Notes under the pieces: generated by a model | Seen by the model: only the letters and a program-made list of their open reading frames with translations | Databases searched by the model: none | Told to the model about the DNA's origin: nothing | Origin: Candidatus Thorarchaeota archaeon | Lineage (GTDB): Archaea > Asgardarchaeota > Lokiarchaeia > Sigyniarchaeales > SOKP01 | Assembly (NCBI GenBank): GCA_048883105.1 | Contig: JBHLQY010000002.1 | Location: 1 to 60,564 of the forward strand | DNA length: 60,564 nucleotides | Direction of reading: 5' to 3' | In this document: positions 1 through 60,564 of the stretch, one piece after another | How positions within the stretch are numbered: position 1 is the stretch's first letter | Layout: each line of letters starts with the position of its first letter | Made by a program: the position numbers and the translations under genes

Positions 1-338
1 ATCCTCCCCCAATTATTATTATCTTATAAATCCTTTTTTTTTTTATTTTTACCTTTTTTGAAAGTCTTATTCACATTTATTTTGCAAATATTATATAAAA
101 TCAGAGGTATTTAATTTTTAATAACACTAACAAATACTTATTACAATTATTATTAAGAGACTGTAAAAATTTTTTTAAAAATTATGTGATAAATGTGCCT
201 ATAGAGAGGGTCGAGTCGAAGAACCAAAAAGATTTATTTTAATAATTATATTCGCATAACATTTTGTTTTATAATATCCAAATAATATAAGATTATTTAT
301 TTTGATCGCTACAAATAAAGCTAGAGTTGATACAATAA

Positions 339-908
339 ATGATTTATCCTCTCCTAAGTTATTTTAACAATGTATCTGGACCAAGGATTTTATTAAAAGC
401 CCCCGAGCTAAGGACATCTATTCATCTAGATCACATTCCTCTTCTTATGGATCTCTACAGAGAAGGCTTTTTTATTCATGAATTTGGTCCTATAAGAACT
501 ATTAACCTGCTTTTTGAAATTTATAGCCCTTTGGCAAGAGGAAATGTGGAATTTATCATGGTAAGTCTTATCTGTTTTGAAAAACAATATAATTTAAGCT
601 CGTTTAAAGAAATAATGGAGTTTTTCGTGATTGAACTTCAAAATATTCCTGAAGTTTATAAAGGATTTCACTGTGAATCTGAAAAATTTGGAGCTAAAGA
701 AAAGTATTATGAAATCGTAAATCTTTTCCATTCATTTAATCAATCTTTACCAAAAGAAAAAGCCATAATCGAACAGAATGCAAATAAAATTTTTACCTAT
801 GGACTCTCAAAAACGGGAAAAAATAATATATTAAAATGTCTGCAAAAGAATTTATTACAAGCTAAATTTGGAAATAATAGAAATCCTTCTATATTAGGAA
901 AGTTCTAA
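339..908 (+). CDS. Hypothetical protein with a longin/roadblock-like N-terminal region and a short C-terminal P-loop-like remnant
   Basis: 189-aa ORF with an ATG start and no enzyme motifs. The C-terminal FTYGLSKTGKNNIL resembles the Walker A segment GLDNAGKTSIL of the GTPase at 33906, but the ORF stops about 30 aa later. A T10 run follows the stop. Confidence 0.4.
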   Translation: MIYPLLSYFNNVSGPRILLKAPELRTSIHLDHIPLLMDLYREGFFIHEFGPIRTINLLFEIYSPLARGNVEFIMVSLICFEKQYNLSSFKEIMEFFVIELQNIPEVYKGFHCESEKFGAKEKYYEIVNLFHSFNQSLPKEKAIIEQNANKIFTYGLSKTGKNNILKCLQKNLLQAKFGNNRNPSILGKF

Positions 909-918
909 TTTTTTTTTT
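909..918 (+). terminator. Oligo-T tract (10 T) immediately after the stop codon; archaeal-type terminator candidate
   Basis: The TAA at 906-908 is followed directly by tttttttttt. Confidence 0.4.
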
Positions 919-1103
919 AATGTTTTCTTTCAGAAAATTTCTTTATTATTTTTCGAAAATAGAGAGACAAAATAAGTCTAATAACCTCTTTTACCACTCG
1001 AAATATTATCCAAAATAAAGAAAAGTTTTTAATTATAAAATATATTTCATATTAAAAAGTAATATCTCAGTGTATTATACTTAAATCAGCAAGATTCTTT
1101 TCA

Positions 1104-1679
1104 ATGGACGTTATTAATATTGTAATTCACGGTCGAGGTGGGCAAGGTGCAGTTACTGCGTGCGAAATTATTGCAGAAGCAGCTTTTTTAGGAGGAGAAT
1201 TTGCTGATGTTCACGCATATCCTTCTTTTGGAGCTGAGAGGAGGGGAGCGCCTGTCCAAGCGTTTGCTAAACTTTCTAAAAAAGAAAAAATATGGGATCG
1301 TGCTCAAATAGAAGCTCCAGATATTATAATTGCTCTTGATGAGACTGTATTAAATCAAACAATTACTTCTTCTTTAAAAAAAGACGGAATTTTTATTATA
1401 AATTCTGAAAAAGAACCGAAATATTTTGCAGATAAATATAACCTATCTAACATTAGGATTATTGTTGCTGATATAAATAAATTGGCTTTAGAGAAAGGCT
1501 TAATCATTGATGGAGCGCCAATAGTTAATACTCCAATTTTAGGTTTACTTTCTAAATCTCTAACTGGCTTAAGTTTAGATAATTTAAATAAAGTTGTTCA
1601 AAAAAGAATGAACAAAAATTTAGCTAGATTAAACATTGAACTGATTGAAGAAGGATATAAATTAGCAAAAATTTTGTAA
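1104..1679 (+). CDS. porG: Pyruvate/2-oxoacid:ferredoxin oxidoreductase, gamma subunit
   Basis: N-terminus IVIHGRGGQGAVTACEIIAEAAFLGG...YPSFGAERRGAPV is the hallmark of POR/VOR gamma subunits. The length of 191 aa also fits. Confidence 0.85.
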   Translation: MDVINIVIHGRGGQGAVTACEIIAEAAFLGGEFADVHAYPSFGAERRGAPVQAFAKLSKKEKIWDRAQIEAPDIIIALDETVLNQTITSSLKKDGIFIINSEKEPKYFADKYNLSNIRIIVADINKLALEKGLIIDGAPIVNTPILGLLSKSLTGLSLDNLNKVVQKRMNKNLARLNIELIEEGYKLAKIL

Positions 1680-1701
1680 ATGTTTCTTGATACATTTTAA
1701 C

Positions 1702-4700
1702 TTAAATGATAGGGAGTCTAACATTAAATATACACCCTCTATTCCTTCCAGTAGATTCCACCCAAATTTTTCCGCCATGTAGATCAACTATTTGTTTGGT
1801 GATATATAATCCAAGACCAGAACCTTCCATGTCGACATATTCTAAGCCCTCCCCGTATCTTTCGATTTTACCAAATCTGGTAAATATCCTTTTCATTTCT
1901 TCTTCAGTAAATCCTACTCCTGTATCGCTAACCGAAAATATTGCCCAATTGCCATATTTCTCTAAAGCTAAACTTACTCTACCTTTAGGAGGAGAATTCT
2001 TTATAGCATTCGATAATAAATTTGTAATTACTTGTTCCATTCTACTACTATCAATTTCTAAATATAAATCGTCAGGGACTACTAAATTTAGGTTAATATC
2101 TCGTTTTTTTATTAAATATTTCATATCGCTAACGGTATCTTTAATCATTTCACCCAAATTGGTCATTTGTTTCTTTAGTTCGAATTTTTCGTATTCAATT
2201 CGAGTTATATCAAGTAAATTTTCAACCAATTTAGCTAAACGCTTACCTCCCTTCTCAATCATTTCTAATATTTCTAATTGTTCCTTATCAAATTTATACG
2301 AGTGTAGAAGATATTCAGAACCACCTAACACAGGAATTAAAGGCGTTTTTAATTCGTGTGATACTCTCGAGATAAGCTCCTTTCTAATATGATCTAACTC
2401 TTTTAGTTTTTCTACTTCCTCCTTAACCAGAAGCTCAGCTTTTTTACGTTCCGTGATATCATACCCCATAACTTGGATAAATGTCTTATTACCTAATTTG
2501 ATGCTTGTAGACATAATATTTGCCCAAAATAAAGTCCCATCTTTCTTATATAATTTAACATCAATAGGGGGTAGTGATTGTCCTTTAAAAAATAATTTCA
2601 ATCGTTTAGCAAATAATGGTACAAATTCTGGATGAACGATTGAAAGATTGTAGAGTGATCTACCGATTAATTCTTCCTTTTTATATCCAATAATTTCTTC
2701 AGATGCAGGATTACAGTCCCTAACGATATTATTATAATCTATCAATATTATCGCAAAAGGGGAATTTTCAAAAAGATGACGATATCTTTCTTCCGAACGC
2801 TTTAACCTTTGCTCCAATTTGAATCTCTCACTGATATCAGCGACAGTTCCTTCAATTCTTATTGGTTTTCCGTTTTCATCTCTGATTAAATGAGAATCCA
2901 CTCGTAAAGCTACATCTAAATTATACCTATTTTTACCCTGAGCGATGAAATCATCAATAATATTGTGTTCTAATAATTCTTTAACAAATTTCTTTCGATC
3001 TTCATCGGTTTTCCAAAAATCTAAAGTGTTCATTTCATTTATATTTATAGATTCATCATATCCCATTATTTTCCTAAATGCTGGATTAATATTTAGTATT
3101 GAACCATCCCAAGCTATTTGATAAAAGCCTAAATCTAACTCATCAATCATTTTTCTGTACTTTTCTTCTGAGTCCTTTAATTTTTCTTCTGCTTTTTTTT
3201 TATCGGTAATGTCTATTAGTATAATGAGGTCTGCGGGTCTGTTTTGATATGTTATCGTTTTCGAATAATTTTCCACCCATCGAACCTCTCCCGTCTTTTT
3301 AATGATTTTAAGAACATATTGATTTATAACATCTTCTAAACCTTTCTGCTTTTTACTAGCTTGTTTAAAAACTACTTTTTGATAATCTGGGTGGATTATG
3401 TTTATATATTCTTCAGGATTCCAGCGTTTCATTTCCTCAATTGAGTATCCGCATAATTCCGAGAGATGTTGATTAGCATATTTAACTAAATTATCTTGAA
3501 GAATACAAATACCTAGGAGAGATTGTTCGGTAATTGTTCTAAACTTTCCTTCTGATTCCTTTAATTTCTTTTCTGCGTCTCTTTTTTCTGTGACATCTCT
3601 CAGAAAACCGCTGAAACCGACTTTATCTCCATTAAAATCATATCTTAAATAGACTGAAGATTCACCATATATTATCCTTCCATCTTTACTAATAATTTCG
3701 TATTGAAGGCTTTTTTCTGGGATTCCAGTATTATATACATCGTTAAATACTTCAAATGTTCTTTTACTATTCTCTTCAGACATGTAATTACTAAAATTCG
3801 TTCCCATTGCCTCTTCTCGAGTATAACCTGTCATTTCGCATAAAGCGTCGTTGAAAAAAGTAAAGCTCCCCTTTAAATCGACTTCAAAATAACCCTCTTT
3901 AATGCTCTCAATAATATTTCTATATTTTTCTTCGGATTCTCTTAATTTTTGCTCAGCATTTTTGCGTTCAGTAATATCTACAAAAACTTCTTGAACAGCA
4001 GGTTTTCCATTAAAAGTTAAGATTGTAGCATACATCTCTACGGTTCGAACAATTCCATCCTTTCGAATTACACGAAATTCATAATGTGAAGGCACTTTCT
4101 TTCCATTTAAACGTTCCATATGACGATTTGAAACTAATTCTCTATCATCATGGTATATTAAATTTATAACTTCTTCCGAAGACAAAGATAATAATTCTTC
4201 AATATTATATCCTAAGATCTCTGATAAGGCTTTATTAGCAAATATTATTCTAAGATCTTGCAGAATGCAAATTCCTTGTAATGATTTTTCCACAAGAATT
4301 CGATATTTTTCTTCGGATTCTTTTAAGCTTTGTTCGGCAGCTTTCCGATGCGTAATATTTCTTGAAACTATTTGGATAAGCATTTCATTCTCCAATTTAA
4401 CCAAAGAAACATAAGATTCCACTATAACTTTTTTGCCTCTTTTATCCACATATTCAAATTCTATAGGATAATTAATTTCGCCCTTTTTTATCTTCTCAAA
4501 CATCTCAATTAAGTTGGGTATTTTATTTCTTGGCATAGTATATAGGTCAATAAAATTCTTACCTACTATTTCTTTTCTATCTAACTCAATAAGAAGTTCA
4601 GTCTCTTTATTACAATCAATAATAATTCCATTTTTATCTAACAATACTATTGAATTAGGTGAAGTTTCAACTAAAATTCTATATTTTTCTTCAGATTCTT

Positions 4701-6597
4701 TTAAATCTTGTTCAGCTTTTTTCTTCTTTGTTATATCCTGTATTAAAATTTGTATTAAGGTTTCATTTTCTATTTCTATTAAAGAGGCATGTAAACTTAG
4801 CCATTTAATATCCCCGATTGATCTATATATTGGAAATTCAACAGCCTCTATAATCTCACCCTTAATTATGGTATAGAATAACTCTTTGAATATCGGCGAA
4901 AGATGTTTGTTTCTATCGGTTAATGAAACAATCTCTGTGAAATTTTTCCCAATTAAATCTTCTTTAGTATGGATAGAAAGAAACTTATTTACCGCAGTAT
5001 TGCAATCTATTAAATTTCCTTTTAAATCTAATAATCCTATGAAATATGGAGAACGTTCGAATAAATGCCGGTATTTTAATTCAGAATCTTTTAATTTTAG
5101 TTCTGCTCGTTTCCGATCGGTAATATTGCGAACAATTCCTTGAATAACTTTATTTTCACCTAGGTTAAAGATACTTGATGAAACTTCGGCAGGAAATATA
5201 ACACCGTTCTTTTTTTTAAAATTAATCTCAAATCTTACAAAACCTTTTTGCGAAATTTCTTCAAAAGCTTTTTTAGACATTGAAAGGGCTTCGTTTGGAT
5301 GTATCTCAGCTATTTTGAGGGATAGCATCTCTGATTTTGTATAACCAAATAGATCTAATACTTTTTGATTTACATCTATAATATTACCCTCTAAATCATG
5401 AATGAAGATGGCATCATTCGAACCTTGAAAAAGGTTGCTATATTTTTCTTCAGATTCTCTTAACTTTTGTTCACTTTTTATTCTTTCTGAAATATCAATA
5501 AATACACCCTCTATTGTCCCTTTTTCTTGATTAATTTCACCAGAAATAGATATTTCCTTTCTATTTCCATCTTTATCAACCAATTCTGCCTCAAAACCAG
5601 ATTTTACACCATATTCTCTTAATTGCCTGATGAATTCTACCCTATCTTCATAATTAAAAAGTTTTATAGCAGTACTATTATTCATCAAATCCTCGGCATT
5701 TTCATAGCCTGCAATTTTAGCAGCAGTATCGTTTGCTCTAATAAATTTACCATCTTCTATTCTTGAAGTCCATAAACCTGCAAGAGCATTTTCGTATAAA
5801 TTTCGAAATTTGTTTTCGGATTCTTTTATTTTTTGTTCTGCAAACTTGCGTTCAGTGATATCTTTAATTAAAGCACCTATTTTTGTAGGATTTCCCTGCT
5901 CATCCTTGATTAACCATCCTGTTAGTGATATAGGAAATATCGTTCCATCTTTTCTTATATATTCCTTTTCAAACGTTCCTTGTCCCTCAAACATGAAATT
6001 TTTAATTGCCTCTGCTTCAGCCTCGTGCCATTTCTTCGGAGTGATTAATTGGAAATTCATGCTTTTAAGTTCTTCTAATGTATAACCAAGCATGTCTTGA
6101 TAAGCTTTATTGGCATTAAGAAATTTACCATCCAGTGTAGTAGTTACAATACCATCTGGGCTTGATTTAAATAGATTTTTATATCTTTCTTCACTCTCTC
6201 TTAAGGCATTTTCAAATTTCTTGCGCTTGGTAATGTCTCTTGCAATTGTAAGGATTTTTCTTTTTCCCTCTTGGTCATTAAACACTTTACTCTTAACATG
6301 AATCCATCCATAAAAACCCTTTTTATTTCTCATTCTTAATTCTCCCGTATATTCACCAACTTCAAAAGCTTTTTGTATGGCTTTTTTAGCACCTTCTCTC
6401 TCATCTGGATGAACCAAATCTAACGCTGGTTTACCTATTAAATCTTCTCTTTCATAACCAGTTAATTTCAAATGAGTTTTCTCGTTAATAAATTCATATT
6501 CAGATTTTTCGTTAAGAACAGCAATCAAATCGTTAGCATTTTCTAGAATGAGACGATATTCCTCTTCAGTTTTTTTTTTTCTAATATCTTCATTCAA
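1702..6597 (-). CDS. Multi-PAS sensor histidine kinase (11 tandem PAS-type modules plus HisKA and HATPase_c)
   Basis: - 1631 aa with eleven repeats, each introduced by a linker of the type ITERKxAEQKLxESEEKYR.
- H-box SHELKTPL, N-box NLLSNAIKNSP, G1 DTGVGF and G2 GSGLGL lie at the C-terminus.
- The apparent start codon is TTG. Confidence 0.9.
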   Translation of the reverse strand: MNEDIRKKKTEEEYRLILENANDLIAVLNEKSEYEFINEKTHLKLTGYEREDLIGKPALDLVHPDEREGAKKAIQKAFEVGEYTGELRMRNKKGFYGWIHVKSKVFNDQEGKRKILTIARDITKRKKFENALRESEERYKNLFKSSPDGIVTTTLDGKFLNANKAYQDMLGYTLEELKSMNFQLITPKKWHEAEAEAIKNFMFEGQGTFEKEYIRKDGTIFPISLTGWLIKDEQGNPTKIGALIKDITERKFAEQKIKESENKFRNLYENALAGLWTSRIEDGKFIRANDTAAKIAGYENAEDLMNNSTAIKLFNYEDRVEFIRQLREYGVKSGFEAELVDKDGNRKEISISGEINQEKGTIEGVFIDISERIKSEQKLRESEEKYSNLFQGSNDAIFIHDLEGNIIDVNQKVLDLFGYTKSEMLSLKIAEIHPNEALSMSKKAFEEISQKGFVRFEINFKKKNGVIFPAEVSSSIFNLGENKVIQGIVRNITDRKRAELKLKDSELKYRHLFERSPYFIGLLDLKGNLIDCNTAVNKFLSIHTKEDLIGKNFTEIVSLTDRNKHLSPIFKELFYTIIKGEIIEAVEFPIYRSIGDIKWLSLHASLIEIENETLIQILIQDITKKKKAEQDLKESEEKYRILVETSPNSIVLLDKNGIIIDCNKETELLIELDRKEIVGKNFIDLYTMPRNKIPNLIEMFEKIKKGEINYPIEFEYVDKRGKKVIVESYVSLVKLENEMLIQIVSRNITHRKAAEQSLKESEEKYRILVEKSLQGICILQDLRIIFANKALSEILGYNIEELLSLSSEEVINLIYHDDRELVSNRHMERLNGKKVPSHYEFRVIRKDGIVRTVEMYATILTFNGKPAVQEVFVDITERKNAEQKLRESEEKYRNIIESIKEGYFEVDLKGSFTFFNDALCEMTGYTREEAMGTNFSNYMSEENSKRTFEVFNDVYNTGIPEKSLQYEIISKDGRIIYGESSVYLRYDFNGDKVGFSGFLRDVTEKRDAEKKLKESEGKFRTITEQSLLGICILQDNLVKYANQHLSELCGYSIEEMKRWNPEEYINIIHPDYQKVVFKQASKKQKGLEDVINQYVLKIIKKTGEVRWVENYSKTITYQNRPADLIILIDITDKKKAEEKLKDSEEKYRKMIDELDLGFYQIAWDGSILNINPAFRKIMGYDESININEMNTLDFWKTDEDRKKFVKELLEHNIIDDFIAQGKNRYNLDVALRVDSHLIRDENGKPIRIEGTVADISERFKLEQRLKRSEERYRHLFENSPFAIILIDYNNIVRDCNPASEEIIGYKKEELIGRSLYNLSIVHPEFVPLFAKRLKLFFKGQSLPPIDVKLYKKDGTLFWANIMSTSIKLGNKTFIQVMGYDITERKKAELLVKEEVEKLKELDHIRKELISRVSHELKTPLIPVLGGSEYLLHSYKFDKEQLEILEMIEKGGKRLAKLVENLLDITRIEYEKFELKKQMTNLGEMIKDTVSDMKYLIKKRDINLNLVVPDDLYLEIDSSRMEQVITNLLSNAIKNSPPKGRVSLALEKYGNWAIFSVSDTGVGFTEEEMKRIFTRFGKIERYGEGLEYVDMEGSGLGLYITKQIVDLHGGKIWVESTGRNRGCIFNVRLPII

Positions 6598-6852
6598 GAT
6601 TTTTTCACCATTTTCTTTTATTGATGGCTTTTAAAATTAAAAAAATTATATTTATTCTTACAATTAGTCAGAGTATTTAATTTACTCAAAAGAAATAAGG
6701 AAATATTGAATATATATTTCTTACTCTTTATCGTTATTTTTACGCACTATAACAAATAATTAAAAATTATAATTTTTTTGATTAAAATCTGGTTAAATAA
6801 TAAAGAAAAGAGTTTTATTTCAAGAGCTATTAAATAGGGTAATAGTCTAAAT

Positions 6853-7173
6853 ATGTCTAATTGTGTTATTTCTATGACAGATTCGAAAAAAGATTATCAA
6901 AAAATATTAGCCTCAGTTCAAAAACCAGTTATCGGTGAGGCTGGCAAAACAGGTACATGGAGTAGTTTAAAACCCATAATTGATGAAACAAAATGCATAC
7001 CAGTAAAAACAGGAAAACCTTCTTGTTTTAATTGTTGGCTTTATTGTCCAGATTCATGTGTTTCAAGAACTATTCCACCTAAAATCAACAATGACTATTG
7101 TAAAGGATGTGGTATATGTATGGAAGAATGTCCTGTAAAAGCGATTTCAATGAAAGAGGCGAAAGTTCTATGA
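6853..7173 (+). CDS. porD: Pyruvate/2-oxoacid:ferredoxin oxidoreductase, delta subunit (2x[4Fe-4S] ferredoxin-like)
   Basis: Cys clusters CFNCWLYCPDSC and CKGCGICMEECP are present. The size (106 aa) and the position directly before the alpha subunit fit porD. Confidence 0.85.
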   Translation: MSNCVISMTDSKKDYQKILASVQKPVIGEAGKTGTWSSLKPIIDETKCIPVKTGKPSCFNCWLYCPDSCVSRTIPPKINNDYCKGCGICMEECPVKAISMKEAKVL

Positions 7174-8432
7174 TTCAAAGTGAAATATCAGCAAAAAATA
7201 AAAAAGTAGAAATCTTAACAGGAAATCATGCAGCTGCTTATGCATTTAGACAAGCAAGGGTAGGTGTCATTTCTGCCTATCCGATAACGCCTCAAAGCCC
7301 CGTTGTAGAGAAAATATCTGAATTTATTCGTGATGGGAAATTAAAAGCAAGATTTCTGATGGTTGAATCTGAACATTCTGCGGCTGCGGCTTGTTGCGCA
7401 GCTTCTGCTACAGGTTCAAGAGTGGGGACTGCGACTTCAGCACACGGTCTTATGCTAATGTATGAGCTTTTGCCGTGGGCATCAGGAACTAGATTGCCCA
7501 TTGTAATAAATTTAGCTACTAGAAGCTGTGGAGCCCCTTGGTCAGTTTGGGATGACCATTCAGATTTCATTACGGTAAGAGATGTTGGCTGGATTCAATT
7601 TATGTGCGAAGATAATCAAGAAATCTATGATACCAACATTCAGGCATTTAAAATAGCAGAAGATCCAAGAGTCTATCTACCTACAATCGTAGCTTATGAT
7701 GGCTATATTCTCTCGCATACTATGATGCCAGTATTGTTAGAAACCCAAATGGAGATTGATGAATTCTTACCTCCAATAAAACATCACATTAATTTATCAG
7801 ATCTCTCACAAGTAAAAGGAGTAGGACCGGTGACATTACCTAATGTTGTGAAGAGAAAGGAAGGAACAGCTCCAGGTTATTACGAATTTAGATACTCTTT
7901 ACAAAAGGCTTTAGAAAATTCTATTGATGTTATTATAGAGGTTCATGACGAGTTCGCAGAGAAATTTGGTAGATCTTATGGAAATGGATTGTTTAAAACA
8001 TTTAAAACGGAAGATGCTGATACAATTATTTTCTGTATGGGATCGGTTTCTTCGCAAGCGAAAACTGTTATTAAAAAACTGCGAAATGAAGGAATAAAGC
8101 TAGGCTTAGTAAGTTTAAGATTATTTAGACCTTTTCCTGTGAAATATTTAAGGGAATTTTTTAAAGGCAAAAAGAATGTTATAGTTTTTGATAGAGAAAT
8201 AGGTTATGGATACGAAGGTGTTTTATCATATGAATTAAAAGCTGCGCTCTATGGTTTAAAAGATTATCCTTTTATTAAGGGTTTTATTGTCGGATTAGGT
8301 GGAAGGGATGTAAAAAATGAACATATTATAGATGGAGTTCATAGAGCTTTAGAAGAATCTAAAAAGGGGGATATTATACATGAAACTGAATTTTTAGGAT
8401 TGAAATTAGATGAACTAGATTTTTTGGATTGA
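7170..8432 (+). CDS. porA: Pyruvate/2-oxoacid:ferredoxin oxidoreductase, alpha subunit
   Basis: LTGNHAAAYAFRQARVGVISAYPITPQS is the typical POR alpha N-terminus. The ATG at 7170 overlaps the porD stop codon (ATGA). The ORF-track start at 7107 would overlap porD by 67 nt. Confidence 0.85.
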   Translation: MIQSEISAKNKKVEILTGNHAAAYAFRQARVGVISAYPITPQSPVVEKISEFIRDGKLKARFLMVESEHSAAAACCAASATGSRVGTATSAHGLMLMYELLPWASGTRLPIVINLATRSCGAPWSVWDDHSDFITVRDVGWIQFMCEDNQEIYDTNIQAFKIAEDPRVYLPTIVAYDGYILSHTMMPVLLETQMEIDEFLPPIKHHINLSDLSQVKGVGPVTLPNVVKRKEGTAPGYYEFRYSLQKALENSIDVIIEVHDEFAEKFGRSYGNGLFKTFKTEDADTIIFCMGSVSSQAKTVIKKLRNEGIKLGLVSLRLFRPFPVKYLREFFKGKKNVIVFDREIGYGYEGVLSYELKAALYGLKDYPFIKGFIVGLGGRDVKNEHIIDGVHRALEESKKGDIIHETEFLGLKLDELDFLD

Positions 8433-8436
8433 GGGG

Positions 8437-9345
8437 ATGAGAAATATGGTAAAAGTAATGGATGTTCGAGAAGAGGAATTTATATATCCAGGCACAAGAA
8501 TGTGTGCCGGATGTGCGATGGCGCTAATTTATAGAGTTGCTCTTAAAGCTCTTGGTCCAAAAACGATACTTACGGTGCCTGCTTCGTGTCTGACAGTACT
8601 TCATGGAATGCAAGGTTTTTGTACTACTAAGCTTTCTGTACTTCATACTCCTTTTGCGACTACGGGAGCTGCTGCCTCTGGTATAGTAGCATCATTGGAA
8701 GAAAAAGGTCTGGGCGATGAAATAACTGTAGTTGCATTCGCTGGTGATGGGGGTACTACTGATATTGGTATTCAAGCACTTAGTGGAGCCGCAGAAAGAG
8801 GTACCGATTTCATTTATGCTTGTTATGATAATGAGGCGTATATGAATACAGGGGTTCAGAGGAGTGGATCAACACCTCTCGGAGCCTTCACAGCAACGAC
8901 TCCGGGGGGAAAAAAATTACCTAAAAAGAATATGCCAAAAATTCTTGAAGCTCATGGAATTCCGTATGTAGCAACTGCTAACGGTTCTTATCCTCTTGAT
9001 TTGTATGAAAAATTTCAAAAAGCCCGAGATATAAAAGGAACTAGATATATACATATTCTTTCAGCTTGCCCTCCAGGTTGGGGTTATGATCCAAAAGATT
9101 CAATCAAAGTGGGAAGATTGGCCACAGAAACGGGATTCTGGCCTTTGTACGAAGTTATTAATGGTAAATTCATCTTATCTAATATTAGTAAGAAATATTT
9201 GGATCCTTCTAATAGAAAACCTGTTGAAGAATATTTAAAAGCTCAAAAGAGATTTAGTAGAATAACTGCTGAAGAAATTATTCAGTATAAAGCATATATC
9301 GATGGTCAATGGAACGAAATCAAATTAAGATTAGAAAGTCAATGA
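8437..9345 (+). CDS. porB: Pyruvate/2-oxoacid:ferredoxin oxidoreductase, beta subunit (TPP-binding)
   Basis: CAGCAM near the N-terminus, and a GDGGTTDIG...YDNEAYMNTG TPP-binding motif. An alternative ATG at 8446 is better spaced from the gagggg Shine-Dalgarno-like element. Confidence 0.85.
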   Translation: MRNMVKVMDVREEEFIYPGTRMCAGCAMALIYRVALKALGPKTILTVPASCLTVLHGMQGFCTTKLSVLHTPFATTGAAASGIVASLEEKGLGDEITVVAFAGDGGTTDIGIQALSGAAERGTDFIYACYDNEAYMNTGVQRSGSTPLGAFTATTPGGKKLPKKNMPKILEAHGIPYVATANGSYPLDLYEKFQKARDIKGTRYIHILSACPPGWGYDPKDSIKVGRLATETGFWPLYEVINGKFILSNISKKYLDPSNRKPVEEYLKAQKRFSRITAEEIIQYKAYIDGQWNEIKLRLESQ

Positions 9346-9514
9346 TTTATTTAGCTATTTACTAAAATTATCTTATATCCTGTTTTTTCGTAAATTTTTA
9401 TGCACACATTTTTTAATTTTTAACTTCTTATATCTTCTATTCATTTAAATTAAAATTATTAAAACACCATTAGATTGATAAATTAATAACCTTTAATATA
9501 CTAAAATTAATGTC

Positions 9515-10393
9515 ATGGAAGCTGCTCGACTTCTCACTAAAGTTGATAAAGAAGATTTGAGAATTTTAATGGCAATAGAACTCGGAATGAAGAGGTCTAA
9601 GTATGCAACGGTAAATAACATTAAGTTTTATTCAAGGTATCCAATGGAAGAGACATTATTTAGACTAAAAAAAGTCCACAAATTAGATTTAATAATCAGA
9701 GATTCGTCTACATATGAAATTGGATATACTCTCAATTCAAAAGCTTATGATCTTTTAGCATTACATACATTAGTAGAAAAAAATATAATAAGTCAATTAG
9801 GTCCTATTTTAGGGAAGGGTAAGGAATCGGATGTATACAGTTGTATGGATGATAATGAAAATATCTACGCTATAAAAATATATCGAATAGGTAGAACGAG
9901 TTTTAAAAATATTAAAAAATTTAGAAATTTGATTGGTGAAAGAGTCCATTTCTCGTGGCTTTACGTGAATAGGCTTGCTGCTAAAAAGGAGTTCGAAGCA
10001 CTTGAAAAGATTTATAATCTTAATTTAAACACTCCTAAACCAATTGGATATAATAGACACATAGTTGTAATGGAATATTTAAGAGGAAAAGAATTGGCTT
10101 ATTATAAGAGTATTGACAAACCCGAGTACATATTTAAAGAGATTATTAACCAAATGATAATAATTTATAAAAAAGCTAACATTGTTCATGGTGATTTGGG
10201 AGAATTTAATGTCGTTGTGGATGAGAAAGGAAATATATTAATAATAGATTGGCTACAATGGGTTCCTAGTGACCATCCAAACGCAAAAAAAATCCTTAAA
10301 CGAGATATTGAGAATTTATGTAATTATTTTAAGAAGAAATTTAAAATTAAAAGTGATAGCAAGGAGATTTTATTAAAATTTTATCAAAAATAA
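9515..10393 (+). CDS. rio2: RIO-type serine protein kinase, Rio2-like (N-terminal winged helix plus RIO domain)
   Basis: - N-terminal wHTH-like segment LRILMAIELGMKRSKY.
- ATP loop LGKGKESDVY and lysine AIKIYR.
- Catalytic HGDLGEFNVVV and metal-binding IIDWLQ. Confidence 0.85.
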   Translation: MEAARLLTKVDKEDLRILMAIELGMKRSKYATVNNIKFYSRYPMEETLFRLKKVHKLDLIIRDSSTYEIGYTLNSKAYDLLALHTLVEKNIISQLGPILGKGKESDVYSCMDDNENIYAIKIYRIGRTSFKNIKKFRNLIGERVHFSWLYVNRLAAKKEFEALEKIYNLNLNTPKPIGYNRHIVVMEYLRGKELAYYKSIDKPEYIFKEIINQMIIIYKKANIVHGDLGEFNVVVDEKGNILIIDWLQWVPSDHPNAKKILKRDIENLCNYFKKKFKIKSDSKEILLKFYQK

Positions 10394-10402
10394 TATTTTA
10401 CT

Positions 10403-11020
10403 TCAAGTTTTTAGCTTTTTTCCTTGAATTATAACATCTTCTACAATTTCTTTATTAAGAATTTGAAGTTCGAAGATTTTCGATTTTAATAGTGAGATTA
10501 ATTTATTCAAATCCAAATTTTTATTTAAGATTGAGAATTTTATATCGGCATCGTCTTTAACTACTCTAAGCATTTCTTTAACACCGTCAATAATGTGAGG
10601 TAGATTTTGCAGAGAAGTAAGAGAAAAAACTGAATTAAAGATATTACTTCTGATTGGTAAATTTTCCAAATCAGATAAAATTAGATGAATTTTATTTCCT
10701 ATTTTCTTATCTTTATTGAAATTCTTCGATTTGAAAATCTTTAGCATATTGATTGAAATATCAATCGCAATATAAGAATAAAATGCTGTTTTGATTTGTT
10801 CTAGTGAGTTAATTATGAAATCGTATAGTAAACCAGTTCCACAACCGGCATCTAATATAATTTTCCCTCCCACTGTGTAGCTCTTTAGGACAATTTTATA
10901 TTTATTATATTGAATTTCCTTATATCTTCTCTCATAGTAATCTGAAGTTGAATTGTATTTAATTATAATCTCTTTTTTCTTATTCTGGTTCTCTCTCCTT
11001 TTTTTCAAAAAAATAACCAA
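10403..11020 (-). CDS. Class I SAM-dependent methyltransferase
   Basis: Motif I is ILDAGCGTGLL and the post-I acidic strand is AIDIS. 205 aa. The substrate cannot be assigned from sequence. Confidence 0.7.
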   Translation of the reverse strand: MVIFLKKRRENQNKKKEIIIKYNSTSDYYERRYKEIQYNKYKIVLKSYTVGGKIILDAGCGTGLLYDFIINSLEQIKTAFYSYIAIDISINMLKIFKSKNFNKDKKIGNKIHLILSDLENLPIRSNIFNSVFSLTSLQNLPHIIDGVKEMLRVVKDDADIKFSILNKNLDLNKLISLLKSKIFELQILNKEIVEDVIIQGKKLKT

Positions 11021-11137
11021 TGAAATTTAAAATAGGTTAATATCAGATAATAAGGTTTTTATTCAAAAAAATTTATCTTTAAATAGTTTAATAATAATTT
11101 TTTATTTTGAAAAGGTATAAAAAGGGATAAAGTTAGG

Positions 11138-11401
11138 ATGTCACTTAATAATAATCCACAAAGAAAATCGAAAAATCCATTAACAATATTGCAAAACGCC
11201 CAAAAGTCAAAAATTTTATTACGATTGAAGGACGGTACGGAGTATAGAGGAATATTAAAGGAGATCGATGCATATATGAATATGATTTTAGAAGACGCCA
11301 CAGAAATTATGAATGGAAGCCCAATTGCGAAGTACAATGAGATCTTTATTCGTGGGAATAATTTATTGTTTGTGAAACCGGACGCAAGTGAGATCATGTA
11401 A
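11138..11401 (+). CDS. Sm-like (LSm) archaeal RNA-binding protein
   Basis: The Sm1 segment ILLRLKDGTEYRGILKEIDAYMNMILEDA and the Sm2 segment IFIRGNNLLFV are both present. 87 aa. Confidence 0.85.
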   Translation: MSLNNNPQRKSKNPLTILQNAQKSKILLRLKDGTEYRGILKEIDAYMNMILEDATEIMNGSPIAKYNEIFIRGNNLLFVKPDASEIM

Positions 11402-11458
11402 AATAAGAGATAATATCAATATTAAAACTAATTTTTCTTATAAGTTGATAAATAGAAA

Positions 11459-11914
11459 TTGTGTCCTCAAAATTCTAATAGTGAATTAACCTCTAATCTC
11501 ATTTCAATCGTTGGTTATGGGACATTTATAACACAAGGGTACTGGAAAAAAAAGAATAATGTTGAGGTCTGCCTTATAAAGGATTTCATTAGAATTTTTC
11601 CGAAAGGAAATTGGTTTCCTTACGCTTTACCTTGCAAACACTTTTCTTTTTGGGCTCTAAGATTTTGTGTTTTAGAAGAAGAATTAGACGAATTAGATCG
11701 ATATGAAGGAGTGGATGCTGGATTATTTCAACGAATTAAAATTTCAATTTTATTAAAAAATGACAGGAATGTGAACGCATTCATGTATATTCCTACAAAT
11801 GACACAGTAAAATCCCTAAATTTAAATTTTGATATCGACAAAACTGATAGATGGAAAGAGGAAATTAAAAAGATTCCAGAAGTTGTAAAAAAATTTCCTG
11901 AATTAATTTTATAA
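11459..11914 (+). CDS. Gamma-glutamylcyclotransferase / AIG2-like family protein
   Basis: VGYGTF near the N-terminus, and LDELDRYEGVDAGLFQRIKI...AFMYI matching the YGTL...LD..E....Y.R pattern of the GGCT/AIG2 fold. TTG start. Confidence 0.55.
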   Translation: MCPQNSNSELTSNLISIVGYGTFITQGYWKKKNNVEVCLIKDFIRIFPKGNWFPYALPCKHFSFWALRFCVLEEELDELDRYEGVDAGLFQRIKISILLKNDRNVNAFMYIPTNDTVKSLNLNFDIDKTDRWKEEIKKIPEVVKKFPELIL

Positions 11915-12814
11915 TAGTTCTAGAGTTTTAGGGATAATTCTATTATTTCTTATTATCGCATAAGAAGCAGGATTCGGTGAAAAATCTCCACGATAGTTTG
12001 CTGCGGAAAATATTGAAAGTAATCGTCCGTTGAAAAACCATTTATAACCCTCTGGAAAGCATTCATGGGCTCGAATAAGGTATTTAAGATTATTTGACTC
12101 CATGAAATTATCGAAAACATCCTCACCAAAAAACTTAATTCCAGGCCCTCTAAAACTTCCCTTAAAACCCCGTAACCCAGATTGTTTTGGATCATTCCAT
12201 AAAATTTGGAAAATACCTTCATTAATCGTTTTTAAAATAGAATCATCAATATTGCTAAGTTTTAATCCCTTTAATTTATTCAAGATATCTATATCTTCAG
12301 GAATTCCTCCATGTAAACATAAAATTAAATTATTGACGATCGCGCACATAGGAAGCATATTATAAACTGCTAAAATTTCGCTAAATTTATTATAATCCTT
12401 AAATCTTTGGAGGAAATCATAAAAAAATCCATATGCTTGGTTCATCTCTAAGGTCTCGTGATTTCCTCTTAATATGTAAAAACTATCATGTTTAAGAATT
12501 TTTAAAGCTAAAACTACAATTAAACATTCCAATTGATTCGCTCCCCTATCAACTATGTCTCCTAACGATATTACCAATTTAGGTTTTTGTTGATTAATTA
12601 TATCTATAATCTTCATCAATGTCTGCATATTACCATGGATATCACCAAGAACAAAAGCTTCCTCCGAATTGTCTAAGCCAAATTCCAATAATAGAGGCTC
12701 ATCTTTAAATATATCTCTGGCTTGTTTCAAAATTTCTGAAATTATATCGAAATCAAGATTAGTGATAGATTCTGGCGTTTTAATTAATTTTTGTAAAAAA
12801 GAATTATCAATCAA
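11909..12814 (-). CDS. PPP-family (PP1/PP2A-like) serine/threonine protein phosphatase
   Basis: The three PPP signature motifs GDIHGN, GDIVDRG and RGNHE occur in canonical order and spacing. TTG start. Confidence 0.85.
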   Translation of the reverse strand: MIDNSFLQKLIKTPESITNLDFDIISEILKQARDIFKDEPLLLEFGLDNSEEAFVLGDIHGNMQTLMKIIDIINQQKPKLVISLGDIVDRGANQLECLIVVLALKILKHDSFYILRGNHETLEMNQAYGFFYDFLQRFKDYNKFSEILAVYNMLPMCAIVNNLILCLHGGIPEDIDILNKLKGLKLSNIDDSILKTINEGIFQILWNDPKQSGLRGFKGSFRGPGIKFFGEDVFDNFMESNNLKYLIRAHECFPEGYKWFFNGRLLSIFSAANYRGDFSPNPASYAIIRNNRIIPKTLELL

Positions 12815-12937
12815 TACGCATACCTGTTATATATAAACTAGACAATTTTAATGGAATAGTATTTCTACAATTATAAAACTATCTTTGTATAATATTATAA
12901 GTAAGGAACTTAAAATGATAAAATTATAATCGATAAA

Positions 12938-15007
12938 ATGGAATTTTTAAATGAGTTAATTGATAATTTCGAGAATCAAAAGATTATAAGTTTTAGAAAT
13001 AAAAGAACTTCTGGTGTTGTTTATACACCAAATGAAATTGCTGATTTTATTGTAAAAAGTATATTTAAAATTTGCATCAAAGATTTACTCCAATTATATG
13101 GATATTTTACGAAAGAATTGGATATCCATAATATAATTCAAATTTTAGTTAGCAATGAGGAATTAAAGGAAGTCATAAATAAGAAGATTGAAAATATTAA
13201 GATTTTAGATCCTTCTTGTGGTTCTGGAAGATTTTTAATTTCTGTAGCAAAATTATTATACAATTTAAGGAAGAAAATTAATCCTAGTTTGAAAGAATTT
13301 GACTTGAAAAAGAAAATTATTCAAAATAATATTTATGGAATAGACATTGATAAATCTACATGCTATATCTCAAAATTAAGGTTAATGAATTGGGTATATT
13401 CAGATCAATCAGATCAAACATTATATCAAAATATTATAGAAACTGATTTAAAAAACCTAAATACAAATGATATTGGGAAAATTATTCAACAATATGATGT
13501 AAAATTTAATGTTTATAATTTGGATTATCTATTAGAATTTGATAAAGATAATTATTTTGATTTTATAATTGGAAATCCTCCCTATATTGAAAATAAGAAA
13601 TTAAAAAACACCTTATACAAAAAACAGTTATATAAAAAGTTCTACTCGGCTTATCGGTTATTTGACATTTCAATTTTATTTATTGAAAAATCTTTACAAG
13701 TATTAAAAAAAAATATAGGATACCTTTCATTTATTTTACCTAATAAATTTTTATCTTCGGATTACGGTATTAAAATAAGAGATTTATTAATAAATAAAAC
13801 AGAACTTATAGAGATTATTAATATTTCCTCATTACCTGTTTTTCACAAAAAAGCAACATATCCCGTAATCCTCTCTCTTAAAAATAGATTTCCAAGTGGT
13901 TCTAATGAAATAATCATAAAAACTTATAGTGATATCGGGGAAATCTTTAAATCCAATGTTTCAAAATTCTTTATTTTATCTCAGAAATTAATTAATCAAC
14001 TTCCATCTAAAGTTATTCCAATTTCAGGTAATATAGAATTAATTAATCACCTCTATTCTAAATTTAAAACGATTTCAGAGACGTTTAATGATTTAAAAAT
14101 TATATATAGACCATTTGGGTTTTTGAAATACAGCAAATTTTTTGATAATATCAGTGAAAAAAGAAAATCTAAAAAAGATCTACTTCTAATTGGAACCGGA
14201 AATGTAGGAAAATATCATCTAAAATATAAAAAGCGAATTAAAATAGCTAAAAAAGATATAAAAGTTTCATATTTCAATTATAAACCAGATTTTCAAGATA
14301 TTTGGGATGACCTCAGCAGTGAAAAAATAATATTTAGAGAAATCGCTAAGGATTTGACATGTGTATTTGATCTTGGTGTTTTGACGAACATCACAGGACT
14401 ATACTTTATTAGAATTCCCTCAATCGATATAAATAAACTATTTTGTCTCATGACGATCTTAAATTCTAAATTCATAGATACAGTTTTTAAAAGCCTTTTT
14501 AGCACTTTGCATATGTCAGGAGGTTATTTAAGGTTCAACGGAAGTTTCATTAAAAGATTGCCAATGCCTAACCAGTTTCCAGTTTCTTTATATCATATAG
14601 GAAAGGTTATTCAATTTCTTTCGCAATTGAAATATGAAATGAATACTCAATCAGAATTGAAGATTTTTAGAGAAATAAATACCACAAATATTAAAACATA
14701 TTTAGATTTCTTTAAAAAATTAGCAAATTCCTTAGTTTTTTTATTATACTTAGAAGAAAACTACGAGAAATCGAATAAATCCTATAATTTTTTATATAAT
14801 ATTTTATATTCAGAAGATTATTTTCCTAATATTCAATTAAAATATTTAACACCTCGTTTTAATTTGGCAAATTTTAAAATTTTTCCTTTTGAAAAATTAA
14901 AATCAGAACTACTCCAAATTACAAATTTGTACAATAAAATAAAAGCGAATAAAAAAATACAGATAGAAATAGAGAATATAATGAAATTTTCTCCTTCTTA
15001 TTTATAA
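12938..15007 (+). CDS. Gamma-class N6-adenine DNA methyltransferase, Eco57I/TaqI-like, with a C-terminal target-recognition domain
   Basis: - GVVYTPNEIADFIV.
- Motif I ILDPSCGSGRFL.
- Motif IV IIGNPPYI.
- C-terminal LNSKFIDTVF...GGYLRFNGSFIKRLPMP resembles TaqI-type specificity domains.
- No nuclease domain is recognisable. Confidence 0.8.
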   Translation: MEFLNELIDNFENQKIISFRNKRTSGVVYTPNEIADFIVKSIFKICIKDLLQLYGYFTKELDIHNIIQILVSNEELKEVINKKIENIKILDPSCGSGRFLISVAKLLYNLRKKINPSLKEFDLKKKIIQNNIYGIDIDKSTCYISKLRLMNWVYSDQSDQTLYQNIIETDLKNLNTNDIGKIIQQYDVKFNVYNLDYLLEFDKDNYFDFIIGNPPYIENKKLKNTLYKKQLYKKFYSAYRLFDISILFIEKSLQVLKKNIGYLSFILPNKFLSSDYGIKIRDLLINKTELIEIINISSLPVFHKKATYPVILSLKNRFPSGSNEIIIKTYSDIGEIFKSNVSKFFILSQKLINQLPSKVIPISGNIELINHLYSKFKTISETFNDLKIIYRPFGFLKYSKFFDNISEKRKSKKDLLLIGTGNVGKYHLKYKKRIKIAKKDIKVSYFNYKPDFQDIWDDLSSEKIIFREIAKDLTCVFDLGVLTNITGLYFIRIPSIDINKLFCLMTILNSKFIDTVFKSLFSTLHMSGGYLRFNGSFIKRLPMPNQFPVSLYHIGKVIQFLSQLKYEMNTQSELKIFREINTTNIKTYLDFFKKLANSLVFLLYLEENYEKSNKSYNFLYNILYSEDYFPNIQLKYLTPRFNLANFKIFPFEKLKSELLQITNLYNKIKANKKIQIEIENIMKFSPSYL

Positions 15008-15088
15008 ACATAAATATATAAATACTTAAGAAATATATAATTTAGGATATATATATAATTAATATAACTTTGTTTATTTGGTGTTGTA

Positions 15089-16054
15089 ATGAAAGAATTA
15101 AAAAACAAATATGTGAGAAGCGTGATAAAGCTTGGTAATTCTTACGCGATGACATTTCCGCAAGAATGGACAAATCAAGCTAACTTGAAAGAGAAATCTG
15201 AAGTAACATTATATCCAATCGATGACAGATCAATTATTATAAGAACATTTGATAAGGAAAAAAAGACAATTTTCAATATCGATGGAAATGAATGGCCTGT
15301 TAAATTAATAAAACAAGCTATAATCTCTGCTTTTAAATTAAATGTAGACGAGATTTACATAAAATATAATGATGATAATCAAGAAGACATTTACAAACTC
15401 ATAATTAATTTGGAAAGGGAAACTATAGGTTTTGATTTCAAAGATAATTCTGAAAGAAAAGAATTTTTTATAAATTTCTTATTAGACACATCAAGCAAAC
15501 CGTTTCAAGATATATTAATGGATCTCTCAGAAGTCTTTAGAAGAATTATAAAAAATGTCATTGAAGGGATAACTAAAAAGAATAGTGAATTATTATTGGC
15601 AGAGATAGAACGCAAATATAGTCTAGGAACGAGGATTCTTATTACAGGTCTTAGCGACTATCCTGTATCAGAAGGTTATCGAAATATACCTTTAATTAGA
15701 TTTCTTGGCGATAGGGTTATGCTCCTCTATATTAGAGATTTTATTAACGAGGCTTTAACTTTAAAGCTCATATCGAATGATATAATTAAAAAATTTTCAG
15801 AAATTTTAATTAAAATCCCAAGCTTGTTAATTAATTTAATTAAAAATTATGATAATATAAATCTAGATTCAATTTCAAACTTTCAAGGATATTTAAGTAA
15901 ATTAGGAATGATGCTCGAGAATTTTGCATATGAGGAATCAAATATAGAAGTGCAGCAAGTTAGAAATAAAATTAAATATTATTTGAATAGTTTCCAAAAC
16001 TTTTTCGATATCGGAATAACACGACTTATAGAATCTGAGATCGGTATGGTATAA
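15089..16054 (+). CDS. AbrB/SpoVT-type DNA-binding domain fused to a PhoU-like helical domain (putative regulator)
   Basis: The N-terminus VIKLGNSYAMTFPQEWTNQANLKEKSEVTLYPIDDRSIIIR is a looped-hinge-helix AbrB pattern. About 270 aa of helical sequence follow, as in archaeal PhoU homologues. Confidence 0.55.
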   Translation: MKELKNKYVRSVIKLGNSYAMTFPQEWTNQANLKEKSEVTLYPIDDRSIIIRTFDKEKKTIFNIDGNEWPVKLIKQAIISAFKLNVDEIYIKYNDDNQEDIYKLIINLERETIGFDFKDNSERKEFFINFLLDTSSKPFQDILMDLSEVFRRIIKNVIEGITKKNSELLLAEIERKYSLGTRILITGLSDYPVSEGYRNIPLIRFLGDRVMLLYIRDFINEALTLKLISNDIIKKFSEILIKIPSLLINLIKNYDNINLDSISNFQGYLSKLGMMLENFAYEESNIEVQQVRNKIKYYLNSFQNFFDIGITRLIESEIGMV

Positions 16055-16153
16055 TTTTTAATCTTTAAAAACCATAAAATCTAAATTTTAATTTTAATTT
16101 TGAACATTAAAAATTTTAAATTTAATCCAATTAAAACTATTAGTGAATAATTA

Positions 16154-16528
16154 ATGGCTAAAAAAAAGAAACTACCAGCAGAGACAGAAAATGATGAAAT
16201 CCCTTCAGGTAAAATTGATGAAGATGGAGATGAAATTTTAGATTTATATGATGAAAAAGATGACTTAACTGAAGATTTAATCTACGACCTTAGTGAAATA
16301 GAAGATGAGATGTTAGTCGATGAGACTGAAGATGAGGAATTTGGCTATGAAGTTAATGAAGTCGAAAAAATGATGAGAAAAATTAAGTGCGAACCTTGTC
16401 CAGGCAGTGATAGTAAGCCAGAATGTAAAGTTAGAGATGATTTTGGGTGTCCGCCTGGAAAAGAATCAAAAAAGAAGCCCTGGACCGAAGCAGAAAGAAA
16501 AAGATCGGGAAAAAGTAAGAAAAAATAA
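16154..16528 (+). CDS. Hypothetical bipartite acidic/basic protein with a four-Cys cluster
   Basis: 124 aa. A Lys-rich N-terminus is followed by about 60 aa dominated by D/E, then KCEPCPGSDSKPECKVRDDFGCPPG and a Lys-rich tail. Confidence 0.4.
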   Translation: MAKKKKLPAETENDEIPSGKIDEDGDEILDLYDEKDDLTEDLIYDLSEIEDEMLVDETEDEEFGYEVNEVEKMMRKIKCEPCPGSDSKPECKVRDDFGCPPGKESKKKPWTEAERKRSGKSKKK

Positions 16529-16538
16529 CTTATTTCGC

Positions 16539-17522
16539 ATGCTAACTAAAATTAAAAAGTATTTCATTTTATTTATCATTGATATTTTAATTAGTGCGTT
16601 TATTTGGCATATAAATGCTTCCTGGGGAAATACTTTTTGGACTTGTTTAATTTTATCTACTACAACTTTTTTAATCATCTTTACACCTTTTCAAATTTAT
16701 TTTAGTTGGAGAGATATATATTTTGATAGATGGGAAAATCTATATTTAAAAGAGCTCGAGATTTCAAAAGTAAAAGTTAAGGTTGAGGGTGGATATTTAT
16801 ATGCCGATTTAATAAAATCGAAAAATCAAGAGGCCAGAAACTCAAAAAATACTGTAGTAATTATTAGCCCTGGTTTTTCTGACAAAAAAGAAAGCCTTCA
16901 ATATTATTATTTTCCTTTAGCATATCATGGTTATATAATTTTAGCTTACGATGCGAGAGGGATTGGAGAATCTAAAAAAGCGGGTAATAGAAGCGACTTT
17001 TTAAAACGAATAGATGATTTTATTAGAATAATCGAATGGCTAAAAACTAGTGATAAGTTTAGCCAAATGAAGATTTATTCGGTTGGTTTAAGTATTGGAG
17101 CCTTAACTGTATTATGCGGAGGTTTTCCAAATAAAGATGTTGATAAAATAATTGCTATTTCTTCAATGTCAGATTATAAAAAAAATATATTAGAATCAAA
17201 TCTAATAGTTAAGTTAAGTTACTTAATGAAAGGTATTAGTTTTTCTCCTGATGATATAGAAAATCGGAAGTTATCTCCATCAATCTTAATTAAAGATATA
17301 AGAAACTCTCTCTCTGAAGTTGAATGGAAACTTTTCTCAGAAAGAGTTTTGTTAATACACACCAGAAACGATAAGATAATTCCATTCAAAAATTTTGAAG
17401 AAAATTGTCTAATTTTAGAGTCCTCCGATAAAAATCAAGTAATTCTATCAAAAGGAGGGCATACACAAAAAAAAAATGAATTAGTTTTAGTTGGAGCCAC
17501 TCTTAGATTTTTTAATGAATAA
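16539..17522 (+). CDS. Membrane-anchored alpha/beta-fold hydrolase
   Basis: - Hydrophobic N-terminal helices.
- Nucleophile elbow VGLSIGA (GxSxG).
- AYDARGIGES and a C-terminal GGHTQ.
- The ATG at 16539 avoids the 122-nt overlap with the upstream ORF that the 16407 start implies. Confidence 0.65.
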   Translation: MLTKIKKYFILFIIDILISAFIWHINASWGNTFWTCLILSTTTFLIIFTPFQIYFSWRDIYFDRWENLYLKELEISKVKVKVEGGYLYADLIKSKNQEARNSKNTVVIISPGFSDKKESLQYYYFPLAYHGYIILAYDARGIGESKKAGNRSDFLKRIDDFIRIIEWLKTSDKFSQMKIYSVGLSIGALTVLCGGFPNKDVDKIIAISSMSDYKKNILESNLIVKLSYLMKGISFSPDDIENRKLSPSILIKDIRNSLSEVEWKLFSERVLLIHTRNDKIIPFKNFEENCLILESSDKNQVILSKGGHTQKKNELVLVGATLRFFNE

Positions 17523-18683
17523 TCAAAATGTTTTAATCAATGTTAAAATCGATTCAACAGCTAATTCAATACTTAAGTTGATTGATTTTAATTTTTTTTC
17601 AAAATAATTTGAATTGTTTTGAGATTTTTCAATTTCATTAAAAAGATCAAAAAATTGCTTTTGACTTTCTAGTTCCATAGAAAATACGTTAGATCGGGAT
17701 GTAGCATCTCCCATCATTACAAGACATCCATGATCATGGAAATGTTTAACTGCAGTATAATTAGTTTCCCAGAGTTTATCTTTTAACTTATTATAAACTT
17801 TTTTTGCTACATTCTCGCAACAATCTTTGCTTTTCTCGCTGTGGCAAAAGTAAAAAGGCAATTTGTCCTTATTTGTTGTCATGTATTCTAATAATTTTTC
17901 GAAAACTGTATCTAATTGTTTAATACTTAAGCTTATATGATTATGGTTTGCGGAAGGGGTGCATTTAAAAAATAGAGGTTTTTTATAATATTTTATATGA
18001 TAAAGCTCCATTACGTTTAGTATAATACCTTCTTTGAGCCAATGATCAAATTTATAGCTGATAGACTCTTTCATTAAGTTCTTACTCAATTCTTTTGGAA
18101 TTCTTTCAAGAAGAGATGTTTCATGAAAATCTAATATATAAATAGGCATATTTTCTTTTTCCCAGTATTTCTTGAGTATTTTTTTCACAATATTAGCATG
18201 TTCTGGAATAGGATATTCAATATGATCATCATTATAATTGTTATAATCAGGAGCAAATGTTCTACGCCAGAATCTATTAAGATTCGTCCCGTCTTTTAAA
18301 TAATACCCAGATTTATTGTGTATAGAAGGGTTGAGGAAACCGTAAGGGTTCATTAATGGAAAAAAAATTAAAATCTGGTCTTCCTTTAAAATTTCATTTA
18401 CTGAGATTTTTTGATTTTGAACCATTTTAAGAAATTCTAAAATACCAAATAATCCATTATATTCATTATGTTGAGCACCAACAAAGATTTTTACATATTT
18501 AACTTTATCAATATCAAAATCTTTCCCGATATATATGATAGGGAGAGTGCCCTCTGAGACAATGAATGTCTCATAAACTACATCATTTAAATTATTTAGG
18601 TGCTCTAAAAAATTTAAAATTTTTTCAAATAACTTTTGTCTTCTGGATATATTTAACAAGTCTTTTAAGGTTTCAAGTTTCAT
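17523..18683 (-). CDS. M14-family zinc carboxypeptidase-like / deacylase-like protein
   Basis: Motifs occur in canonical M14 order: GAQHNEYNG (H72-x2-E75), MNPYG, TNLNRFW and LDFHET (H187). About 190 aa of unassigned C-terminal sequence follow. Confidence 0.6.
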   Translation of the reverse strand: MKLETLKDLLNISRRQKLFEKILNFLEHLNNLNDVVYETFIVSEGTLPIIYIGKDFDIDKVKYVKIFVGAQHNEYNGLFGILEFLKMVQNQKISVNEILKEDQILIFFPLMNPYGFLNPSIHNKSGYYLKDGTNLNRFWRRTFAPDYNNYNDDHIEYPIPEHANIVKKILKKYWEKENMPIYILDFHETSLLERIPKELSKNLMKESISYKFDHWLKEGIILNVMELYHIKYYKKPLFFKCTPSANHNHISLSIKQLDTVFEKLLEYMTTNKDKLPFYFCHSEKSKDCCENVAKKVYNKLKDKLWETNYTAVKHFHDHGCLVMMGDATSRSNVFSMELESQKQFFDLFNEIEKSQNNSNYFEKKLKSINLSIELAVESILTLIKTF

Positions 18684-18695
18684 AATTTTTCAATT

Positions 18696-20138
18696 CTAAC
18701 CAATAATTTGGCCCCAATCTGAGAACTCAATAATTTGTTGAAAATTTTTGGCCATGCTTACAAACATTACACATCCAATACAAAAAATATTTACAAAATC
18801 ATCTATGGATAAATTCAAGAGCTTACTATTATTTTCGGAAACTCCTTGGCCTCGTTCAACTTCTATGACTCCATCAAATCCAGATAAATTTACAACAAAT
18901 TCTTGTTTGTCTAAAGTTCCATGATAACTGCCTCTTGCTATTCTTGCTAATCCCCCAATTGGGATAATTTTTCCATTTATCTGAGACATATAAATCCTTA
19001 AATCGAAGGTGTGTTTGCCCCCTTTCCAGTCTATTAAAGAAAAATCAGCCATTTCTTGGATTGTGTATGGATAGGGATTTCGATTTTTCATGAATTTCGC
19101 AAAAAATTCTTTCTTACTCTCCTCTATTAGATTTTTAATATTGGATGGATCTTCGTCTGGAGATATCGGAAGGACTCCTGCTCCCCCAGAACCGCCATCA
19201 GGCTTAATTATAAAAGGTTTTTTATATTTTTTTATGATATATCCCAATTTTTCTATTAATTCACTCTCATTATAAGCTTTTGTAAATAGAAGATATTTTA
19301 AATTATACTTTTTAAGGATGTCCTTAGCAAAATAACTTGCTAAATAAGTTAGCGATTTATCATCCGTAACTCGATAAATAGGATTAACGATAATTGTGTG
19401 AATTTTTCGAAAATCTTTTCTTATTAACTGAGTAAACACATCATTTTGAAACCGACGCGCAATACCATCTCCTATAAGAACGCTAATTTTAGAAACCTCT
19501 TGAAATTTGAACCAATTTTCTGAAAAGGATAAAGTTGTGGATAACTGCTTGTAATCAGCAATTAAAAACGCAACGTCAACATTGAAATCCTCTTTAAAAT
19601 TGTTAACATTAAATATATCTACCGAAAGCTCTCTTTTTCTTATTTTTTTTCTTAAATAATCAATCAATATAACTTTTTCGTGGATTAAACCATCATCTAT
19701 CGGAACTCCAACAAGAACAAGAACTTTATTATCTCCACGCGTATTGTTTTTAATAGCTTGAGAAATAGCTTCAAAATATCCATTATACATAATAGTTTGT
19801 TGTTTTTTTGTGAGGATGGAAAGCCCGCGATTTGAACCGCCATTAGTCTCCAAAAGAAAAAATTTCTTTCCTCCTGGCTCATCACACACCATAAAATCAA
19901 TACTGCCAGCATAGAATAAATCGTTGTTGCTTAAGTAGTTATCTTTATCTCTTTCCATCTTCCTCAAAGCTTTTTGCCTAACAGCATCAGCAAAATTATC
20001 CTCTTGAGACGCTCTTAAATCAGCAAATAGTACTAGATCTAATCCTAAGGATTTTCCTAAATTAACTAAATCTAAATCTGAGTCTGATATTTCTTTAGAC
20101 ATCAGCTTCACGAATTTAGAGAGCTTATTATCATCCAT
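18696..20138 (-). CDS. ATP-grasp amino-acid/peptide ligase, TTL/YheCD-like, apparently circularly permuted
   Basis: - NPIYRVTDDKSL at aa 252.
- Phosphate loop FIIKPDGGSGGAGV at aa 309.
- FDLRIYM at aa 378.
- GGLARIARG at aa 395.
- An E-x-N type segment, FFLLETNGGSNRG, lies at aa 93-105 instead of at the C-terminus. Confidence 0.7.
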   Translation of the reverse strand: MDDNKLSKFVKLMSKEISDSDLDLVNLGKSLGLDLVLFADLRASQEDNFADAVRQKALRKMERDKDNYLSNNDLFYAGSIDFMVCDEPGGKKFFLLETNGGSNRGLSILTKKQQTIMYNGYFEAISQAIKNNTRGDNKVLVLVGVPIDDGLIHEKVILIDYLRKKIRKRELSVDIFNVNNFKEDFNVDVAFLIADYKQLSTTLSFSENWFKFQEVSKISVLIGDGIARRFQNDVFTQLIRKDFRKIHTIIVNPIYRVTDDKSLTYLASYFAKDILKKYNLKYLLFTKAYNESELIEKLGYIIKKYKKPFIIKPDGGSGGAGVLPISPDEDPSNIKNLIEESKKEFFAKFMKNRNPYPYTIQEMADFSLIDWKGGKHTFDLRIYMSQINGKIIPIGGLARIARGSYHGTLDKQEFVVNLSGFDGVIEVERGQGVSENNSKLLNLSIDDFVNIFCIGCVMFVSMAKNFQQIIEFSDWGQIIG

Positions 20139-20172
20139 AAAATCACAAGAGAATTTCTTTTTAACAAATAGC

Positions 20173-21405
20173 TTATAAATATAAATAACCTTGATGATTT
20201 CCCTTTATACTAAGCCTTAAACTCCCCAATAAGATTTTTTTGACTTTTATTTGCTCTTTATAAGATAAATCAGAAAATATTAATATATAGTTTTTTTCTA
20301 AATTTATAACAAATAGAAGTCCTATTTTTATCAATTTTGAATCCTTGTCAAGCAATGAAATTATCACATAGTGATAAGGGAGTTTAATTAATTCGCTAAT
20401 ATCAATCTCTCTTTCAATAATTTCGTTAGTCTCAGTATTATAATCAGACTTTACAAATTTAATATCATTCAAAGAAATAGAGATTTTTCTATAATCCTTT
20501 AAAACCTTAGCAAATTGACTTTGCCTTAAAAATCTTCTTTCTTCCTTATCCTTTTCGTAAAAGTATTTATTATCTTCCTTAATTAAATATACTTTTCTAT
20601 CTTTTCTTAATCTAGCGATTTTTACTATAGTTTTTAATTCTTTAATTGTATCATCGTGAAATACGATTAAAATATCAGGATTTATCATTTCGATAAAAAA
20701 ATTTTTATATATGACACCTGCTTCTTGCTTTATCCAGCCATCCGTATCAATTAATACAAAATTAGTGTCTATATGATTTCTTATATACTCATCAACTAAA
20801 TTCTTACAATAATGCGACACTATAAATTTATAATTTCCTTTTGGAAATGTGGCTCCTATAAATACTGTGCTCTCTGAATCAATATCTTCGCCGGAAATAA
20901 TCGAATCCTTAATTGTTCCAATATTAAGAGTAGTTGGCAAATACATTATCTGTTGTCCTAAATCAGAATCAAGATAACCTCCTTTAAATCCCTCCTTAAG
21001 GAAACTATTAGCTAAATATTTGATTATAGTTGTTTTTCCACTACTAATCCCCAAAACCATAATTTTTAATGGTTTTCCCTCTTTTTCTTTAAATTCTTCT
21101 AAAATGGCATTCTTAATTTCAATCCATCTGTTAGATATCGAATTTTCCTTAATTAATTTAAGACTTTCTTTTTCGTTAGATGTATATATCTCTAATTTTG
21201 ATTTTTCTAACGCAAATAACGGGTAATGATTAGCACTAGGAATAATTATGACGTAGTCTTCATTAAATTCTGAAAAATCTAAATTTGAACTTTTTTTATC
21301 TGGAAGAATTGTTTTTCCAAGTACTTCTAATTTTCCTTCTAATAAAGTTATTCTCGTCGGCCCTTTTACTAACAGCGTATGTCCTTTTTCGATATTTTTA
21401 ATCAT
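20173..21405 (-). CDS. clp1: Clp1/Grc3-family polynucleotide 5'-hydroxyl kinase
   Basis: - The N-terminus LLVKGPTRITLLEGKLEVLG is typical of the Clp1 N-domain.
- The P-loop is LGISSGKTT.
- LDSDLGQQ matches the Clp1 DxDxGQ motif. Confidence 0.75.
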   Translation of the reverse strand: MIKNIEKGHTLLVKGPTRITLLEGKLEVLGKTILPDKKSSNLDFSEFNEDYVIIIPSANHYPLFALEKSKLEIYTSNEKESLKLIKENSISNRWIEIKNAILEEFKEKEGKPLKIMVLGISSGKTTIIKYLANSFLKEGFKGGYLDSDLGQQIMYLPTTLNIGTIKDSIISGEDIDSESTVFIGATFPKGNYKFIVSHYCKNLVDEYIRNHIDTNFVLIDTDGWIKQEAGVIYKNFFIEMINPDILIVFHDDTIKELKTIVKIARLRKDRKVYLIKEDNKYFYEKDKEERRFLRQSQFAKVLKDYRKISISLNDIKFVKSDYNTETNEIIEREIDISELIKLPYHYVIISLLDKDSKLIKIGLLFVINLEKNYILIFSDLSYKEQIKVKKILLGSLRLSIKGNHQGYLYL

Positions 21406-21478
21406 TTTACACTCATCTTAATTTAGGTAATTTAAAAAATTAATTCTTTTATACGAAAAATTTCTTTAAAACAATTTT

Positions 21479-22000
21479 TTAAATACTACTACTTTTTTTA
21501 ATCCTTTTATAACAAGGAATACATAGGTTTTTTCCTTTATCCTCTTTTATTCTAGTGATCATTGTAGGATCACCACACTTATCGCAGATAATAGATTCGT
21601 ATATCTGAGCTTTCTCAGGAGGATTAAATTCGACTTTTCGAAAGTCGAAAATATCTTTAGGGTTGGATTTTAATAATTCTTTTATTCGCTCTTCTTTCGA
21701 TGATGGAAGATCTCCAAATCTCCTACTTTTTAAAGATATTTTTAATGCTTTTTTATTTGTTCTATTATAAAAAGTGTAATTATTTTTTCCATAATCTAAA
21801 TATATTAAATTACCTTTCCCAAATGTTGTTCCTAATAATGCTTGAATAGCATCAACGCTACAATTATCATTTTCCACTACTGCAACCAGCTCCTCGTCGG
21901 TACTAAATTCATTGTCATGTTCTAGAATGTATTTAGATACTAAAACGCCTATTGCGACACCGGGACAAGAATGTCCATGGAAATTAACTGCTTTTTTCAT
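21479..22000 (-). CDS. FmdE-family protein (formylmethanofuran dehydrogenase subunit E-like) with a C-terminal zinc ribbon
   Basis: FHGHSCPGVAIG is the family signature. C-terminal CDKCGDP...CIPCY forms the zinc ribbon. An ATG lies at 22000; the ORF track extends to a TTG at 22033. Confidence 0.8.
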   Translation of the reverse strand: MKKAVNFHGHSCPGVAIGVLVSKYILEHDNEFSTDEELVAVVENDNCSVDAIQALLGTTFGKGNLIYLDYGKNNYTFYNRTNKKALKISLKSRRFGDLPSSKEERIKELLKSNPKDIFDFRKVEFNPPEKAQIYESIICDKCGDPTMITRIKEDKGKNLCIPCYKRIKKSSSI

Positions 22001-22100
22001 TAATTCTCTAACTTCCAAATTGATAAGCACCAATACTAGATTTAATAAAATGAATCTTCTACATAATTTATAAAATCTTCTTATTTTTTATATATTATAG

Positions 22101-22586
22101 ATGAAATTTTTAGTAGATTCTATGCTTGGTAAACTTGCTCGCCTACTTCGTATATTTTCTTATGATACTATTTATGCTAACGATTTAATAGTTCATTTTA
22201 ATTTAGACCCAGTACCAGATGATAAATTATTAGAATTTGCTCTGAAAGAAGATAGAATTATAGTTACAAGAGATTATATTTTTTATAAGAAAGCAAAAGA
22301 CAATGGTTTTTACTTAGAAGGAGAGGGTGTATATAACTACCTTAAACAACTTAAAATCAAATTTAACTTAGATTATAATTTTGATATAAAAAGAGCGAGA
22401 TGTTCAATATGTAATTCCGAGTTAACGAAAGTCGATAAGAACTTAATTAAAGATTTAATAGAATCCGAGACTTTTAAGTATCACAATAATTTCTATCAAT
22501 GTCCTAATTCAAATTGTAAAAAAATATATTGGAAAGGAACGCATATTGAAAATATAATCGAAAAATTAAATAACAAAAAGTTATGA
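22101..22586 (+). CDS. Mut7-C-type RNase (PIN-like) domain protein with a zinc ribbon
   Basis: The N-terminus MKFLVDSMLGKLARLLRIFSYDT is the conserved Mut7-C start. C-terminal CSICNSEL...CPNSNCKKIYWKGTH forms the zinc ribbon. Confidence 0.75.
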   Translation: MKFLVDSMLGKLARLLRIFSYDTIYANDLIVHFNLDPVPDDKLLEFALKEDRIIVTRDYIFYKKAKDNGFYLEGEGVYNYLKQLKIKFNLDYNFDIKRARCSICNSELTKVDKNLIKDLIESETFKYHNNFYQCPNSNCKKIYWKGTHIENIIEKLNNKKL

Positions 22587-22591
22587 CCGAA

Positions 22592-22825
22592 TTACTCCTT
22601 CTTTAAAAAATGCATTTCTTTAACTTCGTTAAATCTTTGTTTAATTTTCTCGGCCTCTTCGTTATAATGACCTTTTTGATACATTGAATAAGCTTGATTT
22701 AACAATTCTAAACATTTTCGGTATTCTTTGTTCAAATAATGATTATCGGCCAACGATACAAGGTTTTCAGCCTTTTTTTTATAGAATTCTATGAACTGTT
22801 CCGAGGTATCGATTTTCTTACTCAT
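22592..22825 (-). CDS. Small helical protein (MIT/TPR-like three-helix pattern)
   Basis: 77 aa with an ATG start. The sequence is predicted all-helical and includes LADNHYLNKEYRKCLELLNQAYSMY. Confidence 0.4.
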   Translation of the reverse strand: MSKKIDTSEQFIEFYKKKAENLVSLADNHYLNKEYRKCLELLNQAYSMYQKGHYNEEAEKIKQRFNEVKEMHFLKKE

Positions 22826-22945
22826 TTTATTTAAAAATCCAAAATTAAATTTTATATATAATATAATTTATGTTCAAAATTATAATAAAATTATCTAAAA
22901 AAGCTTTTTAAAATATAAGTTGAATATCCCTTAAAGGTGTTAATA

Positions 22946-24202
22946 ATGAAAAATATTGGAATAATTGGCGCAGGTATAATGGGTACTGGTCATAGCATTG
23001 GGTTTGATAGGTTATCAGAATCCCAAGTCGTAGCCATTGCTGATCCTAATGAAAATCAACTAGAAATGAGTAAAAATATGTTTAAGAAAAGTTCGCCAGA
23101 ATTTTTTACTGATTATAAAGACTTATTAAAAATGTCCAAAGTGCATGCTGTTGTAATTGCAACTCCAAGTAACTTTCATCACCAAATCACTCTTGATGCC
23201 CTAAAAGCAAATAAAGATGTTTTTTTGGAAAAACCTATTGCCCCTACTATTGAGAAAACAGATGAAATTATTAAAGCGCTTGCCAAAACGGATCGAATTA
23301 TCCAAGTAGGTTTGGTTTATAGATATTCAAATCTCTATCGAACTATGGCTCATTTAATTGAAAAGGAGACGTTTGGTAATGTGATGATGGCATATTGTAA
23401 AGAATATCGAGATAATTTCCCAAGTCACTGGTTTTTTAATCAGACTCAATCAGGGGGGGCAATATTAGATAAGAATTGTCATCATTTTGATTTGTTTAGT
23501 TGGTTTATTAGGTCTCCTCCGAAGAGAGTCTTCGCAATGGGAGGAAACCATGTAGTCAAACCAGGACATAGGATCAAATGTTCCTATTCATCCCATCGGG
23601 GAGAAATCTTAGAAGATCCAACTATCGTAGATCATGCGAATGTTTTAATTGAATATGAAAATGGTGCAAAAGGAAATTTGGGATTATGTATGTACGAAAT
23701 TCAACCTGTTGAAGGATTGGAAATTGGTATTATGGGCGATAATGGTACGTGGGCATTAGCAAAAAAAGATGATGAGCTTACCATTTCTGGTGGTCAAATC
23801 GGTAAAACAAAAGAAGTAAAAGTGGACTATTATTCTGATAATGAGCGAGTTGGGCATATTGGATGTCAAACAGAACGCCGAGAATTTTTAGAATGTATAA
23901 AAACTAGAACACAACCATACGTGAATTTATCAATTGGAAGGGAAGCAAGCGTCGTAGCCCTCGCAGCTGAAAAATCAATTAAAGAAAGTCGAGTAGTTTC
24001 AATTTCTGAGTTTGATAATCCAGAGATTAATGCAATTTTCCAAAAATTAGGGTATAATATGAAACAAAAGACACCTCCCGTTTTTTCTCTTCCAGATGCT
24101 CAATTAAAATTAAAAATAAAAAGAGAATTAAAAATAGAAGAAAGAAAATTAAGTAGAGAGTTAAAAAAAATTAAAGATAGAATTAAAGACCTTTCAAATT
24201 AG
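22946..24202 (+). CDS. Gfo/Idh/MocA-family NAD(P)-dependent oxidoreductase
   Basis: N-terminal Rossmann motif IGIIGAGIMG, followed by VVIATPSNFHH...LEKP. The ATG at 22946 is preferred over the GTG at 22937. The tail is an unusual Lys/Glu-rich sequence. Confidence 0.8.
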   Translation: MKNIGIIGAGIMGTGHSIGFDRLSESQVVAIADPNENQLEMSKNMFKKSSPEFFTDYKDLLKMSKVHAVVIATPSNFHHQITLDALKANKDVFLEKPIAPTIEKTDEIIKALAKTDRIIQVGLVYRYSNLYRTMAHLIEKETFGNVMMAYCKEYRDNFPSHWFFNQTQSGGAILDKNCHHFDLFSWFIRSPPKRVFAMGGNHVVKPGHRIKCSYSSHRGEILEDPTIVDHANVLIEYENGAKGNLGLCMYEIQPVEGLEIGIMGDNGTWALAKKDDELTISGGQIGKTKEVKVDYYSDNERVGHIGCQTERREFLECIKTRTQPYVNLSIGREASVVALAAEKSIKESRVVSISEFDNPEINAIFQKLGYNMKQKTPPVFSLPDAQLKLKIKRELKIEERKLSRELKKIKDRIKDLSN

Positions 24203-24203
24203 C

Positions 24204-25322
24204 TTAGGTTTTTAATACTGACGGAATTATCCCTTCTATTAATAAATGATCTAATAATACGATAGCCGTCATGGCTTCTACAACTACAATAGCTCTTGGA
24301 ACGATGCAAGGGTCATGTCTACCTGTTAGTTCAATCTCAACGTTTTCCATGGTTTCAATATTAACTGTTTTCTGGGGCTTCCCAATTGTAGCAGTTGGCT
24401 TAACTGCTGCAGTAAATTCAATAGGCATGCCTGTAGAGATTCCTCCAATTATCCCACCTGCATTATTTCTCATTGCTTGAATCTTTCCGTCTTTAATAAC
24501 CCAAGGATCATTGTGTTCACTTCCTTTCATTATGGAAGCCTTAAATCCAGCGCCAAATTCTATACCCTTAATTGCGGGTATGGAAAATATAGCTTTACTT
24601 ATGTTAGATTCGAGACTATTAAAAACTGGACCGCCAATTCCCTCTGGAAAATTATTTACAATACATTTTATAGTTCCGCCTATAGAATCTTTTTGACTTT
24701 TGACTTCTTCTATTGCCTTTTCCATCATTTTGGATTTCTCGGCATTAAGTGCCCTTACATATGATTTTTCTCTCAATTTGATGTATTTTGCGAGATCATC
24801 AATTTTATATGAATTGTCATCCACTATTTCTCCAATGCTTTTTGTATAAGCAAATACGGTGATATTATCATTTCTTAAAATTTGTTTCGCAATAGCTCCA
24901 GCCATTACAAATCCTGCAGTAACTCGTCCTGAAAATCTACCAGAACCTCTATAATCTGCAAATCCTCCGTATTTTTTTATAGCAGAGAAATCAACTTGAG
25001 AAGGCCTTAAAAATTTTTTAAATTCCTCGTATTTTGATGAATCAACATCTTTATTTTTTATTATCATACAAAGTGGCGCCCCAGTTGTTTTGTTTTTAAA
25101 AATTCCAGAGATAACTTGTACTTTATCTAATTCTGAGCGTGAAGTAGTTAATTTAGATTGCCCTGGGCGCCTTTTATCTAACTCACTTTGAATAAAATTT
25201 AAATCAAATCCCAAACCAGCTGGAACTCCATCTACTATAATCCCGATTAGATCTCCATGACTTTCTCCAAATGAAGTGATTTTGAAAATTGTTCCAAATG
25301 TATTATCTCCCAAATTCTTCAC
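24204..25322 (-). CDS. aroC: Chorismate synthase
   Basis: FGESHG near the N-terminus, LDKRRPGQSKLTTSRSE, and RHDPCIVPRA near the C-terminus. Confidence 0.9.
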   Translation of the reverse strand: MKNLGDNTFGTIFKITSFGESHGDLIGIIVDGVPAGLGFDLNFIQSELDKRRPGQSKLTTSRSELDKVQVISGIFKNKTTGAPLCMIIKNKDVDSSKYEEFKKFLRPSQVDFSAIKKYGGFADYRGSGRFSGRVTAGFVMAGAIAKQILRNDNITVFAYTKSIGEIVDDNSYKIDDLAKYIKLREKSYVRALNAEKSKMMEKAIEEVKSQKDSIGGTIKCIVNNFPEGIGGPVFNSLESNISKAIFSIPAIKGIEFGAGFKASIMKGSEHNDPWVIKDGKIQAMRNNAGGIIGGISTGMPIEFTAAVKPTATIGKPQKTVNIETMENVEIELTGRHDPCIVPRAIVVVEAMTAIVLLDHLLIEGIIPSVLKT

Positions 25323-25403
25323 CTTCTCTTAGATTATTAAATATTATAATCTTTCATCTTAAATTAATTAATATTATATCTATAACTTTCTATTAATTAT
25401 TTA

Positions 25404-26720
25404 ATGGAATTAATTATAAGTCCAATAAATAAGTTAAATGGGGAAATAATTGCCCCCCCTTCTAAAAGTTATTCTCATAGAGCTTTTATACTAGCAAGTC
25501 TCGCTGATGGAGTCTCAGTAATTAAAAATCCTCAAACATCTGGCGATGTTGAAGTCACAATTAATGGCTTAAAATCATTAGGCATAAACATTTTAAAACA
25601 AGGTGAAAATTCTTATGTTGTCCAAAAAACCCCAGATGCCTTTAAATCAGCTAAAGAATCCATTGATTGTCAAAATTCTGGTACTTCTCTAAGAATTTTT
25701 TGCGCTTTAAGTCTTATTGTTGAAGGAGGATTATATTTAACTGGAGAATTTTTGAAAAGAAACCGTCCAATTATTCCGTTATTGGAGGCGTTAAAATATT
25801 TAGGCGCTGAATACAAATTAGAGGGAAATGTTATCCATGTTGAGCGAAAAAAGCATCAGTGTAATACTGTGAAAATTCAAGGCGATATTAGTTCGCAATT
25901 CGTTACCGCATTGTTATTAATTAGCCCGATGTTGAAATGTGAAAAAAAAGACTTTATAGAAATTGAAATTACAACTCCTTTAGTGTCATATCCTTACGTT
26001 AAAATTACGTTGGATATATTAGACTCTTTTGGAATCAATTTTCAAGAAAAATTAAATGACCAAAAGATAGGAAAATATATAATCCCCCGCGGTCAAAAAT
26101 ATAGACCGCAAGTATATTCGATTCCAGGTGATTTTTCCTCTGTAGCATTTATTATCGCTGCTGCCGTATTATCGCCAGAAGATTCGAATATAATTATAAA
26201 AAATGTAGATATTCAAAATCCACAGGGAGATAAAAGAATAATTGAAATTTTACGTGGGATGGGAGCAAAAATTGATGTTAATCAAAATACTAATCTGGTT
26301 GCTGTAAAAGGAGGAATTAATACATATCCGTTAAAAGGTAAAGATGTCGATTGCAGTCAAATTCCAGATTTATTCCCAATTTTATCTATTGTAGGTGCTT
26401 TTGCGAAGGGAAAAACAACACTTTATAACGCTTCAAATTTAAGATTAAAAGAGAGTGATAGAATATCGGTCATGGCAAGGGAATTAGCAAAAATGGGTGT
26501 CAAAATCAAGGAAAAAAATGATAAATTAACTGTATATCACTGTGAAAAATTAAAAGGATCGAAAGTTAATCACGAAAAAGATCATAGGATCGCAATGGCA
26601 TGTTGTGTTGCCGCTTTATATGCAAAAAATAATTCTGAAATTAAGAATATAAATATTATTGAAGATTCTTATCCCTCTTTTATTAAAGATTTAAAAAAAT
26701 TAGGCGCTGATTTTAAATAA
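25404..26720 (+). CDS. aroA: 3-phosphoshikimate 1-carboxyvinyltransferase (EPSP synthase)
   Basis: PPSKSYSHRAFILASLADG, NSGTSLR, LRLKESDRI and DHRIAMA. Confidence 0.9.
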   Translation: MELIISPINKLNGEIIAPPSKSYSHRAFILASLADGVSVIKNPQTSGDVEVTINGLKSLGINILKQGENSYVVQKTPDAFKSAKESIDCQNSGTSLRIFCALSLIVEGGLYLTGEFLKRNRPIIPLLEALKYLGAEYKLEGNVIHVERKKHQCNTVKIQGDISSQFVTALLLISPMLKCEKKDFIEIEITTPLVSYPYVKITLDILDSFGINFQEKLNDQKIGKYIIPRGQKYRPQVYSIPGDFSSVAFIIAAAVLSPEDSNIIIKNVDIQNPQGDKRIIEILRGMGAKIDVNQNTNLVAVKGGINTYPLKGKDVDCSQIPDLFPILSIVGAFAKGKTTLYNASNLRLKESDRISVMARELAKMGVKIKEKNDKLTVYHCEKLKGSKVNHEKDHRIAMACCVAALYAKNNSEIKNINIIEDSYPSFIKDLKKLGADFK

Positions 26721-26769
26721 TTAGGATAAGCAATGATAAAATGAATGCGCTTTATCAAAAACCGAGTTA

Positions 26770-27186
26770 TTATCTGAACGATTTTTGACGTCTTGACCGA
26801 GCTTTTTTGCCTCCAAACTTCTTAGGCTCTGTTCTTCGCGAATCGCCGCTTAATAACGATTCGTCGTATTCTCGAAATTTTCGCTCAATTGCCTTTGTTT
26901 TTAGAAACTTATGAATCGCTCTTGATAAAGCTATCCTGACAGCCTCCGTTTGCCCCATTTTACCGCCTCCTTTAACTTGTATTTTTATATCACATTTTTC
27001 TATTTTTTCATGATTGGCAACTTCAATGATTTCTTTTATTCTCTCTCTCTGTAATTCTGGTTCATATAGGTCTAATAGTATATTGTTTATTTTTATTTGC
27101 CCTTTGGCAGGATATTTTAAAACAGCTCTAGCAATGGCAGATTTCCTTTTTCCTGAGGACTGAATTATTTTAACTTTTTCTGACAT
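26770..27186 (-). CDS. rps9: 30S ribosomal protein uS9
   Basis: SGKRKSAIARA, GGGKMGQTEAVRIALSRA, and C-terminal GGKKARSRRQKSFR. Confidence 0.9.
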   Translation of the reverse strand: MSEKVKIIQSSGKRKSAIARAVLKYPAKGQIKINNILLDLYEPELQRERIKEIIEVANHEKIEKCDIKIQVKGGGKMGQTEAVRIALSRAIHKFLKTKAIERKFREYDESLLSGDSRRTEPKKFGGKKARSRRQKSFR

Positions 27187-27189
27187 AGT

Positions 27190-27660
27190 TTAAGCCTCAA
27201 TTTCTCTTTTTTTCCAACCAATCCTAAGGCATAAATTTTCCAACGTAATGTATTTATCGTAATACGATAAGCGCATTTTATCGGCGTTCCTTATTTCCCC
27301 CAGAATTAATTTTTGATACCTATTTTTAAAGCGGTCCGGAATATCTGAAATATATACATGAATTCTTCGAAGAGCTTCTTTTCCTCGAAGTTTCTTTCGA
27401 GGAAGCATTTGTTTAATTACCCTTCTCATAAATGTATCAGGGCGTCTTGGCCAAAAGGGACCTCGCGTTGGATTCGTAGCGGTTCTGATGTTTAACTTTG
27501 CTAAAAACTTTTCGTGAATATTTCTCTTTGTACCGCTAATAATTGCATCCTTTGCATTAACAATAACAACTCGTTCCCCTAAAAGAGCTTTCTTCGCAAT
27601 TTGGCTACAGAAACGTCCTAAAATTTTATCTTTCGCATCATATACTTGATATTCTAGCAT
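27190..27660 (-). CDS. rpl13: 50S ribosomal protein uL13
   Basis: DAKDKILGRFCSQIAKKALLGERVVIVNA and MLPRKKLRGKEALRRIHVY. The ATG at 27660 removes the overlap with the upstream L18e gene. Confidence 0.9.
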   Translation of the reverse strand: MLEYQVYDAKDKILGRFCSQIAKKALLGERVVIVNAKDAIISGTKRNIHEKFLAKLNIRTATNPTRGPFWPRRPDTFMRRVIKQMLPRKKLRGKEALRRIHVYISDIPDRFKNRYQKLILGEIRNADKMRLSYYDKYITLENLCLRIGWKKREIEA

Positions 27661-27679
27661 TTTTTGAAAGCTCCATTTT

Positions 27680-28036
27680 TTAATAAAAAACTTTAACGTT
27701 TTCTCCTTTAGGATTTTGTTCAAGCAATTCATTTATAGTAATTAATTTACTCCCTGAAGCCTCGATTTTTTTTTTAGCCGATTTTGAAGACGATAAACAC
27801 GCTATTATTAGCTTATGATCTAAATCTCCAATCCCTAAAATTTTACCAGGAACAACAATAACATCGTTATTTTTAGTTTTCTTATTAATACGGTAAAGAT
27901 TAGCCTCAACACGATTTCTTCTTGGTCCAGATATTTTTTTCGAGACTTTTTTCCATATTCTCCGCTTTGTCTTCCATAAGTCTCTTACTAACTTCCGAAC
28001 ATAATAATTACTTGGACCGGTAACTTTATGGGACAT
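27680..28036 (-). CDS. rpl18e: 50S ribosomal protein eL18 (L18e)
   Basis: SGPRRNRVEANLYRINK and VVVPGKILGIGDLDHK. It occupies the conserved position between rpoD and L13. Confidence 0.85.
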   Translation of the reverse strand: MSHKVTGPSNYYVRKLVRDLWKTKRRIWKKVSKKISGPRRNRVEANLYRINKKTKNNDVIVVPGKILGIGDLDHKLIIACLSSSKSAKKKIEASGSKLITINELLEQNPKGENVKVFY

Positions 28037-28101
28037 AAATAAGTAAATTTAAATTCTAAAAATTAGATTTTTAAATAATTAATAATTTAATAAATTTTTG
28101 A

Positions 28102-28923
28102 TTAAACCTCGATTTCCTCTAATTTCTCTACAAACTCATCAATCTTCTCATTAAATATTTCAAAAGTTTTCTTAATAAGAACTTCAAAAGGGAGAACGCC
28201 ATCTGTTTCAATAAAAAATATATATGTCTCCTTTTTCGAATTTACCTTGATTTTACCATTAGAACCTTTCTCACACGCTTTGCATAAAGTACAAGTTTTC
28301 CAATAATCGTTCTTTAATTTTAATGAATTATTATTTAGCTCATATAAATTTTCTGGACATGTTGATGCGATAAGAGTCTTTTCATCTAAATCTTTAATTT
28401 TGCTTTCATCGAAATCAATTGTTGGATAATATCTATAGAAACAATTTGAAACTGCTGAAAATCTAATGTTATCCTTAGCTATACCCAAAATCGCATAACT
28501 TTCAATAATGATTTTGCTACCTTTATCTATTTTTAAAATTGGGATTTTATCGTGTACAGGGACTATATTGGGGTCATTAGAATTCAAATCTCCAGAATAA
28601 ACTACTAAAGGTTTATTAGTTTCATTATTAACTTCCAATGTTAAGGATACTTGACATAATGGACAACCAAATCCTCCACATTCACAATCCCGCGGCAGAT
28701 TATAATGCTCTAGATCAGTCTTGAGAGGAATCATACCAAGCCGATGAGCAACGATTTCATCGTACAATGGCGAATCATTTTTTAATATAATAACTTCATC
28801 AATTGCGAAGCAAGGCAATTCCGTCATGATTATACGGCGTAGAGCGTTTACCATTTCAATAGTGATTTCTTCTATAACAAAGACAAGTTTATGATCGGTC
28901 TTTTCAAGCACTTCGAGATTCAT
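28102..28923 (-). CDS. rpoD: DNA-directed RNA polymerase subunit D (Rpo3)
   Basis: EMVNALRRIIMTELPCFAIDEV and AHRLGMIPL. Cys-rich insert CECGGFGCPLC...CTLCKAC. Canonical synteny with L18e-L13-S9. Confidence 0.85.
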   Translation of the reverse strand: MNLEVLEKTDHKLVFVIEEITIEMVNALRRIIMTELPCFAIDEVIILKNDSPLYDEIVAHRLGMIPLKTDLEHYNLPRDCECGGFGCPLCQVSLTLEVNNETNKPLVVYSGDLNSNDPNIVPVHDKIPILKIDKGSKIIIESYAILGIAKDNIRFSAVSNCFYRYYPTIDFDESKIKDLDEKTLIASTCPENLYELNNNSLKLKNDYWKTCTLCKACEKGSNGKIKVNSKKETYIFFIETDGVLPFEVLIKKTFEIFNEKIDEFVEKLEEIEV

Positions 28924-29007
28924 GATAAATATTTCAATAATTAATAAGTAGGATATTATTGGATATATCTAATATAAGATAAATTTTACTGTTAATTGAT
29001 TTGAATA

Positions 29008-30336
29008 TCAAAAAAATTTGAGATACTCGTAAGCGTCGTTTGAATGTTGGAAGCAATATTTTATCTCTTGAAAATCCTTACGAAATTCGGCGATTTCTTT
29101 TTTTATTCTTTTAGGGTCTTTTTTATCCACCAATAGGGCCTTAAAAAATTCTGCTATGTCTTGCATCTCACCTTTTCCCATTCCTAATCGAGTGACTTCT
29201 GAAGTTCCTAACCTTAATCCAGATGGATTCATATAATGTCGTCCTTCCCTTATATCCCAAGGTAATAGATTGCGATTAATAATTATATTTGCTGATTCTA
29301 ACAACCGCTCAATATCTCCTCCGAGACCGATTTTTTTTTCGAACTCAGCGATATCAACAATAACTTGATGTGATTCTGTAAATCCAAGATGTTCACAGAG
29401 AACTTTAAAACCTCTTTCGTTTAAAGCTTCAGCAAAAGCTTTAGCGTTTTCAATCACACATTTATGATATTTTTTTCCAAATTCAAGCATTTCTACAAGG
29501 GTAACAGCCAAACCTGCGACATTGTGCAGATGATGATTGGAAAACAATGCGGGAAATGCAGATGGTTTTAAAATATCGATTAAATCTTCTCGATTTGATA
29601 CGACAGTTCCATGTTGTGGGCCGGGTAAAGTTTTATGAGTTGATAAACTCATTGCATCAGCGCCTTCTCTTAAGGGATCCTGAAAATATCCAGAGCCAAT
29701 GAGACCAGCAACATGAGCCCCATCATAACCTATATATGCTCCAACTTCTTTTGCAACATCACTCAATTCTTTAACTGGATGGGGGAAAAGAAATACAGAA
29801 GCCCCGAATAAAACCATTTCTGGTTCAAATTCCCTAATGATTTTTGCAGAACCGTCTGGATCTATATTCATGTTTTCCTCATCAAAAACTAGATATTTAA
29901 TCTCCAAACCTCTAACTGTTCCAGCCGTACCATAAATAGCTCTTCCTGAACTAGTATACATTGGGGCATGACTAATATGACCGCCTTTTGGTATTGGCAT
30001 AGCGCACATTTTACCATTATTAGGTGATGTGAAAGCATTATATAAAACTAAGTTCGCCATGACACCAGATACAGGCCTAACGTCAGCAAAAACGCAATTA
30101 AAATAATTTTTCGCGAGATCCATACACATAGCTTCAATTTTATCAATATATCTACATCCAGCGTAAACTCTCTGACCAACCCATCCCTCCGCATATCTAT
30201 GTGAGAAATCTGAGTTACAAGCTTCATCAACAGCTGGACTTGTTATATTTTCAGAAGCTATTAGCGGAATTGCTTTTTTTAATTCTTCATGATGTTCTAA
30301 TAAAATAGATCGTATCTCAGTTAATTTCTTGCTCAA
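29008..30336 (-). CDS. glyA: Serine hydroxymethyltransferase
   Basis: LIASENITSPAV, the PLP-lysine region SLSTHKTLPGPQHG, and GLRLGTSEVTRLG. Confidence 0.9.
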   Translation of the reverse strand: MSKKLTEIRSILLEHHEELKKAIPLIASENITSPAVDEACNSDFSHRYAEGWVGQRVYAGCRYIDKIEAMCMDLAKNYFNCVFADVRPVSGVMANLVLYNAFTSPNNGKMCAMPIPKGGHISHAPMYTSSGRAIYGTAGTVRGLEIKYLVFDEENMNIDPDGSAKIIREFEPEMVLFGASVFLFPHPVKELSDVAKEVGAYIGYDGAHVAGLIGSGYFQDPLREGADAMSLSTHKTLPGPQHGTVVSNREDLIDILKPSAFPALFSNHHLHNVAGLAVTLVEMLEFGKKYHKCVIENAKAFAEALNERGFKVLCEHLGFTESHQVIVDIAEFEKKIGLGGDIERLLESANIIINRNLLPWDIREGRHYMNPSGLRLGTSEVTRLGMGKGEMQDIAEFFKALLVDKKDPKRIKKEIAEFRKDFQEIKYCFQHSNDAYEYLKFF

Positions 30337-30511
30337 ATTTAATCAAATCTAATTTTAGGAAATATGATAAATTACTAAATATAATTTAAAATTAAAAATT
30401 TTTTGAATTCTACGATTTTTCTCAATGTTTATTTATTCATTTTTCTATGATTTTATATAACAATAGCATTCATTAGAAATTTCACTAAAACAAATAATAA
30501 AAAACGTTAAA

Positions 30512-31441
30512 CTATTTTTCTGAATGTTCTAAAATTAGTCTTGCTTCATATAAATTTAATTTTTTTCCTGTCTTTCGTTTTTCAAGTGCCACAGCTAATT
30601 TTTCTTGTTTTAATTTTTCGAGCATCTCTTGGTTTTTATCGGCTTGTTTTTGCCTATGTCCTTTTATTGGTCTTCTCTTTGGTCTATATGGCCTCTTGCT
30701 TTTGTTTCTTCTCTTCTTTTGATTTAAGACTTTTAAATACTGATTGTGATATCGATCCGCGGCCTTTTTATTTTCTATTAATTCTTCTTCAATTTTTTTC
30801 TTATTTTCTTTTAATTTATTAGCTCCTTGATATAATTCAAGCATTTTCATGTGAAATTTCTGAGATTTCCCCGACCATTTAGTCAATTGTTCATAAATTT
30901 TATTTAGATTAATTTTAACAATTTCAATTTTACGCCCAATTTTATAAATACCATTATTTTGTTGTTCTGCCACAAATTTTTGCTTTTTTCTTTCTAAATC
31001 TCTGATTTTATCCACAATTTCATTTTCTTTATTAATATCCAAATTTTCAGTCTCAATTACTCTCTCTAAATTATCAATTTTACGCTCTAGCTGCTTAACA
31101 GAAGTGAAATGTTCAGAAATTTTACCACGACCGTTATGTTTCTGATGTTTTTTTTTTTCATCAATAAGAGTATCTAAGAGCTTCTTATATTCAATTTTTT
31201 TATTTTTTAAGTGTTTAACTTTTTTATTCCAATGATCTCGCTTTGGTTTATATACATCTCTGGCAGTTTTTAACGACTCAATAATTTTAAATTCAATTTC
31301 TTGCAATCGATTAATATATTCTTTTGTCTTTTGATTTAAGTCATCCCTCTTTTTTCTAAAATCTTCTATTTTATTTTGAAGTTCCTTAAAAGAAAGTTGA
31401 GAAATTTGAAATGTTTTATCTTTACTCATTGATTTGTTCAT
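30512..31441 (-). CDS. Archaeal coiled-coil protein with a basic C-terminal tail
   Basis: 309 aa with a Lys/Glu heptad-like composition throughout. The basic stretch is KKRRNKSKRPYRPKRRPIKGHR. Confidence 0.5.
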   Translation of the reverse strand: MNKSMSKDKTFQISQLSFKELQNKIEDFRKKRDDLNQKTKEYINRLQEIEFKIIESLKTARDVYKPKRDHWNKKVKHLKNKKIEYKKLLDTLIDEKKKHQKHNGRGKISEHFTSVKQLERKIDNLERVIETENLDINKENEIVDKIRDLERKKQKFVAEQQNNGIYKIGRKIEIVKINLNKIYEQLTKWSGKSQKFHMKMLELYQGANKLKENKKKIEEELIENKKAADRYHNQYLKVLNQKKRRNKSKRPYRPKRRPIKGHRQKQADKNQEMLEKLKQEKLAVALEKRKTGKKLNLYEARLILEHSEK

Positions 31442-31560
31442 TAAAGAGTATTTATAAACAAGGTTTTATAAGTTGTAATATACAACTTATATTAAAAAAT
31501 TTAAGAATTTCAAGCATAATAGAAATAATTGAAAAAATAACCGAAAAATAAGTTAAAGAA

Positions 31561-32427
31561 ATGAATGGTAGAAAAATCAAAGAAAATGATTTAGTATTTT
31601 TAGTTCTTGACGAGAGAAGAAGATGGTTGGTAAAAGCAAAGAAGGGTGATTCATTTCATACTCATCGAGGAATTATTGAATTTGATGATATAATAGATAA
31701 ACCTTTTGGTTCGTGTGTTTTTTCAAAACCATATGAAAGTCAAGGCTACAAATTTTTTGTTTTTAAACCTCTTCCTTCTGATTATATTCTTCATATGGGT
31801 CGAAAAACTCAGATAGTCTATCCAGAAGATGCTGGTTTGATTTTAATTTATTCGGGAATAGGACCGGGTAGCGTAGTTATTGAAGCCGGGTGTGGTTCTG
31901 GAGCTTTAACTTGTATTTTGGGAAATTCTGTGAGACCAAATGGACATATTTATTCATACGATCTAAATGAAAAATTTATAGCTAGAGCAAAAAAAAATGT
32001 AGCAAAAGCTAATTTGGAGGCAGTGGTTACCATCCAATATGGTAATATTATAGAAGATCATTTAAAGCATAAAAATGTAGATTCTGTTGTTTTAGATATG
32101 GCTCAACCATGGAAGGCAATTGAAAAAGTAAAAGAATACCTAAAATTAAGTGGTATTTTAGTATCATTTTCACCCACAATTGAACAAGTCAAAAAAACCA
32201 CCTTTGCTATGAGGAATAACGATTTTTTTGAGATTAATAGCTATGAATTACTTAAAAGAAAAATTCAGGTTAAAAAAAGCGCAACTCGACCAGAAGTTAG
32301 AATGATAGGACATTCAGGGTACTTAACATTTGGTCGAAAAATAAAAGATATTGAAAATCCTTATCAAGCTAAAAAGCCCAAAAAAAGAGTAATTGTTGAT
32401 CTTAATGGAATGCCCTTAACGGGTTAG
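31561..32427 (+). CDS. trmI: tRNA (adenine-N1)-methyltransferase TrmI (Gcd14 homologue)
   Basis: IVYPEDAGLILIYSGIGPGSVVIEAGCGSGALT, plus an N-terminal beta domain, as in m1A57/58 methyltransferases. Confidence 0.8.
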   Translation: MNGRKIKENDLVFLVLDERRRWLVKAKKGDSFHTHRGIIEFDDIIDKPFGSCVFSKPYESQGYKFFVFKPLPSDYILHMGRKTQIVYPEDAGLILIYSGIGPGSVVIEAGCGSGALTCILGNSVRPNGHIYSYDLNEKFIARAKKNVAKANLEAVVTIQYGNIIEDHLKHKNVDSVVLDMAQPWKAIEKVKEYLKLSGILVSFSPTIEQVKKTTFAMRNNDFFEINSYELLKRKIQVKKSATRPEVRMIGHSGYLTFGRKIKDIENPYQAKKPKKRVIVDLNGMPLTG

Positions 32428-32439
32428 TCTTTAATAAAA

Positions 32440-32865
32440 TTAAAATCCTTTCAATTGAGTTCCAACTCTTAACTCCTTTTTCTTTTTGAACCTTTCAGTT
32501 CTAAAAAAATGATTTTTTCTTTCTGAGAGAATTTCAATAAATTTTCTTAAAATTTCCTCTACTAAGTCTTTTGTAGCTTTATCACCCGTAATCATGCGAG
32601 GATCGTTGAGATAAGGTAGAATTTCTTTATTTTTAGAGTCATCTCGAAGACCTAAATTCTTTATGGGTATATGGTACGAATGAAGGAACCAGCCCTGTCT
32701 ATCTTCTTGGTGGGCAATTACTTTCAACATATTAGATTTTTCCTTTTTAATTTTAAAATCCATTATATTTTTTCCAGGGCGAATTATAATAGTTAAGTAT
32801 TCTGGAATTTTGTTCTTAGGATTATGAATCTTTTTCAAGAATTCTTTTAACCGTTCGTTTTTCAT
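32440..32865 (-). CDS. Hypothetical protein
   Basis: 141-aa ORF with an ATG start. It fills an otherwise empty interval and has no recognised motifs. Confidence 0.4.
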   Translation of the reverse strand: MKNERLKEFLKKIHNPKNKIPEYLTIIIRPGKNIMDFKIKKEKSNMLKVIAHQEDRQGWFLHSYHIPIKNLGLRDDSKNKEILPYLNDPRMITGDKATKDLVEEILRKFIEILSERKNHFFRTERFKKKKELRVGTQLKGF

Positions 32866-32997
32866 TTTTTTATTCTTAATGAAGTAGTGTAATATAAAAT
32901 AATTAAATTAAAATCATAAATAAATTTATTAATTATATCATTTATTATAAATTCTTTAAACTATAAAGATATAGCGCTTGAATCTTTGTGTTGTTTT

Positions 32998-33420
32998 ATG
33001 ACAGTTGTATTGAAATCCTTTCAAATAAAAACAAATGCATATTGCGATGTCATTGATATAACTCATCAAGTCCAAGACGCTATAAATAAAAGTAACATCA
33101 AAGATGGGTTAGTAAATGTCCATATAGCTGGATCTACAGGAGCAATCTCAACTACAGAATATGAACCTGGATTAGTTAAACACGATATAAAAGATTTTCT
33201 CGAAAAAATTCTTCCTTATAAAAAAAATTACGCACATCATAAAACATGGCACGATTATAACGGAGCCGGGCACTTAAGAAGTTTCTTGATTAAAACGTCT
33301 CAAACATTTCCTTTCCAAAATGCAAGGCTAATATTAGGGACCTGGCAGCAAATTATTTTTATTGAATGTGATGAAAAGCCACGCTCTAGAACTATCTATG
33401 TTCAAATTATTGGAGAATAG
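32998..33420 (+). CDS. YjbQ/UPF0047-family protein (secondary thiamine-phosphate synthase-like)
   Basis: DITHQVQDAI, VNVHIAGSTGAISTTEYEPG, AHLRSFL and LGTWQQIIFIECD. ATG at 32998. Confidence 0.75.
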   Translation: MTVVLKSFQIKTNAYCDVIDITHQVQDAINKSNIKDGLVNVHIAGSTGAISTTEYEPGLVKHDIKDFLEKILPYKKNYAHHKTWHDYNGAGHLRSFLIKTSQTFPFQNARLILGTWQQIIFIECDEKPRSRTIYVQIIGE

Positions 33421-33466
33421 CATAAAAATTTTAAAAATGAATGAGAAAGATTTATTTCCATAAATA

Positions 33467-33718
33467 TCAATGATTTTTTAATAGATATTCAAATTCACTT
33501 ACTACAGCAGCATAATTTTTTCTTTTTTGCGTCATTTCGAATTTTCTTCTTATCTTTTGTATCGATTCTTTTAGTTTTAATTTGAAATTTAAATTATCTA
33601 ATTTATCGTGATATTCTGGAATTTTTTTGTAAAATCTATAATATTTTCGAATAATTTGGTATTGTAAATTTACTAAAAAGTTATTTTCTTCTTCAAATTT
33701 TGTTTCGATCTCAATCAA
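33467..33718 (-). CDS. Hypothetical small helical protein
   Basis: 83-aa ORF with no motifs. Confidence 0.3.
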   Translation of the reverse strand: MIEIETKFEEENNFLVNLQYQIIRKYYRFYKKIPEYHDKLDNLNFKLKLKESIQKIRRKFEMTQKRKNYAAVVSEFEYLLKNH

Positions 33719-33905
33719 TTAATTCATCGAATTAGATTTTTTAAATTGAAGATTAATTGAAAAAGATCTGTAAAAAATACGAATATGATGTTTATATTAC
33801 AGAAATAACATAAAAAACACCAATCAAATTGATAATGATTTATTAAGAAAATATTAAATTAAGAAAGTTTAATTAATAATTATATTAAATTAAGTTAAAT
33901 TTGTA

Positions 33906-34844
33906 GTGATTTCATTGGAAAATGCTATAAAAATTATTATTAGTGGTTTAGACAACGCTGGTAAGACTTCTATATTAACAGCTTTAGATAAAAAATTTGA
34001 TTTTGAAAAAGAAATAATGCAATTGAAACCGACTGTCAAAGTTGAGTATAGTGCTTCGAATTTTTTAGGTAATAGGGTTTATTATTGGGATATGGGGGGC
34101 CAAAAACAATACAGAGAACTTTACGAAAAAAATAAAGATATGTATTTTGCTGGAACCGATTTACTCGTTTATATAATTGATATCCAAGACAAAGCTAGAT
34201 TTGACTTAACTTTAGAATATCTTAATACAATCTTAAAGTACTTTCAAAATAATGAAATGGAAAATGTACCTCTTATTATAAGCTTTCATAAGTTTGATCC
34301 ACAGTTAAGAGACAATGAGGAGATACTTTATAATATTAATGATTTAAGAGAAAAAATCTTAAAAGAAAATCCTAAATTCAAGATTTTGTTTCAACAGACT
34401 TCAATATATGATATTATTTCAATTGTTCAATTGGTTTCTTACGGGCTCTCTGTTTTTGATAAAGCGTTTTTTGAGCTGTCAATCCTTTTGGAGGATTATT
34501 TAGAAGAGTTTGGATGTTCTTCACTCATTCTATTTGATCAAAATGGAATAATTATAAGTGAATTTTATAGCGAGTTAATAGATTCAGACCATTATATAAT
34601 ACTCTTAGAAAATATTAAAGAACATCTGTTCTTATTAAAAAGAATGTTAGAAGAGGAAAAAACTGAATATAATTTCTTTACTATAGAAGATAATTTCTTA
34701 TCATATTTACATAGAGTAATATATAAAAAATATAATTACTACATTTCGGTTATAATTGAGGAAAATAAGAGAGAAACATTGTTGGAAAAATTTCCAAATT
34801 TAGTCGATGAGATATTTAATATATTCGATTCTTTATTTGCTTAA
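33906..34844 (+). CDS. Rag/Gtr-like (Arf-related) small GTPase with a C-terminal roadblock-like domain
   Basis: - G1 is GLDNAGKTS, G3 is WDMGGQ and G4 is HKFD (HKxD as in the Rag/Gtr family rather than NKxD).
- An extension of about 140 aa follows with an alpha-beta-beta-alpha-beta pattern (SLILFDQNGIIISEF...).
- GTG start. Confidence 0.7.
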   Translation: MISLENAIKIIISGLDNAGKTSILTALDKKFDFEKEIMQLKPTVKVEYSASNFLGNRVYYWDMGGQKQYRELYEKNKDMYFAGTDLLVYIIDIQDKARFDLTLEYLNTILKYFQNNEMENVPLIISFHKFDPQLRDNEEILYNINDLREKILKENPKFKILFQQTSIYDIISIVQLVSYGLSVFDKAFFELSILLEDYLEEFGCSSLILFDQNGIIISEFYSELIDSDHYIILLENIKEHLFLLKRMLEEEKTEYNFFTIEDNFLSYLHRVIYKKYNYYISVIIEENKRETLLEKFPNLVDEIFNIFDSLFA

Positions 34845-34870
34845 GTACCTTTTTTTTCCTTTTATCTTAT

Positions 34871-36001
34871 CTAATCGATATTTAACAACTCTCTGCTTTT
34901 ATCAATTAATTTCTCCTTTTTCTTCCGATGTTCCTTAACAAATTTAATAACTTTTTCAATGCATTCTCTCTTATGTTCACCACACATTAGTTCTCCTTTA
35001 ATGCATTCTTCAAAATCTTTTGTTAATTTTTTGTCATCCGCTTCAAAATGATACATTAAAATTTTATAGATCATGCATTTCTGTGGTTCTCCTCCAAGTT
35101 CTTGTTGCTCTTTCTTATTGCGTTTACCTCCTGTTAAAGCACCCTTTATTTTCTTTTCAATTGATTGTAATGGCTCGTTAAATGTAAAATAGCTATTGGG
35201 GTTTCTTTTTGCCATCTTTTCTGACCCATCTATACCAGGTAATAATTTATGATAAGTGGCTCCCGGTAAAAAAAAAGCTTCTTGAATAACCTTTCCATCA
35301 ACTTTTTTCTTTTTGTAATATCTACGTGATAAATCTCTGGTAAGGCGAATGTGAGGATCTTGGTCAATCCCTACTGGAACTACAGTTGGTTGGGGTCCAT
35401 CCATTACTTGTGGTAAAACAATATCTCCTACTTGAATAAGTGCGGCTAAATAAAGACCAAAAGGTTTTTCACCGTAGATTGCGTTAATCATATTTTGTGT
35501 TAGTAAACGACCAACCTTAAATGCCACATCCATCACAATAGGTTCTTTTGATTGTCTCCAAACATAACATTTCTCAGGAGTAGGATCTAGCCCAAGTGCT
35601 AAAATGTCAGCAAGATTATCTATTGCGTCTTTTTCAGCTTCTTCATAGGTAATCCCATTATCCTCCCAACTTTCAATGTCAGCAATACAATAATATGCTT
35701 TTGCTCCCATTTTCTGGAACTCTACGATTTCTAGTGCCGTAGTTAATGTACCTAAATGGAAAGGACCTGACGGTTTTATACCACTTATAACTGCCCAAGG
35801 TTTGTTTTTTTCAACAGCCTTAACAATATCTTCTAAAGAACGATGCCCAAATATAATCTTACGCCTGATAAATCGATTATCTATTTTTAGGCGCATAATA
35901 TCGCTAATTTCCTCGATACCAAATTCTTCTATTAATCGTATGTAATCTTCTTCCAATATATTCGTGCTCGACCACGGATCGATTTTAAACTCGTCAGACA
36001 T
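34871..36001 (-). CDS. trpS: Tryptophan--tRNA ligase (archaeal/eukaryotic type)
   Basis: - The N-terminus FKIDPWSS...DYIRLIEEFG is typical of archaeal TrpRS.
- The HIGH-type motif is PSGPFHLG.
- The KMSKS-type motif is KMAKR. Confidence 0.8.
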   Translation of the reverse strand: MSDEFKIDPWSSTNILEEDYIRLIEEFGIEEISDIMRLKIDNRFIRRKIIFGHRSLEDIVKAVEKNKPWAVISGIKPSGPFHLGTLTTALEIVEFQKMGAKAYYCIADIESWEDNGITYEEAEKDAIDNLADILALGLDPTPEKCYVWRQSKEPIVMDVAFKVGRLLTQNMINAIYGEKPFGLYLAALIQVGDIVLPQVMDGPQPTVVPVGIDQDPHIRLTRDLSRRYYKKKKVDGKVIQEAFFLPGATYHKLLPGIDGSEKMAKRNPNSYFTFNEPLQSIEKKIKGALTGGKRNKKEQQELGGEPQKCMIYKILMYHFEADDKKLTKDFEECIKGELMCGEHKRECIEKVIKFVKEHRKKKEKLIDKSRELLNID

Positions 36002-36068
36002 AATAATTTTTATTTAGCTTGGTTTGATAATATTAAAAAATATATACAAAATAAAAATTTTGATAAGT

Positions 36069-36482
36069 ATGATAAAATATTCTTCTGAAGAAATTGATGA
36101 ATTTATTAAATTACTTGATTTCTCAAAAATTAAAGGCGGACTTATACCTATAATCACTCAAGATTATAGAACAAGTGAGGTTTTAATGTTAGCATTTGCA
36201 AATGAAGATGCCATTAGAAAGACTTTGGAAACAGGTTTCTCACACTACTATTCAAGATCACGAAAGACTTTATGGAAAAAAGGGGAAACATCTGGATATG
36301 TCCAAGAAATTCAACATATTATAACAGATTGCGATAATGATTCAATTTTATTTAAAGTAAAACAAATTGGGGCAGCTTGTCATAAAGGGTATGATACGTG
36401 TTTTTATAATGAATTTAAAGATGGGAAACTTAAGATAATTGGAAAGAAAGTGTTTAATCCAGATGAGGTTTATAAAAAATAG
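36069..36482 (+). CDS. hisI: Phosphoribosyl-AMP cyclohydrolase
   Basis: [37 protein letters not shown] and [26 protein letters not shown]. Confidence 0.85.
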
Positions 36483-36681
36483 TTTAATAGGAAGATCAAA
36501 TGAAAATTTAATGATATTAAAATAATATATGAACTTTTTTTATAAACTTTTAACTTAATTTAGTTTTAATTAAATGATCGTTTAATTGAATTTTAAAAAA
36601 TTGAACAAGTTTTATATATTTTTGAAAATACATTATAATGGTTTTAAATAAAATCATATTTTTTCTTGCTGGTTACTTCTC

Positions 36682-37137
36682 ATGAAAAAAGAGCAACTTG
36701 ACGACATTGATAGGAATATATTGAGAATATTACAAGAGGACGCCCGTAAGTCGTACAGAGAAATTCAAGATCAACTGGGAATTTCAATTGGTACAATTCA
36801 CAATCGCATATCAAAATTAAAGAAAAATCAAATTATAGAAGGCTACACCTTAAAATTAAACAATATTAAACTAGGATACAAATTAACATTCTTAATCCGT
36901 ATACAAATTGACGGGAAGCATACTTCTGAAATATTAGGTGAGGTAACAAAAAAGCCAGAGGTTTGCTCTGTATTTCATACCACGGGAGAGCAATCAGCGG
37001 CCTTAATATGTAGATTTAAAGAATCAGAAGAAGTCCACAGATTCATTAGAGAATTAAATGAAAAAGAATATGTCTTACGGACGAATTCCAATATGGTTCT
37101 AAAGGAATATAAAAATTCTTCTTATATAGAAATTTAA
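36682..37137 (+). CDS. Lrp/AsnC-family transcriptional regulator
   Basis: LDDIDRNILRILQEDARKSYREIQDQLGISIGTIHNRISKL forms the HTH. It is followed by a RAM/ACT-like C-terminal domain. Confidence 0.85.
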   Translation: MKKEQLDDIDRNILRILQEDARKSYREIQDQLGISIGTIHNRISKLKKNQIIEGYTLKLNNIKLGYKLTFLIRIQIDGKHTSEILGEVTKKPEVCSVFHTTGEQSAALICRFKESEEVHRFIRELNEKEYVLRTNSNMVLKEYKNSSYIEI

Positions 37138-37138
37138 C

Positions 37139-37148
37139 TTTTTTTTTT
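37139..37148 (+). terminator. Oligo-T tract (10 T) just after the Lrp stop codon
   Basis: TAA at 37135-37137 is followed by c and then tttttttttt. Confidence 0.4.
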
Positions 37149-37255
37149 AAAATAAGACAATATTTAAAGAACCCTAAATCATAAAATTAAAAAAATATTC
37201 TGATTTTAATTAATTAAGAATTCAGATTTAAAAACAATTCATAGGTAGAATAAAT

Positions 37256-38851
37256 ATGTCATTTGGCGTACCAATTATTATTTTAAAAGAAGGAACCGAA
37301 GAGAGTAGTGAAAAAGAAGCTCGGCAACAAAATATTAACGCTATGATGGCTATAGCTGAGACTGTACGGACAACTTTAGGTCCTAAAGGAATGGCTAAGA
37401 TGCTTGTAGACTCTTTAGGTGATACGACCATCACTAATGATGGAGCAGAAATCCTTAAAGCGTTGGATCTTGAAAATGTAGCTGCTATCATGATGGTAAA
37501 TATAGCTAAGGCTATCGACACTGATATTGGTGATGGAACTACTTCTGCCGTCATTTTTTCGGCAGCTTTACTAAAAAACGCTTTAGAATTGATTGAGCAA
37601 GACCTTCATCCCAAGCATATCACTACTGGTTATAAAATAGCTGCAGATAAAGCAATTGAAATTGTAAACAAAATTGCCACTAAAATTTCAAAAGATGACG
37701 ATGATGTTCTTAAGAATGCGGCAATGACAGCAATGAACGCAAAAGATATTGCCCCATTAAAAGATTTTTTCGCAGATTTAGCTTTAAAAGCAGTAAAGCA
37801 AATAGCTGACGAGAAGAATACGTTTGATAAAGTTGGAAACATAAAATTTATCAAAGCTCCTGGAAAATCTCTTAAAGATTCTGAATTAATTAATGGTGTT
37901 TACATTCAAAAAGAAAAAGTTAATCCTGCTATGCCAGATATTTTGAAAAATGTGAAGATTGCTGTTTTACGAAAGAAATTAGATGTTGTAAAAACAGAGT
38001 CTGATGCTCAAATCCAAATCTTTAGCCCAGCTGATATGCAAGGATTCTTGGATCAAGAAGAAAAAATTCTTCAAGATTACTTAAAAATCTTCAAGGAATT
38101 AGGAGTAAATATGATTATAAACAATAAAGACATTTCTGATAAGTTTGGTGCATATTTAGCCAGAGAGGGAATTGCTGCAATAAAAAATTTAGGCGATAGC
38201 GATATAAAAGCCGTTTTAAAAGCCGTTGAGGCAAATCAAATTGATGATTTAACTTCATTAACCGAAGCCGATTTAGGCTACGCTGAAATAGTTAAATTTG
38301 AAAAAATTGGCAATGACGAATACGCAATGTTTACTGGATGTAAAAATCCTAAATCTGTGTCGATTTTACTAAAAGGGGGCCTCGATAAAGTATTAAACTC
38401 TGCGGAAATTACTTTAAACGATGTTTTATCCGTAATTGCCAAAACAATTGACACTCAAATGGTAGTCGCTGGTGGCGGAGCAATTTATATTGAACTCGCT
38501 AAAAGAATAAAAGATTACGCCAATAAAATTGGTGGCAAAGAACAAATCGCTGTAACCGCTTTTGCTCTTGCGCTTGAAGAAATCCCTAAAACCTTAATTA
38601 GTAATGCCGGTTTGGATGAAATTGAAAGATTGACGGAATTAAGAGCTGCACATAAAACCAACGATGATAAATGGATTGGAATTGACACTATTACGAATAC
38701 CATAGGAAACAATCTCAATAAAGGTATCATTGAACCAGCCGCATTAATTACCCATTTATTAAAGTCTGGAAGCGAATTGGCAAATTTAGTTTTAAGGGTC
38801 GATAGAATCATTAAAGCGAGCAGCGCAGCAGAAAAAGGATTTCAGCCTTAG
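37256..38851 (+). CDS. ths: Thermosome subunit (group II chaperonin)
   Basis: TLGPKGMAKMLVDSLGDTTITNDGAEIL, DIGDGTTSAV and VAGGGAIYIEL. 531 aa. Confidence 0.92.
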   Translation: MSFGVPIIILKEGTEESSEKEARQQNINAMMAIAETVRTTLGPKGMAKMLVDSLGDTTITNDGAEILKALDLENVAAIMMVNIAKAIDTDIGDGTTSAVIFSAALLKNALELIEQDLHPKHITTGYKIAADKAIEIVNKIATKISKDDDDVLKNAAMTAMNAKDIAPLKDFFADLALKAVKQIADEKNTFDKVGNIKFIKAPGKSLKDSELINGVYIQKEKVNPAMPDILKNVKIAVLRKKLDVVKTESDAQIQIFSPADMQGFLDQEEKILQDYLKIFKELGVNMIINNKDISDKFGAYLAREGIAAIKNLGDSDIKAVLKAVEANQIDDLTSLTEADLGYAEIVKFEKIGNDEYAMFTGCKNPKSVSILLKGGLDKVLNSAEITLNDVLSVIAKTIDTQMVVAGGGAIYIELAKRIKDYANKIGGKEQIAVTAFALALEEIPKTLISNAGLDEIERLTELRAAHKTNDDKWIGIDTITNTIGNNLNKGIIEPAALITHLLKSGSELANLVLRVDRIIKASSAAEKGFQP

Positions 38852-38853
38852 AA

Positions 38854-38871
38854 TTTTTTTATAAGTTTTTT
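38854..38871 (+). terminator. T-rich tract after the thermosome stop codon
   Basis: The stop at 38849-38851 is followed by gaa ttttttt ataag tttttt. Confidence 0.4.
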
Positions 38872-39042
38872 CTCTCTCTTTTTTAAATTTTATTCATAAA
38901 AAATATTCAAATTTATTAATTTTCATCCTAAAGTCAAGAGTAAACAATTTTATGAAGGCAAATTCAATCTTTAAATATTGAAGAATCTATTAATAAATAT
39001 ACTAAAAATAATTAATACAAAAATGTTTGGAGGTAAAATTAT

Positions 39043-40833
39043 ATGGTTATGGTTAATGGAGCGCAATTAATTGTACGCGCGTTAAGTAACCAAGGAGTTA
39101 AAGTTATTTGGACTCTATGTGGAGATAACGATTTAATCTATAATTACTGCCACGACAAATCATGTACAGAAACGGGGATAGATATTATTGATTTTCGTCA
39201 TGAACAAGCAACGGGACATGCTGCTATTGGCTATTATTTAGCTACAGGTGAAATTGGAGTTTGTTCAGTCCAATCAGGTCCTGGAATTACAGATTTATAT
39301 CCTTCAATTCCTATAGCTTGGGATTCTTCAATACCTTTAGTCGCAATCTGTACGGCGACGCCATTGATGGAATTTGAGAAATTGGCTGCAAATGAGATCG
39401 ATGTAGTGCCTTCATTTCGTCCAGTAACAAAATGGGCGGGATATTGCCATGAAACGGCTCGATTACCTGAATATGTAAATATGGCCTTTAGAATAGCTTC
39501 AACGGGACGTCCTGGGCCTGTTCTCTTGCTTGTTCCGTTTGATGTGATAGTTAAGGAATGTGATGATGAGTTAAATATTGTACAACAAGCTTTCCAACCT
39601 GTTGAAAAACTTCGTACTTTTCACGGTCCATATGGAAATGAAGAAATTGTTTCCAAAGCTGTCGATCTATTATTAAATGCTGAGCGTCCTTTAATCATGG
39701 CAGGTACGGGAACGAACTTTTCAGGAGCTTCCAAAGAGCTTATAGAATTTGCAGAATTAGCTCAAATCCCTGTAGGAATGTGGGGTTGGGGCCTTGGATC
39801 AATTCCTCCTGATCATCCGTTGTATTTTGGATTGGCAAGCCCTTTAGATGGACCTGGTACTACATTGCTTCAAAGAGCTGATGTCTTACTTATATTAGGA
39901 GCGAGGATTACTGGAATGATGATGTTTGGTTATATGCCGTGTTTCGGTGATAACGCGAAACTCATACAAGTAGACATTAAGGCTGAAGAAATCGGGAGAA
40001 ATCGAGGTATCGATGTACCAATAGTTGGAGATGTAAAAGGAGTACTGACTCAAATGATTAATATAACAAAAACAAAAATTAGTTCCTCTAGAACTGAAAC
40101 TCCATGGATTAAGACTATACAAGCTGAAGTAAAAAAATTCTACGATCGAATTGAAAAAGACGGATCTACCGATAAAATTCCCATCCATCCGCAGCGCTTA
40201 GTTAAGGAGATCGGTGAGTTTATGCCTGAAGATTCGTTTATCATTCTAGATGGTGGAGATACTACAGTTTGGGGCCTTACTGGTTTAAAATCCTATTTTC
40301 CTAAGTCTTTGTATTTTTCAGGAGGTTTAGGTATTCAACATCTTGGTGGAGGCGTTCCTATAGCTATTGCTACCAAATATGCTCATCCTGATAGGAAGGT
40401 ATTAGTCTTAACTGGTGATGGTTCATTTTTATTTAATGGAAAGGAAATTGACACGGCACGTAGGCACGATCTTCCATTTGTAGTTATCATATGCAACGAT
40501 AGACTTTGGGGAATGGTCGCTAGAGGTCAAAAATTAGTACATGGAAGAAAATTTTTTGGTTTAGGTTCATCTCTAAGCGACGAAACGAGATATGATAAAT
40601 ATGCCGAAGCTTTCAATTGTTATGGAGAATTAGTAGCAGATCCAAACGAAATTCGTCCTGCTTTAAAACGTGCTTTTGATTCTGGTCTTCCTGCGATTAT
40701 AGATGTGCGAGTAAATCCTAAAGTAAATACTGTAATGGATTACTTGGCAAAAGAAGCTTATAATCCCGGATCTTGGAAACGCGAAGTGGAGAAAAAAGAA
40801 GAAGTTGTTGAATTAGTTACAGTTAGAAAATAA
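39043..40833 (+). CDS. Thiamine-diphosphate-dependent enzyme (acetolactate synthase / sulfoacetaldehyde acetyltransferase-like)
   Basis: - The N-terminal PYR domain is GAQLIVRALSNQGV...HEQATGHAA...GPG.
- The C-terminal TPP motif is GDGSFLFNGKEIDTARRHDLPFVVIICND.
- A ggaggt Shine-Dalgarno-like element lies 8 nt upstream. Confidence 0.8.
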   Translation: MVMVNGAQLIVRALSNQGVKVIWTLCGDNDLIYNYCHDKSCTETGIDIIDFRHEQATGHAAIGYYLATGEIGVCSVQSGPGITDLYPSIPIAWDSSIPLVAICTATPLMEFEKLAANEIDVVPSFRPVTKWAGYCHETARLPEYVNMAFRIASTGRPGPVLLLVPFDVIVKECDDELNIVQQAFQPVEKLRTFHGPYGNEEIVSKAVDLLLNAERPLIMAGTGTNFSGASKELIEFAELAQIPVGMWGWGLGSIPPDHPLYFGLASPLDGPGTTLLQRADVLLILGARITGMMMFGYMPCFGDNAKLIQVDIKAEEIGRNRGIDVPIVGDVKGVLTQMINITKTKISSSRTETPWIKTIQAEVKKFYDRIEKDGSTDKIPIHPQRLVKEIGEFMPEDSFIILDGGDTTVWGLTGLKSYFPKSLYFSGGLGIQHLGGGVPIAIATKYAHPDRKVLVLTGDGSFLFNGKEIDTARRHDLPFVVIICNDRLWGMVARGQKLVHGRKFFGLGSSLSDETRYDKYAEAFNCYGELVADPNEIRPALKRAFDSGLPAIIDVRVNPKVNTVMDYLAKEAYNPGSWKREVEKKEEVVELVTVRK

Positions 40834-40851
40834 ATTTTTTTGATAAGTATA

Positions 40852-41868
40852 ATGAAAGCCGCATTATATGAAGGTAAACAAAAAATTCGCATTGTAGAGA
40901 TCCCGAAACCTATCCCCCAAAAGAGAGATGTTTTAATAAATGTGAAATATGCTGGAATTTGTGGGTCAGACTTAGAATTCTATAAAACTGGATTGTGGCC
41001 AGATAAGGGTGTACTGGGACATGAAATAACGGGAACAATAGCAGAAAAGGGCCCTGAAGTTTCAAAGAAATGGAAAGAAGGTGATCGAGTATCTATCGAT
41101 CCTACCTTGGATTGCGGAAAATGTTTTTATTGCAAGAGTGGACTCACAAATTTATGTACTGGTGGAGATGCAATAGGATTGGGGCATAACGGAGGTTTTG
41201 AAGAATACCTGCTTTGTCCAGAACATTGTCTCGTTTCTCTTCCAGATACTATTCCAGATAAGCACGGTACCGTTTTTGACCAAATTGGAACAGCGCTACT
41301 TGCTTTAAGAGAATCAAACTTTATAGCTGGTAATTCTGCGGTTGTATTAGGTCTAGGCACAATGGGCCAGTTTATGCTACAATGTTTAAAACTCGCAGGA
41401 GCTAGTACTATTGTAGTCGTTGAAAAAAATCTAAATAGGCTTGAAATTGCGAAAAAATTCACTCCAGATATCGCTTTAACAAAGCTTTTATTACCGAAGA
41501 TTAAAAGATCCAATAAGCGTAATCTATCAGGAGTAGATTACGTATTTGAATGTTCGGGTGTCCCTTTATTAGTAAATGCTGCGCTTGATATAATACGCAA
41601 GGGTGGTACTATTGTACAAATCGGACTTTGGGATAAACCCGTCGCAATTAATCTTCTTAAATTAGTGATGAATCAGAATCGTATTCAAGGAATAATGGGT
41701 TATTTACGCGAAAATTTTGAATTTGCTGTGGATTTAGTTGCCCGGAAACTAATTAATCCCGACCCTATTATAACAAAAATAATTCCATTGGATGATATTG
41801 TTGAAGAAGGATTTGAGTGCGCTATTGATCCCGACACAAGAGAAATCAAAATTCTTGTAGAACCATAA
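40852..41868 (+). CDS. Zinc-dependent medium-chain alcohol/polyol dehydrogenase
   Basis: - The catalytic zinc region is GICGSDLEFY...GHEITG.
- The structural zinc cluster is CGKCFYCKSGLTNLC.
- The Rossmann motif is VLGLGTMG. Confidence 0.8.
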   Translation: MKAALYEGKQKIRIVEIPKPIPQKRDVLINVKYAGICGSDLEFYKTGLWPDKGVLGHEITGTIAEKGPEVSKKWKEGDRVSIDPTLDCGKCFYCKSGLTNLCTGGDAIGLGHNGGFEEYLLCPEHCLVSLPDTIPDKHGTVFDQIGTALLALRESNFIAGNSAVVLGLGTMGQFMLQCLKLAGASTIVVVEKNLNRLEIAKKFTPDIALTKLLLPKIKRSNKRNLSGVDYVFECSGVPLLVNAALDIIRKGGTIVQIGLWDKPVAINLLKLVMNQNRIQGIMGYLRENFEFAVDLVARKLINPDPIITKIIPLDDIVEEGFECAIDPDTREIKILVEP

Positions 41869-41904
41869 AATTCTATTTTTTTTAAAAATTTTTGGAATTA
41901 TCAT

Positions 41905-43227
41905 ATGGAAAAAAAAATTGTTTTAGTGGGGGCAGGAAGTGCAGTTTTTGGGCCATCAATGTTGTCCGATATTTTTTTGAGCAATGTTTTGAATGGGTCC
42001 ACGATAGTTTTACACGATATTGACAAAAAGAAATTAGAAATTATCTATGAATTAATGATTGCTGAAAATGAGAAAAGAGAAAATAGATTTATTATTGAAA
42101 GGACAACAAATAGATCTACTGCTTTTAAAAATGCTGATTTTATAATAAGTTCAATTGAAGTAGGGGATAGATTTGAGTTACGCTGGCAAGATCATAAAAT
42201 CCCGCTTAAATATGGTGCAAGAACAAGGATGGGTGAATGTGGAGGTCCTGGTGGATTTTTTCATTCTGCACGCATCATTCCTGAAGTTGTTAAAATCGTA
42301 CAGGATGCTGAGAAAATTTGTCCAAACGCTTTATTTATTAACTATTCAAATCCAGTAGCAAGAGTTTGTTTGGCAATTAAAAGAGCAACTAAAAATCTAA
42401 AGTTTATAGGTCTCTGTCATCAGATAGAATTCTTCAACAAGCATTTTCCAAGAATGCTCAATAAACCATTAGAAGATCTAAAGATGACAGTAATAGGTTT
42501 AAATCATTTTGGCTTCCTAATCGGTTTAGAGGAATTTAAAACTGGAAAAGATCTAATGCCCGAATTCCATTCAAAATGTTTAGAATATTTCAAGGACAAA
42601 TGGGATAGATTTGAGTTCGCAGATTTAACTTTTGAAGTTTACAAAAGATTTGGATATTTCCCTCATGCGGGAGATAATCATATAGTTGAATACATGCAAT
42701 TTGGTGATGAATATACGAAAGTTCAAGATTTAGTTGATTGGATTGATCTCATGGAACAACAGGGAAGCGCAATCAACTATAAAGTCTATAATACTTATAA
42801 ACGATTAAAAAAAGGAAAATATCCTAAAGCAGGGATGTTATTAAAAAACCCATCTGGAGAGCGAGCCATACCAATAATAGAAGCGATTTTAACCGATAGT
42901 AATTCATATGAGAGCTCTGTAAATGTTCCAAATGAAGGAATTGTTGACAATTTACCTCAAGATTTAATTTTAGAGGGGCCTGTTACAGTAAATAAAGATG
43001 GCATCCATGGTCTAAGGCTTGGAACCTTGCCAAAAAGTATTGCAGCTTTATTAAGAATTGAAGCGTCAATTCAAGATTTATGCGTTGAGGCAATTTTAAC
43101 ACGTTCAAAAGATTTAGCTATTGCTTGCTTAGTTATTGACCCAAAGGTTGGAAGCTTTAAGATGGCGGAAAATATTTATAACGAATTGAGAGACCTTCAG
43201 AAAGATTACTTGCCAAAATTTAAATAA
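41905..43227 (+). CDS. Glycoside hydrolase family 4 (NAD/Mn-dependent alpha-glucosidase/galactosidase-like)
   Basis: KIVLVGAGSAVFG at the N-terminus, NYSNPVARV, GLCHQ and GLNHFGF. Confidence 0.8.
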   Translation: MEKKIVLVGAGSAVFGPSMLSDIFLSNVLNGSTIVLHDIDKKKLEIIYELMIAENEKRENRFIIERTTNRSTAFKNADFIISSIEVGDRFELRWQDHKIPLKYGARTRMGECGGPGGFFHSARIIPEVVKIVQDAEKICPNALFINYSNPVARVCLAIKRATKNLKFIGLCHQIEFFNKHFPRMLNKPLEDLKMTVIGLNHFGFLIGLEEFKTGKDLMPEFHSKCLEYFKDKWDRFEFADLTFEVYKRFGYFPHAGDNHIVEYMQFGDEYTKVQDLVDWIDLMEQQGSAINYKVYNTYKRLKKGKYPKAGMLLKNPSGERAIPIIEAILTDSNSYESSVNVPNEGIVDNLPQDLILEGPVTVNKDGIHGLRLGTLPKSIAALLRIEASIQDLCVEAILTRSKDLAIACLVIDPKVGSFKMAENIYNELRDLQKDYLPKFK

Positions 43228-43423
43228 CTAATTCTTACAGTAGTTTGCTGAAAACTTTTTAATGCCTTTTTTTCTTTTATTAAAGTTTATACTTTAATAA
43301 TGAACAAAAGTATAAGATTTTTCGAGAAAAGTATAATTCTTTTACACTTTAATAAAATTTTTATGTGTTCATTCCATATTATATTTAGAAGTTTATAAAA
43401 TCTTTCAAAGCTAATAATAAAAT

Positions 43424-45337
43424 ATGATTAATATGGACTCGTCAATAAATTCAAAATCATTTGGTTCTGATGTTATTGACCAAGAAAACATCGATAAGCT
43501 TTTTGCTTTAAATAACGAGCATGTTTTAAAAATCGTTAAGAAATTTGTCTCGCTATGCAAGCCAAATAAAGTGACAGTAATCACTGATTCCCAAGAAGAT
43601 ATAGATTATGTTAGGCAAAAGGCTATTGATATTGGAGAAGAATCTAAATTATCAATAGAGGGTCATACAATCCATTACGACGCGTTTTCCACTATGAATT
43701 ATCACGACCAAGCAAGAGATAAAACAAATACTAAAGTATTGGTCCCTAAAGGTGATTATGCAAGTCCATGGATTAATACAATTGATAGAAGTGAGGGTTT
43801 GAAAGAAATTGAGGAAATCATGGATGGTTGCATGAAAGGAAGTGAATGTATAGTTCGATTCTTTTGTTTAGGTCCAATTAATTCGAAGTTTTCAATCCTA
43901 GCATTACAACTAACTGATTCACTATATGTATGTCATAGTGAGGATATCCTTTACAGAAAAGGTTATGAAGAATTTAATAAATTAAATGGTTCTAGTGATT
44001 TCTATTATTTCATTCATTCTGCTGGAGAACTCGAAGGAAATCCCCCAGTTTCAAAAAATCTTGATAAACGAAGGATTTATGTAGATTTACAAGAAAATCG
44101 TGTTTTATCCGTGAATAACCAATACGCGGGAAACTCTCTAGGACCGAAAAAACTCGCTCTTAGATTGGCAATAAATCAATCAAATAAAGAGGATTGGTTA
44201 GCAGAACATTATTTCATTCTTGGAGTACATCCTAAGGAAAAAGATCGAGTTTCATACTTTTGCGGTGCATACCCAAGTGCATGCGGTAAAACAAGCACGG
44301 CAATGCTTCCAGGACAAACTGTTATGGGTGATGATATCGTATACATTAGACCATGGAATGACGGTTATGCTCATGTAGTCAATATTGAACAAGGACTTTT
44401 TGGTATAATTAAGGATGTAAATCCTGAGGATGACCCATTTATTTGGGATGCAATTACGACTCCCCGAGAAACAATTTTTTCTAACGTGCTTATTAAAGAA
44501 GGAACACCTTATTGGATCGGAGATGGAAGAGAAATCCCAGAGAAGGGTAAGAACTTCTCAGGAGAATGGTACAAGGAGAAGAAGGATAAAGATAACAAAG
44601 ATATTCCCCATGCTCATCCAAATGCTAGATACACTGTTCGAATTGAAGAATTAAAAAATGCTGATGAAAATTTACATAACCCAGATGGAGTACCAGTATA
44701 TGGAATCTTTTACGGTGGAAGGGATTCTGATACAATGCCTCCAGTACTTGAGAGTTTCAATTGGGATCATGGTGTTTTTCTTGGTGCCTCGATAGAATCT
44801 GAAACAACCTCCGCCACGCTTGGTCAAGAAGGAATGAGAACCCAACAACCAATGGCTAACTTGGATTTTGTTGTAATACCACTTGGCAAATATTTGGAGA
44901 ACCATAAGAAGTTTGGAAATAATTTAGAACACCCTCCTAAAGTATTTGCGACGAATTATTTTCTTAAAAATCAGGAGGGTAAGTATTTAAATGGCATGCT
45001 AGATAAATTATGTTGGATTATTTGGGCAGAAGGTCGTTCTCATGGAGATTTTGAGGCAATTCAGACACCAGTAGGGTATATTCCAAAATATGAGGATTTG
45101 AAAGAATTGTTCAATAGATACTTAGAGAAAGATTATTCTAAAAAAGAATACGAAGAGCAGTTTGAAATTAGAGTCGCTAAACTATTAGAAAAGTTGGAAC
45201 GAATAGAGATAATGTATAAGAAAGAAGAGAATGTTCCCGACTTTTTCTGGAAAATTCTTTATGATGAACGAGACAAGCTTTTAGTTCTTAAAAAAAAATA
45301 CAGAAAAGAAATAATTTCTCCCTTTGAATTCTTATAA
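43424..45337 (+). CDS. pckG: Phosphoenolpyruvate carboxykinase (GTP)
   Basis: - The kinase-1a motif is FCGAYPSACGKTS.
- GDDIVYIRP and NARYTV are present.
- FYGGRDSDTMPPV is also present.
- 637 aa. Confidence 0.9.
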   Translation: MINMDSSINSKSFGSDVIDQENIDKLFALNNEHVLKIVKKFVSLCKPNKVTVITDSQEDIDYVRQKAIDIGEESKLSIEGHTIHYDAFSTMNYHDQARDKTNTKVLVPKGDYASPWINTIDRSEGLKEIEEIMDGCMKGSECIVRFFCLGPINSKFSILALQLTDSLYVCHSEDILYRKGYEEFNKLNGSSDFYYFIHSAGELEGNPPVSKNLDKRRIYVDLQENRVLSVNNQYAGNSLGPKKLALRLAINQSNKEDWLAEHYFILGVHPKEKDRVSYFCGAYPSACGKTSTAMLPGQTVMGDDIVYIRPWNDGYAHVVNIEQGLFGIIKDVNPEDDPFIWDAITTPRETIFSNVLIKEGTPYWIGDGREIPEKGKNFSGEWYKEKKDKDNKDIPHAHPNARYTVRIEELKNADENLHNPDGVPVYGIFYGGRDSDTMPPVLESFNWDHGVFLGASIESETTSATLGQEGMRTQQPMANLDFVVIPLGKYLENHKKFGNNLEHPPKVFATNYFLKNQEGKYLNGMLDKLCWIIWAEGRSHGDFEAIQTPVGYIPKYEDLKELFNRYLEKDYSKKEYEEQFEIRVAKLLEKLERIEIMYKKEENVPDFFWKILYDERDKLLVLKKKYRKEIISPFEFL

Positions 45338-45351
45338 AAAAACTTCTTTAC

Positions 45352-45359
45352 TTTTTTTT
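45352..45359 (+). terminator. Oligo-T tract (8 T) between the convergent pckG and vWA genes
   Basis: TAA at 45335-45337 is followed 14 nt later by tttttttt. Confidence 0.35.
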
Positions 45360-45410
45360 GAATAATAATTCTTATAAACTTCTGGTTAGGCAAAAAAAGT
45401 AATTTAACTA

Positions 45411-46571
45411 CTATTTAAATGTACGATGGCAATTTGGGCATCTTTTAAGACCAGACGTAATCATTTTATGGCAATAGGGGCATAACATAAATTTCCATTC
45501 ATCATCGCCAAATTCAGGGACGGGAACTTCTTCTGATTCATCATCTAAATTTCCAATACTTTCAAAAGTTTTTGGATTTGCCATAGGAGTTTCAGCAGAA
45601 ACAATTTTTGGTACCTCTCCAGCTTCTAAACTTATTAGATAATCGTGAATATCCTCCAGATTTTTTTCTGGCAAAATCTGTGCTAATTCAACTTTTTTTG
45701 CTAATTTCATTCTTTGTACAAAATCTTTGTCAAGTTTGATCAAGTTATAGCAGTTATGACATCTAAATACGTGAGATATTCCAATTGACGATTTCGAGGT
45801 CCACAGAGCCCAACAGGCCTTATGGGCTATAATATCGCAATTGGGGCACTTCACAATAGATCTATCATCTTTTTGAAAACATATTGAACAAACTTCTGGT
45901 TCTTCTATTTCTATAGGAATTTCTGCCAAATTTATGTAAAATGGTTGATTCTCAGGTGGAATAATATAATCCTTACCTTCGATTAAGGAATTCACTTCTA
46001 TTTCTCGTTTTAACGCTAGAAATTCTAACATATCAGATAATAAAGTTATACTATTTATTTCATGGATGCCTCCATTACATCTTCTCACTAAATTCATTAA
46101 TTTTGCATCTTCTTCATAATCATCTACATTAAGTCTAACTATATCTATAAAAAAAGGCATATCTTTAACTTGATCTATTAAATTTTCTAATACTGGCATA
46201 TATAATTTAGATATTTTAGGAGATCCAGAGTCGGTTAAAATAATTAAACGAAATGTTTTTTCTGAAATTTTTTTAAAAACATCAATAATAAATGAAATCG
46301 CGACAAATATACCCCCCCCTATATTTCCTCTTACAATCACGGGCTCTAATGACTTTAGAGCAATTAGAATATTTTCAGGATTTAATGTGAAGTTTTCGAG
46401 ATAATTTGGACCATCTTCTTGAAATAAAATAATGTTAAACCTACTACTTTCGTCAATCTTTTTCTTTATCTCGCAAAAATGTTCTAAGGCATTATAAACG
46501 AGTTCCATAAAAGTTACACCTGGCGTAAAAGCATTAAGTATTAATGTGTCCTCTGATCTAGTTTTTGCCAT
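45411..46571 (-). CDS. vWA-like domain protein with a C4HC3 (PHD/RING-variant) zinc finger and a C-terminal zinc ribbon
   Basis: - The N-terminal approximately 190 aa have a vWA-like strand/helix pattern (RFNIILF, RLIILTDSG, FIDIVRL) without a DxSxS MIDAS motif.
- The finger is C228-x2-C-x10-C-x2-C-x4-H-x2-C-x17-C-x2-C274.
- The zinc ribbon is C364-x2-C-x10-C-x2-C381. Confidence 0.6.
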   Translation of the reverse strand: MAKTRSEDTLILNAFTPGVTFMELVYNALEHFCEIKKKIDESSRFNIILFQEDGPNYLENFTLNPENILIALKSLEPVIVRGNIGGGIFVAISFIIDVFKKISEKTFRLIILTDSGSPKISKLYMPVLENLIDQVKDMPFFIDIVRLNVDDYEEDAKLMNLVRRCNGGIHEINSITLLSDMLEFLALKREIEVNSLIEGKDYIIPPENQPFYINLAEIPIEIEEPEVCSICFQKDDRSIVKCPNCDIIAHKACWALWTSKSSIGISHVFRCHNCYNLIKLDKDFVQRMKLAKKVELAQILPEKNLEDIHDYLISLEAGEVPKIVSAETPMANPKTFESIGNLDDESEEVPVPEFGDDEWKFMLCPYCHKMITSGLKRCPNCHRTFK

Positions 46572-46749
46572 ATTAAATTTTTCCTTTTAATAATCAAATT
46601 CTTACTGTCATTATTATCTATTTTTAATAAATAATTATATTCCAAAAAAGTTAATTAATTTTAGTTCTTTTTAATGAAGCACCTTAACAATTCATTATAA
46701 TATATTGATATTATACTTTTTTTTAAACTACTTTTATCCTTTTAAATTT

Positions 46750-46941
46750 ATGACTATAAAGGATGAATTTCAAAAAGAAATTAAGTTTTCGGACTATAAT
46801 AATAAGAGCTTGATGAAATATTATAATGATTTAGATAAAGCTGTGGCATCAAATAATGTTCAATCTATTTGGCAACTTTCAAAAATAATTACAAGATATC
46901 GTCTAAAATTCTTGGATCATAAAAATAAAAAATCACGTTAA
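46750..46941 (+). CDS. Hypothetical small protein
   Basis: 63 aa counted from the ATG at 46750; the ORF track uses a TTG at 46705. No motifs. Confidence 0.3.
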   Translation: MTIKDEFQKEIKFSDYNNKSLMKYYNDLDKAVASNNVQSIWQLSKIITRYRLKFLDHKNKKSR

Positions 46942-46959
46942 AGTCCACAGTGATTTTAT

Positions 46960-47286
46960 ATGAAATGGAAGATCTTTAATGAGAACAAATACCTAAAAAG
47001 ATTGGAAAAGACTCTTAGATTTCATGAATTATATAAGTTTGATAATAAAAAGATTCAGAAATGCAAATTCAAATTAATTTCTGAGCTCGTTCATGATTTG
47101 TTTAAGTATAAAAACTGCCGGGATTGCTTTATTAATATATCTAATTTAATAATATTGTTTTTAACGATTTTTGAAGAAGACTTGCCATTTGATATTTATT
47201 CAGGATATGACGACGAAATTGAGTTAATAGATGAAGATGTTGAATATAGAAATATATTAAGGGAAGAATTTAATGGATTTCTATAA
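46960..47286 (+). CDS. Hypothetical small protein
   Basis: 108-aa ORF with an ATG start and no motifs. Confidence 0.35.
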   Translation: MKWKIFNENKYLKRLEKTLRFHELYKFDNKKIQKCKFKLISELVHDLFKYKNCRDCFINISNLIILFLTIFEEDLPFDIYSGYDDEIELIDEDVEYRNILREEFNGFL

Positions 47287-47412
47287 AAAGCAAATTAATT
47301 TCTGTTTTTAAATCCTTTTTTTTCCTGTTTTATTCAATAATGCTCTTTAATTCTTTTATAGAGTATATAAATTCACTCAATTTATTATATTATAGACTTT
47401 TTACTGGTCAGA

Positions 47413-47450
47413 ATCATAAAGATAATATTTAATTCTATATTTTACAAAAC
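47413..47450 (+). promoter_or_regulatory. Conserved AT-rich promoter-proximal element, copy 1 (shared with 48987-49024)
   Basis: atcataaagataatatttaattctatattttacaaaac ends exactly at the ATG. About 30 of 38 positions match copy 2 in an ungapped alignment done by eye. Confidence 0.45.
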
Positions 47451-48908
47451 ATGAGTGAGGCATTAAAACCTCGAGAATTACATGGAACAAAATTATTTGG
47501 ATATTCTGTAGGATTTTTTGGACTATTTTTAACTAATCTCTTAATTTCCGTATTTGCCTTTCAATTCTATGTTTACACAGTTAATTTAAATTCTTTAATT
47601 GTATCTATCGGAATTGCTATCCGCTTAATTCTTGCGGCTGTGTTTTCTATTGTTTTCGGGGTAATGACAGATAATAAAAAGCCGGGGCGTTTCGGAAAAC
47701 GGCGACCCTTTTTAATCTATGGATTACCTATTTGGGTTTTAACTAGTATCTTAATATGGCTCCCTCCTTGGTATGGTCCAAAGAATAATTCAATTTTTTT
47801 ACCTACAGCGATTTATTTTTGGATTATAATCATTTTAAATTCAATATCAGGAACTTCAATCTTGACGGCACACATATCAATGCTGCCTGAACAGGCTCAA
47901 ACCCATAATAACCGAAAGAGTGTAGCATCAATGAATACATTTTTCACCATTATTGCTTCAACTTTGGCTCTTTTACTCCCATTGATGATTCAGAGCATAC
48001 TTGAAGATCCAACCTCCGTTAAATGGTGGGAGCCTTCGGGAAAAGTAATCCTTTTTTATATGCCATTGATAGGAATCGCATTTGTTCTTTTTGGATTAAT
48101 TTCATTAATTTTAACATTTTTTTCTGTAGATGAGAGCTTTCATAAAACCTCTCAAAACGCTGAAATGAAAAAAAAATCAATTTTAGCTACTTTTCAACAA
48201 ATGGTAATTCCTGCCAAGGATAAAAAGTATAGAAAGTATCTGGCTGTACGATATTTTAATAGTTATGGAAGCAGAATTTTAGGTATTTTGGTTATACCTT
48301 TTCTTGCTTTTGTGCTCAAATTTAAGGGAAACGACTTTTATATTTATGTTATTGTTTCAATTTTCTGTAAGTTTGGATGGTTCTTTATTTGGAAAAAAAT
48401 TCTCGAAAAAGAAAAACATTCTTTTATTAAAATATATTCTCTATGTATTGCTAGCTCCGTAATAGCGTCATTCTTAGAGTTTTTTTTTTTAATTAATATT
48501 CTTTCTTTTGAGTTTAAAATTATTCTATTTGTCATAACTATAGGTACAGTATTGGGAGCTATTTATTCGTTTAGATTGTTTGCTACTCCCTTAGCAGGTA
48601 CGTTAGTTTACGAAGCTGCCTTAAAAGTTGAAAATAATGATAAAGATAAAGCTGTTTCTGAACTTTCGGGGGCTTATTTCGGTTTACAAACTTTTATAAT
48701 GTCTATTGGTCAAGCTTCAGCCACTATTATGATAGGAATTATTCTCATGGGACCAAATTCGGAGAATCCTATAATTATTACGCTATTATTATCTTCCATG
48801 GGCATTTTTTTCTTAATTAGCTTGTTAATTGTCGGACGAATTAAATTAGAAAAACCCATATCTGATATTGATACTTTTAGTATTGAAAGTAAAGAGATTC
48901 GAGAATAG
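47451..48908 (+). CDS. GPH-family (glycoside-pentoside-hexuronide:cation symporter-like) MFS transporter, copy 1
   Basis: About 12 hydrophobic segments. The loop 2-3 signature GVMTDNKKPGRFGKRRPFLIYG matches the D...G(K/R)RRP motif of MelB/GPH transporters. Confidence 0.8.
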   Translation: MSEALKPRELHGTKLFGYSVGFFGLFLTNLLISVFAFQFYVYTVNLNSLIVSIGIAIRLILAAVFSIVFGVMTDNKKPGRFGKRRPFLIYGLPIWVLTSILIWLPPWYGPKNNSIFLPTAIYFWIIIILNSISGTSILTAHISMLPEQAQTHNNRKSVASMNTFFTIIASTLALLLPLMIQSILEDPTSVKWWEPSGKVILFYMPLIGIAFVLFGLISLILTFFSVDESFHKTSQNAEMKKKSILATFQQMVIPAKDKKYRKYLAVRYFNSYGSRILGILVIPFLAFVLKFKGNDFYIYVIVSIFCKFGWFFIWKKILEKEKHSFIKIYSLCIASSVIASFLEFFFLINILSFEFKIILFVITIGTVLGAIYSFRLFATPLAGTLVYEAALKVENNDKDKAVSELSGAYFGLQTFIMSIGQASATIMIGIILMGPNSENPIIITLLLSSMGIFFLISLLIVGRIKLEKPISDIDTFSIESKEIRE

Positions 48909-48986
48909 ATTTTCAACTATATATAAATTAAATCACTTGTCTTTTGAATACTTTAACATTTTCCATCGTCATCTTCAGTCTCTAAT

Positions 48987-49024
48987 ATCATAAAGTTAAT
49001 TTTATATTCTATATTTTTAAAATA
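48987..49024 (+). promoter_or_regulatory. Conserved AT-rich promoter-proximal element, copy 2
   Basis: atcataaagttaattttatattctatatttttaaaata lies at the same distance from the ATG as copy 1. Confidence 0.45.
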
Positions 49025-50464
49025 ATGAGTGGACCTTTAGTTCCACGCGAATTACATGGAAAGCGACTAATTGGATACACTATAGGATATTTTGGATTAA
49101 ATTTAACGGACATTTTGAGAGCTGTATTTATCTTTCAATATTACGTTTATACCATAAATTTGAATTCAATTCTAGTTACTTTGGGGATGGCTATGTACTT
49201 AATGATTGCAGCAATATTTTCAATTGTTTTCGGAGTTATAACGGATAATAAAAAGCCAAGCAAACTTGGAAAACGTCGTCTTTTTTTGATCTATGGATTA
49301 CCTATTTGGTTTTTAACAAATTTTTTAATTTGGCTTCCTCCTTGGAAATGTCCAAGAACAAATTCCATGTTTTGGCCGACTGCTATCTATTTATGGATTA
49401 TACTTATTTTAAATGCAATATCATCAATGTCAATTTTAAGCTCATACGCTTCAATGGGACCAGAACAATCTCAAACACATAGAAACAGAGAAAAAGTTGC
49501 ATCTGTAGCAACTATTTTATCAATCATCGCATCAATACTGGCCTTATTATTACCATTATTAGTTCAAAGTCTTCTAATAGATCCAGAAAATGTTAAATGG
49601 TGGGAACCTTCAGGAAAAGTGATACTTTTTTATATTCCTATAATAGGCGGTTTATTCGCTATTTTTGGATTTATTTCCATAATATTAACTTTCTTTTCGG
49701 TAGATGAAAGCTTTCATAATATCTCCCAAGAAGCTGAAATAGAAAAAAAATCAATTTGGGCTACTTTCCAACAAATGATTATGCCGGCTAAAGATAAAAA
49801 ATATAGAAGGTTTATTTTAGTGGGATTTTTCACTACAATATCTACCCAAATGTTAGGTATTCTGATTATACCTTTTCTAACTTATTCACTCAAATTTAGA
49901 GGTACTGACTATTTTTTTTACGTTATTATTTCATTCTCATGCAAATTTGGATGGTTTTATATTTGGAAAAAAATACTTAATAAATTTGCGGTTATTAAAA
50001 CATATTTCATTTGTATTGCTTCTTGTGTTATTGCATCATTATTAGAACTTTTCTTTTTGGTTGAGGTTTTATCTTTTGAGTTTAAAATTATAATATTCAT
50101 TATTACTGTAGGTACAGTTTTAGGATCTATTTATGGATTTGGATTATTTATTGGTCCAATAACTGCTGCATTAATTTATGAAGCAGCAGCTAAAAATGGA
50201 AATGAGATAACAGATAATGCTGTTTCTGAAATTTCAGGGGCTTACAATGGATTACAATCTTTTTTATTGTTTATTTCTCGCGCTATTGCCTCAATTTTGA
50301 TTGGATTTATTCTCTTTGCCCCTAACGAGGAAAATCCAATAATTATTACGATTGCTATGTCTTCAATGGGAATATTTTTCTTGATTGGGCTAATATTTCT
50401 CAGAAAAATTGAATTAGATGAGAATATCCTTAATATAATACCTTTAAATAAAAGATATAATTAA
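49025..50464 (+). CDS. GPH-family MFS transporter, copy 2 (tandem paralogue)
   Basis: Colinear with copy 1 along its whole length, roughly 60 percent identical by eye. Shared blocks include KWWEPSGKVILFY, LTFFSVDESFH and AKDKKYR. Confidence 0.8.
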   Translation: MSGPLVPRELHGKRLIGYTIGYFGLNLTDILRAVFIFQYYVYTINLNSILVTLGMAMYLMIAAIFSIVFGVITDNKKPSKLGKRRLFLIYGLPIWFLTNFLIWLPPWKCPRTNSMFWPTAIYLWIILILNAISSMSILSSYASMGPEQSQTHRNREKVASVATILSIIASILALLLPLLVQSLLIDPENVKWWEPSGKVILFYIPIIGGLFAIFGFISIILTFFSVDESFHNISQEAEIEKKSIWATFQQMIMPAKDKKYRRFILVGFFTTISTQMLGILIIPFLTYSLKFRGTDYFFYVIISFSCKFGWFYIWKKILNKFAVIKTYFICIASCVIASLLELFFLVEVLSFEFKIIIFIITVGTVLGSIYGFGLFIGPITAALIYEAAAKNGNEITDNAVSEISGAYNGLQSFLLFISRAIASILIGFILFAPNEENPIIITIAMSSMGIFFLIGLIFLRKIELDENILNIIPLNKRYN

Positions 50465-51124
50465 ACTAAATTTTTTAAGGCTTTATTAACTCTAAATACC
50501 TTATTAACTCTGTCAATTATAATAAATCGTCTAATTTCCAAATAATATAAAAAGTCGCGCATCTGACTTTTATTTTTACCTAATTTTTCTGCCAATCCTC
50601 TAATGTCAGTTTCATAATTGCAGAGAGTTCGTATAAGTTTTTTGTATTTTTTAAATATTTCACCTACTAAATATTTTAAAGATTCTTTTATATTAAGTCC
50701 AGTTTTTATACTTGAGGGGAAAATTTTACAATCTTTAGGTAATTTATTTTTAGCTTGCACCACTGCAGCTGAGCGTGCACCCATCAAATCTTGCTTATTA
50801 GCTAAATAAACTTTTGGAGCCTTCGGGTTTATTATTTCCCCCAATATTGATATAGCATCATTATCGGAGTCGGGATTAGTAGCATCAAAAATAAAAACAA
50901 TTCCATCAGCTCCATTTGAAATAATCTTTCTCATTACTTTAAATCTTGAAAGACCAGGCGTGCCAAACAATGTTATTTGGAATCCATTGAAATTTATGCT
51001 AGCTACATCCATCGCGACAGTTTTCCCTCCTACTTGTACGTTCAAAGAGTTTTTATCAAAATAATTTAAGTAGCTTGATTTTCCGCATTGCGACGCTCCC
51101 GTTACTACAATCTTTATCCCACAT
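50461..51124 (-). CDS. MglA/CvnD-like small GTPase fused to a C-terminal winged-helix domain; the 5' end needs a 1-nt frame correction or a non-canonical start
   Basis: - The ORF-track protein has G3 LFGTPG, G4 NKQD, G5 SSIKTG and the wHTH-like tail IRGLAEKLGKNKSQMRDFLYYLEIRRFI.
- The P-loop KIVVTGASQCGKSS is encoded in the same frame upstream (51114-51073).
- In that frame no ATG, GTG or TTG lies between the TGA at 51126-51124 and the P-loop.
- The ATG at 51124-51122 is offset by one base. Confidence 0.65.
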
Positions 51125-51571
51125 CACCAAAAATCTATATAGCTCAATAAAAATTTTGTTTTTTCTTGTTAAATATATTATTAAAATTAATAGTTTATAA
51201 TCTTTCTTTATTATTAATATCGGTTTTTTAACAAAAAATTAATTTTAAAAAGAGAATTTTCTTAAAAAATGAATCAAACAGTAATTTTTTTGTCATTTTC
51301 ATATAAAAGATAATAATTTGTTATTTCTCCTAATTCTTTTAAAAATACTTGATCGAAAATCTAATTCTTCTGATTTGAAAATTATATAATCTTCCATTTT
51401 CGGTCATTCTTAGTAAAATATATAAATGATTTGGTTATAATTAGATAATAAAAATTTATATGTTTTTTAACTTAATAAGAATTTTCAAAAACGATTATTA
51501 ATTTGAGAAAATAGTATCAATATCAATCAAATTATAAGAAAATTATTTCAAAAACTGAAAATTGAAGAATA

Positions 51572-54500
51572 ATGAATAATAGTAATATTTTAATTATTGG
51601 CGGAGGTATCAGTGGTATCGAAGCCGCGCTGTCTTTAGGTGAACAAGGATATCGAGTTATATTAGTTGAGAAAACTCCAAGTATTGGTGGTCGAATGGCA
51701 CAATTAGATAAGACATTTCCTACTTTAGACTGCAGCATTTGCATTTTGGCTCCCAAAATGGTCGAGGTCGCTCGTCATCCTAATGTAGAACTGTTGACCT
51801 ATTCGGAAGTCCAAGAAGTAACAGGGAAAGCCGGTAATTTTAACGTGAAGATCTTAAAGAAATCTCGGTATGTAGACATTGAAAAATGCACAGGCTGTGG
51901 TGCATGTGTGGAAAAATGTCCTATGAAAAAAATTCCTTCGGAGTTTGAAGAAGGGATGGGTAACCGTAAAGCAATCTATATACCATTTCCACAAGCCGTC
52001 CCACGTAAAGCTACTATAGACGCAGAAAAATGCTTATATTTAACTAAAAATGCCTGTCAGCTCTGTGAAAAAGAATGCGAGGCTGGCGCTATAGTATGGG
52101 ACATGAAAGATGAGGTTGTAGAATATAATATTGCCTCTATTATTATTGCTACAGGAATTGACATTTTAGATCCTAGTGTTTTGACTCGTTACCATTATGA
52201 TGAATATCCTAATGTCATCACGGCAATGCAATACGAAAGGCTATTGAGCGCTTCTGGTCCAACTGAAGGCGAACTCTTACGACCATCGGATCAAAAACAT
52301 GCACACGAAATTGCATTTATTGGATGCGTCGGATCCCGAAATGAATCAATATGTTCATATTGTTCAAAATTTTGTTGTATGTATATGGCGAAGGAGGGAG
52401 TTGTAACGCGTGAACATTCTCCAGATACGAACATTACGATTTTCTTCAACGATATTAGAGTAATTGGAAAAAATCAAGAAGAATTTATTGAAAGAGCGAA
52501 AAATGAGTATGAGTTAAAATATTATCGCGGGATTCCTGGTGATGTACGAGAAGATCCAGAAACTCGCGATCTATTAGTTAAGCACGCAAATTTAGACACT
52601 GGCGAAGTAGAAACAAGCAGATTTGATTTAGTAGTGTTGGGAAGTGCCGTAATTCCTCGAAGAGATAGCGAGCAATTAGCAAAAATCTTAGGAATAGAAA
52701 CAAACGAGTTAGGATTTTTCAAAACTAAAAATTCCCTTGAAGATTTACAATCTACTCAAGAAGGTATTTACGTAACTGGATGCTGTCAATCCCCTGATGA
52801 TATAGCCAATTCAGTAGCTAAAGCCAGTGGAGCTGCTGCATTAGCTTCACTTCACGCTGAACCATTAAGTGAAGAAGAACAAAGAATTGAATTGCCTCCA
52901 TTGAAAATAGTCAATGAAAGTGATAAACCAAGAATTGGCGTATTTATTTGTGAATGTGGTGTAAATATTGGTGGATATATGGATGTTCCAGAAATAGTAG
53001 AATATACAAAAACTCTTCCCGATGTAGTATTTGCGATGCATAATAAATATAGTTGTTCGAGTTTGACTCAAGATATTATAAAGGAAAAAATTGAAGAGTT
53101 GGATTTAAATCGAGTAGTAGTTGCTGCGTGCACCCCAAGAACACACGAGCCTTTGTTTCAAAAAACTATACGAGAGGCAGGTTTGAACGAATATCTTTTT
53201 AATTTTGTAAGTATTCGAGAGTTAGATTCATGGGTACATATGAATGAACGCAAAAAAGCGACTGATAAGGCAAAAGATCTAATTCGAATGGGTGTTGCAC
53301 GTACGAGATTTTTAAGACCCGAATTAAAAATAAAAGGAGATGTAGTTCCTGAAGCATTGGTTATTGGCGGGGGTATTGCGGGAATGACGGCAGCCATGGA
53401 AATTGCTAATAAAGGATATAAGGTTCATTTAATTGAAAAAGATGATAAATTAGGTGGTCAACTAAACCTTATCTATATGATTAATTTTGATCGGATAGAT
53501 TCTGAAGAATACTTAGATGTAAAACTTAATGAGTATAATCAAATAAAAAATATCTCAACTTATTTAAATTCTGAAGTTTCAGATGTAAAAGGTTCAATAG
53601 GTAATTTCAATATTAAAGTTAAAAATAAAGTTAAAAACAAAGTTACAGATTTAAATGTTGGTGTAATTGTCGTTGCGACAGGTGCTTATGAATATAAACC
53701 AGAAGGTTGGTATCATTATGGTGAAGATCCTCGTATAATGACGCAATTGGAATTATCTGAGAAATTAAGGAATAATGAATTAAAAAGTGGGGAGGAAATA
53801 GTATTTATTCATTGCGTCGGTTCGAGACAACCAGAAGGAGGCAAGGGATATACATATTGTTCTCTAATCTGTTGTTCTGAATCTATTAGACATGCATTAT
53901 ATGTAAAAGAAAATTATCCAACATCTAATGTTTATGTACTTTATAGAGATATCCGTGTTGGGACTGATGAAGAATCTTATTATTGGCAAGCTAGAGAGAA
54001 TATCAATTATATAAGATTTAATGAATACCCTGAAGTAGAACTTACAAATGGAAAAATCGATGTTAAGGTAAAGGATATCTTGACCCAAATTACACTTAAT
54101 ATTGATGCTGATCGAGTTGTATTATCAACACCATTGATACCATATGATAATAAATTACTCTCAGAGTTACTTAAAGTACCACGTGATCAAAATGGATTCT
54201 TTCTGGAAGCTCATGTTAAATTACGACCAGTTGATTTTGCAACAGATGGGATCTATCTTGCTGGGACTGCTCATGGTCCAAAAGGTATCGCAGACTCGAT
54301 ATCTCAGGCAAGGGGTGCTGCCGCTCACGCTTTAATACCATTAATTTCAGGTATAGTCGAAAATGAACCGCTAGTTTCTGTTGTTAATCCCTCATTATGT
54401 ATTGCTTGTCAAAAATGCGAAGAGGTTTGTAATTTTGGAGCTATAGGCGTCAATTTTGATAACGAAAAATTAGTTTCTGAATCAAATCCACTATTGTGTA

Positions 54501-55057
54501 AAGGATGTGGTGATTGTTCTGCGGCATGTCCAACAGGAGCGATTACTATGAGTCATTTCGCAGATGATCAATTGACACCAATGATTTCTGAAGCATTAAA
54601 AGGAGAATTTATTGATGAAAGACCACGAATTGTTGCTTTCCTTTGTAATTGGTGTAGTTACGCTGGAGCAGACACGTGTGGTGTAAGTCGATTTCAATAT
54701 CCAACAAATATTCGGCCTATAAGAGTAATGTGTACTGGAAGAATTCCAAAAAGTTTTGTATTGCGAGCATTTCTAGAAGGTGCTGACGGAGTATTTGTTG
54801 GAGGCTGTCATATTGGAGATTGCCATTATCTGGAAGGCAACTACGATATGTTACGACGATATAATGAAATTCAAGAAATCCTTGAAAAAGTTGGAATTAA
54901 TCCCGAGAGATATCATCTTGAATGGGTCTCAGCCAGCGAAGGAAAACGATTTTCTGAAGTTATTACCGATTTTGTTGGCAAGGTGAAAGAATTAGGGCCA
55001 ATTGCCGAAAGGGGTGATAAAATTGAAAAAAAAGAAGAAGCTAAGGAGGGAGCTTAA
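51572..55057 (+). CDS. hdrA: Heterodisulfide reductase subunit A-like flavoprotein: tandem HdrA modules fused to a C-terminal MvhD domain
   Basis: - Two dinucleotide motifs are present: IIGGGISG at aa 8 and VIGGGIAG at nt 53361.
- Each is followed by an HdrA Cys cluster (CVGSRNESICSYCSKFCC and CVGSRQPEGGKGYTYCSLICC).
- There are four ferredoxin-type CxxCxxCxxxC motifs.
- The C-terminal RIVAFLCNWCSYAGAD...GGCHIGDCHY is the MvhD signature. Confidence 0.9.
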   Translation: MNNSNILIIGGGISGIEAALSLGEQGYRVILVEKTPSIGGRMAQLDKTFPTLDCSICILAPKMVEVARHPNVELLTYSEVQEVTGKAGNFNVKILKKSRYVDIEKCTGCGACVEKCPMKKIPSEFEEGMGNRKAIYIPFPQAVPRKATIDAEKCLYLTKNACQLCEKECEAGAIVWDMKDEVVEYNIASIIIATGIDILDPSVLTRYHYDEYPNVITAMQYERLLSASGPTEGELLRPSDQKHAHEIAFIGCVGSRNESICSYCSKFCCMYMAKEGVVTREHSPDTNITIFFNDIRVIGKNQEEFIERAKNEYELKYYRGIPGDVREDPETRDLLVKHANLDTGEVETSRFDLVVLGSAVIPRRDSEQLAKILGIETNELGFFKTKNSLEDLQSTQEGIYVTGCCQSPDDIANSVAKASGAAALASLHAEPLSEEEQRIELPPLKIVNESDKPRIGVFICECGVNIGGYMDVPEIVEYTKTLPDVVFAMHNKYSCSSLTQDIIKEKIEELDLNRVVVAACTPRTHEPLFQKTIREAGLNEYLFNFVSIRELDSWVHMNERKKATDKAKDLIRMGVARTRFLRPELKIKGDVVPEALVIGGGIAGMTAAMEIANKGYKVHLIEKDDKLGGQLNLIYMINFDRIDSEEYLDVKLNEYNQIKNISTYLNSEVSDVKGSIGNFNIKVKNKVKNKVTDLNVGVIVVATGAYEYKPEGWYHYGEDPRIMTQLELSEKLRNNELKSGEEIVFIHCVGSRQPEGGKGYTYCSLICCSESIRHALYVKENYPTSNVYVLYRDIRVGTDEESYYWQARENINYIRFNEYPEVELTNGKIDVKVKDILTQITLNIDADRVVLSTPLIPYDNKLLSELLKVPRDQNGFFLEAHVKLRPVDFATDGIYLAGTAHGPKGIADSISQARGAAAHALIPLISGIVENEPLVSVVNPSLCIACQKCEEVCNFGAIGVNFDNEKLVSESNPLLCKGCGDCSAACPTGAITMSHFADDQLTPMISEALKGEFIDERPRIVAFLCNWCSYAGADTCGVSRFQYPTNIRPIRVMCTGRIPKSFVLRAFLEGADGVFVGGCHIGDCHYLEGNYDMLRRYNEIQEILEKVGINPERYHLEWVSASEGKRFSEVITDFVGKVKELGPIAERGDKIEKKEEAKEGA

Positions 55058-55059
55058 AA

Positions 55060-55596
55060 ATGACTGAAGAAAAAACTATGAGTTCAAAAGAATTAGACCA
55101 TGATTTGAGATACGAAATTAGCAATAAAGTAGGTGCAAAATCTTTATTGAAATGTATTCAGTGCGGTGTGTGTAGCTCTGGATGTACCGTATCAGAATTT
55201 ATAGATTTGCAACCTCATAGAGTCGTTGCTTCACTCTTGTTAGGTCTAAAGGATGTTATTTTATCAAGTAACGCAATCTGGACTTGTTCTCTTTGTCATA
55301 GATGTACTGAAAGATGTCCAAAAGGCGTAGATTATTCTTTTATTTTAGCTTTAATAAGGAATTTAGCTGTCAAAGAAGGAAACATTCCATCAGAATACAG
55401 TGATACGATTAAAGTAATTAACAACAATGGATTTGTCGTCCCATATCACGGGGGATTAAAGAAAACCATTGATCGAAGAAGAGAAAAATTTGGCTTACCT
55501 ATTGTAGAACCACCAAATCTTGAAGATATCACTTTCATTATAAAAGAAACTGGACTTGAAAATATAATTAAAAAAGAAATGGAGGATGAAAAATAA
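55060..55596 (+). CDS. hdrC: Heterodisulfide reductase subunit C
   Basis: CIQCGVCSSGC and CSLCHRCTERCPKG. 178 aa, located between hdrA and hdrB. Confidence 0.85.
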   Translation: MTEEKTMSSKELDHDLRYEISNKVGAKSLLKCIQCGVCSSGCTVSEFIDLQPHRVVASLLLGLKDVILSSNAIWTCSLCHRCTERCPKGVDYSFILALIRNLAVKEGNIPSEYSDTIKVINNNGFVVPYHGGLKKTIDRRREKFGLPIVEPPNLEDITFIIKETGLENIIKKEMEDEK

Positions 55597-56486
55597 TGGA
55601 ATTCGCATTATTTTTAGGATGTACAATCCCACTTCGGTTTCCGCATTTTGAAAAAGCATTCAGGGAGATCGCGAGTATTTTAGATATTAACTTAAAAGAG
55701 ATGCACGGTGCTAGCTGTTGCCCTGACCCTGTAGCAACCCAATCATTAAGCGTAGATACTTGGTTAACCATCGCTGCGAGAAATTTATCCATAGCTGAAA
55801 GAATGGGTTTGGATGTCTTGACAATTTGTTCAGGATGCTATGAAACACTTAAAACTTCCTATGTCCTTCTAAAAGAAGATAAGGCTGCATTTGATAAAGT
55901 CAATTCTGTTTTAAAGAAAATTGGATATGAATATAAAGGAACATCGACAGTTACGCATTTTGTTGAATTATTTAGTAGACAAGATATGCTTGATAAAATT
56001 AAAGTGGCCACTATGCAACCATTAGATGATCTTAATGTTGCTGCACATTATGGATGTCATTTAATAAGACCAAGTAAAATTCTGAGATTTGACCACCCTG
56101 AACGACCAGAAACAATGGATCTAATCTTAGAAACTTTAGGAGCTACGACTGTTGCCTTTGCATCTAAATTAGAGTGTTGTGGATATTGTGCTAGATTAAA
56201 CGAAGATATTGGATTTAAATTAGTTGAAGAAAAAATGACTGACTTGAAAGAACTTGAAAAAGAAGTAGATGTTATGGTTGCTGTCTGTCCAGCATGCGTG
56301 AGTCAGTATGACAGAAAGGAAAAATTGATCTCAAGAAAAAGTGACAAAGAGCTTGATATCCCTGTACTTTACTTACCTGAATTAATAGCATTAGCTTTTG
56401 GTGTCGATAGCGGAATTTTAGGTTTATCAAATAGAAGTGTGAAACCTACAAAACTACTAGAAAAATTGAATATAAAAACAGAATAA
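55596..56486 (+). CDS. hdrB: Heterodisulfide reductase subunit B (two CCG domains)
   Basis: CCG motifs ASCCPDP and ECCGYC. The ATG overlaps the hdrC stop codon (TAATG). Confidence 0.85.
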   Translation: MEFALFLGCTIPLRFPHFEKAFREIASILDINLKEMHGASCCPDPVATQSLSVDTWLTIAARNLSIAERMGLDVLTICSGCYETLKTSYVLLKEDKAAFDKVNSVLKKIGYEYKGTSTVTHFVELFSRQDMLDKIKVATMQPLDDLNVAAHYGCHLIRPSKILRFDHPERPETMDLILETLGATTVAFASKLECCGYCARLNEDIGFKLVEEKMTDLKELEKEVDVMVAVCPACVSQYDRKEKLISRKSDKELDIPVLYLPELIALAFGVDSGILGLSNRSVKPTKLLEKLNIKTE

Positions 56487-56489
56487 TAA

Positions 56490-56496
56490 TTTTTTT
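56490..56496 (+). terminator. Short oligo-T tract between hdrB and metV (possible partial terminator or attenuation point)
   Basis: TAA at 56484-56486 is followed by taa ttttttt. Confidence 0.25.
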
Positions 56497-56546
56497 AAAA
56501 ACATAAAATAAAACTTAAAAATTTAAAGAAAAAAGTGTGAAAAAAG

Positions 56547-57245
56547 TTGATTATTACAGAACTAAAAGATATTGATGAAATATACAATATGATAAGACCA
56601 TATTCAAAAATCTTAATAGCTGGCTGTGATGGCTGTTGTCAGCCTCCTCGCTCGATTAACGAAGCAAAAGTACTTGGACAACTATTGGAACTAAAAGCAA
56701 AAACCGAAGGGAAGGAGTTAAAATGGAGATCAATCACTATTTTAAGGCAATGCGATGATAGAATTGCTGCCACCACAATACGACCATTCATAGAAGAGTA
56801 CGATGCAATTGTATCGTTAGCGTGTGGATTAGGTATTGTGATGCTAAATAAAGTAGCTGATAACATTATAACATACCCAGCCCAAAATAGCATGTGTGGT
56901 GGTGTTCAAAACGCAGGTGAAAACTATTTCATTCAATACTGTGAAACATGTGGCAGTTGTTTATTAGGAGAAACAGGAGGCGTTTGTCCTATCGCAGGGT
57001 GCGCTAAGCACTTAAATAACGGACCTTGCGGAGGTACTGTTGATGGAATGTGCGAAGTTGGGGGGTATACTCATCCTTGTGCTTGGATTGAAATTTATGA
57101 GAGATTAAAGAAGTTTAATAGACTGGATCTTTTTAATAAATACCGCCCACCAAGAAATTATAGACCTGCTACGAGTCCAGCATACCACATGATTAATAAA
57201 CCGTATACTAACGAAGAAGAAGAAAAAAGTGAGGGGAAAAAATAA
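56547..57245 (+). CDS. metV: Methylenetetrahydrofolate reductase small Cys-rich subunit (MetV-like)
   Basis: The Cys-rich pattern is GCDGCCQPP...CETCGSCLLGETGGVCPIAGC...NNGPCGG. TTG start, with an alternative ATG at 56589. It lies directly upstream of metF. Confidence 0.7.
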   Translation: MIITELKDIDEIYNMIRPYSKILIAGCDGCCQPPRSINEAKVLGQLLELKAKTEGKELKWRSITILRQCDDRIAATTIRPFIEEYDAIVSLACGLGIVMLNKVADNIITYPAQNSMCGGVQNAGENYFIQYCETCGSCLLGETGGVCPIAGCAKHLNNGPCGGTVDGMCEVGGYTHPCAWIEIYERLKKFNRLDLFNKYRPPRNYRPATSPAYHMINKPYTNEEEEKSEGKK

Positions 57246-58183
57246 TGGCAAAGAGACCTGCATATAGCAATTTGATGAAAGAGATAAGAGCTGGAAAATT
57301 TGTCTTTTCTGGAGAATTAGAACCCACAAAGATGTACGATATCCGTTCAGTTTTACATTCCGCTGAAGAAATGAAAAAAACTGGAAAGATAGTAGCTGCA
57401 AATGTAACTGACGGTCCACAAGGAGATGCATATACTTGTTCAATGGTCCCAAGTTACTTGGTTCAAGAAAAAGTAGGGTTAGAAGCAGTCTGGCAAATGA
57501 CTGTGAGAGATAGGAATAGAATTGCCTTATTTGGCGATGTTGTTGGAGGGGCAATCCTTGGACTTAAAAATATCCTCACTTTAACTGGTGATCATACGGC
57601 GTTAGGGGATAATAAAAACGCTAGACCCGTTTATGATTTGGATAGTACACAGTTCATTGAATTGGTGTCAAAAATAGTCGATGAGGGTACCGACTTGGAA
57701 GGCAAAGAAATCGAAGGTGGTAAAATTGAAATGAATATAGGATGTGCTGCAAATCCAAATGCGCGCCCACCATATCTTGAGCCCGAGATCCTTAAAGTAG
57801 GAAGAAAAGTTGAGGTGGGTGTCGATTTTATTCAAACGCAAACGGCATTTGACATTGATGAAGCAAAAGAATTCTTAAAAGAGCTAGAAAGATACGATGT
57901 TCCTGTGTTACTAGGCTTGTTTCCTTTGAAAAATTACGGTATTGCTTGGTACTTTGATAAATACATACCTGGCGTGAGTGTTCCAAAAGATCTTTTGGGA
58001 AAATTAAAATCCGCAAAAAAAGTTGAGAACAAAAAAGAGCGAAATGCTAAGATTGATCAAATTAACATAGATTTCTTTCTGCCATTTATAAACGAAATAA
58101 GGAAAACCACTAAAGCAGCTGGAATCCATTGTATGGCTGTCCATTATGAAAGACTGTTTGGACCGCTATTAAAAGATTTTTAA
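57245..58183 (+). CDS. metF: 5,10-methylenetetrahydrofolate reductase (MetF, acetogen type)
   Basis: FVFSGELEPTK, AANVTDGPQG, LTLTGDH and FIQTQTAFD. The ATG overlaps the metV stop codon (TAATG). Confidence 0.85.
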   Translation: MAKRPAYSNLMKEIRAGKFVFSGELEPTKMYDIRSVLHSAEEMKKTGKIVAANVTDGPQGDAYTCSMVPSYLVQEKVGLEAVWQMTVRDRNRIALFGDVVGGAILGLKNILTLTGDHTALGDNKNARPVYDLDSTQFIELVSKIVDEGTDLEGKEIEGGKIEMNIGCAANPNARPPYLEPEILKVGRKVEVGVDFIQTQTAFDIDEAKEFLKELERYDVPVLLGLFPLKNYGIAWYFDKYIPGVSVPKDLLGKLKSAKKVENKKERNAKIDQINIDFFLPFINEIRKTTKAAGIHCMAVHYERLFGPLLKDF

Positions 58184-58197
58184 TATAGTAAAACATA

Positions 58198-58207
58198 TTT
58201 TTTTTTT
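58198..58207 (+). terminator. Oligo-T tract (10 T) after metF
   Basis: TAA at 58181-58183 is followed 14 nt later by tttttttttt. Confidence 0.4.
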
Positions 58208-58246
58208 AATTTATGAAAATAATAAAATTAGAATAAACAAAGAAGA

Positions 58247-58708
58247 ATGAAAAACCTAGACGATAAAGATAAGAAAATCATTGAAATGCTTCTGGAGGAT
58301 GCAAGAAGGCCCTATCGTGAGATTGCTGATGAAGTAGGGTTATCTGAATCAACAGTGAGAAAGAGAGTAGTTCGCTTACAAGAAGGAGGAATTATTGAGA
58401 AATTTACAATTAAAATTTGTCGTGAAGAGGAAAGATGCATATATGCTTTTATTACCCTTATTCCTAAGAATGAATCTCAAATAAAGGAATTATTGAGAGA
58501 AACTATAATACTTCCGCAATGTGAAGAAGTATATAAACTCGATGGGAGATGCGGTGTATTATTAAAAGTAAATGTACCTGACACTAATGAGTTGGACGCT
58601 TTAATAGAATCGTTTCGCGCTCGAAGTGATATTGATACTGTTGAAAGAGTTTGCGTAGTTTTAAAACCAATAAAAACGATCTCTCAAAATGCTAGTGGGC
58701 CTCTGTAA
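58247..58708 (+). CDS. Lrp/AsnC-family transcriptional regulator
   Basis: LDDKDKKIIEMLLEDARRPYREIADEVGLSESTVRKRVVRL forms the HTH. A RAM-like C-terminal domain follows. Confidence 0.85.
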   Translation: MKNLDDKDKKIIEMLLEDARRPYREIADEVGLSESTVRKRVVRLQEGGIIEKFTIKICREEERCIYAFITLIPKNESQIKELLRETIILPQCEEVYKLDGRCGVLLKVNVPDTNELDALIESFRARSDIDTVERVCVVLKPIKTISQNASGPL

Positions 58709-58756
58709 ATCTAAAAATAGGATATATCATAATTTTCTTGTAAAAGAGCTTGTTCT

Positions 58757-59788
58757 TCAACACACAAATAGGATTTTTCCATCTTTCTCAATTCTTTTAA
58801 CTCTCTCTTGATTTTCTAGATAAATAAGATGTGCTAAAACTTCGCTTAGCGCTAAATAACTGTTAATTTCGTCTAAATCATCTCCAAAGTGCATTTGAGA
58901 TATTCTTACGGGAGTCATTGGATTGAATTCAATTAAACTTGAAATTTCATTGAGTCTATTCTTGTGATGTTCCTTAATTTCTATTATTCGCTCATGAGGA
59001 TTATAAATGACTTCTTGATGGGCTGGAAAGATGATCTTTGGATTTAATTTATCGATCCTGTCTAACGATTTTAAATAATGGTCCAAAATATTTTCAAAAT
59101 CATAGTTTCTATATTTTGGAATTACCAGAAAATTTCCAATATGTGGTGTAATTCTTGAAAGAATGTGATCTCCAGAATATAAATATTGATTTTTTTGATC
59201 GTAGACACAAATATGGCCGAGAGAGTGCCCTGGAGTCCAAATAATTTCTAATTTATTCGTATCAAAAGAAATTTCATCGCCGTCTTGTAACAATTTGTCT
59301 GGCTTGTGATATCTTCTAAATTTGGACCACATAGTAAACCATTGAACCAACATTTTTCCTTGAGCTTCACTAATCCCGAATTTAAGCATCTTCTTGGCAA
59401 TTTCCTTAGCATTATTTTCTAATTCTTCAAGATTGTTTGGATCGCACTCCCATTTAAGCGTTTCATGAGTCACTTCTGACATCATAATCTGAATATTTGG
59501 ATTCTTCCGTTTAAATTTCTTAGTTAAGCCAATATGGTCCAAATGATTATGTGAAACGATGCAATAATCAATATCTTCAATAGATATATTTATCTCTTGA
59601 AGTGAAGAATAAAATGATTTGTCCCAATTACCCATATTTAATCCAGCATCGTAGAGAATATATTTATCATCGATTCGGAATAAATATATGCACACAAACT
59701 TCACGTCGAAAGGCACATCGATCTTAAAACGATAAACCCCTTCTATTTGACTGAATTCCGATTTAAATCTCGGCAAAATTTGATCCAA
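58757..59788 (-). CDS. Metallo-beta-lactamase-fold hydrolase
   Basis: HNHLDH (HxHxDH), TPGHSLGH and SGDHIL. A winged-helix-like tail of about 90 aa follows. Confidence 0.8.
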   Translation of the reverse strand: MDQILPRFKSEFSQIEGVYRFKIDVPFDVKFVCIYLFRIDDKYILYDAGLNMGNWDKSFYSSLQEINISIEDIDYCIVSHNHLDHIGLTKKFKRKNPNIQIMMSEVTHETLKWECDPNNLEELENNAKEIAKKMLKFGISEAQGKMLVQWFTMWSKFRRYHKPDKLLQDGDEISFDTNKLEIIWTPGHSLGHICVYDQKNQYLYSGDHILSRITPHIGNFLVIPKYRNYDFENILDHYLKSLDRIDKLNPKIIFPAHQEVIYNPHERIIEIKEHHKNRLNEISSLIEFNPMTPVRISQMHFGDDLDEINSYLALSEVLAHLIYLENQERVKRIEKDGKILFVC

Positions 59789-59861
59789 ATAATTTTAATT
59801 AGTTATAAAAAAAAAGGAAATAATTTGTATTTTCCCTTTTTATCTAATAAAATAAATTAAT

Positions 59862-60161
59862 CTATCCATTTCCATTTTTTTTATCTTTGGATGTTTCGTC
59901 ATCGCGCGGAAAGAAGAGGCATTTTTTCATATCAAATTCTAAAAACCTCAATTTTCTTTTAATTTCATCGGCGTCATAATCATGTTTCAATAGATCTACA
60001 ATAGTCTCTTTTAATTGTGTTAAATTATCAACAGCACATTGATAAAAAATATCGTTTTCATCAAGCTTCATACTTAAAATATCAAATAAACCAGTAAGCG
60101 CGTTTTTTACTCGTTTATAATAACTCCAGGCCTTGTCCAAATCTTCATCTGAATTTGACAC
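59862..60161 (-). CDS. Hypothetical small helical protein
   Basis: 99-aa ORF with an ATG start and no motifs. Confidence 0.35.
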   Translation of the reverse strand: MSNSDEDLDKAWSYYKRVKNALTGLFDILSMKLDENDIFYQCAVDNLTQLKETIVDLLKHDYDADEIKRKLRFLEFDMKKCLFFPRDDETSKDKKNGNG

Positions 60162-60201
60162 TACAAAATAAATAAAAAAAGTTAATAATAAAAATTTTTC
60201 T

Positions 60202-60555
60202 TTATAAAACTGATTTAATTTGTTTCGCTAATTCTTTGGCGTCTTCTTCAGAAGACTCGAGAATATTAAACAATTTCTCAGGTGCGACCATTAACGATGC
60301 ATCTATTAGTTTTTCAAGCCCTATTATAGTGTTGAGACGATCATTTTTCTGCAAATGGAATATAACTCTACCTAATTCGTTTTTTAATGCTCCTCTTTCG
60401 GTGTTCAATAAAATTTTTAGAAGCGCAGGGCAAACCTCGTCCCGAGTTTCCTGACTAATATGACTTGAAAAAGAATATATTTGATTTCGTTGTTCATCAG
60501 ATAGTTCCTTCTGTTTAATTTTTTCTATTATTTCCATTCTTTTTTTCACATCCAA
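60202..60555 (-). CDS. Hypothetical helical protein
   Basis: 117-aa ORF with an ATG start and no motifs. It lies close to the window edge. Confidence 0.35.
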   Translation of the reverse strand: MDVKKRMEIIEKIKQKELSDEQRNQIYSFSSHISQETRDEVCPALLKILLNTERGALKNELGRVIFHLQKNDRLNTIIGLEKLIDASLMVAPEKLFNILESSEEDAKELAKQIKSVL

Positions 60556-60564
60556 TTTTTTTTT

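Follow-up and report, generated by a model that had tools for sequence, protein, structure and literature searches.

The window analysed here, a 60,564 nt stretch of Candidatus Thorarchaeota archaeon contig JBHLQY010000002.1, carries a gene for a circularly permuted ATP-grasp ligase followed by a gene for a putative zinc hydrolase, and linkage of this type of ligase with a hydrolase recurs in unrelated gene contexts. The ligase, AG480 (480 aa; 18696..20138, minus strand), is a carboxylate-amine ligase of an unnamed family. M386 (386 aa; 17523..18683, minus strand) is predicted to be a divergent M14-clan zinc hydrolase of carboxypeptidase/deacylase type. Both open reading frames are real, and the genes are co-directional and separated by 12 bp, as given in the initial annotation. 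We lean towards a reading in which the two proteins form an antagonistic pair that would make and break one amide bond, coupled to the processing of RNA ends or nucleotide phosphates.

Two genes upstream of AG480 on the same strand, recognised earlier as Clp1 and FmdE-like, were assigned by Pfam. A Clp1-type P-loop polynucleotide kinase gene (20173..21405, minus strand; CLP1_P, 6e-26) lies 34 bp upstream of AG480, and 73 bp separate it from a gene for an FmdE-domain protein with a C4 zinc ribbon (21479..22033, minus strand; FmdE, 1.5e-33; zf-dskA_traR, 3.8e-7). On the other side, a gene for an S33/S9-like alpha/beta-hydrolase (16407..17522, plus strand; Hydrolase_4, 6.9e-12) is convergent, and its stop codon abuts that of M386.

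The permuted ATP-grasp ligase

The central ATP-grasp core of AG480 (residues 252-403; 18930..19385, minus strand) includes NPIYRVTDDKSL at residues 252-263 (N252 to DK261), FIIKPDGGSGGAGV at 309-322 (K312 and the Gly-rich loop GGSGGAG), FDLRIYM at 378-384 (including R381) and GGLARIARG at 395-403, every one at the position first reported. The ATP loop of PurD aligns with residues 269-330, and the core was also aligned to TTLL7. Towards the N-terminus, IDFMVCDEPGGKKFFLLETNGGSNRG occupies residues 80-105 and KVLVLVGVP residues 138-146. In the AF2 model (pLDDT 83.6, pTM 0.87), residues 77-87 and 90-99 are the strands of a beta-hairpin (residues 77-105; 19824..19910, minus strand) bearing the predicted Mg/ATP ligands D81, E97 and N99. 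The C-terminal 77 residues are modelled almost entirely as helix and lack both a hairpin and a conserved E-x-N, in agreement with the earlier statement that the strand pair normally found there is missing. D81, E97 and N99, as well as K312 and R381, are nearly invariant in a wide ligase-family alignment down to 17% identity, and the N-terminal hairpin is therefore not a chance match. When aligned with the non-permuted 2dzd, the hairpin falls C-terminal of the ATP loop, at a score of approximately 0 bits that is illustrative only. The circular permutation proposed in the initial annotation, with the hairpin displaced to the N-terminus, is confirmed by the near-invariance of these residues and by the preference of Foldseek for permuted enzymes.

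Only 91 representatives at E ≤ 1e-3 were recovered with AG480 from 1.84 billion proteins. ATP-grasp Pfam models match 26-30 of 30 family members, with AG480 itself below threshold. Searches with the Pfam profiles for TTL, YheCD, RimK and permuted families, recommended earlier as a check, gave nothing above threshold for AG480. YheCD scores 20.2 bits against a cut-off of 26.8, TTL touches 2 of the 30 members below threshold, and CP_ATPgrasp_2 touches 11 of the 30 with a profile that ends near residue 400. No model for a permuted family, including CP_ATPgrasp_2, and neither TTL nor RimK passes threshold across the family.

The best full-length Foldseek matches to AG480 are the human (2hgs/8fbz) and yeast (1m0w) glutathione synthetases and plant homoglutathione synthetase (3kal), with E values of 4e-11 to 1e-8 over 450-480 aligned columns, followed by 3n6x (4.3e-8) and GspS (2io8, 1.3e-5). 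Eukaryotic glutathione synthetases are the classic circularly permuted ATP-grasp enzymes, whose Mg-binding E-x-N hairpin sits close to the N-terminus, and at ∼470-480 aa they are similar in length to AG480. However, no relationship is detected at the sequence level (no Pfam eukaryotic glutathione synthetase match and no PDB sequence match), and they are not paired with a hydrolase. The low TM scores of 0.35-0.40 (rmsd ∼17 Å) indicate that the domains are packed differently and that the fold is uninformative on the substrate. Non-permuted enzymes such as Ddl and RimK score ∼1e-4 or weaker (RimK 4iwx, 8e-4), and no TTL or TTLL is among the best 50 PDB fold matches. Hence, what stands of the TTL/YheCD-like assignment made earlier is a local resemblance within the central domain (IKP..G-loop, KFDLRIY and GLxR), whereas the nearest full-length relatives in fold are small-molecule ligases of the glutathione synthetase and GspS type.

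The hydrolase of GspS and trypanothione synthetase (TryS) is a fused CHAP/papain-like amidase domain, whereas that of the AG480 system is a separate M14-clan zinc enzyme. These bifunctional enzymes (E. coli Gss, 2io8; Leishmania TryS, PMC2427367) are otherwise comparable to AG480 and M386 in combining a permuted synthetase with a hydrolase for the bond that it makes, the logic of "conflicting activities". AG480 has no profile-level link to GspS or YgiC, the hhalign comparison with E. coli YgiC being not significant (probability 1%).

The M386 hydrolase

From its AF2 model (pLDDT 89.6, pTM 0.91), M386 is assigned an M14 carboxypeptidase fold, as had been proposed from its motifs. Foldseek finds 87 PDB matches at E ≤ 1e-3 (best 1.2e-7), and the 50 listed are all M14 carboxypeptidases or M14-type proteins (probability 1.00, TM 0.34-0.51). 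Pfam Peptidase_M14 is matched by 8 of 30 family members, one of which (P0232) clears the gathering score (26.5 versus 21.6), and the AstE_AspA_cat model is touched by 4 of the 30.

The NPYG (residues 112-115), NLNRFW (134-139) and DFH (185-187) motifs are present as originally described, but the first zinc motif is not H72xxE75. It reads Q71-H72-N73-E74, residue 75 is Tyr, and H72-N73-E74 (18462..18470, minus strand) is a predicted variant zinc motif, H-x-E, that has lost one residue from HxxE. In the M386 family alignment E74 is invariant and H72 almost so, and the motif is kept in a 29%-identical ortholog. This motif is non-canonical, and M386 may be catalytically altered. The predicted third ligand, H187 (18123..18125, minus strand), is invariant in the same alignment and in a further one (A4). 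In M14 enzymes, an N-R pair binds the C-terminal carboxylate. N136 and R137 of M386, which we take to be the equivalents of N144 and R145 of carboxypeptidase A, are invariant in the family and in a six-sequence alignment that includes an AstE/AspA partner of the ligase, and residues N134 to W139 (18267..18284, minus strand) are the likely site for the free alpha-carboxylate of the substrate. The candidate general base, by comparison with the FTFELR strand of M14 enzymes, is E337 (17673..17675, minus strand) in FSMELESQK. The model places residues 333-341 in a strand, E337 and E339 are both invariant, and a mostly helical insertion of ∼150 residues precedes E337.

Bacterial CCP-type structures are among the M14 enzymes that M386 resembles. 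CCPs typically carry an N-terminal beta-sandwich domain, whereas the N-terminus of M386 is modelled as helices and a hairpin, and M386 has H-x-E in place of HxxE. A ligase partner from the AstE/AspA family of M14-clan deacylases (succinylglutamate desuccinylase/aspartoacylase) shares AQH..E.NG, PL.NP..F and N.NR with M386 and has the canonical HxxE (AQHGDE). M386 is set apart by the deletion in its zinc motif, the ∼150-residue insertion and extra N- and C-terminal helices. The M386 profile aligns only weakly with the AstE protein of locus L087 (hhalign probability 7%, N-terminal 75 columns only).

Conservation and partners of the ligase gene

Of 73 informative Asgard loci, 53 have AG480 and M386 side by side. 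M386 is absent from the other 20 (27%), by at least six independent losses, with the ligase retained, and the alpha/beta-hydrolase gene then directly follows the ligase gene. M386 is dispensable to the ligase, and would be an accessory eraser or recycler. Clp1 is ≤300 bp upstream of the ligase gene in 62 of 72 loci, and in 66 of 66 a convergent alpha/beta-hydrolase gene lies within 1.7 kb. Across 80 loci of the window's clade, gene order is conserved over the whole ±10 kb, a block to which FmdE also belongs, so plain synteny may account for the neighbouring Clp1, FmdE and alpha/beta-hydrolase genes. Clp1 is a probable operon partner of AG480 in this clade, but as the linkage is not kept in divergent relatives a functional link is no more than possible.

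Better evidence for pairing comes from ligase relatives of 30-42% identity in unrelated gene contexts, where the neighbour relationship persists beyond close relatives. In locus L086, a 42%-identical ligase is followed after 20 bp by the 29%-identical M386 ortholog (E = 5e-26). In L087, L089 and L091 the ligase gene is flanked instead by a bona fide AstE/AspA hydrolase gene (Pfam AstE_AspA, 2.5e-27), on the opposite strand in L091. An M20-family enzyme is a possible further hydrolase partner. Neither a hydrolase nor X400, described below, was found beside the ligase in L088 and L084.

The most recurrent partner in divergent contexts is X400, a ∼400 aa family with no Pfam domain and with RtcB-like catalytic motifs. 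It is linked to the ligase in five contexts (L086, L087, L089, L091 and L094), mostly across gaps of 12-50 bp, which is hard to ascribe to chance. L086 and L094 contain strings of Metallophos, HD and X400 genes, the first two encoding phosphoesterases, and in Odinarchaeum X400 occurs alone. Neither the window nor any of the 80 close loci has X400; in the window, Clp1 is upstream instead. Homology between X400 and the RNA ligase RtcB is only moderately supported by sequence comparison. The two share the order and approximate spacing of five catalytic motifs, namely C107 (PNACG), N149-H150 (NHFIE), H175, H251 and H330 (PHGGGY) in X400, and C78 (DIGCG), N167-H168 (GNHFIE), H185, H281 and H337 (SHGAGR) in E. 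coli RtcB, and the C-terminal strands are similar (...VLKI and ...VCVKG). However, 42 residues lie between the Cys and Asn-His motifs of X400, against 89 in the E. coli enzyme. A PDB profile search matches RtcB entries and nothing else (E = 0.23), hhalign gives E = 3e-4 (probability 40%), and Pfam RtcB touches only 2 of 25 members (best 0.0029), X400 remaining below threshold.

Function of the gene pair

It is very unlikely that AG480 and M386 have no functional pairing and are neighbours merely through regional collinearity among related Asgard archaea. The synteny of the 80 loci and the repeated loss of M386 would fit, but this explanation is already largely refuted by L086, L087, L089 and L091, where a hydrolase gene lies beside the ligase despite flanks entirely unlike those in the window, with same-strand gaps of -11 to 45 bp. 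Editing of protein C-termini, in which AG480 would add Glu, Tyr, Gly or another residue to a C-terminus or acidic tail and M386 would trim it, is also unlikely. TTL/TTLL with CCP (M14D), and RimK tailing of S6, do follow an add/remove logic of ATP-grasp writer and metallocarboxypeptidase eraser, and the best sequence matches of the AG480 central domain are TTLL7 (PDB E = 0.0011), YheC/D and a giant-virus TTL protein. M386 retains the N-R pair and has the CCP-type structures 3l2n, 4a37 and 4b6z among its top fold matches, and divergent loci sit among translation genes (EF1A, S7 and S10 in L086; L11, L1 and NusG in L087). The invariant, fixed-length C-terminus of X400 could in principle accept a tail, but is probably structural, as it mirrors the terminal strand of RtcB (...VVCVKG). 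TTL and RimK differ from AG480 in not being permuted. Against tail editing, the full-length fold neighbours of AG480 point to small molecules, Pfam TTL reaches just 2 of 30 ligase members and below threshold, M386 lacks the CCP-typical N-domain in the model, and the alternative partners are AstE/AspA and possibly M20 enzymes. As had been noted for the window, no tubulin, FtsZ, S6 or LysW-like gene was found among the annotated neighbours, which are part of all neighbours, in the loci examined, and no substrate gene was identified in these annotated neighbourhoods. The add/remove idea of the initial annotation thus survives as a pair of chemically antagonistic enzymes, while its tubulin-tail analogy found no supporting evidence.

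A purely metabolic synthetase and hydrolase, with the RtcB-like and Clp1 neighbours coincidental, is possible but doubtful. The product would resemble that of glutathione synthetase or GspS, for instance a gamma-glutamyl or dipeptide-like metabolite, a low-molecular-weight thiol or a glutamyl tail on a cofactor, recycled by M386 or AstE/AspA. AstE/AspA enzymes are known for small N-acyl-amino-acid substrates and not for protein tails, M20 enzymes too usually work on small N-acyl amino acids, and these partners, together with the glutathione, homoglutathione and glutathionylspermidine synthetase folds, favour such a product. The gene of a 21%-identical relative overlaps an MFS transporter gene, and that of another has genes for an Opp peptide transporter and an ornithine cyclodeaminase-like protein as neighbours. 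In GspS and trypanothione synthetase, an amidase accompanies the permuted ATP-grasp domain (PMC2427367). The recurrent, closely spaced X400 linkage argues against a purely metabolic role, as does the lack of other biosynthetic genes, e.g. for gamma-glutamylcysteine ligase, in any neighbourhood examined.

In the antagonistic pair that we favour, K312, the GGSGGAG loop, R381 and the displaced D81/E97/N99 hairpin of AG480 would together bind Mg-ATP. The enzyme would convert the carboxylate of one substrate to an acyl-phosphate and link it to the amino group of an amino acid or of a similar amine. In M386, N136 and R137 would grip the product by its free alpha-carboxylate, and zinc on H72, E74 and H187, with E337 as the base, would serve to break the same bond. 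Trypanothione synthetase-amidase is a precedent for a synthetase and a hydrolase that share one bond (PMC2427367). A small molecule or short peptide is favoured as the acceptor over a long protein tail, because of the glutathione synthetase and GspS folds and the AstE/AspA and possibly M20 partners. The RtcB-like enzyme and the Metallophos and HD phosphoesterases in divergent loci, and Clp1 here, suggest that this chemistry may be coupled to RNA-end or nucleotide-phosphate processing and not to the cytoskeleton.

Gene order around the ligase-hydrolase pair

The genes for AG480, a 480-aa ATP-grasp ligase (18696..20138), and M386, a 386-aa M14-like hydrolase (17523..18683), are both on the minus strand, co-directional and 12 bp apart, as described in the initial annotation. 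The Clp1 and FmdE-like genes that it had placed upstream on the same strand were also recovered. A Clp1 P-loop kinase gene (20173..21405, minus strand; Pfam 6e-26) lies 34 bp upstream of AG480, and a gene for an FmdE and zinc-ribbon protein (21479..22033, minus strand) is found upstream of Clp1 after a gap of 73 bp. An alpha/beta-hydrolase gene is convergent with M386, and the stop codons of the two abut. As called mechanically (GTG at 16407), the alpha/beta-hydrolase ORF overlaps a gene for a 124-aa protein (16154-16528, plus strand), and its true start is therefore probably further downstream. The 124-aa protein finds no Pfam match; its N-terminal half is strongly acidic, its C-terminus is rich in Lys, and it carries a Cys-rich motif (C-x2-C ... 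C ... C). The same position is kept in ~65 of 80 closely related Asgard loci (L001-L080).

Further out on the plus strand, an Eco57I/MmeI-type N6 DNA methylase gene (12938-15007; Pfam 3.6e-32) is followed by a gene for a 321-aa protein whose N-terminal domain is MazE/AbrB-like (15089-16054); tblastn matched this gene in just ~10 of the 80 related loci. Two genes seen in these loci are absent from the window: an extra gene of ~254 aa between FmdE and Clp1 (~1 kb), present in 46 of the 80, and one of ~147 aa at about the same position in 24.

Architecture and family of the ligase

The circular permutation proposed for AG480 is confirmed in the predicted structure, by an N-terminal hairpin and by fold matches to permuted enzymes. 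The AlphaFold model built from 30 orthologs (pLDDT 83.6, pTM 0.87) places D81, E97 and N99, the predicted Mg-binding acidic residue and E-x-N of an ATP-grasp enzyme, on a beta-hairpin (strands 77-87 and 90-99) that is N-terminal instead of C-terminal. In chain order, the hairpin (77-99) is followed by a Rossmann-like domain (139-250), N252..DK261, the K312/GGSGGAG loop, FDLRIY (with R381) and GGLARIA, and only helices are modelled past residue 403. A matching hairpin follows the ATP loop in the non-permuted pyruvate carboxylase 2dzd, a comparison that is illustrative only, the stretch in question scoring ~0 bits. K312 and the Gly-rich GGSGGAG (309-322) are invariant in the AG480 family, and this region aligns with the ATP loop of PurD and also with those of TTLL7 and biotin carboxylases. 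The ATP/Mg residue set of the permuted ligase is complete, with D81, E97, N99, K312 and R381 near-invariant in A3, a wide family alignment of 40 sequences that reaches down to 17% identity.

The best Foldseek matches to the AG480 model in the PDB are human, yeast and plant glutathione or homoglutathione synthetases (GS; 4e-11 to 1e-8, 450-480 columns), followed by 3n6x, deposited as a 'putative glutathionylspermidine synthase', and then by E. coli glutathionylspermidine synthetase (GspS). All of the top 24 are GS, GS-like, 3n6x or GspS (E 4e-11 to 1e-4, 426-480 columns). Their TM-scores are low (0.29-0.40, and 0.35-0.40 for GS), and it is therefore the architecture that the AG480 model has in common with GS and GspS, not the detailed packing. 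For the non-permuted Ddl and RimK the match is no better than ~1e-4, and the top 50 PDB fold matches include no TTL or TTLL structure.

Profile searches, which the initial annotation had suggested, gave ATP-grasp matches that are partly below threshold. Pfam ATP-grasp models match 26-30 of 30 members of the family, and AG480 itself has only sub-threshold matches to the curated profiles (GSH-S_ATP, 1e-3). When 30 orthologs were scanned singly, ATPgrasp_ST matched in 30, GSH-S_ATP in 29, YheCD in 26, CP_ATPgrasp_2 in 11, TTL in 2 and RimK in 1. Against YheCD (PF14398) AG480 scores 20.2 bits with a cut-off of 26.8, and only over profile positions 27-149 of 255; the 26 matching members were counted at E ≤ 0.1, the best at 7.9e-8, and some bear a precomputed PF14398 label. 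The C-terminal half of PF14398 is unmatched in every member, which is consistent with the permutation of AG480. A Pfam rescan of a de-permuted sequence, with residues 1-105 moved behind residue 480, left the scores unchanged, the long helical linker never being bridged by matches. Searches of PDB sequences with AG480 profiles returned only local matches to the ATP loop.

CP_ATPgrasp_2 reaches E = 1.5e-4 at best (~19 bits, cut-off 32) and is not passed. The Pfam eukaryotic glutathione synthetase models and CP_ATPgrasp_1 find no match in scans of the family, and hhalign of the A3 profile with E. coli YgiC, which is of the GspS type, gives a probability of 1% and no sequence-level link. Since no curated GS/GspS-type profile is passed, AG480 belongs to a separate family with the architecture of these permuted enzymes; it would be expected to work as GS/GspS-type amidoligases do, yet passes none of their profiles. 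The description 'TTL/YheCD-like' holds only for local similarity in the central domain (TTLL7, E = 0.0011). Pfam TTL (PF03133) matches 2 of 30 members (best 4.9e-4) and is not passed, and a viral structure library returned a single local TTL-family match, to a giant-virus TTL protein (E = 5.5e-3). AG480 is not a TTL or RimK member; the non-permuted TTL fold has its Mg hairpin at the C-terminus, whereas that of AG480 is N-terminal. An assignment as an RNA ligase like C12orf29/RLIG1 (PMC11494293) was also ruled out on the classic carboxylate-amine ligase residues and the amidoligase fold matches. What emerges is an unnamed ATP-grasp family, circularly permuted in the rare manner of eukaryotic glutathione synthetase and GspS.

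Neither Pfam nor NCBIfam has a model for the family. When 1.84 billion representative proteins were searched exhaustively by profile, 91 members came up at E ≤ 1e-3, and a set of 5.8 billion proteins gave 461 matches. The best 120 of the 461 are 65-100% identical, and all the named ones come from Asgard MAGs under the label 'hypothetical protein'. The family is present in at least 133 species-level genomes: GTDB species representatives encode a relative at 133 loci, the best 80 of which are all Asgard (58-96% identity). Two distant relatives are extended at the N-terminus, P0321 (674 aa) by a fused GPP34/GOLPH3 domain (Pfam 6.4e-31) and P0323 (602 aa) by ~170 unannotated residues. A 21%-identical relative in a bacterial-looking context (L081:8001-10732) overlaps the downstream MFS transporter gene by 4 bp, a hint that an exported small molecule is made by some branches, at least, of the ligase family.

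The M14-clan hydrolase and its linkage to the ligase

The M14 fold attributed to M386 is borne out by the predicted structure (pLDDT 89.6, pTM 0.91). Foldseek found 87 PDB matches at E ≤ 1e-3, and the best 50 of these are all M14 carboxypeptidases or M14-type proteins (probability 1.00, TM 0.34-0.51), including REP34, the bacterial CCP-type structures 3l2n, 4a37, 4b6z and 3k2k, and CPA, CPB and CPD. M386 itself finds nothing significant in Pfam, NCBIfam or PDB sequence searches (as a single sequence; PDB also by profile). Peptidase_M14 matches 8 of 30 orthologs at E ≤ 0.1 and AstE_AspA_cat 4 of 30, and one ortholog, P0232 (55% identical), scores above the Pfam M14 gathering threshold (26.5 versus 21.6) over residues 42-270. 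On the model, M386 is a divergent member of the M14 clan.

The sequence motifs had been placed correctly in the initial annotation with one exception. The first M386 motif, given as H72xxE75, is Q71-H72-N73-E74 with Tyr at 75, and has H-x-E and not HxxE spacing. In an alignment with the AstE/AspA partner from L087 ('AQHGDE'), M386 reads 'AQH-NE', a deletion of one residue inside HxxE. Invariant positions are E74, H187, N136, R137, K124 and E337, with H72 near-invariant; H72, E74 and H187 are the putative zinc ligands. Judging from these positions, the predicted catalytic set looks intact, or nearly complete. By analogy, we take N136/R137 and E337, the last on a beta-strand in the model, to be the counterparts of N144/R145 and E270 of carboxypeptidase A; N136/R137 would then be a putative terminal-carboxylate-binding pair and E337 a candidate catalytic base. 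Between H187 and E337 there are ~150 mostly helical residues, whereas the matching interval of carboxypeptidase A has ~74, and M386 thus departs from the M14 canon both in its H-x-E motif and in a large insertion. It also differs from CCPs (M14D), for which an N-terminal beta-sandwich domain is typical and defining: the model has no such domain, and only two helices (3-31) and one hairpin (35-53) precede the core strand.

The pair is kept in relatives. M386 is directly downstream of the ligase on the same strand in 53 of the 73 informative loci among the 80 Asgard loci, Clp1 is found ≤300 bp upstream on the same strand in 62 of 72, and the alpha/beta-hydrolase is convergent within 1.7 kb of the ligase in all 66. 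However, ORF clustering of the 80 loci indicates that the entire ±10 kb is collinear, so that adjacency among them is weak evidence of a functional link. The ligase protein tree puts M386 in the ancestor, with at least six later losses, whereas the ligase is always kept. In L065, where the alpha/beta-hydrolase is only ~216 bp away, a short stretch matched by M386 in tblastn (55% identity) lies between it and the ligase, just downstream of 7932-9368, and may be the remnant of a decaying gene.

The contexts of L086, L087, L089 and L091, which belong to divergent relatives, are unrelated to that of the window. In L086 the ligase (42% identical to AG480) is found beside EF1A, S7 and a ubiquitin/E1/E2/RING cluster, and an ortholog of M386 (29%, E = 5e-26) is 20 bp downstream of it. 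The ligases of L087 (35%), L089 (34%) and L091 (30%) adjoin AstE_AspA hydrolases, that in L087 being bona fide (Pfam 2.5e-27) and that in L091 on the opposite strand; the flanks of L089 look bacterial. L088 (35%) and L084 (29%) have a ligase without a hydrolase partner. The link between ligase and amidohydrolase is therefore real but not obligatory. The proposal that the two form an add/remove pair gains from this recurrent linkage in unrelated contexts and loses from the repeated disappearance of M386, and is partly supported. In L094, where the ligase is 36% identical to AG480 (hhalign), a Peptidase_M20 gene with a dimerisation domain (9648-11081, minus strand) is convergent with it and no M14-clan gene is present; this may be a non-orthologous replacement of the hydrolase partner.

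The ubiquitin cluster of L086 (146-3669) is eukaryote-like, with a RING finger, ubiquitin, E2 and an E1/ThiF protein that has a weak ubiquitin-domain match, and lies a few kb upstream of the ligase-hydrolase pair. A protein with an IFT52 GIFT-like domain is encoded in the same upstream region.

Clp1 is absent from every divergent ligase context examined. Given this and the collinearity of the close loci over 20 kb, Clp1 is unproven as a functional partner of AG480, and its proximity may be synteny only.

Possible RNA-end neighbours and proposed chemistry

Five divergent ligase loci encode X400, a family of ~400 aa without a Pfam domain (L087:3132-4358, L089:5799-6989, L091:378-1571, L086:11620-12828 and L094:7001-8212). 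In L087, L089 and L091 it is the gene directly upstream of the ligase, at a distance of 12-32 bp. In L086 and L094, which are on Lokiarchaeota-labelled contigs, X400 comes directly after genes for a Metallophos phosphodiesterase (~540 aa) and an HD phosphohydrolase (~195 aa) (L086:9377-11604; L094:4772-6984), the gene strings being ligase, M386, Metallophos, HD, X400 and Metallophos, HD, X400, ligase, respectively. The Metallophos-HD-X400 string beside the ligase resembles a set for RNA end healing and sealing. Neither the window nor any of the 80 close loci has X400, and in these Clp1 has the upstream position; X400 and Clp1 have no homology to each other. X400 is also present without the ligase in Odinarchaeum.

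X400 has no Pfam or NCBIfam match or model, and its 460 matches are widespread in archaea with few in bacterial MAGs, every named one being 'hypothetical'. Its invariant residues, C107 (PNACG), N149-H150 (NHFIE), H175, H251 and H330 (PHGGGY), and its fixed end (...VLKI) are collinear with, and spaced similarly to, C78 (DIGCG), N167-H168 (GNHFIE), H185, H281, H337 (SHGAGR) and the end ...VCVKG of E. coli RtcB. The order is the canonical one of RtcB, whose motifs comprise the metal-binding Cys, Asn-His, His and His and the nucleotidylated His. RtcB entries are the sole PDB matches of the X400 profile (E = 0.23), hhalign with E. coli RtcB gives E = 3e-4 at a probability of 40%, and the Pfam RtcB model matches 2 of 25 members and is not passed. 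Judged on these motifs, X400 is quite likely a compact member of the RtcB superfamily. Its fixed C-terminus was considered as a tail-acceptor site, but is probably structural, since RtcB ends with a similar strand.

From the two folds and their residues we infer ligase/hydrolase chemistry. AG480 would convert a substrate carboxylate into an acyl-phosphate and join this to the amine of an amino acid; M386 would use N136/R137 to recognise the free alpha-carboxylate of the product and would hydrolyse the same bond. A peptidase paired with an ATP-grasp ligase is reportedly a known kind of system, from the 2009 survey of Iyer et al. A synthetase and a hydrolase acting on one bond are also found in the trypanothione/glutathionylspermidine synthetase-amidases (PMC2427367).

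The initial annotation had compared the pair with TTL/TTLL and CCP editing of tubulin tails. If true, this analogy would bear on eukaryogenesis; it is so far unsupported. The resemblance of AG480 to TTL and YheCD is local to the central domain, and no tubulin, FtsZ, S6 or LysW-like gene is among the annotated neighbours, as had been noted for adjacent genes. An acceptor that is a small molecule or short peptide is favoured by analogy, because the fold neighbours are small-molecule in character and the partner families include AstE/AspA and M20. The neighbours with RtcB-like motifs, together with Metallophos, HD and Clp1, point towards a link with RNA-end or nucleotide-phosphate processing. It is conceivable, if rather improbable, that X400, a permuted ATP-grasp amidoligase and an M14/AstE/M20-type hydrolase, often with Metallophos and HD, make up an unrecognised archaeal module that couples RNA-end or nucleotide-phosphate ligation to reversible amino-acid ligation. 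Such a module might put an aminoacyl or peptidyl modification on RNA ends, nucleotides or phosphorylated metabolites and take it off again; or C-terminal tailing might serve as an on/off switch for an RNA-repair ligase or kinase. In the clade of the window, the Clp1 kinase would occupy the upstream position of the module.

AG480, M386, Clp1, X400 and the AstE protein have no match in the PADLOC defence-system library. The literature searched contains no mention of the AG480 family, the M386 hydrolase variant or the RtcB-like linkage, nor any description of an amidoligase-RNA-end connection, and in the accessible portion of a structure-based survey of Asgard proteomes from 2026 (PMC12962969), ATP-grasp, glutathione, carboxypeptidase and Clp1 all go unmentioned. 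AG480 and M386 are both single, soluble-looking proteins, and the predicted make-and-break chemistry is therefore directly testable. The link to X400 and the phosphoesterases, if functional, would tie amidoligase chemistry to RNA-end healing and sealing.

Follow-up and report, generated by a model that had tools for sequence, protein, structure and literature searches.

A conserved Asgard archaeal protein with a vWA domain and a RING-type finger, most likely an E3-like adaptor or a p44-like scaffold

What does a protein that combines a vWA-like domain with a C4HC3 finger do in an archaeon? This question is raised by a gene on the minus strand of the window, the whole stretch of 60,564 nt that was analysed. 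The cysteine and histidine positions and the codon coordinates reported for it in a first-pass annotation proved exact to the residue in the translation of ORF 45411-46571. Judging from its homologues, the product is an uncharacterised but conserved protein of a family confined to Asgard archaea. It is soluble, and according to structure prediction it consists of a vWA domain devoid of a MIDAS, a two-zinc finger of the RING type and, last, a small zinc ribbon. Among known layouts this would resemble that of eukaryotic TFIIH p44 most. The models suggest that its role is most likely that of a RING-type E3-like adaptor or of a p44-like scaffold. The coding sequence and its predicted parts are as follows.

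45411..46571, minus strand: complete coding sequence of 386 amino acids plus stop codon (ORF list and translation), member of an Asgard-restricted vWA/RING-finger family
46002..46556, minus strand: vWA domain, residues about 6-190 (AF2, Foldseek and hhalign to MIDAS-type relatives)
45897..46001, minus strand: linker, residues 191-225 (AF2 and family alignment)
45732..45896, minus strand: putative C4HC3 RING-type binuclear finger, residues 226-280 (invariant ligands, AF2, PDB matches and a sub-threshold Prok-RING_1 match)
45627..45731, minus strand: two helices following the finger, residues 281-315 (AF2 helices 282-296 and 305-315)
45498..45626, minus strand: disordered acidic linker, residues 316-358 (pLDDT below 50)
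45414..45497, minus strand: C-terminal C4 zinc ribbon, residues 359-386 (sequence, and hhalign to the second finger of MIDAS-type relatives)

Homologue searches returned 281 family members at E<=1e-3, and all those with a source name derive from an Asgard archaeon. Out of 1.84 billion representatives only 267 clusters belong to the family, of which 71 loci were located in Asgard MAGs. Comparison with a 95%-identical orthologue (L007) gave a dN/dS of 0.17. Asgard genomes carry several vWA-RING(-RING) paralogues each, and no second paralogue was found within the window. The results below are based on a family alignment of 51 sequences (identity down to 45%), which includes a subgroup of 337-349 amino acids lacking the C-terminal ribbon, and on an alignment of 46 distant relatives (identity down to 17%). 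RNA runs containing the family were sought and none were found, the only sources being DNA metagenomes of sediment, soil and mangrove. Searches of NCBIfam and PADLOC with the window protein returned no match; a role as defence-system component is therefore unsupported.

The presence of a vWA-like N-terminal domain without a DxSxS motif, claimed at first from the sequence, agrees well with the structural data. The AF2 model predicts an alternating beta-alpha, Rossmann-like vWA fold for residues 7-186 with pLDDT mostly 80-94, and thus speaks against the stated possibility that this domain adopts another fold. Foldseek superposed it on the vWA domains of Rpn10 and p44 with TM 0.74-0.75 and rmsd 3.1-3.3. 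The MIDAS (DxSxS ... T ... D) has been lost: the beta1 loop reads LNAFTPG (family consensus NALTPG), and the Asp of beta4, D114, is the sole MIDAS residue left. Distant relatives retain DxSRSM at this site. Pfam VWA and VWA_2 are absent from the matches of the window protein with E<=10 and hence fall under their gathering thresholds; the MIDAS-type relatives exceed the Pfam thresholds, scoring 65 bits with VWA_2 and 59.6 bits with VWA.

These comparisons show the window family to be a diverged paralogue, devoid of a MIDAS, of Asgard vWA-RING-RING proteins in which this site is kept. The two groups are homologous from end to end (hhalign 100%, E 7.7e-48, 356 columns), with the vWA domains alone aligning at 99.8% (E 9e-29). 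Among all PDB chains, Rpn10 was the best match of the relatives' profile (8.7e-16, 61 bits), and p44 was matched at 1.7e-14 in three colinear stretches. Of the solved structures, those of the Rpn10 and p44 vWA domains are thus closest to the vWA domain of the MIDAS-type relatives. The scores of bacterial BatA-type vWA domains are only slightly lower (4rck 48 bits, 7.6e-12; P0416 64 bits, 3.5e-12). The DxSxSM...D..P.R signature is common to BatA, BatB and the MIDAS-type relatives, but BatA and BatB differ in being membrane-anchored, in lacking RING fingers and in having an intact MIDAS. A word-indexed homologue search with the MIDAS-type alignment scored 8000 candidates only and returned 25 matches, too few to rank eukaryotic against bacterial outgroups; a locus search with a narrower MIDAS-type alignment found 3 loci. 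Rpn10/PSMD4, besides being the best PDB sequence match of the relatives' profile, resembles the window model in its vWA domain (TM 0.74). However, it carries ubiquitin-interacting motifs and no zinc fingers after this domain, and lies out of reach of the window family's own profile.

The ligands of the finger are C228 (45888-45890), C231, C242, C245, H250, C253, C271 and C274 (45750-45752). All eight, together with W257, F269 and R270, are invariant in the 51-sequence family alignment. Even among the 46 distant relatives seven of the eight are invariant, while C253 is found in at least 90%. With such conservation the ligand pattern can hardly be due to chance. A finger-only AF2 model reached pLDDT 94.9. 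In both AF2 models the order of elements (DSSP) is a knuckle, a hairpin with ligands 3-4, a helix starting from ligands 5-6 and a terminal knuckle, and the helix (251-261, 11 residues) bears the invariant W257. This points to a RING-type two-zinc cross-brace. Zinc site 1 would be formed by C228, C231, H250 and C253 and site 2 by C242, C245, C271 and C274, an assignment derived from the knuckle, hairpin and helix order of the model and not from coordinates. The best PDB matches of the finger model are RING domains with probability 0.91-0.97, although all E-values are >0.04. They include the E2~Ub-bound RINGs of RNF12 (probability 0.97, TMt 0.61) and RNF165 (TMt 0.61), with further matches to Slx1, Deltex and HOIL-1L. 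That this is, as had been proposed, a C4HC3 cross-brace finger and not a pair of ribbons is thus supported by the model topology and by the RING-domain matches. It is hardly credible that there is no cross-brace and that the cysteines belong to two zinc ribbons independent of each other, or fall into this pattern by chance. Weak Pfam matches to DZR, Zn_Ribbon_1 and Zn_ribbon_15, mostly on the C-terminal ribbon, would favour this reading; the invariance of the ligands, the confident model with its treble-clef order and RING-domain matches, and the position of H250 and C253 at the helix N-terminus, like RING site 1, all speak against it.

The finger had been placed with PHD fingers and RING variants, and its ligand spacing, C-x2-C-x10-C-x2-C-x4-H-x2-C-x17-C-x2-C, is indeed that of PHD fingers. 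It is nevertheless improbable that the protein is a PHD-type reader, with a finger made to recognize nucleic acid or a peptide tail, such as that of an Asgard histone, and not an E2. Such a reader could also account for the invariant aromatic F269 two positions ahead of ligand 7, for Pfam PHD matches in 19 of the 46 relatives (best E-value 5e-6), and for the best PDB sequence matches of the family profile (ORC1b 0.0027, BRD1 0.016); searches of PDB sequences with this profile or the window protein gave marginal matches to PHD, RING and BABAM1 entries and none to p44 or Rpn10. In the structure search, however, RING domains come first and the first PHD structure (DPF3b) appears at rank 39 with probability 0.18. 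In addition, ligands 5-6 are followed by the 11-residue helix with its RING-type Trp, and Pfam PHD scores 7.7 bits with the window protein against a cut-off of 24. The PHD-like spacing therefore stands, whereas membership of the PHD class does not.

None of the Pfam RING and PHD models reaches its gathering threshold with the window protein. The protein is matched best by Prokaryotic RING finger family 1 (Prok-RING_1, PF14446; E 0.0016, 18.7 bits against a cut-off of 29.1), and zf-RING_16 scores 14.9 bits against 27.4. Prok-RING_1 is also matched by 18 of the 46 relatives (best E-value 4e-6). This family, reportedly described by Burroughs, Iyer and Aravind in 2011, is associated with genes for ubiquitin-like and JAB proteins and, in many cases, with membrane helices. 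It shares the C4HC3 ligand set with the window protein, which besides its sub-threshold score differs in that neither ubiquitin-like or JAB genes nor membrane helices are seen with it. The view that a finger of this kind is typically eukaryotic goes too far in the light of this Pfam match and of a review according to which prokaryotic RINGs are C4HC3 (PMC11354881).

Conservation at the positions corresponding to E2 contacts was analyzed in the 51 sequences. The second position after ligand 1 (C1+2) is I or V in 51/51 and the fourth after ligand 6 (C6+4) is W in 51/51. In c-Cbl these positions correspond to I383 and W408, hydrophobic residues by which RING E3s contact the E2. The RINGs of RNF12, RNF165/Arkadia, Slx1 and ANAPC11 likewise have a hydrophobic residue between their first two ligands and a Trp four residues past ligand 6. 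Two other contact positions deviate: C7+1 is His in 41/51, the usual residue being Pro, and at C8+1 all 51 sequences have Tyr or Phe and not the Arg/Lys linchpin. The window finger thus differs from RING-H2, RING-CH and C4HC3 RING E3 domains by the missing Pro after ligand 7, by the missing linchpin Arg and by its PHD-like spacing of ligands 3-5 (C-x2-C-x4-H). Finger 2 of the relatives passes Pfam zf-ANAPC11 (31.5 bits, threshold 25), and the relatives' profile also matches the RINGs of Arkadia, RNF13 and RNF4 at about 2e-5.

The explanation that we favour, tentatively and at somewhat less than an even chance, is that of a non-enzymatic vWA adaptor with a RING finger recruiting a second protein. 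The vWA domain would grip a protein partner without metal, the finger would bring in the second protein, most likely an Asgard E2 charged with ubiquitin, and the tethered ribbon may provide an additional contact. A product recruiting E2~Ub in this way would be an E3-like ligase. This explanation is preferred because the ligands are invariant, the finger model is confident and its best matches are E2~Ub-bound RINGs, because C1+2 and C6+4 are fixed, because the relatives match ANAPC11-, Arkadia-, RNF13- and RNF4-type RINGs, and because the vWA fold and full-length homology to vWA-RING-RING proteins are well supported. It is weakened by the residues at C7+1 and C8+1, by the sub-threshold Pfam RING and PHD scores and the finger Foldseek E-values, by the gene neighbourhood (see below), and by the fact that p44 and p34, which the full-length model resembles most in structure, serve as scaffolds and not as catalysts. 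Also in its favour is the full ubiquitylation cascade encoded by genomes of Asgard archaea, Lokiarchaeota included (PMC9192718).

The remaining segments also show features of the family. Linker 191-225 starts with a low-confidence loop (194-200), followed by a conserved helix that leads to the finger and bears a PFYxNLA motif with F211, N214 and A216 invariant. Conservation is moderate (35%) in the two helices of segment 281-315 and lowest in the acidic linker, which varies in length and has a mean identity of 25%. This linker and the CPYC-x10-CPNC ribbon behind it (C364 at 45480-45482, C367, C378 and C381 at 45429-45431) had both been recognized correctly. The CPNC of the ribbon aligns by hhalign with the last Cys pair of the relatives' second finger and CPYC with the middle of this finger, the exact Cys register differing between two alignments. 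The terminal ribbon is thus what is left, in reduced form, of a second finger of the RING type. In a tandem paralogue a poly-Lys tail is found in place of the ribbon. Plants possess vWA-RING E3 ligases, RGLG1/2 and WAV3, that likewise unite a protein-binding vWA domain and a RING in one polypeptide; these are eukaryotic and differ in their copine-type vWA domain with intact MIDAS and canonical RING.

Searches with the full-length model drew attention to TFIIH. In Foldseek its first 26 matches all belong to entries that contain TFIIH; the named chains are p44/Ssl1 (8ebs_E, 4e-12 over 341 columns; 7o4i_6, 1.3e-11) and Tfb4, and the rest (3e-10 and weaker) are presumably p34/Tfb4. The rank order is p44/Ssl1, then Tfb4/p34, then Rpn10. 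The global TM against p44 is 0.42-0.45, low because domain orientations differ. Similarly, p44/Ssl1 and its paralogue p34/Tfb4 carry zinc modules behind a vWA domain and end with a RING-like module, and p44 is, like the adaptor proposed here, soluble and non-enzymatic. Both p44 and p34 are non-catalytic scaffolds of which the architecture and contacts have been described; in TFIIH the p34 vWA domain is bound by the p44 RING, and the eZnF domains interlock (PMC6422496). A second explanation, less likely than the first, is that the window protein is a p44/p34-like structural scaffold and not a ligase. One copy would use its finger and ribbon to hold on to the vWA domain of a paralogue, or to some other partner, and in this way larger complexes might be assembled or controlled, perhaps with a helicase at their centre.

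Besides the structural matches and the published architecture and contacts, this explanation draws on the MIDAS-type relatives. Their alignment matches that of p44 with hhalign 98.7% (E 3e-16, 328 columns), colinear as in the profile match to p44, and their finger 2 matches the p44 RING-like domain at 72% (E 3e-5). Three distant relatives pass Pfam Ssl1 (PF04056; 30.1, 30.7 and 34.3 bits against 27), and many bear precomputed Pfam Ssl1 and Tfb4 matches. In some 10 related loci two paralogues are neighbours, an arrangement to be expected of a heterodimer. The window family itself, however, shows no such link: hhalign against a vertebrate p44 alignment gave a probability of 0.6% overall and of 1-5% for single domains, with 2% when the window finger was aligned to the RING-like domain of p44. 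Finger 1 against the p44 eZnF reached only 10%. The p44 profile is shallow because the homologue search returned only vertebrate p44. PF04056 (Ssl1-type vWA) gave no match with the window protein, and PF07975 (p44 RING-like domain) is absent from the matches of the window protein and its relatives. The resemblance to p44/Ssl1 suggested by the first-pass annotation therefore holds for the structural matches and the relatives' profile, but not as a direct sequence link. Moreover, p44 keeps a DxSxS-type loop (DGSRTM), which is lost in the window protein; it has a C4 eZnF first and a C4C4 RING-like domain last, whereas the window protein has the C4HC3 finger first and the C4 ribbon last; and its XPD-binding N-terminal extension is missing from the window protein. 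The scaffold explanation is further opposed by the BatA-type vWA domains, about equal to p44 in score, by the fixed I/V and W at the E2-contact positions, which are not features of the p44 RING-like sequence, by the lack of a second paralogue in the window, and by the lack of an XPD/XPB-type helicase nearby in 78 loci.

The gene neighbourhood was compared between the window and 77 related loci. Genes for ubiquitin, E1, E2 or JAB proteins were found neither in the window nor in the other 77 loci, in agreement with the earlier remark that the window has no E1, E2 or ubiquitin-like gene, and the idea of a ubiquitin operon was rejected. The recurrent neighbour in the window's clade is a GTPase gene.

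50467..51105, minus strand: small Ras/Arf-like GTPase gene (Pfam Ras/Arf matches)

This syntenic upstream neighbour encodes a protein 59% identical to the GTPase of a related locus (L001). In 13 related loci the GTPase gene lies directly upstream of the vWA-RING gene, on the same strand and with gaps of 45-142 nt, and the vWA-RING proteins of these loci are 50-63% identical to the window protein. In 6 loci only, a 399-aa GTPase follows the vWA-RING gene. Distant MIDAS-type paralogues were found just downstream of an Arf-like GTPase in one locus (L082) and near one in another (L085). The product might thus be an effector or regulator of a small-GTPase pathway that binds the neighbouring Ras/Arf-like GTPase, or marks it or its partners. 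This is unlikely, however: in the window two MFS transporter genes separate the GTPase gene from the vWA-RING gene, and in the larger clade the adjacency is absent, the gene lying beside a formylmethanofuran-dehydrogenase-like operon. Asgard genomes are rich in small GTPases and chance adjacency is therefore not rare. Folds of Sec23/24 or other GTPase regulators are absent from the best 50 Foldseek matches, which also disposes of a Sec23/24-like 'zinc finger plus trunk', an idea prompted by the GTPase neighbours.

To our knowledge, the TFIIH non-helicase core (p44, p34, p62, p52) and Rpn10 have no recognised archaeal forerunners, and we know of no other non-helicase TFIIH core subunits in archaea; literature searches for archaeal forerunners of p44, p34, p62, p52 and Rpn10 found none. 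An Asgard-only family that joins a vWA domain of the Rpn10/p44 class to RING-type fingers in p44 order would be a concrete candidate forerunner. It is a doubtful speculation that the Asgard vWA-RING(-RING) superfamily is the archaeal stock of p44 and p34, and perhaps of the Rpn10 vWA domain, with the adjacent Asgard paralogue pairs already acting as p44/p34-like heteromeric scaffolds. The Asgard ubiquitin system has so far been known mainly for small RING proteins within the ubiquitin gene cluster. Should the finger prove to be a RING that binds an E2, this system would gain, with the present family, E3s that act as substrate adaptors.

The vWA-RING gene is predicted to encode a vWA domain, a cross-brace finger and a terminal ribbon. 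All Cys and His positions proposed by the first-pass annotation, and their codon coordinates, were confirmed by a script run on the translated ORF. The protein is organized as follows.

45411-46571 (-): ORF of 386 residues (ORF list and translation)
Residues 7-186: vWA domain, alternating strand/helix in the AlphaFold2 model
C228, C231, C242, C245, H250, C253, C271, C274 (-): ligands of the C4HC3 finger (translation)
Residues 282-296 and 305-315: two helices after the finger (AlphaFold2 model)
Residues 316-358: acidic linker, disordered in the AlphaFold2 model
C364, C367, C378, C381 (-): ligands of the C-terminal CPYC-x10-CPNC ribbon (translation), a small two-stranded last element in the AlphaFold2 model

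A search of 5.8 billion proteins yielded 281 homologues. When 51 of these homologues were aligned (identity down to 45 %), all eight finger ligands proved invariant, and so did W257, F269 and R270. In a 46-sequence alignment of relatives, reaching down to 17 % identity, seven of the eight ligands are still invariant and C253 is kept in at least 90 %. Because of this invariance the Cys/His pattern is not a matter of chance. The dN/dS of 0.17, calculated with the orthologue in locus L007 (95 % identity), shows a real gene under purifying selection. The family is narrow and Asgard-restricted. When 1.84 billion representatives were searched exhaustively with a profile, only 267 clusters came up at E<=0.001, and the best homologue and all 71 loci from species-representative genomes belong to Asgard MAGs, labelled mostly Promethearchaeota (formerly Lokiarchaeota) and in some cases Hod-, Hermod-, Thor- or Odinarchaeota. 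Ten distant clusters were looked up, six of which had a source name; five of these were Asgard (Promethearchaeota, Helarchaeota) or an uninformative 'hypothetical protein', and one was a MAG labelled Bathyarchaeota. Annotations within the family read only 'hypothetical' or 'VWA domain-containing' protein. A search for RNA data had no result; the DNA was seen in metagenomes from sediment, soil and mangrove. The G+C content of the window is ~30 %.

The AlphaFold2 model of the whole protein, based on the 51-sequence alignment, has a mean pLDDT of 76.8, with ~90 in the finger region. The N-terminus is assigned to the vWA fold because of Foldseek TM scores of 0.74-0.75 to the Rpn10 and p44 vWA domains, each taken alone. 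The metal-ion site (MIDAS) loop is replaced by LNAFTPG, and the beta4 aspartate D114 is the sole MIDAS residue left. The vWA-like domain lacking DxSxS, and the acidic linker followed by a zinc ribbon, were thus as initially described.

A separate AlphaFold2 model of the finger (residues 210-300) reached a pLDDT of 94.9. A zinc knuckle (C228/C231) is followed by a hairpin with C242/C245 at its turn, an 11-residue helix starting from H250/C253 and a second knuckle (C271/C274). This order of elements is that of the binuclear treble-clef, i.e. cross-brace, topology, in which C228, C231, H250 and C253 would form zinc site 1 and C242, C245, C271 and C274 site 2. The model thus favours one cross-brace finger, as first proposed, over two independent ribbons, and profile searches did not assign the region to a common prokaryotic zinc-ribbon family. 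The view that such a finger is typically eukaryotic has to be corrected, since C4HC3 RINGs have also been described from prokaryotes (PMC11354881; Pfam PF14446).

By sequence the finger sits between the RING and PHD classes. Its ligand spacing is that of PHD fingers, which also gave the best PDB matches of the family profile, with marginal E-values; the best Pfam model was Prokaryotic RING finger family 1, whose score of 18.7 bits lies below the threshold of that model. Foldseek comparison of the finger-only model with the PDB gave no match below E 0.04. The ranking was informative nonetheless. RING domains led it, namely RNF12 (probability 0.97, TMt 0.61), Slx1, likewise a C4HC3 RING, Deltex1, HOIL-1L, RNF165 and TRIM RINGs, while the first PHD finger ranked 39th (probability 0.18). 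A role as PHD-type reader is considered highly improbable. RING ligases touch their E2 through two hydrophobic positions, I383 and W408 in c-Cbl, which we take to correspond to C1+2 and C6+4 in this finger. In all 51 aligned family members these positions hold I/V and W, respectively; ligand 7 lacks its following Pro, and ligand 8 its following basic linchpin.

Distant members of the superfamily, Asgard vWA-RING-RING proteins such as P0222, P0257 and P0261, have an intact DxSRSM MIDAS loop. These MIDAS-type relatives exceed the thresholds of the Pfam models VWA and VWA_2, and three also exceed that of Ssl1. Their first finger is homologous to the finger described here but has an extra Cys pair, and a second C4HC3 finger is located at the C-terminus, which in P0222 scores above the zf-ANAPC11 (RING-H2) threshold. 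The two fingers are duplicates of each other (hhalign 95.8 %, E 7e-9). The MIDAS-less family aligned with these relatives over its full length (hhalign 100 % probability, E 7.7e-48, 356 columns). The ribbon aligned with their second finger, CPNC with the last Cys pair and CPYC with the middle part, and is therefore a reduced second finger. In loci L078 and L080 (1-9257) a MIDAS-type relative lies directly downstream, on the same strand, of FtsX, a 1,300-aa BatD/TRAP_beta-like protein and a second FtsX, which hints at a link of that branch to a Bat-like membrane system. Locus L082 (4771-10560) harbours two MIDAS-type paralogues within 5 kb, the second directly downstream of an Arf/Ras-like GTPase with a 135-aa N-terminal extension; the L085 homologue has a related GTPase at a distance of 1.4 kb.

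An E3-like role of the MIDAS-less protein was ranked first, with somewhat less than even confidence, because the structural matches are of the RING class, the E2-contact positions are fixed and the relatives have a second finger that is RING-H2-like. In the 78 loci, in which ORFs were called and clustered, no neighbouring gene encodes ubiquitin, E1, E2, JAB or an XPD/XPB-type helicase, nor does any gene of the whole window, which for E1, E2 and ubiquitin-like genes bears out the first-pass annotation. For Lokiarchaeota a complete ubiquitylation cascade has been reported, its genes forming a cluster at another place in the genome (PMC9192718).

The suggested likeness to TFIIH p44/Ssl1 was upheld in structure but not in direct sequence comparison. 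The best PDB matches of the full-length model were p44/Ssl1 chains (8ebs_E, 4e-12 over 341 columns; 7o4i_6, 1.3e-11), followed by Tfb4/p34 chains, an inter-alpha-inhibitor heavy chain and the Rpn10 vWA. Names of the p44/Ssl1 chains and of Tfb4 (7k01_4) came from a PDB sequence search; the remaining Tfb4/p34 chains were identified by inference. The zinc region adds to the p44 match, since vWA-only p44 entries reached just ~3e-8. Comparison of the MIDAS-less family with p44 by hhalign gave no direct similarity (0.6 %). The p44 profile is shallow (vertebrates only). The MIDAS-type profile, searched against 177,635 PDB sequences, found Rpn10 first (8.7e-16) and p44 next (1.7e-14), the latter in three colinear stretches: the vWA domain and, not significant by themselves, an 'FCPQC' segment and the RING-like domain at the C-terminus (residues 341-389). 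MIDAS-type relatives aligned with 45 vertebrate p44 sequences over 328 columns (hhalign 98.7 %, E 3e-16). By domain, the values were 97.9 % (E 5.5e-13) for the vWA domains, 72 % (E 3e-5) for the second finger with the p44 RING-like domain and 10 % for the first finger with the p44 eZnF. However, BatA-type bacterial vWA proteins scored nearly as well with this profile (4rck, 7.6e-12; BatB, 2e-8; P0416, 64 bits), and the vWA of the superfamily is therefore best placed by sequence in a broad BatA/Rpn10/Ssl1 class rather than a demonstrably eukaryote-specific clade. The p44 resemblance is one of architecture and best matches, not demonstrated orthology. In TFIIH, p44 consists of vWA, eZnF and RING, and p34 of vWA and eZnF; the RING and eZnF modules keep these two vWA proteins together (PMC6422496). 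A non-catalytic scaffold of this p44/p34 kind, ranked second, is rather unlikely, though favoured by these structural best matches and by adjoining paralogue pairs in Asgard loci.

The pairs and the neighbours of the gene in the window are listed below.

46705-46941 and 46960-47286: small unannotated ORFs between GTPase and vWA-RING gene
47451-48908 (+): MFS_2 sugar-transporter gene 1, paralogous to gene 2, in the 46705-50464 insertion
49025-50464 (+): MFS_2 sugar-transporter gene 2, paralogous to gene 1, in the same insertion
50461-51105 (-): small Ras/Arf-like GTPase gene, syntenic neighbour
L005 4115-5197, L042 4694-5779, L034 2398-3480 and about 7 more loci: upstream ~360-aa paralogues

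Two true paralogues adjoin in ~10 loci, an upstream copy of ~360 aa and a downstream copy of 373-380 aa. The former carries a run of 8-12 lysines instead of the ribbon, which would fit either another tethering partner (nucleic acid or acidic lipid, for example) or a heterodimer. Some genomes encode forms of ~1,090-1,120 aa (L019 2228-5494; P0124, P0126, P0130-P0133), in which vWA, finger and ribbon are followed by a Lys/Glu-rich stretch of several hundred residues, probably a coiled coil, and a further C-terminal domain.

Gene order in the window's clade is HdrA(-), small GTPase(+), vWA-RING gene(+), PEPCK(-), with a 399-aa GTPase(+) before PEPCK in six loci. Most relatives in this clade have the small GTPase and vWA-RING genes next to each other; in 13 loci the GTPase lies directly upstream on the same strand (gaps 45-142 nt). 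In the window and L007 the two transporter genes and two small ORFs are inserted between them. A role in a small-GTPase pathway is judged improbable. In the GTPase gene of the window, the P-loop (GASQCGKS) is intact and in frame but lies upstream of the listed ORF, with no ATG, GTG or TTG start ahead of it, so that either the start is non-canonical or the gene is decaying at its 5' end. Its C-terminus weakly matches a CasR-like model, which points to a winged-helix tail. In a larger clade the vWA-RING gene is oriented divergently to a neighbouring formylmethanofuran-dehydrogenase-like operon, and radical-SAM, GNAT or POR genes follow. PADLOC found no match for a defence system.

Synteny with the vWA-RING gene is also kept in the window's clade for the 51572-58183 (+) cluster, encoding an HdrA-like 1,161-aa flavoprotein, a ferredoxin-like protein, a CCG-domain (HdrB-like) protein and a MetV/MetF-like methylene-tetrahydrofolate reductase. 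Elsewhere the window harbours a 1,631-aa sensor histidine kinase with at least nine PAS domains before HisKA and HATPase_c (1702-6597, -); an Eco57I/MmeI-type DNA methyltransferase (689 aa) and, after it, a 321-aa protein whose N-terminal domain is of the MazE/AbrB type (12938-16054, +); a CLP1-type P-loop protein (20173-21405) followed by two same-strand proteins of 480 and 386 aa without Pfam match (17523-21405, -); and a 312-aa GTPase matching the Arf and Gtr1/RagA Pfam models, one of the eukaryote-like small GTPases that Asgard genomes typically encode (33906-34844, +).

Full-text literature searches returned nothing relevant tying Asgard archaea to Ssl1, p44, Rpn10 or vWA-RING proteins, and none of these is mentioned in the main text of a 2026 survey of eukaryote-like proteins in Asgard archaea that was based on structures. 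Both domains are already known, as is the combination of vWA with RING-like fingers (p44). The analysis showed a soluble, predicted three-zinc protein, with a metal-site-less vWA and a RING-type finger, that is conserved and multiplied in Asgard archaea. It may act as an adaptor, whose vWA domain would hold one protein while the finger recruits another; the E3-like, scaffold, small-GTPase and PHD-type reader roles are not mutually exclusive. A sister-group position to p44, p34 and Rpn10 in a proper phylogeny would make the Asgard family of much greater interest.
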